A stretch of DNA of 36,094 nucleotides from Basidiobolus meristosporus CBS 931.73 (GCA_002104905.1 MCFE01000791.1:1-36094); one strand, 5' to 3'. Counted from the stretch's first letter, positions 1-36,094 are shown. The notes: generated from the sequence alone by a model not told the origin. Numbers and translations: made by a program.

Positions 1-970
1 TTGGATGTGCTCTGCCTTTTAGAACCTTCCAGGACATTCTTGGCATATTTTTAGCTCATAGTGATGTCATCAAGAATTCCACTGATGCCAAGAACCTTCT
101 AGAACCTTGTCATTACTAATCACTTTGCAATCAGGAAAAGTATTTAAGGGAAAGCAATCCCTCATCAATCAATCATCCCTTCTATCAGTAACACTTCTCC
201 CTTATTGATTAGCAGTTGATCACTGCACCTACCTTTAACAGTTACACCTCAGACTTGCCATCAAGGAGCTTTTCAGGGTAGTGCACAAGACACACAGAGG
301 CCTTTGAAGACACTTGGAGCATCTTGGAAGCTAGAGAAGCAGGAGCTTTTACTATAGTGACATATTGACAAAGATACCAGCAGTTTAGACACAGAGGTTA
401 TTGCACCCATCAGACACCTCACACACCTTGAGTTGTATAGCTTCTCCCAGGAGTACCTCTACACCCCCACAGCAGAAATACTTATTGAGTGGTGGATTTC
501 AATGGAGCTACTTGTTGAGTGTGGGGTTGGGCTTAATGTTAGTGTAGGGTATAGGGACTTGTATAGGTCAATATAATTGACAATTGAGGTACAACTGAAG
601 TTTCAACAGAAATAAATCAGTTTGTATGCATTAAAAGTAAGAGAAATGGTTGAGTCAGGTGGTAAGGAGTGTGAAAAGAGGCAATAGCCAATCAATGCAC
701 ACAAATGTAGGAGGTGATAGAGTGTCCAGGATCAGAAAGTGATAAAATTGGCAAAGCACCAATCAAAGGCCACTTATGTATTGTTGTGATGAAAAGTTCA
801 ACTAAGTTTTTTGTGAAATCTGTGGTGCAATTATTTTTTGATAGTCTTTGCGCAGTGTCCTGATGGGATCAATACCTCTCAGCCATGGGACTTTAAATAT
901 GTGATGGCCTTTGGATGAGATCATCACAACAATTTTTGATAAGTAGTTGCCACAGCTGGGTACCTGAAAT
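1..970. mobile_element. CpG-depleted repeat-like sequence, class not determined
   Basis: Almost no CG dinucleotides, as in the recognisable TEs in the window. Positions 1-240 look LTR-like (agaaccttctagaacc motifs, TATTTAA, ends ...ttaaca). No diagnostic protein motif recognised. Confidence 0.35.
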
Positions 971-982
971 ATAGGGTTAGGG

Positions 983-1731
983 TACACATGCTCTTAGGAT
1001 CTTCTAAGCATACTTTATGTACTTATCTTGCCAAGACAATGTAAAAGTATGAATAACACTTTCCATTTGACAAATCTTCAAGTCAAAACCACATAATCTA
1101 CTTGTTTTCCCACTCACTTCCAATATCTCCAAGACTCTTACAACAGATATTAGGCACCAATTCATACATGTAGCTGTAGAGAATAGCTTAGCTAACTTAG
1201 TTTACTTTCCTACAGATGAAATGATTGCAGTCATATTTACCAAACAATTGCCTAGGGACAAGTTTGAATACCTTAGGTCAAAATTAGGACCAGTCAGTAT
1301 GAGTATTTAGTTGAGTGGGAGTGTTGTAGAAGTTTGTAATTCCACCTAAATAATCACCCAACTTAATCACTTAGATCATTACCTTCAAATTCTAGAGAAT
1401 ACTGACCAAAATCCTTGTCAGGATTTATTTAGAATATTTTCACCAAAATGTCAGGTACCCAGAACATTAGAATTACATGAGTCATTCAAACAGCCTCAAA
1501 CCTTGCACACATGCTCTTGGGATCTCCCTAAGCCTATTGTACGTGTTTGTTATGCCAAGGCCATGTAAAAGTACAAATACTACTTTTACATTGAATCAAT
1601 GAATAAGTGAAAACTACACAATCTGCTTGTTCTCCCAATCACTTCCAATTTCCCCAAGACTCATTCAACAAAAATAACATAATCTACTTGTCTTCCCAAT
1701 CACTCCAAATATCTCCAAGACTCTTGCAACA
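983..1731 (+). mobile_element. Ty1/copia remnant: partial LTR (~983-1145), RNase H C-terminus (~1150-1310), PPT (1313-1321), 3' LTR (1322-1731)
   Basis: Translates RHQFIH...PTDEMIAVIFTKQLPRDKFEYLRSKLG*, the copia RNase H end (cf. KHIDIRHHFIRE...DEMIADILTKPL). This is followed by the purine tract GAGTGGGAG and an LTR with TGTTG...CAACA termini whose 3' end is internally duplicated. Confidence 0.85.
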
Positions 1732-1821
1732 ATTAGATCCATCCAAGTTTTCAGCAGAGGGAAAATTTCAGTAATATCAATTGTGGACATCAGGGAGAGT
1801 GACATCTTAGGGCCCTGAGCT

Positions 1822-1997
1822 TGTTCAAGAGTTTTGGGGAAAATGGAGGCAATTGGGCAAACATATGGAGTAGGTGGTTTTCACTTCATGATTTATCAAA
1901 TGGAAAGTGTTATTCATACTTTTACATTGTCTTAGCAAGACAAGCATATAGAGTATGCTTAGAAGATCTCAAGAGCATGTGTGCAAAGTTTGGGCTG
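1822..1997 (-). mobile_element. Inverted fragment of the same copia LTR family
   Basis: Reverse complement matches the LTR 3' half (ggttttcacttcatgatttatcaaatggaaag...gagcatgtgtgcaaagttt). Confidence 0.75.
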
Positions 1998-3142
1998 ATA
2001 ATGGTGCAGATGGAGTTAAAGGCACTTGGTTTATCCCATCCCATCAGTAGGCAGCACTCTTGCATGGAGGAGTCTTCTCCCTGGGTTCAATCTGTTCACC
2101 ATGGGCAAAAGGTAGGAGGTGGGGTTGTTGGAGGTATCATGGGCGGCCAACTCGGGGCCCATAACCTATCCAATGTGGTGGAGGGAACTTGGAAGTCGAG
2201 CGGGGCATCATGAAGAATGTACGATTTCCCACTTGGAGAACCGCGAAATTGAAATGAGATGCGTCGGTGGGAACTCCGTGGATGCGATGACCAGAACGAT
2301 TGGGGGGAAGGATCCAGGAGGCAGTGTGCGAAGTGTGGGGTGTTCAGTCAAGTGCCAGAAGGGTTCGGCGACTCCCGGTATATTCGCCATCTCCATGAGC
2401 GAAGGAGTAAGCTCCGTGCGAAATCACGTTCACAAACACCAGTTTCAAACTAACGGAACCACCGCATCCGAAACATCCGAATAATCAGGTGTGAGACCAA
2501 TTGGTTGCAACTGGATGCATTCGCCAAATCAAAGAAGCCTGACCCACCTTCCCCCCCCGCTACCTATCCAGCCGAAAGGTTCACACGATCCGATCGAAGT
2601 CACCTCGTCTAGGTTATCTGAGGATAAAATCCACCGGCGTCGAGCTCGGGCCACTGCATCTTCCAGCAATCCACGTGCATGCATGAGCGGCTAACACCCT
2701 GGCAGTCACCTCACAACTCCACCAATCACCTGGATGTTCACACCAGCCGGTATCAACCCGGGACAACCAACGAGGTTTGGTTTCGTCGGAAGTTCTCATC
2801 CGTCAAGTAAATACTCACCAAGGCCCACCCAACCAACACTCGGACCCTGTTTGGGCCATCACTCACCTCACACCCAAGAATCCGCCTCATACGTTGATCG
2901 ACTGGTGCGGGGAGGGGGGTAAGGGACAAGGAGACTGACGCTGACGCTGTCGCAGGGGTTATCTATGCGTTGGTGAGATTTATTTCAATAAAATGACCGG
3001 GCAGTAAAAGACAAAGGCATGAATGGGATGATTGCAATGAAAATGACTACGTCTATGCACTCGTGAAGAATGCCTCTCCGCGGGAGGGGGGAGGGGGAGG
3101 AGGGAGACGGATCCTACCCTGCCCTCCCCTCCTAGAGGGAGT

Positions 3143-3616
3143 TTAGGGGCACACAGGGCCGGAGTAGCGCCCGGGAAGGGTGGCGAAGCCTTGGGTCCAA
3201 TAGTATCCCGGCTGACCCAAGGCGACCCCCATATGGGTGAACTTGGGATTGAGGATGTTCTTGCGATGGGGCGGCGAGTTCATCCAAACGTCGAACACCT
3301 CCTCCTCGGTGGTCTGCCCCCTGGCCACGTTCTCCCCGTACTGCTGCCACTGCAGGCCGTGTTCTTTGATCGCCTTGTCCATGGGGGAGTGGTCGTACCG
3401 GTCGTGGGTCATGCTCTGGTACTCCGCCTGCATGACCGAGTGACGGTTGCACACCTCGTTGAGCTCCGTACTCAACACCAAAGGCCGCATCGACCTGGAC
3501 ACCCGCTCCTGATTGACCAGGCAGATCAGTCGCTCGGGAGAGAACGCGCTCACGGACAGGACGATGCTGAGGAGAACAAGGAGGATGGAACGGAGGGAGA
3601 CGATTTGCAAATACAT
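3143..3616 (-). CDS. Secreted CAP/SCP (PR-1/YkwD-like) domain protein, 157 aa, intronless
   Basis: Hydrophobic signal peptide MYLQIVSLRSILLVLLSIVLSVSA, then CLVNQER...HS..QA...MTH, GENVARG, WMNSPPHRKNIL and MGVA..YWTQGF, the short bacterial-type CAP motifs. Start chosen at the second Met of the ORF track. Confidence 0.9.
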   Translation of the reverse strand: MYLQIVSLRSILLVLLSIVLSVSAFSPERLICLVNQERVSRSMRPLVLSTELNEVCNRHSVMQAEYQSMTHDRYDHSPMDKAIKEHGLQWQQYGENVARGQTTEEEVFDVWMNSPPHRKNILNPKFTHMGVALGQPGYYWTQGFATLPGRYSGPVCP

Positions 3617-4121
3617 ATTTCGTAGATGGTCGAGAGGGTAGTGGTTGTGCTTCACTGACCCGCGTGCCCAGCTATATATCGATTTCCTAACGTCCCCTTA
3701 ATGCATGATCCAAGCGGGTTCCCGCTGAGATGGATCTACCTCTGTACCGTACATCACATGCCGTGCTCTCCTTCACCATGCAAACCCCTGGTGTCTGATT
3801 CGCTCCAGACGCTGGGTCGATCTAACGAGCAAAAACCTGGGTGATACCTGATCGAGGGTCACGTGAGAATCGATGAGGTATCCGAATTTGGGTGACAACA
3901 GACCAACCCATCCAGATGGATGGAGCACAGAACATCAGGCAAAATGAGTAGGCTATTAACGGGTTTATTTCTATGTACATCTATGAAGGTCGTTGTTGAG
4001 CAGTAATGGTACAGTTTAGATCTAGAAAAGCGAGATGGTTTATCGGAACAGCAGCAGCGAGGCGGTGGTATGGTGGGGGATTTTTTACACTCTAATCAGG
4101 TTCTCCGGCGCAGACGGGCGG

Positions 4122-4391
4122 TTAGGATTTGGGCTCCGTCTTGAGGAAAGATTGCAAACTTTCGTCTAGCAGGAAGGCGATCTTAGCGTATTCCGCCTTC
4201 TCTTCCACAGTACACTTGCTCAAGGACGACGGGGCCAGGAAGGTCTCCAGCTCGCTCAACGATTTTTGGTACGAGTCAGACCGGGTGAAGTAAGAGGTGG
4301 GCTTGGGGGAGGGGAACTCCTCCTCAACAGGGCTTGGTGGGCTGGATTGCTGCCGTCTCAAAGACTTCGAAGTGAACAAACGCATTGGCAT
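4122..4391 (-). CDS. Hypothetical 89-aa protein (Ser/Pro-rich N-terminus, predicted helical C-terminus)
   Basis: ATG-started ORF, GC-rich relative to its flanks, with TATAAA on the minus strand at ~4504-4509. No family recognised. Confidence 0.45.
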   Translation of the reverse strand: MPMRLFTSKSLRRQQSSPPSPVEEEFPSPKPTSYFTRSDSYQKSLSELETFLAPSSLSKCTVEEKAEYAKIAFLLDESLQSFLKTEPKS

Positions 4392-6543
4392 GTTATATGA
4401 GTGTTGGTAAATAGGCTTGGTAATGGTAGGTGGGTGCAGGGATTTGCTGGGATGCGTTCAGAGCCACGCGTGGTTAACCCATAGTTCGAGACCGCGCCCG
4501 GAATTTATACTCTCACCACCCAGCACCCCGACCTATCTAGAAAATCCATTGGTAATGTGCTCATCGTCTACTTAAGGAAAATGACCAAAATAACCTGGGA
4601 AGATACACCCATATTTAGCTAGGCTGATATCTCTGCACTCTCCGAAGAATTATTGGTTGAGCTGTTTGATGGTACGCCATCTGATTGGCAGATAAGCATG
4701 AGCAACAGAACCACCCAACTCCCGCCAGAACATTGTTCCAACTAGGAAGCAATTCGTCAACTACCAGTCGCTTAAAGGTATAGACGTGCGGTTGGTAACC
4801 AGTAATCAGAGGGAACTCAGAGGCGGTAACCAATCGGTAACGATGATCTGAATACCATCACCAAGGTGAAATTGAGTTTTAAAGATAACTGTAGGTTGGC
4901 TTCAAATTTGGAAAATCCTGGTCGCGGGATTCAAGAAATCTTGAAAGAAGCTCACCAAATTGGGAACGCCCCTGGGTACCTGCCAACTAGTCAGTGTATG
5001 GATGTACGAGCTATGATGGATGATTACCGATCACCTTGTAGGTAACGCAAGGTGGTATGGCACTATGATGTGAGCGAAGCCAAGACGAGGGAATGTTGCT
5101 GGGAGCTATGGCATCATGTCCGACCATTAGCAAGACCGAATTCCCAGAGGATCCCTCTTTCTAGTCGAAAGTCCTCACTCTGCCAGGGAGGTTCCAATTC
5201 TCTGGATCTCCTTCCATATTCGGGAGGAGGTCTGGGATTCGAAGGAACCAAGGGAACCATATATCTTACGCATTAAGAAAGAGGCGATTGGGTGCTCCGT
5301 ATTAGGTAAACACCGCTTGGGTTTTGCCACCTGTCGAGGGGATGGTTGGATGACTAATACTTGTTGTGGCTAGCAGGGGGTTTTTTTTCTTCCCTCAAAC
5401 CTGGCCGCATTCGTATCGATGATTTTCCATTTTAGAACGGGCCCTCACATGATGCTGGCCTCCAAGTTCACATGTGATTTCACCTCACACACACGGCTGT
5501 TTTCGGATTCACCTCATCACGTTGGTCTGCTGAGACCACTTAGGCTTTGCTCGTACTTGGACGTCAGCATCTGCTATTTGCTCCGCCCGTTGGAACGGTT
5601 GGCCATCACCCTAACGTGCTCTCTCTGGTATTCGGTGAAGTGGGATGCTAGGTGGCTAGGACGCAAATAGATTGCTCAACCATTTATTCCCAGATAATCA
5701 TATCCGAGTGACTGGGGTGGAGGGGATGGCGAGGATAGACATGGTGATAACGAAGTATTATTGATAAGTGATCACCATCACTGATAGTGGTTGAACCTCA
5801 AGAATGTTTTGTAAACTAGTGATGTATCCAATTTCGGATGGCACATCTAACCCCAAGCATCGAATATTTCTTGTCCTCCCCCTAAACGTGACTTATCCTA
5901 GTCAAGTCGACCCCAAGGGAGTTTAGGTTAGGCTAAGCTGATGAGTAGAAAGCATATTACTGAGTGCTGTGCAGAAGCAGGTTTGACTGCGCATGTGGTG
6001 GTGAGGTGGGATAGCAGCACATGGACATGCTTAGCACGCCTCTTGGAATATCCCGCACTATCATTCAGGTAGCTACCTCCTAGAATCGTTGAGTCCCAGG
6101 AAACGGTCACTCTACACCCAGCTTAAACTAAGGAGGAATACCGCAGCATCCCTTCCCCCACTCAATCTCAATCCCATGGCTACTTACCAGCTTCCAAAAA
6201 AGTCAACGCGAGGGTGGATTTCAAAGCACCTGCTCACCGAGTACCTGCCCATCCGAGTTCACACTTTTCCGAGCATCTGGCTTAAGCTGACCAGATTGGT
6301 TTGAGGGATCCGATCCCGTTATCAGTGGAAGCATTCCATCCGGGAGATCGATCCCCCGAGCGAAGGGAATGGAATGAATTCTTCTCTTATCAGCAGGATA
6401 TCTGACCAAGCGGTAGACACCTCCTTGACCAATCCGATCACAGGGCAACGGGTGTTCTCGCGATACGTGGTGTTTATTATTTGTACACAATTTAGGGAAG
6501 TCAATGGATACATCCATTCTTAATCACAATTACGAATTGTCGT

Positions 6544-9500
6544 CTAGAGATATTTTTTGGCCCGGAACCGCTTGAGGTGAAGGGACGAGCAGATCACGGT
6601 CACGGAGGAAAGGACCATGGCCAACCCGGCGAGCTCTGGGGGGAATGGCTGCAACCATAGGGGATAGAACACGCCAGCGGCTACCGGGATGGCCAAGAAG
6701 TTGTAGAAAAAGGCCCACGCGAAGTTGTACCGGATTCTGCGCAGTACTTTCGCAGAAAGGTCGAGCATGGTAAGAAGCGAGATCAGGTTGGGGGTGTTAA
6801 GGATGATCGAGGCGGCTTCGATGGCGATGTCGGTGCCGGAGGATGGGGAAATACCTACGTCGGCTTGGGCCAATGCTGGGGAGTCGTTGATACCATCTCC
6901 CACCATGGCCACCACGGCGTTTCTATGGTTGGGTATTCCATCGCGTAACCATGGGAAGTAGCGCCCTTTGAATGTACGAGCGGGGTTGATAGAAACACCC
7001 TGGGTTTGCAGAGATGCCACCTTGGACGCTTTCTCTTCAGGCACGACCTGAGCCATCACTCTTTCCGGCTTAATGCCGATTTCACGAGCGATCGCGGTAG
7101 CGGAGATACGATGATCGCCAGTAAGCATCCACACTTGAATCCCGCGCTTCTCGAGCTCACGAATGATCTCGGCGGTATGCTCACGAGGACGATCGGCAAC
7201 ACCAAGGGTAAGTACGATGAACCCATTGATGGCGACCTGCACGATAGAGGCGCCAGTGTTTTGGAATGCTTCTATCTCCCGGTCCTCGGTTTGTTTGTCC
7301 GTCACCGAGCTGGCATACTGGCTCCCGATAGATGTGATCCATCCAGGGCTTCCGATTTGAATTGTGAGCGAGGCAAATTCCAACTCCGACTCTTGACCAT
7401 CGTTTCCAGAATAGATAAACCCGGGGAAGACCTTGGCCTCTGACCCGCTGGCCACATTAATCACTGCCTCTATTCCCTTGCCTGGAACCTCTTGGCAAGA
7501 CTCGACCTCGAATGGAACCACGGATGAATAGTCAGCTGGCAGATTGCCATCACTAGGCTGCTTCTCGGAAGCCTTTTTGTGATCACCAAGGGGCGCAATA
7601 ATATCGGTAGCATACTGCACAACGGCGCGAGCCAAGGGATGCTCCGAGCCGCTCTCAAGCTTGTGGACCAGTTCCCATAAAAGACGCTCGGCATCGGAAA
7701 GAATCAGTGTTTTGGAGTCATCGTCAGATCTCTTCTCCGTCTGAACGGGGCACTGGGGCCGTAGGTGATCCTGTCTGAGCTCAGATACATCCTCACCCCG
7801 CTGACAATTGGCTTACCGATGGTCAGGGTTCCGGTTTTGTCGAAAACAATGGCATCAAGTCGGTTGATCATCTCCAAGGCCAAACCACCGCCTTTGATCA
7901 AAATCCCGTGCTTCGCGGCAACACCGGTCCCCACCATAATGGCTGTGGGGGAGGCCAATCCCAAGCCACAAGGGCATGCGATGACCAACACGGTGATGGC
8001 AAACCACAGTGCGAAAACCCCTGGGGAGGTCTTCTGCTTGGTGATCCATTCAGAGGGAACATGTCCTGTATATCCCAGCGCGCACCAAAGAACAAAGGTT
8101 ACAATCGCTAGAGCGACAACTAATGGAACAAACACTCCAGAGAGCATGTCCGCCAGCTGCTCCATTGGTGCCTTCTTTGCAGACTGTGCGTCCTGGACGA
8201 GCTTGATGATGCGGGAGAGGGTGGTATCGGCTCCGACTTTTTCGGCGATGAAGTAGACGGGGGATGTCAAGTTCAGGGTGGCAGAGATGACTCGGTCGCC
8301 ATTCTCGGCGCTCTTTCTGACCGGGATGGATTCGCCGGTGATGGTGGATTCATCGAATGTGGATGTGCCATGGTACAGTGTTCCATCGCAAGGGATACGC
8401 GTTCCTGGGTTGACCTTGAGTATATCTCCCTGCTGAACAAGAGCAAAATCGATCTCTTCTTCCTGGGCGTTTTCGATAGGCTGTCCCTCCTTGATGGTCA
8501 CCAGAGTGGCGGTCTCTGCCTGGAGCTCCATAAGCTTACTGATGGTGTCGAAGGTTCTTCCCTTGGCGTGGGCTTCGAGAAACTTGCCGAAAAGAATGAA
8601 AGTGATCAGGTAGATGGTAGTGTCGAAAAACTGATGTCTCTCGGAGGAGCTTTTCTCGACGATGTTGGCGATGCATGTCCCGACGGAAGCAAAGTATGCC
8701 ACGCCAGTGCCCAAGGAAACAAGCACATCCATGTTGGCGGTATGCGCGTAGCGCAACGATTTGTAAGCCTTGCGGTAGAATGGCCAGGCGAGGACGAATT
8801 GAACCGGGGTAGCCAGGATCCACATAACGAGGAAGGATACACTGAGTCCGGGGCAAACTTCGGAGGCAAAGGCTCTGCGGACTCGGTTTTCCTTCGATAA
8901 TGCAACGTCGAAGATAATTCCGATGATGAAGGCGGGGATAGCAAAGCTGAGTGCCCAGAGGAAGCGGATAAGAAGAGAGCGAGTTTCATGAGCGTGACGC
9001 TCTTGAATGGATGGCCCCTTGGTGCTGGGCTGAACAATAGTGGCCTCGTATCCCAGATCCGAGATTAGCTCCACAAGGGTGCGTGGGCCCACCTTTGTGG
9101 GATCATGGACCACCACACCAGACTGCATCAGAAGGTTGATCTGACAGGAGATGATGCCATCGTGCTCCCGAAGGTTGGATTCTATACTATTTACACAGGA
9201 AGAGCAGGTCATGCCAGTGATGTTCAGATTGGTGGTGAGGGTGGTGCTTTCGCCGGACTCCGCTTTATCGGACGGGTCGTTTTCCTGGATGCTCTCCCAT
9301 TGTAGATCGACCAGGTCATAACCGATGTTGGAGATGGATTCTTCAATGAGTTTTCCTAGTGCTTCTTGGTCCTCGTTGGCGAAGACCGCCACTCCACGGC
9401 CAGTGAGTGCGCTGACACTGATGGAGCCCTCAACAATGGTTTCGATCGCCGAGAGGGCTTTCTCGGTGGTTTTCACGCAGGAGGAGCAGGTCATCCCCTC

Positions 9501-10136
9501 GATTTGCATGGTGGCACGGCTCATGGTGATCGTACTCTTGTTTGCTTTCTTTTTGTTGATAATCTCCCATTGCAGATCGACCAGGTCATACCCGATGTTG
9601 GAAATCGCCTCCTCGATGATCTTTCCGAGGCTTTCCTGATCCCCATTGGTGAACACGGCCACGCCGCGACCTGTCAATGCGCTGACGCTAATTGTATCCG
9701 GAAGTATAGATTCGATGGCGGTCAACGCCTTTTCCGTGGTTTTGACGCATGAGGAGCAAGTCATCCCCTCGATCTGCATGACAGCACGATACTCCAGAGA
9801 TTCCTCGCTCTCTGTGGGCAAGCTGCCTGTGTTCTGGGTTTGGTTGGGGATTATCTCCCACTGGAGATCGACCAAGTCGTAGCCGATATTTGAAATGGAC
9901 TTCTCAATAGCCTTGCTTAACCGCTCGCGATCATCTAGTGTGAAAGTGGCTACTCCGCGGCCAGTCAATGAGCTGACGCTGATGGAGTCGACGAGGATTG
10001 AATCAATCGCTGCCAAGGCCTTTTCGGTGCTTTTGACGCAAGACGAGCACGTCATCCCCTCTATTTGCATGATGGCTCGATATAGGAAACTCTGGTCAGG
10101 TTGAGTAACCTTGATACTCTGTAGCTCTGAAGACAT
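6544..10136 (-). CDS. P1B-type Cu(I)-transporting ATPase (Ccc2/ATP7/CrpA-like) with four HMA domains; frame break near 7705-7790
   Basis: GMTCSSC x4, TGES, IACPCGLGLA, DKTGT, SEHPL (in the shifted frame), TGD, GDGINDSPALA, YN and MVLSS. The two ORFs (7704-10241 and 6544-7635) are offset by one base. Start set at MSSELQ (ATG 10136). Confidence 0.95.
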
Positions 10137-11489
10137 GCCAGTGTATGTGTGAATGAAGAACTTGGATGAATGAGGTAATGGTGCTGTAATGGATGCTAAA
10201 TTGAATGTAGGCCGGGATGTTCTGGTGAATTTATATCGCACCGGGTGTTGTGGAGCTTACCCGATTTAGTATTACCGAGCAAAGTCAAAAAACCTGAGGA
10301 ATTTCTGTTCCTGGATTGAGGATCTTCGGCGAGGGCGCGAATTCAGCCATTGGCCAATTGTACCGGTTTTTTTAACCATCTGTCTCAACTCTGCCATCTT
10401 TTTGGGACCTAGAATATCCAAGCAGAAATAGCGCAGCTGATGATTCGATGGGCATCCTTACAATGCCCATTTACAGCCCAGGATTTCCCATTGATTTGAA
10501 ATGGGCTGAAAAATAACAACCACACTTCCGGATTAGGCATCGAGAAATGGGCAGCATTGCTTTTCAGTTCTAGAAGACTTCCTCAAAAGCGGCCAAAATC
10601 CCGCACTCTTTACTCCATATATCTTAGCCATACGATGTTCAAGTTAACCTAACCTTAAACCAACGGTGTTGCATTAAACGTGAGCTATTTTTGCTTCTAC
10701 TTTGGTAATTGGCCAAACAAATGGGCCGATTTTCAATGACACGTATTCATGGATTTCGCCCCCTTTTTCAGTGTTCTCGTTGACGAAAATACGCAAGGGG
10801 TCTCAGGCCGGAGTTTCCCGGTTACAAGCAAAACGGGCGCGACAAACGCTGCGAGAAAAGCAGTTGTACTTCGCGAAGTCTGGTATCGCGGCTTCCACGG
10901 GTTTAGGGGTTTCTTGCGCCCTTGACTTTGCGCCCATCTGTGCTAGATGGAAGCTGCCCTTTGTGATTCGTATCCACAATGGCTCATGGTTGTTTTCGAT
11001 GAATAGGCATCTGATCTTGCAACAGCAGCGGTGATTCGGATTTGGTTTGATTCAATGGGGAAATATCCTTGCGTGAGGATTACAGAATAAGCCTGATCTG
11101 GTTGACACCCACGGCTCACGTGATCTGGACACCTATGACTTCACAAGTAATAGATTAAGTTACACTACACTGGATGATTTTGGGTTAGCTGATCTGGTCA
11201 CTGGTTCCTAATCATCACGAGATTTTGCGTCCAGTTCGGTAAACCCAACATTAAATTCATAGATTCCGGACACTTCGGAAAATCCAGCATTGAATTCATA
11301 CATTTCGGAGTCTACGGACTATCACGTCACTCCGGTATGACATCTTCGACGTGCAAGCATCCGTCCCAATATGTTAAGCTTATTACGCTCAGTTCGTACG
11401 CGCATGCAAATTTCTGTAGCATATAAGCTGGCTTCACTCGTCCATGACAGCTCATCAAGTTCCCAGCCTAGTTCCAATCCCATACAACA

Positions 11490-12973
11490 ATGTTTCGCCC
11501 ACTACCATTGACTCGCTCGTTGGCCAAGGTTTCAGCTACCCCAGTTAGAGGTTTCTCTTCGGTAGGCATACTGCATAGATCCTGATTGATCCAACTGTGT
11601 TTCAAGATACTGATCCAAGATTCATTCAACAAGGCCCGTTCAGCCGCTCCACCCACATCTAACCAAATGAGCCATGTTCTCGCCGGTTTCGCTGGTGGAA
11701 GTGCTGTCGCAATCGGAGGTAAGAGCTTCACTAAGTTTAAAATTCCTTCTCTCTTCGGAGTACGGTCTAACCTTATCTGTGTGTAGGGTACGGATGGTAT
11801 AAGTACTCTGGGGCCAAGGAAATCGTAGCCAAGACGCAGAACTCTCTACAAACTATTCAGGACGTTCAGGCCAAAATACCCCCACCAGGTGTGCTGGTGA
11901 ATGTCGTGAAGGGCTTTATGGGTCCTTTACTCGTCTCCGTTCCAGGTGCTCAGGGCCTGCTTGATCATATCCAGAAGCTAGAAGATACCCATGGCCCAGA
12001 GATCCAAAAGCTCTGGCACGATACCGTCAAGGAGGTATCCGATTTGACAGCTAATGGATGGGATGAGGATTCCACCAAAAATGCCACCGAGATCATCAAG
12101 CAGAGCATCGATCGTGTCCAAGAATTGGCCAAAAACATTGCTGGTGACGCGAGCGAACAGTTGTTGAGTACCTTCCCTCAAGTCAAGGATGCACTCGGAG
12201 GAAGCATTGAAGAACTGAAAGAGCTTTCTGGAAAAGGTGGCGATGAGGCCAAGGAGCTCCTTTCCAACACATTTTCAAAAATGAAGAAAATCCTCGACGG
12301 AGGAATGAACGAAAACACCATCGAGGAAATCAAGAAGTTGATCGACGAAAACAAACAGGAGGTGAAGAAGCTGGTTAACCAAGCGGGAGAGCTAGCTTGG
12401 GATAAAGGAATTGCGCTTGCCGGCCCGTTCCTCGATAAAATGCCAGAGGTAAAGAAGGAAGCTGAAAAGGCAAAGGACTTACTGTCTGAAGTCTCCAAAG
12501 AGCATGGCCCACAGTTGATGGATATGGCCAACGATCTTATGTCCCAGCTAAAGAAAATCTCGGAGAAGGGTGTAAACGAGGAGACTATCAAGGAAGCCAA
12601 AACTCTGGTGGAGAAGAAGTTATCGGAGCTCAAGGGCCTAAAGGGGGGGGTTAAGCAGCAAACCTGGCAAAAGGCTGAAGAGCTGGCAGAACCAGTTTTA
12701 AAAAAGGTTCCCGAATTAAAGCAGGTGGTAGATAAAAGCATCCCTGAAATGAAGTCTATTGCCGAAAGAAAGGGTCCTGAAGCATTCAAGATCATCAAGG
12801 ATACATACGCTGATATCCAAAAGATCGCTGAGAAAGGAGCCAATAAGGAGACCATCCAAGAAGGAAAGGAGTTGTTAGAAAAGAGACTCGAAGAGCTCAA
12901 GAAACTTGCTGATCAAGCCAAACAGGAGGGGGAAAAGGTAGGCAAGGAAGCCCAAAGAGAAATCAAAGAGTAG
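11490..12973 (+). CDS. Three-exon gene join(11490..11561,11634..11718,11787..12973), ~447 aa; predicted mitochondrial presequence, TM helix and helical repeats (fungal apolipoprotein/apolipophorin-like family)
   Basis: MFRPLPLTRSLAKVSATPVRGFSS is Arg-rich and acid-free. Intron 1 is GTAGGC..CTGAT..AAG (acceptor 11606 is an in-frame alternative) and intron 2 is GTAAGA..CTAAC..TAG; both keep frame. TM segment LAGFAGGSAVAIGGYGWYKYSGAK. TATAA at 11422-11426. Confidence 0.8.
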
Positions 12974-13957
12974 AGCTTACCATATATGTAAAATAAAATC
13001 ATGTATCATATATATGACTTGATCGATTTATATGGAATGGGCTACTCAAACGGGACGCTCGGCACGAGGCAAATAAGAGAAATCGTACTGAACTAGACTG
13101 ACTGACAAATATAGCATTTACTATTCGAAATATTGATCTGTAGCAGATCGAATGAAGCAACTGTTTTCCAGTCGAATCACTGCCCAACAGGGTATCAAGA
13201 TCCCCATTGTATCGATGTTCTCATGGATGGTGATGAGCACTAAAGCAGTGTAAAGGCAGATTTCTGAAACACTGATGACTGGTTCCTTTCCATGATGGCT
13301 GCGTTGTATATACAGAGCACTGTTTCAAAGAAGCGTTATGTTAGTGAAGCGTATAGCTACTTAAGTGTGAGTGTAGATAATGTGGAAGTCATAGGGTAGA
13401 TTCGGGGTGGCAGCGGCTGTTACTGCATGAATGTGTTCAAACTAATATACGTCTTTACACGTGCAACGTTTATTGTGTTACTTGATATTTATTTGTAGGA
13501 AATTGTGAGTGCATGCTATTTCGTTCTATTGTTTCTGGTCTCTAATTTCCTCATTAAATCACAACCGAGTCTTGCCTATTTTCTATGCTTTCCTTTTGAC
13601 CTAGGTTTCCACTTCACGCTGTAGCAAAATACCGATTCCACTCTCGCTATATCCGTACCTGCCTAGAGATTGGATGAGCAGATAGTCATCTGCCAGGCCA
13701 CACTGGAATTTTACAACAGAGTTGTTGTACCTGTTGTTTTGTTATATATGCGGGTTAGACTGTCGGTAACCATCCTACTAAGCAGCCCTCGAAAGAATTC
13801 CTATGGTTTATCAACAGTATTGCTCAATACTACCTTCTGGTTGGCTACCACATACGTATGAATAAAATAAAATTGAGGTTTGCCTTCGAGGGAAATTTCA
13901 ATATGTCCCTGATTTATCTTGGCTCCCATAATTGCAACCTACTATGAATCCGCAGGA

Positions 13958-13965
13958 TTTATAAG
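13958..13965 (+). promoter_or_regulatory. TATA box of U6 gene
   Basis: TTTATAAG about 25-30 nt upstream of the inferred U6 start, the usual position for Pol III U6 promoters. Confidence 0.55.
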
Positions 13966-13986
13966 TGATTTAGAATTCACACGTTT

Positions 13987-14017
13987 GTCAAGTTCTTCGG
14001 GACCTCTGACACTTGAA

Positions 14018-14048
<31 letters not shown>

Positions 14049-14110
14049 GGCCCCTGCACAAGGATGACACGTAAATCTTGAGTGGACACCTCTTCGGAGG
14101 ACATTTTTTT
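13987..14110 (+). ncRNA. U6: U6 spliceosomal snRNA
   Basis: Conserved core AATTGGAACGATACAGAGAAGATTAGCATGGCCCCTGCACAAGGATGACAC (ACAGAGA box, AGC triad, ISL). 5' stem GTCA-GTTC(TTCG)GGAC-TGAC. Ends in a T8 Pol III terminator at 14104-14111. Confidence 0.95.
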
Positions 14111-14561
14111 TGTACACCAATCTTTAAACAAGATTATCTGCCAAAAAGCTGCATGCCCTATGTTGCAAGATAGCAATGACTATTCCACTAAAATCCGAAT
14201 TGCAGAAATAATGTTTCTGCGATTACTCAACCAACATTTGGAACACCGTCCGATACGGCCGGCATCTATTTCTCCATATCCCTGGTCTTAGCTAAAAGTT
14301 ACGGTTTGCACGTACTCAGTTTCTTCCAGAGCATTCTCGATCCCAGCGCCTCAGTCCAGTCTAGCTCATTCCTGCTATGCACTCAAGGTCCGTGGCGTGA
14401 CTCGAACGCATATGTTATGCTAGATTGCTTATAAACACAGAAATCAATTGGCTGGATTTTAAGGCACGACAGGCGAAGCTGTATCATTAATACGATGATG
14501 ATATGAAGCGTTCGAGATGAACAAAGCGACTACATAAGTCCATGCGAACACCGATGGTACC

Positions 14562-15027
14562 ATGGCGGAAGTGATACTCTTGGACATTCGGGCGACACTA
14601 CCTATCATGGCTGGGTTTGTTCAACAGCTATATGTCATCAATGGAGTCGCCGATGTCTCGCTAGATTTTGTTTAGAGACTGCAAACAGAAGACAGAGATG
14701 CGGCTACCATTCGTGTATACGAGAACGAGTCACTCTTGGTGAATCTCTGTGTGGGAATCCAAGGAGGATCTATTCAACTTCATCTACCGATCGGATCACA
14801 GGCATGTCTTGAAGCAACGACGACAGTGGTTTGAACGCTGGCAGGGCCCTTATACAGTACTTTGGTGGGTCAAACGAGGACATATTCCTACCCTTCAGGA
14901 GGCAAAGGAGCATCTGGGATATTTGGCTCAACATGGAGAGTCTCTTTATGCCTTTTCCTTTGCTATTCCTTCCCTCCGCCTTCCGAATGACCACCATTTT
15001 GTAGGGGGGAATATTAAATCAGTATAG
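14562..15027 (+). pseudogene. DUF3291-like (mainly bacterial family) pseudogene
   Basis: IMAGFVQQL..IN.VAD.S..FV*RLQTED.DA.TIR..LLVNL / VWES...FIYRSDH..VL..RRQWF...YTVLWWV..GHIPT..EAK...L..HG...AFSF matches my recollection of DUF3291. TAG at 14673-14675 replaces the conserved Trp, and there is a frameshift at ~14745-14748. Confidence 0.8.
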
Positions 15028-15403
15028 GTGGCAAATGCTTGACAAGGTTGTTTACCTGGAGGTAGCCCAATATAGGTTACATCCACCTTAACTCAGATCT
15101 GTGCTACGGATGATGATGATTCTGTCGGATTGAATCCATATAGTAGCAAGAAGACCATTGCTCACGTGGGAATTTAAGGTGCAAAAGAGACCGAAAGAGT
15201 ATCTGCAAATCGACAATGCATTTAGATTAACCCAGTATTAGAGGGGAGGTGTCTGGGAATACATAACTAAGCCTTCAGGTTCAAACTACCTATCTAGTAG
15301 TCGAGGAATTCATTCCAAGATACTATGGAGTTGTTTATTTCGTCCAAGTTTACGAAAATACTGTTGATGAGGTAGTAGCCAACCGCTCTCGATCTCAATT
15401 CAG

Positions 15404-15822
15404 ATGAAAAACTTCCCTCTTCCCATAGCCCTTCTCGTCTGTTTTACCTGGGCTACCGAGGCTCTACAAGAGCTTGATAAGTAGCAGCCTTGGGAAGCAA
15501 ACACGATTACTCCCACGTGGTCTTCAATACTCCGGCTGAGGGAGCTCATTGGAGACCTGGTAGGGTTGTTACTCTTGGTTGGGAGCTGAGGGAGGATTGC
15601 GGCCTTAGTTGTGACTCTGCCACTACGTATGACCTCAGGCTCTACAACAACTTGGAGTATTCTATTGCCAATGGTGTGCCTCTAGTCAAGGACACTTTGC
15701 ATAGGACCATGGTTGAGAACCTTAGTAACCAAACCTTCATATATGAGTGGAAGGTCCCAAGTATCGGTACACAAGGAGTCAATCCCAACCTCTATTGCAT
15801 TAGAGTTAATTCCTCTTCATAG
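15404..15822 (+). pseudogene. Frame-disrupted small secreted protein, possibly with a Kre9/Knh1-N-like beta-sandwich
   Basis: Signal-peptide ORF MKNFPLPIALLVCFTWATEA.. stops at ~15482, and a -1 frame continues VVFNTPAEGAHWRPGRVVTLGW..YDLRL..YEWKVP..YCIRV. No usable intron seen. Could be a sequencing indel. Confidence 0.5.
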
Positions 15823-15953
15823 CAATAAGTCACCCAAATCAATAATTGGTATGAATAAAAGCATATACAGCCTGAGATGAAGATAGTTCCTTTTTAGTGC
15901 ATGCTATTCATTTATTTGGCATGGCATGTATGCTGATCTGATTAAAGTATTAC

Positions 15954-16309
15954 TGTTGTAAGAGTCTCGGAGGTATTGGAAGTGATTGGGAGAGCAAGTA
16001 GATTATGTGGTTTTCACTTGATCATTTATTGAATGTAAAAGCAGTATGTATACTTTTACATGGTCATAACATAACAAGCACATAGAATATGTTTAGGAAG
16101 ATCCCAAGAACATGTGTGCAAAGTTTAGGGCTGTTTGCACAACTTATCTAATTCTCATGTTCTGGGTTCTTGATATTTTGGTGAAAATATTCCAAGTAAA
16201 TCCCCACAAGGAATTTGGTCAGTATTCTCGAAAATCTGTAGGTAATGATCTCAGTGACTAAGCTAGGTCATTATTTAGGTGGAATTACAAATTTGCAGCA
16301 CTTTCAACA
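15954..16309 (-). mobile_element. Copia-family LTR, complete (356 bp)
   Basis: TGTTG...CAACA termini; colinear with the reverse complement of 1322-1731. Confidence 0.85.
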
Positions 16310-16424
16310 GTCTACACCATTAGAAATCCTTTAATTGTAGAAAAACTGAAGGCCAAGCTCTGCCCACAGCTTCCAGGGACCCTTCTTGGAGCATTCCCTA
16401 ACAGGGGTTTTGCAAAGTTCCTCT

Positions 16425-17235
16425 TGTTGTAGGAGACTTGGAGATATTGGAAGTGATTGGGAGAACAAGTAGATAACGTGGATTTCACTTCATGATTTAT
16501 TAAATGTAAAAGTAGTATATATACTTTTACATGGTCTTCGCATGACAAAATTGTAGAATAGGCTTAGGAAGGTTCCAAGAGCATGTGAGCAATGTTTAGG
16601 GCTGCTTGGACAACTTATATAACTTTCATATTCTGGGTTCCAGATATTTTGGCAAATATATTCCAAGTCAATCCTGGCAAGGAATTTGGTCAGTATTCTC
16701 TAAGATTTGTAGGTAATGATCTCAGTGACCAAGTTAGGTGATTAGTTAGGTGGAATAACAAATTATCACTACACTCCCACTCAACTAAATGTTCATACTG
16801 ACTAGTCCAAATTTTGACTCAAGATATTCAAACTTGTCTATAGCTAATGGTTTGGTAAGTATGTCTGCAATCATTTCATCTGTAAGACAGTAAGATAAAT
16901 AAACTAAGCTATTTTGTATGGTTTCACGTATGAAATGATGTCTGATGTCTATGTGCTTAGTTCTGACATGAAATGTTGGATTTCTACCAAATTGTATACA
17001 TCCTTAATTATCTTGAAATAAGGTAATATGCGTTGTTTGACATAAGCTTAAATCTTTAAAAAGCTTCCTTAACCACATTGCTTCTTTTGTAGCTTTGCAG
17101 GCTGCCTTGTACTCAGCCTCTGTGGTAGAAAGTGTTATGGTTGGCTGCTTACTTGAATTCCATGAAATTGCTCCTTAACAGTAAAGAAAGGTTTATCCTG
17201 TGGTGGATCTTCTGTATTCTAAATTTTGTCCCAGA
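16425..17235 (-). mobile_element. Copia 3' end: degenerate RNase H (16785-~17235), PPT (16774-16782), 3' LTR (16425-16773)
   Basis: Minus strand reads RRSTTG*..GAISWNSSKQPTITLSTTEAEYKAACKATKEAMWLRKL...KHIDIRHHFIRE...DEMIADILTKPL, then GAGTGGGAG and the LTR. Confidence 0.92.
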
Positions 17236-17257
17236 ACATGAAAATAAAATATGTTGT

Positions 17258-17436
17258 TCAAACAGCCTCAAACTTTGCACACATGCTCTTAGGACCCCCC
17301 TAAACCTATGCTATGTGCTTGTTATGCAAGACCATGTAAAAGTATAAATACTACCATTACAAGCAATAAATCATGAAGTGAAAACCACATTATCTACTTG
17401 TTCTACCAATTACTTCCAATATCTCCAAGACTCTTA
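17258..17436 (+). mobile_element. Copia LTR 3' fragment (opposite orientation)
   Basis: aaacagcctcaaactttgcacacatgctcttagg...tacttccaatatctccaagactctta matches 1489-1730. Confidence 0.8.
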
Positions 17437-17610
17437 TAGCATTTTTCACCCATGACAATATCTCAAAGGCCTCTTTCCTGTAGCAGTATCTTTATCTTCA
17501 CCTTGCACACTTGGTGGTTAGATCCATCTCACTTTTCAGCATAGGGAGATATTCAAGTAATAGCAGTAGTGGACATTGCAGAGAGTGACAGATTGGGGCT
17601 CATGACCTGT

Positions 17611-17955
17611 TCTGAGGGACTTGGAGATATTGGAAGTGACTGGGAGAACAAGCAGATAAAGTGGTTTTCACTTATTAATTTATTGAATGTGAAAGTAGTA
17701 TTTACACTTTGATATGGTCTTGGTATAACGAACACAAAGAGTAGGTTCAAGAAGGTCCCAAGAACGTGCATGAAAGTTTCAGGGCTGTTTGGACAACTCT
17801 GAGAATTTTAATGTTCTGGGTACCAGCTATTTTGGTTAAATGTTCCAAGTAAATCCCAACAAGGAATTTGGTCAGTATACTCTAGAATTTGAAGGTAATG
17901 ATCTATGTGACTAAGTTAGGTGAATATTCATGTGGAATTATAAATTATTACAACA
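17611..17955 (-). mobile_element. Copia LTR, near complete
   Basis: gacttggagatattggaagtg...ggaattataaattattacaaca is colinear with 16425-16773. Confidence 0.8.
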
Positions 17956-18661
17956 CCTCTCAGAGTAGAAATATCTCACTTAACCTCAAAAAGTACATAT
18001 CATGTAATTCTACTAGTTCTCCAAATTACTTCCAATACTCCATAGAGTCTTGCAATACTTTTGTTATACTTTCTTGTGGACACCATACCCATGATTGGAT
18101 ATGCTTGCAAGAAAGCCAGCATATGATAGTACATATCTCTTGTTAAGATAAATCTTTGAGAATTCTGAGCAAATTTCTTGGAGGGATTTACTTGATAATC
18201 TGAATATGCTATTGTGCCGAATTTCAACCAATTTTCCTGCACCGTTGAGAGTGTGGGTGCTGGCAAAACCCGCATATGCGTGGCACATCTTCACTAGATC
18301 TGGTCCGAACCGATTCAGTGTCCAGCCATTTCCAAATGATTATTCGAGTTCAACCTGTGGATATTCCCAATCCTTTAAATACACAGGACATCTGATTTGC
18401 CAGGAGAGTTCAAACATCGCTTCATATATACAAGCTAGGATTGAGAGTAACGAATATGCGTTTAAGACCGTATTCATCTGCTGCACGAGGGTCTCGTAAC
18501 ATGCTACAACTTACGTAATGATGGGCATGACCGCTGATGATAATCAGGGAGGTCTACAGAAACCACTATTCTTTACTATGACACTTGGTATTGCATTCCG
18601 GATTGACTTTATTTCAAGGTAACTGCTCTCGCCAATTGGATAAGCCCACAGCAATCATGAT

Positions 18662-19060
18662 TTAGCTACAGTTCCCAACATAGTTGACAGTCAGCTCGCC
18701 ATGGTTGACGTCATTATCCCCAGGATAGCCCAGTGGCACACTGCCACACACATTGCAGCCATGGTTCTGCAATTCGTGGAGTAGTGAGCATGCCTTGGAG
18801 GCAGAGATGGAGCTGCCGGTCTTCTGGGTGAAGGCGGCAATGCCACCAAGGATATGGCAGTTGGTTGCGATTCTTACCCCGGGTCCATAGATGTTCCCAC
18901 CAGGAAGACTGCAGACCTTAGCCACGAGTTGGTTCAGACTATTCCCAGTGGTGGCGCATTCACTACTCCCACGGCAATTGATGCCAAGGGCGTCGACCTG
19001 AGTCAAGAGCACCATGCTAAGGATGGCGGTGATTCCAGCAGTAACGGTTGAGGCTTTCAT
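18662..19060 (-). CDS. KP4: KP4 killer toxin-like secreted protein, copy 1 (132 aa)
   Basis: 24-aa signal peptide, then LGINCRGSS.C...NHGC.VCGS.PL...NDV..G.LTVNYV..C, the termini and Cys pattern of Ustilago maydis virus KP4. Confidence 0.95.
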   Translation of the reverse strand: MKASTVTAGITAILSMVLLTQVDALGINCRGSSECATTGNSLNQLVAKVCSLPGGNIYGPGVRIATNCHILGGIAAFTQKTGSSISASKACSLLHELQNHGCNVCGSVPLGYPGDNDVNHGELTVNYVGNCS

Positions 19061-19109
19061 GTCGAAGTGCGGCTATCGGTTGATGGTCTTTGAGAGTCGG
19101 GACAGCACC

Positions 19110-19116
19110 TTATATA
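19110..19116 (-). promoter_or_regulatory. TATA box of KP4-like copy 1 (also 21479-21485, 23316-23322, 25170-25176, 27791-27797)
   Basis: TATATAA on the minus strand ~50 nt upstream of the ATG, conserved in all five copies. Confidence 0.7.
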
Positions 19117-20778
19117 CCCAAGCCATTGCCAACAGACTGGGCATAGCCCACGCCTTGACGGCTTGCTGGTGGATGGACTGCATTGACGAAAATCATATAC
19201 AAAATAGGCGCGGCAGGAAGTCGAGTGTTTTTCCGTTCCATGTCACCTAGGTGCATCTTTTGTGCGACAAGTGAGCTTTATCACCCACAAGACCATCCGG
19301 ATTGAGGTGGTCTACTGGGGAGGCTGACCCGAACACCATCAATAGTGGTGCAGTATCCACCCCCACCCCCATATATCACTGGTCAAGCATACTGCTATTC
19401 ATTGGGCTTTTCGAGATGAATTGTGTAGCCTGGCCCTAAATGTGCCATTCCTCTCCCTACTGGAGTGTTCAGCCTGATGTTATTAGTAATCCAGGACTCG
19501 GTTCAGCTATTGAGCACTAAGAGATCAGCTTTGCTCTCGGCTATTATTTCTAAATATGTAATGGCGCACCATACCTCAGCTGCTCTCAAATGCGATAACT
19601 AGCCTACCCAGATCCTTTACTACCTAAATGCATATCTCATACACTGAAGTAATGATGGGGAAATTCCTCAAAGTTTCAGGTTATAACCGTTAAGTGGGAA
19701 AGTATCATCCATACCCTTTGAACTCTTAGATTCTAGGGTACTGGGATATTTGAATAATGGCCTATTACCGTGTTAGTTATCGAATTTGAGTCTTGGTCTT
19801 ACTTGACAGTTTCCTTCTTATTAGCTGGGAGACATTTACTCAGGAGAAATGAACCGAAAATTCTTTCTATTGGAATAGTAATATATGCAGAGGTAAGTTG
19901 TTGTGTAATCAGTGATGAAGATTACCGAAGTTGTATGGGATAGAGCTAGACATCGAGCCGTAATTTTCTGGCTGTGTACTAAAATGAAGATAAAATTCAC
20001 TGTCATGGTACCCTAAGAGATACCAAAGAAAGGTGCTTTTCTTCAACAAGAATCCCGCTTTAGGGGGCCTTAAAGTACCAAAGGTAAAGGCGATTGTATG
20101 TCTGTAGAATTCTGGCTTCAATAAAATTACATTGTCAAATGGATTAGATTGCAAATCATTACTTGATTGCGGTCAGGTACAAACTAGGTGAAGCGGGTAA
20201 AGCCGTTTGGCGTGTATTCAAGTCATATAACCAGAGGATCGCTGCCATTACTTTCTATCTTGTATAGCAGATACTAAGGAATCCCAAGGGTATAAAATCC
20301 AATGTCTAGTCATACACCAAGTTGTCGCATATTGCAATCGCCCAGCACTTGTATTAGCAAAGTGTTTATTTTCGTAAATCCGGACCGCATCTCTGTTGGC
20401 GTGGGCCCCAAACAAGTCATATGGGCAATTTTTTCGGAAAGAATGGGGTTTTCCGTGGTCTAAATAACAGTAGAAGTAGATGCTCTGCCTCATATGGCGC
20501 AAACCGAGTGACAGAAAAAGTGGATTTCGGTTGGGTGTTTTGATCCGAACTGAACAAAGAGAGTGGGGGATCGGTAAATACATTAAAAATCAAACATTGA
20601 AGAGTTCCGCTCGACGTTTACGACAATCGTGAATGTGAGCCAACTATGTGAATTTGCGTATCGATACTTCAGAGATACGGCTGTGATTGGTTCGCTACAG
20701 TGGAACGTTAGTGGTTTTTATGTGATACAGGGCGACCTAACCACTTCGACTCTTATGCATTGCTGAGGAAATGCTGGG

Positions 20779-22005
20779 TACAATTGGCATTTTAAGACTT
20801 GTTCTGTTGATAGACTTATATAGGACCATTGTGTGACCTTGTTCATATGCTGGATAAGGGCCTCGCAATATACTACAACCTACCTAATGCTGGGCATGAC
20901 TGCTGATGATAATCAGGGAGGTCTACAGAAACCACTATTCTTTACTATGACACTTGGTATTGCATTCCGGATTGACTTTATTTCAAGGTAACTGTTCTCG
21001 CCAATTGGATAAGCCCACAGCAATCATGATTTAGCTACAGTTCCCAACATAGTTGACAGTCAGCTCGCCATGGTTGACGTCATTATCCCCAGGATAGCCC
21101 AGTGGCACACTGCCACACACATTGCAGCCATGGTTCTGCAATTCGTGGAGTAGTGAGCATGCCTTGGAGGCAGTGATGGAGCTGCCGGTCTTCTGGGTGA
21201 AGGCGGCAATGCCACCAAGGATATGGCAGTTGGTTGCGATTCTTACCCCGGGTCCATAGATGTTCCCACCAGGAAGACTGCAGACCTTAGCCACGAGTTG
21301 GTTCAGACTATTTCCAGTGGTGGCGCATTCACTACTCCCGCGGCAATTGATGCCAAGGGCGTCGACCTGAGTCAAGAGCACCATGCTAAGGATGGCGGCG
21401 ATTCCAGCAGTAACGGTTGAGGCTTTCATGTCGAAGTGCGGCTATCGATTGATGGTCGTTGAGAGTCGGGACGGCACCTTATATACCCAAGCCATTGCCA
21501 ACAGACTGAGCATAGCCCACGCCTTGACGGCTTGCTCGTGGATGGACTGCATTGACGAAAATCATATACAAAATAGGCGCGGCAGGAAGTCGAGTGTTTT
21601 TCCGTTCCATGTCACCTAGGTGCATCTTTTGTGCGACAAGTGAGCTTTATCACCCACAAGGCCATCCGGATTGAGGTGGTCTGCTGGGGAGGCTGACCTG
21701 AACACCATCAATAGTGGTGCAGTATCCCCACTCACCCTCATATAATACTGGTCAAAAATACTGCTATTCATTGGGCTTTTCGAGATGGATTGTGTAGCCT
21801 GGCCCTAAATGTGCCATTCCTCTCCCTACTGGAGTGTTCAGCCTGATGTAATTAGTAAGCCGGAACCTGGATCTGCTGTTGCTCTACCTGTAGTTAGGTT
21901 TGCCCCGGCTATTATTTCTAAACATGTGATCATGGATCAGGAACTGACTATTCCACAATGTGATGGGATGCTCTATCCGATCATTTACAATCTTACTTTA
22001 TATTG
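20779..22005. repeat. ~1.2-kb block nearly identical to 24471-25695 (KP4 copies 2 and 4 with flanks)
   Basis: Shared from tacaatt(g/t)gcattttaagacttg through atcatttacaatctta; scattered substitutions only. Confidence 0.9.
21031..21429 (-). CDS. KP4: KP4 killer toxin-like secreted protein, copy 2
   Basis: As copy 1; the only copy with S62T in the mature domain. Confidence 0.95.
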   Translation of the reverse strand: MKASTVTAGIAAILSMVLLTQVDALGINCRGSSECATTGNSLNQLVAKVCSLPGGNIYGPGVRIATNCHILGGIAAFTQKTGSSITASKACSLLHELQNHGCNVCGSVPLGYPGDNDVNHGELTVNYVGNCS

Positions 22006-22018
22006 CATATTCTGAACC

Positions 22019-22042
22019 ATATAATAATAATAATAATAATAA
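22019..22042. repeat. (ATA)n microsatellite
   Basis: About 8 tandem ATA units. Confidence 0.85.
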
Positions 22043-22867
22043 AGGAATTCATCCAAGTTTCATATTAACGCATCTAAGTGAAGAAATATCATCATTTTCT
22101 TTTGAGCTCTGGGAGCCCATGATATATGGTTACTAGAGTATTTAAAGATTGACACGGTTACCCAGTTTGTGTTTGAGTCTGTGCAGCTAATTCTGCTTCT
22201 ATAGCACAGCTAGCCATCATAACACAGTAATTTTGTTCAGATTAGAGCTTAGCAAAGTCGATATACGAGATCCGGAGTTTTGATCGCAGCGCAGAGAGCT
22301 TGGCATCCAGGCCAAACAATATTATTACATAGAGAAAAGCCAAGGCAAACTGGTGTTGTCAGACAAAGCTGGGCCGTGTAGCCGTAGGGATCAGCAGTAA
22401 TGGCAGCTTCATTTAAAATCAATGCAGAAGTTTGAATATTATTTTTCAGCCAGTGTTGACGATGCTGAAGCAAGTTAGAAAGTGACAGATTGGCAAATGC
22501 TGCATAATAAAATCATAGAGCAGTTCGACTCAACTTTGGCGAGAACAATAAATTCGAGTGGTCTAGATAATTTTGCGTTTCGATGTTTCAAAGAGACGGC
22601 TGTAACTGGTAAATTACTGAAGAATGTTGGTGGTTTTCATGTGATACAGGGCGATCTAATCACCTTGGCACACATATATTGCTGAAAAAATTCTTGTAAC
22701 CCGAATGTACTACAGCTTGAGTAATGCTGGACATGACCACTGATGAAAATTAATCAGATCTACAGAAACCACTTTCCTTTAATACTCCACTTGGTATTGC
22801 ATTTCAGATTGACTTTATTTCAAGGTGACTACTCTCGCCAATTGGATAAGCCCACAGCAATCATGAT

Positions 22868-23266
22868 TTAGCTACAGTTCCCAACATAGTTGACAGTCAG
22901 CTCGCCATGGTTGACGTCATTATCCCCGGGATAGCCCAGTGGCACACTGCCACACACATTGCAGCCATGGTTCTGCAATTCGTGGAGTAGTGAGCATGCC
23001 TTGGAGGCAGAGATGGAGCTGCCGGTCTTCTGGGTGAAGGCGGCAATGCCACCAAGGATATGGCAGTTGGTTGCGATTCTTACCCCGGGTCCATAGATGT
23101 TCCCACCAGGAAGACTGCAGACCTTAGCTACGAGTTGGTTCAGACTATTTCCAGTGGTGGCGCATTCACTACTCCCGCGGCAATTGATGCCAAGGGCGTC
23201 GACCTGAGTCAAGAGCACCATGCTAAGGATGGCGGCGATTCCAGCAGTAACGGTTGAGGCTTTCAT
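22868..23266 (-). CDS. KP4: KP4 killer toxin-like secreted protein, copy 3
   Basis: As copy 1. Confidence 0.95.
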   Translation of the reverse strand: MKASTVTAGIAAILSMVLLTQVDALGINCRGSSECATTGNSLNQLVAKVCSLPGGNIYGPGVRIATNCHILGGIAAFTQKTGSSISASKACSLLHELQNHGCNVCGSVPLGYPGDNDVNHGELTVNYVGNCS

Positions 23267-23530
23267 GTCGAAGTGCGGCTATCGGTTGATGGTCTTTGAG
23301 AGTCGGGACGGCACCTTATATACCCAAGCCATTGCCAACAGACTGAGCATAGCCCACGCCTTGACGGCTTGCTGGTGGATGGACTGCATTGACGAAAATC
23401 ATATACAAAATAGGCGCGGCAGGAAGTGGAGCATTTTTCCGTTCCATGTCACCTAGGTGCACCTTTTGTACGACAACTGAGTTTATCCACACCAACATCC
23501 CTACATGACTGGTTAATTGCATTGCTATTC

Positions 23531-23557
23531 ATATATATATATATATATATATATATA
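23531..23557. repeat. (AT)n microsatellite upstream of KP4 copy 3
   Basis: About 13 AT units. Confidence 0.9.
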
Positions 23558-24722
23558 CAGCATAGCCCTAAGCTCACTACACAACTCACTACCGTAGTGT
23601 TGAGCCGATGTGCATGGCGATCCAGGACTCGGCACTGCCATTGCGCACTAAGAGATCAGTTTTGCTCCCGGCTATTATTTCTAAGTAAGTGACAGCACAC
23701 CATGCTTTTTCTGTTTTAGAATGCGATAGCAAGCCTCCCCACAGCCTTGACTACCAGATCGCCTGTCCAATATTCTGAAGCAATCATTGGAAAATTCATG
23801 CAAGTTTCAGATTATCACCAATACCATTCGAACTCTTGAATTGCAGGTTACATAGGCAATAAAGCGGTTAAAGACTGACTTGGTTGCTGTTTTATAAAAT
23901 AAGTTGAGCTTGAAACACTGCTAGACATAGTCGGAGCAAGAAGAGCCAGTAGAAGCAAGCTCAAAAGGCAGTAGCAACGACTCATCACCCTAAATTATTT
24001 AAGATATTTGAACTAATTTATATCACTTCATTGTATTGTAGATGTAAAATCAATGGCATGAGACTTTAAATATGTACTCACAGTATATAGACAGCAAAGG
24101 TGGATTCCACAAAAGAAAGGCGTTAAAATGTGCGACTCTAACTGGTTACTATCATGGACGAATCGGGGAGTGTTTAGGAATCGGCTTTGTATATGAGGCT
24201 ACTAGCCATATTTGGCGATTATGGCGCATGGTGAGCTACCTTTCCTCATACATAGCCTCCGCATGGACCAAACCAAATGCCAGACAGAGCGGGTCTAGGT
24301 CAGGTGATTCGATCCCGACGATCGTAAGACAACGCTGTATCAGCAAGTACTTCAAAATATTAAAGTTTTCAGAGATTTGACTGTGATTGGCACATTATAG
24401 TGAAAGACTAGTAGTTTTCATATACTGCATACTGATCTACCCTCCTGGGTATTCCTGAGGATATATCGAGTACAATTTGCATTTTAAGACTTGTTCTGTT
24501 GATAGACTTATATAGGACCATTGTGTGACCTTGTTCATATGCTGGATAAGGGCCTCGCAATATACTACAACTTGCCTAATGCTGGGCATGACTGCTGATG
24601 AGAATCAGCCAGGTCTACAGAAACCACTATTCTTTACTACGACACTTGGTATTGCATTCCGGATTGACTTTATTTCAAGGTGACTGCTCTCGCCAATTGG
24701 ATAAGCCCACAGCAATCATGAT

Positions 24723-25121
24723 TTAGCTACAGTTCCCAACATAGTTGACAGTCAGCTCGCCATGGTTGACGTCATTATCCCCGGGATAGCCCAGTGGCAC
24801 ACTGCCACACACATTGCAGCCATGGTTCTGCAATTCGTGGAGTAGTGAGCATGCCTTGGAGGCAGAGATGGAGCTGCCGGTCTTCTGGGTGAAGGCGGCA
24901 ATGCCACCAAGGATATGGCAGTTGGTTGCGATTCTTACCCCGGGTCCATAGATGTTCCCACCAGGAAGACTGCAGACCTTAGCTACGAGTTGGTTCAGAC
25001 TATTTCCAGTGGTGGCGCATTCACTACTCCCACGGCAATTGATGCCAAGGGCGTCGACCTGAGTCAAGAGCACCATGCTAAGGATGGCGGCGATTCCAGC
25101 AGTAACGGTTGAGGCTTTCAT
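24723..25121 (-). CDS. KP4: KP4 killer toxin-like secreted protein, copy 4
   Basis: Protein identical to copy 3. Confidence 0.95.
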   Translation of the reverse strand: MKASTVTAGIAAILSMVLLTQVDALGINCRGSSECATTGNSLNQLVAKVCSLPGGNIYGPGVRIATNCHILGGIAAFTQKTGSSISASKACSLLHELQNHGCNVCGSVPLGYPGDNDVNHGELTVNYVGNCS

Positions 25122-27342
25122 GTCGAAGTGCGCTATCGGTTGATGGTCTTTGAGAGTCGGGACGGCACCTTATATACCCAAGCCATTGCCAACAGACTGA
25201 GCATAGCCCACGCCTTGACGGCTTGCTCGTGGATGGACTGCATTGACGAAAATCATATACAAAATAGGCGCGGCAGGAAGTCGAGTGTTTTTCCGTTCCA
25301 TGTCACCTAGGTGCATCTTTTGTGCGACAAGTGAGCTTTATCACCCACAAGGCCATCCGGATTGAGGTGGTCTGCTGGGGAGGCTGACCTGAACACCATC
25401 AATAGTGGTGCAGTATCCCCACTCACCCTCATATAATACTGGTCAAAAATACTGCTATTCATTGGGCTTTTCGAGATGGATTGTGTAGCCTGGCCCTAAA
25501 TGTGCCATTCCTCTCCCTACTGGAGTGTTCAGCCTGATGTAATTAGTAAGCCGGAACCTGGATCTGCTATTGCTCTCCCTGTAGTTAGGTTTGCCCCGGC
25601 TATTATTTCTAAACATGTGATCATGGATTAGGAATTGACTATTCCGCAATGTGATGGGATGCTATATCCGATCATTTACAATCTTATTTTATGTTGTATC
25701 CTTTGAAACCATGTTGTGTTACAGGTCTTGAAATACTCCCATCTTTAAGTGTAGGGATAGCTGAACTGGTAGCAATGTGCATCAGCCTGATTTTCGGGAC
25801 TGCGGAACTATACGAACTAGATTGAGCGGGAACAGTAGTATGCTATAATGATACAATAATCGATCGAGCCTGAGGTGCCGTCAGGCGTGATTGGATGATG
25901 AATGGCCCGGAAAGCCAGGTCTATAGGGTCAGCAGGATACCGATGTCGTTGCATGATACTTGCAACAAACAGCTGGGGGGGGGGTGAAGAAATCCTCTGT
26001 AAGTGATTAGCTGCATCTTAAGTCGTCAAGTACCATATTTGGGTAATATGACAGATGTCTAGACATGCTCTTCTGATTAACAAATACCCATCAACGACCA
26101 GTCAGAATTAACTAATAATCTACAACAGGCATTGACCACCCCGCAAACCATTGAACAACACCCGTCTTCATTAAATCAGGTTATTGCGTTTGCCAGCCAC
26201 GACGAAATAACCATTGGAAATTCTCGAATGTTTGACGAAGTTGAACATGAACACATTTACCCGTTGATCATGGCTTTATACCTACTCACAATATGGGGAA
26301 CAAGACTAAAAGTAATCCACCATCACATCCCTTTCTCTAAAAAGATGTCTATAACCGTATTCCAACGCAAATTCACAATCTACCTCAGCCCATGCCAACA
26401 TATGCAACGATACAAATACAAACAAACCAACTTTTAGCGAGATATGAAATACACAGACCGGAATAGTACTGACCCAAAGTGATTACACACACACATCAAC
26501 CACGATGAAACAATAGTACACCTGATATAAATCACACCAACCAAACCCATAATAAACAATGGCCATCTAAGCTCTTCTGATTAAGAAACAGCCTCCCCAT
26601 TTACCCAAACCAAGCAGCTTACAATCCACAATATTCTTGATCGATTATTTCATAAGAGCTCATGGGAGACAGAAAAAGTTGGATAGTAAACGTTGTTAAG
26701 TTAGGCGCTGAATCAATGCTGTATAGCAAATATAAATTCTGAAGAAATGTAGAACAGTTGAAATCACTAACTCTGAGCAATATTCCCTCGTACATAACCA
26801 TGGCACGAATCGAATTAAATACAGGAAAAATTTTGTTCTGTTGGGTGACTCGATCCCATCCGAAGAAAACGGCAGATCAGCGAATGCTGTAGAGTAAAAT
26901 CATCGGAGAGTTCGACACGCCATATTTGACAACCATGCATTCAAGTGAAAAATACGATTTTGGTTTCAATGCTTCGAAGATATGGCTGCGATTGGAGCAT
27001 GACTTTGGCATATTAGTAGATTTGATGTTTTACAGGTTGATAAAGTGGGCTCAGGGCATGTACATGACATAAAAGGCTGGATATAATTGGCAAGCAATCC
27101 ACATGACCCGGCTTATTCTGTTGATAGGCTCTGTGGGGCAGTGCATGACCTTCTTCACATGCTGGATGAGGGTCTCGTAACATGCTACAACTTGCGTAAT
27201 GCTGGGCATGACTGCTGATGAGAATCAGCCAGGTCTACAGAAACCACTATTCTTTACTACGACACTTGGTATTGCATTCCAGATTGACTTTATTTCAAGG
27301 TGACTGCTCTCGCCAATTGGATAAGCCCACAGCAATCATGAT

Positions 27343-27741
27343 TTAGCTACAGTTCCCAACATAGTTGACAGTCAGCTCGCCATGGTTGACGTCATTATCC
27401 CCGGGATAGCCCAGTGGCACACTGCCACACACATTGCAGCCATGGTTCTGCAATTCGTGGAGTAGTGAGCATGCCTTGGAGGCAGAGATGGAGCTGCCGG
27501 TCTTCTGGGTGAAGGCGGCAATGCCACCAAGGATATGGCAGTTGGTTGCGATTCTTACCCCGGGTCCATAGATGTTCCCACCAGGAAGACTGCAGACCTT
27601 AGCCACGAGTTGGTTCAGACTATTTCCAGTGGTGGCGCATTCACTACTCCCACGGCAATTGATGCCAAGGGCGTCGACCTGAGTCAAGAGCACCATGCTA
27701 AGGATGGCGGTGATTCCAGCAGTAATGGTTGAGGCTTTCAT
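27343..27741 (-). CDS. KP4: KP4 killer toxin-like secreted protein, copy 5
   Basis: As copy 1, with V6I in the signal peptide. Confidence 0.95.
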   Translation of the reverse strand: MKASTITAGITAILSMVLLTQVDALGINCRGSSECATTGNSLNQLVAKVCSLPGGNIYGPGVRIATNCHILGGIAAFTQKTGSSISASKACSLLHELQNHGCNVCGSVPLGYPGDNDVNHGELTVNYVGNCS

Positions 27742-28498
27742 GTCGAAGTGCGGCTATCGGTTGATGGTCTTTGAGAGTCGGGACGGCACCTTATATACCC
27801 AAGCCATTGCCAACAGACTGAGCATAGCCCACGCCTTGACGGCTTGCTGGTGGATGGACTGCATTGACGAAAATCATATACAAAATAGGCGCGGGAGGAA
27901 GTACAGGATTTCTGCGTTTCATGCCACCTAAGTGCACCTTTTGTACGACAAACGCGCTCTATTACTCACTAGACCATTTCCAATCACCTAACCCTATGGA
28001 GACTGATCCGAGTGTCACTAATGGTGATGCGGATTCAACATTTACTTCCCTACCGTTCGAGATGAGTTGCATACACTAATCCTATGCGCGCTATTCCATT
28101 TATTGCTGAAGATTTTAGCCTGATATAAATAGTTACATAGAACTTAATTTATATTGTGGCATATGTTTTGGCTGGTATCTCTGGACATATATTGGGGTAC
28201 CACACCCTTTCTATGGGGCAAGCAAGGTATACCGCTTTCCTTAATACTCTATATTAAACTGCTACGCTAGTTTCCCACTAATTATGTCTTTATGAATTAT
28301 CATGCGGCATTGGCTGGGGTAAATCCGGCACTGTTTGAATCAATTGAGTTAATCTGCTATAGGAATAAGTTTATCATCTATACCTCAGTGGAGAAAACAA
28401 ATGTTTGTTGGTTTGAAGTAGAATTTTTGGATACTGCCAACCCTGGTTTAATTAAACAAGCTGATGTAGTCTGTTAATTGTTGGTGCTGACAGCACAA

Positions 28499-29117
28499 GG
28501 GTTGGGGGGGGAGACAGTCACTAACAGGTGAAATCTTAATTTCAGTTGAAACAAAGAAGCCAGCCCTATTGTTGTAGGTTTGATATAAAGGTGTGTAGGT
28601 GAGAGGAATTTGTAGTAAGTTAATAAGGAGAGAAGATAGTTCTCAAGTGTTCAAGACACTGCTCAGTGGAAAGGGGGGTGGCAATAGAGGTAAGAATGAC
28701 TTGTGAACAACATTAATAAGGGGAATATGATCAGGATTGATATTCATCATAAAGGGGGTGTGCTGTTTCAGATATTGCTGCCAAAGGTCTGTCAAGTACC
28801 TCAGGTAGGCTAGCTTGGCTTTTATGACTGCAGAATATAATAAGCAAATTTCTTGACTTCAGGATCTCCAAGTATAGTTCAACAGCAGGAGCCAGGTAAA
28901 GTGTGGTGTGTTCTCTTCCATGTCTTAATCAGTGGGTTGTTGCAGTGGTGAAGTCTGAGATATAATCTGGTTCTAAGGTAGAGAAGTCTGATCTTATAGG
29001 GCATAAACCCAAAACAATCCAGAAACAGAGACCTGACAAGGAGGGTGAGAGAGGTACTGGAGAAGCATTGCAACTTGGACCAAAGCAGATTTCTGTCAAC
29101 TGAATCAAAGGCCTTAG
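28499..29117 (-). mobile_element. Non-LTR unit U1: 5'-truncated, internally deleted 3' fragment of LINE family A
   Basis: Colinear with 32626-33140 and then 33761-33860. Encodes KAFDSVDRNLLWSKL (RT). Confidence 0.85.
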
Positions 29118-32100
29118 GGTTAGGGTTAGGGGGAGGGAAAGTCACCAAGTTGGTGAAATCTTTATTTGAGTTAAGAACTAATCTAAGTACAAATAAAGAA
29201 GCCAATTAAGAGGTCTAGAACCTCTCTAATAAGTAATCTAATTTATGTTTTTTTCATCTCTAATGTTTGTTTCAGCAAAGTAAAGCTCATCAGGGGTAAA
29301 TATGAAATTCAAGAGTTTTGGGGGAAGTACAAATTGTAGATGTTTGTGATCAATATAATCCAAGACTGGAGCCCAGCCTGGGATTAGGTGCAGTAGGAAA
29401 GGTGTGTGGACTTGTAAGTAGCTCTGCCACATAGATCTTAGATGGTCCTGAGCCAGTAGTCCTGGTTTCTCAGCTTTTTGAAGTTTTGAAGCAAGCTGTG
29501 TTACTACAGCAGAGCCAACCTGGGTGTGCCAGCAAGAAGATTTCAGGGAGGAGTTAGATTTAAGCCATTGTTTGATGGAGAGGTTATGTGATTTCTGAAA
29601 TTTGACTAGGAAGGAAGCACATAGATAGACCATTTGGATTTGGTATGGGTAGAACCCAAAAGCTCCACTAGTTGCATGGATATAGGGAGATACTGGAAGA
29701 TAAGGTACCAAGGATCTGATACACTGATGGAGAAATTTATCCAGGTGGTGAAGTTCTCTGGAGGTTAGGGGTATAATGTGGAGACCAAATTCAAGTACTG
29801 GCAGTACATACTGCTTCAGAAGTATAGGGATTGTTTGAATTGGAGTGTCTGGAGTGACTACTACCAGAAGCTTTTTGAGAGCCTTTTGGGCAAGATGGAT
29901 CCTATTATTCAGGTGGAGCTTTGAGTCAATCCCATGTTGACAAAACGGCAGACCTAGATACATTGCAGTTTGTTGTGGCAGAATGCTAGTGTTCTGTATA
30001 GTTGTAGTGCACCCAATTGGGACTGTCTTGGAAATTGAGAGTGAGAGGTTGTTGGCAGCCAAGTACTTCTTAATGATGGCAGAGTCTGCTATGGGATTAG
30101 GAGTAGCAATCTTGATATCATCCACATAGAGAGTTAGTAGTGGATAGGGAGAGTCTGGTGAGGGGCCTTTTGGAAATAAAGAAAAGTTGTGTAGGTATAT
30201 CACAAATAGTAAGGGACCTAGTACAGATCCTTGGACTACTCCATTTGGAACCTCATAAGTCTTGGATGTGCAACTTGGATGCCAAATTTTGGCTGAGTTC
30301 TCACAAAATAGAGAACATACAAGAAGGGTCATTTGTAGTGTGGTAACTGCTAATAGCTTTCTCCAAAGCAGAGCTCTGTCCACAGAGTCAAAGGCTTTAG
30401 TAATGTCAAACAGAATGGTTGGCTATGAGAATTGAAGTGAATGATCATGGCTTAGCACTACAGCCATATCCAAGGAGAGTTTGGGCAAGAAGCCAAGCTG
30501 TGAAGGATGGAATGGATATAGTTGAGATTGCAAGGATCTTGCTATTATAAGCTCAAAGATTTTCTGGCAGGTTGGTAGGAGTGAAACTGGCCAGTAAGAA
30601 CCTGGGAGTGAGTGTTTCCCCTTCCCTTTGTATAAGGGTATTACATTTGCCTGTGACCAGGCCTTTGGGGTAGTCAATTGTTGGGCACAGATAGAGTAGA
30701 ATGGGATAAGTAAGTGACTCATTTTGGAGTAGCACACTCGGAGTAGATTTTAGGTAATCAAGTCATGTCCAGGTGCAGTATTTGCAGGAAGCTTCTTCAA
30801 AATTTTCTCCAGAAGCTTGGCTGAAATCAAAATTGGAGATGTTGGACTGCTGGATATGGTACCAGTATGGTAGAAAGGAGGAGTGGGATGCACGGATGAA
30901 TCAAAGAATATAGGGGCCAGTTTGTCTGGTGATGGTATACTCCTTGCTTGTGGTCTCATGGCTTTGTATACTCTTGATATGGACCTTGTGGTGGCATTCA
31001 TATTTACTAAGGGCAAGGTATCCATGATATGAGCCCATAATCTAGTATGCTCAGTAATCTGTAGTGACTTGGAGTAGGAGATTGCGCTTTCCAGGAGGTT
31101 CTGTGTTTTTGGGTTAGGGAAACATAGGTAGCTGGAATATAAGGCAGAAATGATGGATTTCCATTTAAGTTGGTTTGCAGATGGCTTTTGGTAGCACTTG
31201 GTAGGCAGGGCCAGACAGCCAGTGATTATGATGAAATGCTGGTAAAATAGCCATAATGCATTTATATCATCATAAATCCATGTAGGTAAGCTGGGAAATG
31301 CATATTCTGTAAGCAAGGATAGGTAGTTGGCAAAGTCCTGTGTCTGTGATACTGAAGCTTTGGCTGGCAGGTTTGTAAATGGCTGAAGAAGGGTGCCAGT
31401 TGGTAGGGTTTTTCTGGCAGAAATGATAATATGTATTGGCTTGTGATCAGATTTCTCTAGTGAACCACAGCTTATATCCTCTGGAATGCTTGTAACCTGG
31501 TGGATGTACTGTAAGGCAGCTGGAGTAGCTGTTACCCAGTCAACACAACGTTGAGCTTGCTGAGTGTTTACAGTGACCAGATGGTTTTGTTGGAGGAACT
31601 TTGTAAAGTGCTCCTCTTGGGTCCTAAGTCTGGATGAAATAGTGGTGATATTTTCAGGGTGGGGAATATTATATCTCCCACTACCATACAAGGGATTGAT
31701 GAGCTGTTAATGAACTCTGATGTGGCCAAGAAAATTGCCAGTGTTATGGAGTTAGACAGAGATGGAGGGAGATAGATAGTAATGGCTACTATTAGTTGGA
31801 AGTGTTAGAGCATAGCAGTAATACTCATAGATGATGGATACATTTGCTGAGGGTGCAAGCTTAGAAGATGAAAGAGCAATGAGTGCCATTGAGTGAGCTG
31901 GAAATTTTGGGTGAGCAGATGAATATGCATTCAGTCTAGAGGGAAGTTTTGGCAACTTAACATCAATTAGTAGGAGCAAGGAATATTCCTTTTTCAGTAA
32001 GTTTTCTAATTCAGCTACTGTTGGAGTGATGGAGTTGCAATTGAGCTAAGAGTATGTTCTGTAGTCAGGCAGACTCTGAGGTTGCCTGTTCCTGCTGAAA

Positions 32101-32625
32101 CTCTTGCACTGCCCTTTGTAAATTTCCAGAATTATTCCACAACTCTTCAAATGGAGCTTGTGTAATGTCTTTCAGGATTCTAATTGCTTCCTCTTTCAAG
32201 AAGTAGGCCACATCATAGGTTGGAGCCTGTTTCTTAATGGCAGCAAAGAATAGCCATAATTGCCATGTGAGCTGGGGCTTGTTGAATATTCCTGGCTCAG
32301 TGTCCATTGACTCTGGTGGAATGATTGTGAATTTGGTAGGCACCCAGTTAAGATTTTTTGCCAGATACTTAGTCAATGCAGTGGAGACGTTTCTGTCTAC
32401 AATCATTTCTAGGATCTTTCCTCTTCTCCAAGCTAGGTTAACAATTTTTGAAGTGTCATTATTCAGAGAGTAGATGTACGTCTGATGTTTGATATGGTAG
32501 TCCATGGAACATTGGCAAAGTATAGCCAGGACCAATTCTGGAGCTGAGGTAAGTTTGCTGGAGGCTTATAGGTAGACTTCCTGGCAGGTTGTGTGGCAGG
32601 CTTTAGTGTTCCAAGGTAGCAAGTT
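29118..32625 (-). mobile_element. Non-LTR unit U2: degenerate LINE family B, ORF1 part (~32065-32625) plus APE-RT ORF2 (~29238-31990) with stops and frameshifts
   Basis: APE-like MVVGD, VDWV, SDHKPI. RT NVIPLYKGKG, YWPVSLLPT, QLGF, DITKAFDSVDR, GVVQGSVLGPLLF, LYVDDI. ORF1 piece WSWLYFANVP..SKIVNL is homologous to U6 (chain unit). Confidence 0.9.
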
Positions 32626-34271
32626 GGTTAGGGGGGAGACAGTCACCAACAGGTGAAATCTTTATTTCAGTTGAAACAAAGAAGCCAGCGCTACTGTTGT
32701 AGCTTTGATACAAGAGTGTGTAGCTGAGGGGAATTTGTAGGTAAGTTAATAAGAAGTGATGATAGTTCTTCAGTGCTCAAGACACTGTTCAGTGGAAGGG
32801 GGGTAGCAAGAGAGGTAAGAATGACTTGTGAACAACATTAATGAGGGGAATGTGATAAGGATTGATATTCATCATAAAGGGAGTGTGCTGCGGCAGATAT
32901 TGCTGCCAAAGGTCTGTCAAGTACTTCAGGTAGGCCAGCTTGGGTTTTTCTGACTGCAAAATATAGTTGAGCAAACTCTTGACTTCAAGATCTCCAAGTA
33001 TAGTTCTCCAGCAGGAGCCAGGCATGTAGTGTGGTGTGTTCTCTTCCAGGCCTTAATCAGTGGGTTGTTGCAGTTGTGAATGTCTGAGATATAATCTGGT
33101 TCTACGGTAGAGAAGTCTGATCTTATAGGGCATAAACCCAAAAGCACCAAGAATAGCATGTCTGTAGGGGCATTCAGGCAAATGAGGCACCAAGGAGGTA
33201 ATGCACCATACTGCAAACTTGTCAAGCTTAGTGCAGTCTCTAGAAGTAAGAGAGAGAAGCGGTAAGCCAAATTCCAGGACAGGGAAGACAAACTGCTTGA
33301 GTAGAAGGAGGCAGCTGGGTGCTGAAGTTGTAGGAGGAGTAACAGCCAGTAGCTTGTGGAGTGCCTGTCTTGCCAGGATAATTCTCTTCTTCAGGTGTGC
33401 TCCAGAGTCTAGTCCAGTAGGAAGGAAAGGAAAGCCAAGATATGTAGCAGAAACCTGAGCAGGTAGAGTGGAGTTCTCCAAGTTGATGGGAGAGCCCAAA
33501 GGTACTGTCTTTGCAATGGAAAGCTGGAGATTATTCTTCTGCAGATACTGGTGGATGGTCTGGGAGTCTTGTTGCACATTGGAGGAGGATATTCTGATGT
33601 CATCAGCAAAGAGAGTAACCAGGCAGTCAGCTGAGAGTCTTGGGAAGTCATTCAGGAAGATGGCAAACAGTATAGGACCAAGCACAGAGCCTTGAACCAC
33701 TCCATTAGGAACTGAGAACACAGCTGATTGCTCACTTGGGTGCAGAATTCTTGCTTGTGGATCCAGAAACAGAGACCTGACAAGGAGGGTGAGAGAGGTA
33801 CTGGAGAAGCATTGCAACTTGGACCAAAGCAGATTTCTGTCAACTGAATCAAAGGCCTTAGTAATATCAAACAGAACAGAGGGATACTTGCACTGGAGAG
33901 AGTGATCTTGGCTAAGTATGACTGCATATTCCAAGGAGAGGCCAGGAACAAAGCCAAACTGTGCAGGATGAAACTTGAGGGAGTCAGAGTAGAGCTCCTG
34001 AGCAAGCAGAAGCTCAAACACCTTTCTGCAGGTGGGCAGCAGAGATATTGGCCTGTAGGAGCTAGGATCCAGGTGCTTTCCTTTACCCTTGTACAGTGGC
34101 AGAACATTTGCAAAGACCATTCCTCAGGAGTAGAAAGCTGGGCTGAGCATTGCTGAAACAGTGGAAGCAGAAGTGCAGACATGGCCTTGGTACTAGTCTT
34201 CAGAAGCTCATAAGAGATTGTGTCCACACTTAGGTGTAGTATTATAGTAAGGCTAGAAAGTTAGAGAGCAG
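32626..34271 (-). mobile_element. Non-LTR unit U3: 5'-truncated LINE family A with an intact-looking RT domain (33053-~34260)
   Basis: YRPISLLPTCRKVFE, QFGFVPG, FDITKAFDSVDR, GVVQGSVLGPILF, LFADDI, YLG. Confidence 0.92.
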
Positions 34272-34800
34272 GGGTTAGGGGGGAGGAAAGTCACCAAGTG
34301 GTGAAATCTTTATTTACTTATGACAAGTATCTAAAGAAGCCAAGTTAATCTGAAGTAATTCCTAGAAAGCTAGGTCTGAGAGATATCTTCCTGGTAAGCC
34401 AGGTCTGAGAGTTGAGAAGCTGAGTGGTACTATATTTCCTAGTTAGCTAGGTCTGAGAGAGGTTTCCTGGAAAGCCAGGCCTGAGAAGTGAGAATCTGAA
34501 TATATCTGAGCTAAGTTATACTGGTTTGCGGTAGCTGAATTGTGGCCGGAATGGCCAGTAGACTGGGGGAACTGAGATGAATTTCTGGGCAATCACTGGC
34601 CAAATTTACTAGGCAAATCTGACCAATTAGCATTTCAAGGATTTCAGCCAATCAGAGCCTTTACTTTGCCTGATGGTTGATCAAGCCATCTCCCAATGAG
34701 CACACATCAATTTATTGATCAAATTTTGCTGGATCCAGGATTTGAACCCACAACCATGGGTATGGAAGGGTTAGGGATAACCACAAGGCTAAGTGTTCTT
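34272..34800 (-). mobile_element. Non-LTR unit U4: non-coding ~530-bp SINE-like element with a tRNA-like head and LINE-type tail
   Basis: A box-like TAGCCTTGTGG (34781-34791) and B box-like GGTTCAAATCC (34738-34748) at near-tRNA spacing. ~78-bp internal duplication (34360-34500). Tail shared with the LINEs. No ORF. Confidence 0.65.
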
Positions 34801-35340
34801 GGTTAGGGGGGGAGACAGTCACCAACAGGTGAAATCTTTATTTCAGTTGAAACAAAGAAGCCAGCGCTACTGTTGTAGCTTTGATACAAGAGTGTGTAGC
34901 TGAGGGGAATTTGTAGGTAAGTTAATAAGAAGTGATGATAGTTCTTCAGTGCTCAAGACACTGTTCAGTGGGAAGGGGGGTAGCAAGAGAGGTAAGAATG
35001 ACTTGTGAACAACATTAATGAGGGGAATGTGATAAGGATTGATATTCATCATAAAGGGAGTGTGCTGCTGCAGATATTGCTGCCAAAGGTCTGTCAAGTA
35101 CTTCAGGTAGGCCAGCTTGGGTTTTTCTGACTGCAGAATATAGTGAGCAAACTTCTTGACTTCAGGATCTCCAAGTATAGTTCTCCAGCAGGAGCCAGGT
35201 GTTGTGTGATGTGTTCTCTTCCAGGCCTTAATCAGTGGGTTGTTGCAGTTGTGAAGTCTGAGGTATAATCTGGTTCTAAGGTAGAGAAGTCTGATCTTAT
35301 AGGCATAAACCCAAAAGCACCAAGAATAGCATGTCTGTAG
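34801..35340 (-). mobile_element. Non-LTR unit U5: 540-bp 3' fragment of LINE family A
   Basis: Near-identical to 32626-33165. Confidence 0.9.
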
Positions 35341-36094
35341 GGTTAGGGGAGGGAAAGTCACCAAGGTAGGTGAAATCTTTATTTGATTTCAGACAAGTCT
35401 AACTACAAATAAAGAAGCCAGCTGGGAATAGAAGATTCCCAAAGTAAACACTAAGTTGAATATGAATAAATCTAAGCTAAAGTTAAGGCAGTATCCCAGA
35501 GTACACTGGAGTTCAGGTTCATGGGGGAGTGAAGTAGATAAGCTTGAGAGATATAATAATCTTTGAGGAAGTGGGTAACAGCAGGTGAAGGGGAGTTTTT
35601 GATAAGTGAAGTGAATCTTGAGAGCAGAGATTCCTCTAATGAGAAGGTCTTGTAAACTGGAGAATCAGGAAACTCTTTAAAGGCATGGTCAGTAGGTTCC
35701 CAGTAAAACTGGTCAGAGACATTTTGAGAGAATTGTTTAGCAATACTTTTGTCAAGTACTACCTCCAGAGTGTGATGGTTGATAAATCTCATGTTAACAA
35801 TCTTGGATAAATTGTAACCTTGTTGCTTGAGATACATCCTATGCTCAGATATAGGAATAAACTCCACATTGGCAAAGTAGCAGACAGCCCAGTCAGTAGC
35901 AGGAGGCAAATCAGAAGTGGCAGGAAACTTTCTTTTAGTCTTGGGAGGAGCAGCAGGATGTCTTGAGGAAGCAGGAACAGACTTTTTGACAGCTTCAGAG
36001 TAGGAAGAGTGAGCAGGAGCAGATGATTCTTGGGGAGTCTTGTTGGCAGGAAGAGTTGGCACAGGGACAATAGATTCTTGCAGATCAGAGAAGG
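35341..36094 (-). mobile_element. Non-LTR chain unit U6: ORF1-only element (ORF 35472 to beyond the window edge) directly followed by the shared 3' tail
   Basis: DWAVCYFANVEF..YNLSKIVNMRF..TLEVVLDK aligns with U2 ORF1. The stop is only ~130 bp from the tail, leaving no room for ORF2. Confidence 0.7.

Follow-up and report, generated by a model that had tools for sequence, protein, structure and literature searches.

The 36-kb contig MCFE01000791.1 of Basidiobolus meristosporus CBS 931.73, analysed here in its entirety as the window (36,094 nt), carries five nearly identical genes for a secreted-type protein of the KP4 killer-toxin family. We consider it probable that this chromosomal five-gene array encodes a secreted KP4-fold protein, is kept uniform by concerted evolution, raises the dosage of a single product and serves in the inhibition of competing fungi. 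The strain, isolated from gecko dung, belongs to the Basidiobolomycota and is thus the early-diverging host for which the original prediction had held that such an array would be of note.

The array consists of five intact ATG-initiated ORFs of 132 aa, all on the minus strand, whose start-to-start distances (2369, 1837, 1855 and 2620 bp) are exactly those predicted; self-BLAST homology runs from 18466 to 27977, close to the predicted extent of 18490–27950. The copies are as near to identity as had been claimed, with 129 of 132 protein columns invariant and pairwise CDS identities of 98.7–99.7%; the repeat cores are 93.5–97% identical, and each copy has its own private set of substitutions. No further copies or fragments of the gene were found in the window by tblastn. 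With five co-oriented PF09044 genes inside 9.5 kb, the locus is a tandem KP4-like cluster. The TATA box predicted for each gene is there too, within an invariant 15-nt motif ∼45–60 nt 5′ of the ATG in 5/5 copies (five hits against none expected), and an invariant AATAAA-containing motif, likely a polyadenylation signal, lies ∼45–60 nt 3′ of the stop codon in all five. The features are as follows.

18466..27977, minus strand: whole array, five repeat cores and four diverged spacers (self-BLAST, repeat families)
18601..18619, minus strand: AATAAA-containing 3′ motif, copy 1 (motif search)
18662..19060, minus strand: KP4-like copy 1, 132 aa, intact, requiring no intron (Pfam Kp4 3.1e-30)
19105..19119, minus strand: TATA-box motif, copy 1 (motif search and alignment)
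19560..20758, no strand: spacer 1, GC 0.41, sharing only short 76–79% patches with the other spacers; no Pfam match in its ORFs
20970..20988, minus strand: AATAAA-containing 3′ motif, copy 2 (motif search)
21031..21429, minus strand: KP4-like copy 2, 132 aa, intact (ORF, Pfam, alignment)
21474..21488, minus strand: TATA-box motif, copy 2 (motif search)
22021..22703, no strand: spacer 2, GC 0.38
22807..22825, minus strand: AATAAA-containing 3′ motif, copy 3 (motif search)
22868..23266, minus strand: KP4-like copy 3, 132 aa, intact, encoding the same protein as copy 4 (ORF, Pfam, predicted structure)
23311..23325, minus strand: TATA-box motif, copy 3 (motif search)
23488..24450, no strand: spacer 3, GC 0.41, with an (AT)13 microsatellite at 23531–23557
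24662..24680, minus strand: AATAAA-containing 3′ motif, copy 4 (motif search)
24723..25121, minus strand: KP4-like copy 4, 132 aa, intact (ORF, Pfam, alignment)
25165..25179, minus strand: TATA-box motif, copy 4 (motif search)
25713..27111, no strand: spacer 4, GC 0.41, unique
27282..27300, minus strand: AATAAA-containing 3′ motif, copy 5 (motif search)
27343..27741, minus strand: KP4-like copy 5 (P0001), 132 aa, intact (ORF, Pfam, alignment)
27786..27800, minus strand: TATA-box motif, copy 5 (motif search)

Homology to KP4, the basis of the original prediction, is supported by Pfam, by a PDB sequence match and by the predicted fold. In the HMM search proposed as a check, all five copies match PF09044 with 105 bits (cut-off 27.8; E ∼3e-30; profile positions 4–124 of 125), and the match to the viral KP4 of Ustilago maydis (UmV-KP4; PDB 1KPT; Q90121, our P0043) reaches E 2e-20 across its full 105 residues. 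An AF2 model of the array protein (pLDDT 88.7) finds 1kpt_A as its best Foldseek match (E 7e-12, 47% identity), superposing with a target-normalised TM of 0.92 and an rmsd of 1.5 Å over 108 columns, so that on this predicted model the protein has the KP4 alpha/beta-sandwich fold. A signal peptide had also been claimed, and the N-terminal 24 residues are indeed signal-peptide-like as judged by simple rules and alignment: they combine Lys2, a hydrophobic core (mean Kyte-Doolittle 2.23) and Val/Ala at −3/−1, have low pLDDT in the model, and end such that, in the alignment, the first residue past the predicted cleavage falls opposite residue 1 of mature KP4.

The array protein shares family and fold with the viral toxin, but not Lys42, a residue important in KP4. 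Across the mature chain the array proteins and UmV-KP4 are 47–49% identical. UmV-KP4 is a single chain that is not processed by Kex2, and the same would hold for the array protein, in which no dibasic site is present. The array protein retains eight of the ten cysteines of KP4, leaving four of the five disulfides in common; the two that are missing form exactly the Cys35–Cys60 pair, which among 212 family members occurs in the viral protein alone (absent in 211/212). The core pairs C5–C78, C11–C81 and C44–C105 (KP4 numbering), whose six cysteines are 95–100% conserved in the same 212 members, are all present, as is the uncommon C27–C67 pair, found in only 13% of the family. The equivalent of Lys42, however, is Thr66 of the array preprotein. 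Thr is the commonest residue in this column (34%, against 10% for Lys), and change of Lys42 to Gln is reported to have lowered the activity of viral KP4 by 90% (Gage et al., 2002). The calculated pI of the mature protein is ∼7.0 compared with 8.6 for KP4. The array further differs from UmV-KP4 in being chromosomal rather than dsRNA-borne, in having five copies and in its phylum.

The genome of B. meristosporus has at least nine Kp4 genes and that of B. ranarum at least two (P0289, P0290). The dispersed paralogues, at least four in B. meristosporus (P0002, P0003, P0053, P0291), belong together with P0289 and P0290 to the same genus and subfamily as the array and are all annotated ‘killer toxin’; P0002 and P0003 are 77–81% identical to the array protein and the P0053 group ∼47%. 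They differ in lying at single-copy loci and in their AT-rich codons (GC3 0.31–0.36 versus 0.61 in the array), and in the product of one locus (L002) two of the eight cysteines are missing. Between array and dispersed paralogues dN is 0.09–0.15 and dS is saturated; together with a further, divergent Kp4 lineage shared with B. ranarum, this makes the family much older than the array. CHAP-domain genes are found in linkage with P0053 and P0291, and one KP4 paralogue adjoins three tandem CHAP-domain genes that bear signal peptides and are 96–97% identical. Tandem amplification of secreted genes of antimicrobial type therefore recurs in this genome, which suggests that amplified secreted antimicrobials may be a general strategy within the crowded gut community.

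What might the array protein do? Each gene would yield a ∼108-residue, four-disulfide KP4-fold protein which, on the grounds of homology and genomic association, would be exported uncut by Kex2 and act as an extracellular growth inhibitor against competing fungi in dung and gut. By analogy with viral KP4, which acts on Ca2+ uptake, its target would probably be at the cell surface. With Thr in place of Lys42, an effect on Ca2+ uptake cannot be assumed to carry over from KP4, and because the protein is in addition neutral rather than basic, its exact target may differ. KP4 is not known to be accompanied by a linked immunity gene, so that the absence of one here is uninformative. The antifungal, Ca2+-channel-related activity of KP4 and growth inhibition by KP4-like proteins are documented in the literature; a block of Ca2+ uptake or of growth in target fungi that added Ca2+ relieves is known from published work for viral KP4 only.

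An unlikely alternative, though the strongest of those concerning function, is that the protein is a host-interaction effector aimed at other gut eukaryotes, such as host epithelium, protists or nematodes. By its title, the 1KPT entry describes an action of KP4 on calcium channels of fungi and mammals; in Fusarium, KP4-like proteins inhibit the growth of wheat roots and add to virulence (PMC9506348); and Basidiobolus lives in herptile guts, a sister strain having come from a human eye. However, a 2025 structural survey reports KP4 proteins in Ascomycota, Basidiomycota and plants and none in fungi pathogenic to animals, one paper reports KP4 to be without effect on humans or plants, the CHAP-domain neighbours of the KP4 paralogue indicate microbial antagonism, and the sequence itself points to no particular target. 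Less probable still is a non-toxic role in carbohydrate binding, self-signalling or development, with amplification meeting a demand for large amounts of a structural or adhesive protein. The second structural match, the glycan-binding Y3 of Coprinus comatus (probability 0.97, TM 0.43–0.48), would fit such a role, as would a weak Pfam match, below threshold (E ∼0.1), to a family named ‘meiotically up-regulated gene’ and the lack of conservation of Lys42, but the KP4 match lies far above that to Y3 (TM 0.92 versus 0.48), and every member of the fold tested in the cited papers inhibits the growth of some organism. Antagonism of competing fungi is our preferred reading.

A block of ∼600 bp comprising core promoter, CDS and proximal 3′UTR is ∼97.5% invariant among copies, with 15 variable columns in ∼600 (−150 to +450 from the ATG) compared with more than 50% outside, while the spacers around it are down to 75% identity or no longer align. 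Seven of the 399 CDS sites vary, and third positions are far less variable than flank sites (4/133 versus 69/406; Fisher p = 8e-6). Because the block is invariant while the spacers have diverged, we infer an old array whose copies would be homogenised by conversion or unequal exchange, that is, by concerted evolution, together with purifying selection. Possibly a ∼0.6–0.8-kb cassette instead spread recently into older spacers, with no ongoing conversion, the comparison being within one genome. Five equivalent transcription units feeding one product would amount to dosage amplification, as the original prediction had proposed, and near-identical intact copies, each with its own promoter and polyA signals, fit this.

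The setting of the array is cellular. To its left the original prediction had placed a copia nest, which we could not confirm: no copia or LTR-element domain was detected in the ORFs tested, Pfam scans finding no gag, integrase or RVT_2 in ORFs of at least 70 aa between 13 and 18.5 kb or in ORFs of at least 85 aa in the remaining left half, a scan of intact frames that degraded LTR copies below the ORF size limit may escape. This flank contains a fragment of a DUF3291 gene, a U6 snRNA gene and an AT-rich dispersed repeat. The LINE chain with telomeric repeats predicted on the right is correct in outline, there being minus-strand LINE-like reverse transcriptase ORFs, three head-to-tail repeat copies, a single perfect (TTAGGG)3 and, besides it, several telomere-like motifs of lesser length. 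We considered whether the reverse transcriptase of this flank is Penelope-like or telomerase-like and rejected this, as its best PDB matches are to LINE-1 ORF2p and to a group II RT rather than to TERT. No part of the window resembled human sequence. The contig also bears, besides the U6 snRNA gene, a CAP-domain gene and a Cu-ATPase (counted as two separate ORFs, spliced models not being joined), and GC3 in the array genes (0.61) is close to that of the adjacent ATPase (0.62–0.63). The array genes thus lie on a nuclear contig among host genes and retroelements, and are not those of a dsRNA-borne toxin.

These observations bear on whether the array goes back to the recent endogenisation of a viral toxin gene, i.e. 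cDNA of a KP4-type dsRNA satellite that was captured and then amplified. The genes are intronless and adjoined by LINE-like reverse transcriptases, the array protein ranks with the best of the single-domain matches that viral KP4 has in the proteins compared here (85 bits, against 74.5 bits for the best named Dikarya homologue), and it has the rare C27–C67 disulfide in common with the viral protein. Yet we regard such an origin as very unlikely: the flanks are without viral sequence, the promoters of all copies are of the eukaryotic TATA type, GC3 matches that of neighbouring host genes, dS to same-genome paralogues is saturated with a divergent lineage also in B. ranarum, the viral protein is no more than 47–49% identical, and the 2.9 million viral contigs of IMG/VR contain no KP4 relative. 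The family comprises more than 900 cellular clusters, and capture by a virus from a cell is therefore favoured over the reverse. JGI metagenome contigs yielded no relatives. The evidence supports the conclusion that the array genes are cellular and long resident in the genome, and not a recent viral insertion.

If a virus took its toxin from a cell, the source is of interest. Among the proteins compared, a set biased toward relatives of the array protein, the latter is the closest named cellular relative of viral KP4; a search seeded with viral KP4 gave nine word-sharing candidates and was non-exhaustive, and the ranking was instead made among the proteins gathered. We tentatively raise the possibility, which we think rather unlikely, that the Basidiobolus array proteins and environmental sequences with the extra C27–C67 pair represent the subfamily that donated KP4 to the U. 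maydis virus. Close relatives (P0004, P0029, P0227, P0232 and others) come from Logan, JGI and GCA_015689235.1, and the trees, neighbour-joining over 108 columns, resolve deep branches poorly. Were KP4 acquired from this subfamily, the nearest identifiable cellular kin of viral KP4 would be in an early-diverging animal-gut fungus and not in Dikarya, and the array would be a naturally amplified, concertedly evolving KP4 locus of ‘ancestral type’. As for the count of five itself, a short contig (36 kb) and near-duplicate contigs at other Kp4 loci of the assembly (L008, L010) might suggest haplotigs or mis-joined reads and a true locus with fewer genes, but we give this hardly any credence, as units duplicated by error should be identical, whereas each copy here has its own substitutions and its own, mostly non-homologous spacer, in an assembly made from PacBio long reads (PMC7466969).

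Local clusters of KP4-like genes have precedents, of which the present array is a larger and more homogeneous instance. The Fusarium genes KP4L-1, -2 and -3 are three contiguous genes in clusters of 3.4–5 kb and, like the array, are chromosomal, encode secreted cysteine-rich PF09044 proteins and arose by local duplication (PMC9506348). They are, however, mutually diverged paralogues with the common cysteine pattern that lacks C27–C67, in contrast to five copies of 98.7–99.7% CDS identity with signs of homogenisation in a non-Dikarya host. Aspergillus multicolor has a divergently oriented pair of KP4-like genes. Zt-KP4-1 of Zymoseptoria tritici (PDB 8ACX), which is secreted, has a KP4-related fold and inhibits fungal growth, also has Thr at the position of Lys42, but it is only remote structural kin (Foldseek E 0.08, TM 0.43–0.49, 14% identity) and is undetectable from the array protein by sequence. 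Like the array, the plant homologues (Physcomitrium patens and the liverwort Calypogeia fissa) place PF09044 outside Dikarya; they are 38–44% identical to the array protein, and no array is known among them. In the literature they group with the Fusarium type and are taken as a sign of movement of the family between kingdoms.

The array widens the known range of the KP4 family without representing a novel type of system. With at least nine Basidiobolus genes, including the homogenised five-copy array, the family now extends to a non-Dikarya, animal-associated lineage, a herptile-gut symbiont with relatives that infect humans. KP4-type proteins are of interest both as antifungal agents and as plant-pathogen effectors, and the locus would offer a clean natural case of concerted evolution in a secreted toxin-like gene. 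In the literature searched we found no relevant paper pairing KP4 with Basidiobolus, none describing these genes and no citation of either assembly accession. The array genes are already in GenBank, as Kp4 hits or ‘killer toxin’, and the public models of the five differ in their start codons, with lengths of 132, 151, 117, 117 and 117 aa.

The array, at 18466-27977, is a minus-strand series of five copies of one small gene, all in the same orientation. Each copy is an open reading frame of 132 codons that begins with an ATG and requires no intron:

18662-19060, minus strand, array ORF 1
21031-21429, minus strand, array ORF 2
22868-23266, minus strand, array ORF 3
24723-25121, minus strand, array ORF 4
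27343-27741, minus strand, array ORF 5

The original prediction had described five intact, co-oriented genes, and its spacings are exactly those of our ORF scan (2369, 1837, 1855 and 2620 bp from start to start); tblastn found no sixth copy or fragment of the gene within the window. The five proteins are identical at 129 of 132 positions. The TATA element that had been proposed for each gene corresponds to an invariant 15-nt motif containing TATATAA, ~45-60 nt upstream of the ATG in all five copies (five matches, against none expected), and an invariant motif containing AATAAA lies ~45-60 nt downstream of each stop codon. A signal peptide had also been proposed for each gene, and residues 1-24 resemble one in composition (residue 2 is basic, the hydrophobic core has a mean Kyte-Doolittle value of 2.23, and Val and Ala occupy -3 and -1). 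In the alignment, the residue that follows this segment pairs with residue 1 of mature KP4, the killer toxin of an Ustilago maydis virus.

The homology to KP4 on which the original prediction was founded was borne out by family profile, PDB sequence match and predicted fold. All five proteins match nearly the whole Pfam Kp4 profile (PF09044; E ~3e-30, 105 bits against a cut-off of 27.8 bits), and a sequence search of the PDB returned the KP4 structure, 1KPT, as the sole significant match (E 2e-20, all 105 chain residues). An AlphaFold2 model built with 50 relatives as input had a mean pLDDT of 88.7, with low confidence restricted to residues 1-24; its sole significant Foldseek match was again 1kpt_A (E 7e-12, target TM 0.92, rmsd 1.5 Å, 47% identity), and the Zymoseptoria Zt-KP4 structure is only a remote match to this predicted fold (TM 0.43-0.49, Foldseek). 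The array is shown to encode one KP4-fold protein of secreted type from five intact genes, each with a promoter of its own.

These genes are already public, having carried GenBank 'killer toxin' names or Kp4 matches since the genome release, and five genes with a Kp4 match each are on record at the array. Their GenBank models disagree in length (132, 151, 117, 117 and 117 aa): three begin at an internal Met and hence lack most of the predicted signal peptide, and one begins upstream of the TATA motif and includes a 65-nt intron. The 132-codon reading is the one kept in all five copies, and the inconsistent annotation would conceal the genes from secretome predictions. The exact protein is on record from one contig, MCFE01000791.1 of assembly GCA_002104905.1, which at 36,094 bp is identical with the window, and its nearest named relatives are entries titled 'killer toxin [Basidiobolus meristosporus CBS 931.73]'.

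Divergence is distributed very unevenly along the alignment of the five units. In self-comparison the repeat cores span 770-1265 bp at 93.5-97% identity, and the spacers have in common merely a few patches of 76-79%. From -150 to about +450 relative to the ATG, a stretch covering the core promoter, the coding sequence and the first ~50 nt of the 3' UTR, 15 of ~600 columns vary; this rises to 22% in the next 50 nt upstream and 16-28% in the next 100 nt downstream, and further out more than half of the columns vary or cannot be aligned. Within the coding sequence, seven of 399 sites are variable, three of them non-synonymous (two in the predicted signal peptide) and four synonymous, and third codon positions vary far less than the immediate flanks (4/133 versus 69/406; Fisher p = 8e-6). 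Because silent sites, UTRs and promoter are uniform while the spacers have decayed, we infer, as the economical reading, that the tandem array is old and that gene conversion or unequal exchange has kept its transcription units alike. A short cassette that spread recently may instead account for this pattern, which comes from one genome. Protein-level selection fails to account for it, silent sites, UTRs and promoter all being so uniform beside decayed spacers.

Further Kp4 genes are dispersed in the CBS 931.73 genome, which encodes at least nine Kp4-domain genes in total. Between the array and the paralogues on two other contigs, L002 (MCFE01000856.1) and L003, dN is 0.09-0.15 and dS is saturated, so the family is old in this genome. 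GC3 of the array (0.61) is on par with that of the adjoining ATPase gene (0.62-0.63), that of the dispersed paralogues being 0.31-0.36. The paralogue at L002:8833-9231 has an intact 132-codon frame with 81% identity over the mature part and a GC3 of 0.31; of the eight cysteines it has only six. It may be losing its function, although its long-term dN/dS relative to the array is low (0.03-0.05). Two more distant Kp4 genes have close counterparts in B. ranarum. Kp4 genes also occur beside genes for CHAP, a domain of peptidoglycan-hydrolase type, at two loci:

L008 (MCFE01000158.1):10001-14523, a distant Kp4 paralogue, then three co-oriented CHAP-domain genes
L010 (MCFE01001273.1):8944-11236, a second Kp4 and CHAP pairing

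The three CHAP-domain proteins at the first of these are 177 aa each and 96-97% identical, with signal-peptide-like N-termini, and their genes recur with a period of ~1.1 kb. Here, apparently, genes for secreted antimicrobials have been tandemly amplified a second time, with a domain of bacterial type.

Alignment to 1KPT and comparison with the published disulfide map of viral KP4, which includes Cys35-Cys60 and Cys27-Cys67 bridges (as quoted in a preprint), show that the array protein retains eight of the toxin's ten cysteines, the two absent being the partners of Cys35-Cys60. In an alignment of 212 single-domain family members, with conservation taken as the share per column, the Cys35-Cys60 bridge is found in the viral protein alone (1/212), the six core cysteines are 95-100% conserved, and the Cys27-Cys67 bridge occurs in 28 members and is present in the array protein. 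Replacement of Lys42 in viral KP4 abolishes 90% of its activity (as quoted in the preprint); the array protein has Thr at the equivalent position, and Thr is the commonest residue in this column (34%, Lys 10%). The mature array protein lacks a dibasic site, has one N-x-S/T sequon, and has a pI of ~7.0 versus 8.6 for KP4.

The wider family comprises 417 clusters at 50% identity (E <= 1e-3) or 930 at 90% identity (E <= 1e-5). Its named members are overwhelmingly from Ascomycota, with others from Basidiomycota (Mycena), the moss Physcomitrium and one liverwort; Basidiobolus alone represents the early-diverging fungi among them. Viral KP4 (P0043) and the array protein share 47% identity. When all proteins gathered in the analysis, a set biased towards relatives of the query, were ranked by their best single-domain score against viral KP4, database relatives of the array protein came first:

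P0232, 90.6 bits
P0227, 90.2 bits
P0004, 85.9 bits
array protein, 85.4 bits
best named Dikarya protein (Penicillium hordei), 74.5 bits

A separate, shallow search seeded from KP4 gave a result consistent with this ranking. P0227, among the top two cellular matches to the viral toxin (90 bits), lies on a 9.9-kb contig of the large NCBI assembly GCA_015689235.1, where it adjoins pieces of a PTR2 transporter gene. A neighbour-joining tree of 197 sequences placed viral KP4 and the Basidiobolus proteins within one 33-member split, consisting mainly of proteins with the C27-C67 cysteines, and 62% of 200 bootstrap replicates joined the two in a smallest common split of at most 35 taxa; for a short tree and a sample biased towards the query's relatives, this grouping is suggestive, not decisive. 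No KP4 relatives were found among 2.9 million viral contigs. We consider it possible, though rather unlikely, that the viral toxin came from the cellular subfamily to which the array belongs.

Tandem KP4-like genes as such are already known: Fusarium has three within 3.4-5 kb (PMC9506348), and Aspergillus multicolor has a divergently oriented pair. The present array differs in copy number, in the near-identity of its units with signs of homogenisation, and in host lineage. That the host might be an early-diverging fungus had been raised conditionally, and it is one, B. meristosporus belonging to Basidiobolomycota, outside Dikarya. A 2025 survey records the KP4 family in Ascomycota, Basidiomycota and plants and remarks that animal-pathogenic fungi lack it; we found no paper linking KP4 and Basidiobolus in the literature searched. 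Strain CBS 931.73 was isolated from gecko dung and sequenced with PacBio technology (PMC7466969).

The activities documented for KP4 and KP4-like proteins, the dung and gut habitat, and the CHAP-domain gene array adjoining the Kp4 paralogue on MCFE01000158.1 together suggest that the array product is exported as an extracellular growth inhibitor of competitors, the five copies raising its dose. The chances are about even that it inhibits the growth of fungi by an action at the cell surface. Given Thr at position 42 and a neutral charge, it cannot be taken for granted that the product works through Ca2+ uptake as viral KP4 does.

The flanks proved to differ in part from their initial description. 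A copia nest had been placed to the left of the array, and the left-flank ORFs gave no evidence of copia. The region at 15.9-18.1 kb (15940-18050) is an AT-rich repeat; the window has further copies at 984-1997, and two other contigs of the genome carry it as well (L003:4394-4720 and L002:6393-6527). Copies are ~200-530 bp long, direct and inverted, with 77-87% identity; no coding match was found in the family, for which a solo LTR, MITE or SINE are candidate identities. This repeat occupies the site assigned to the copia nest. On the right, the proposed telomeric-repeat-linked LINE chain stands in outline, with reverse transcriptase ORFs and telomere-like motifs. The contig end itself carries no telomeric repeats. 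Minus-strand pieces of LINE-like retroelements follow one another head to tail from 28506 to 36094:

29238-30383, minus strand, LINE-like reverse transcriptase ORF
33053-34120, minus strand, LINE-like reverse transcriptase ORF
28506-28917, 32631-33042 and 34807-35219, three head-to-tail copies of a ~410-bp segment

The reverse transcriptase matches RVT_1 (4.9e-26), with LINE-1 ORF2p as best PDB match. Telomere-like sequence is present as one perfect (TTAGGG)3, at 29114-29131, and as five shorter motifs that share its strand; GC skew in this flank is strongly positive (+0.22 to +0.34). The array and its right flank may be subtelomeric.

Elsewhere the window has the content of an ordinary fungal chromosome:

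3143-3655, minus strand, ORF with a CAP/PR-1-type cysteine-rich secretory domain, GC3 very high (0.83)
6544-7635 and 7704-10241, minus strand, heavy-metal (copper-type) P-type ATPase with four HMA domains, in two ORFs
11891-12973, plus strand, 360-aa ORF lying in strongly A-rich sequence (AT skew 0.35)
13987-14108, plus strand, complete U6 snRNA gene (Rfam RF00026, 79 bits, E 1.2e-18)
14749-15024, DUF3291 fragment

The CAP-domain ORF is a further secreted-protein gene on the array contig. The ATPase is presumably divided by an intron, and its four HMA repeats are visible in the DNA as a 270-290-bp repeat at 9280-10079. The 360-aa ORF, whose apolipoprotein-like (helical repeat) matches are all sub-threshold, probably encodes a low-complexity or coiled-coil protein.
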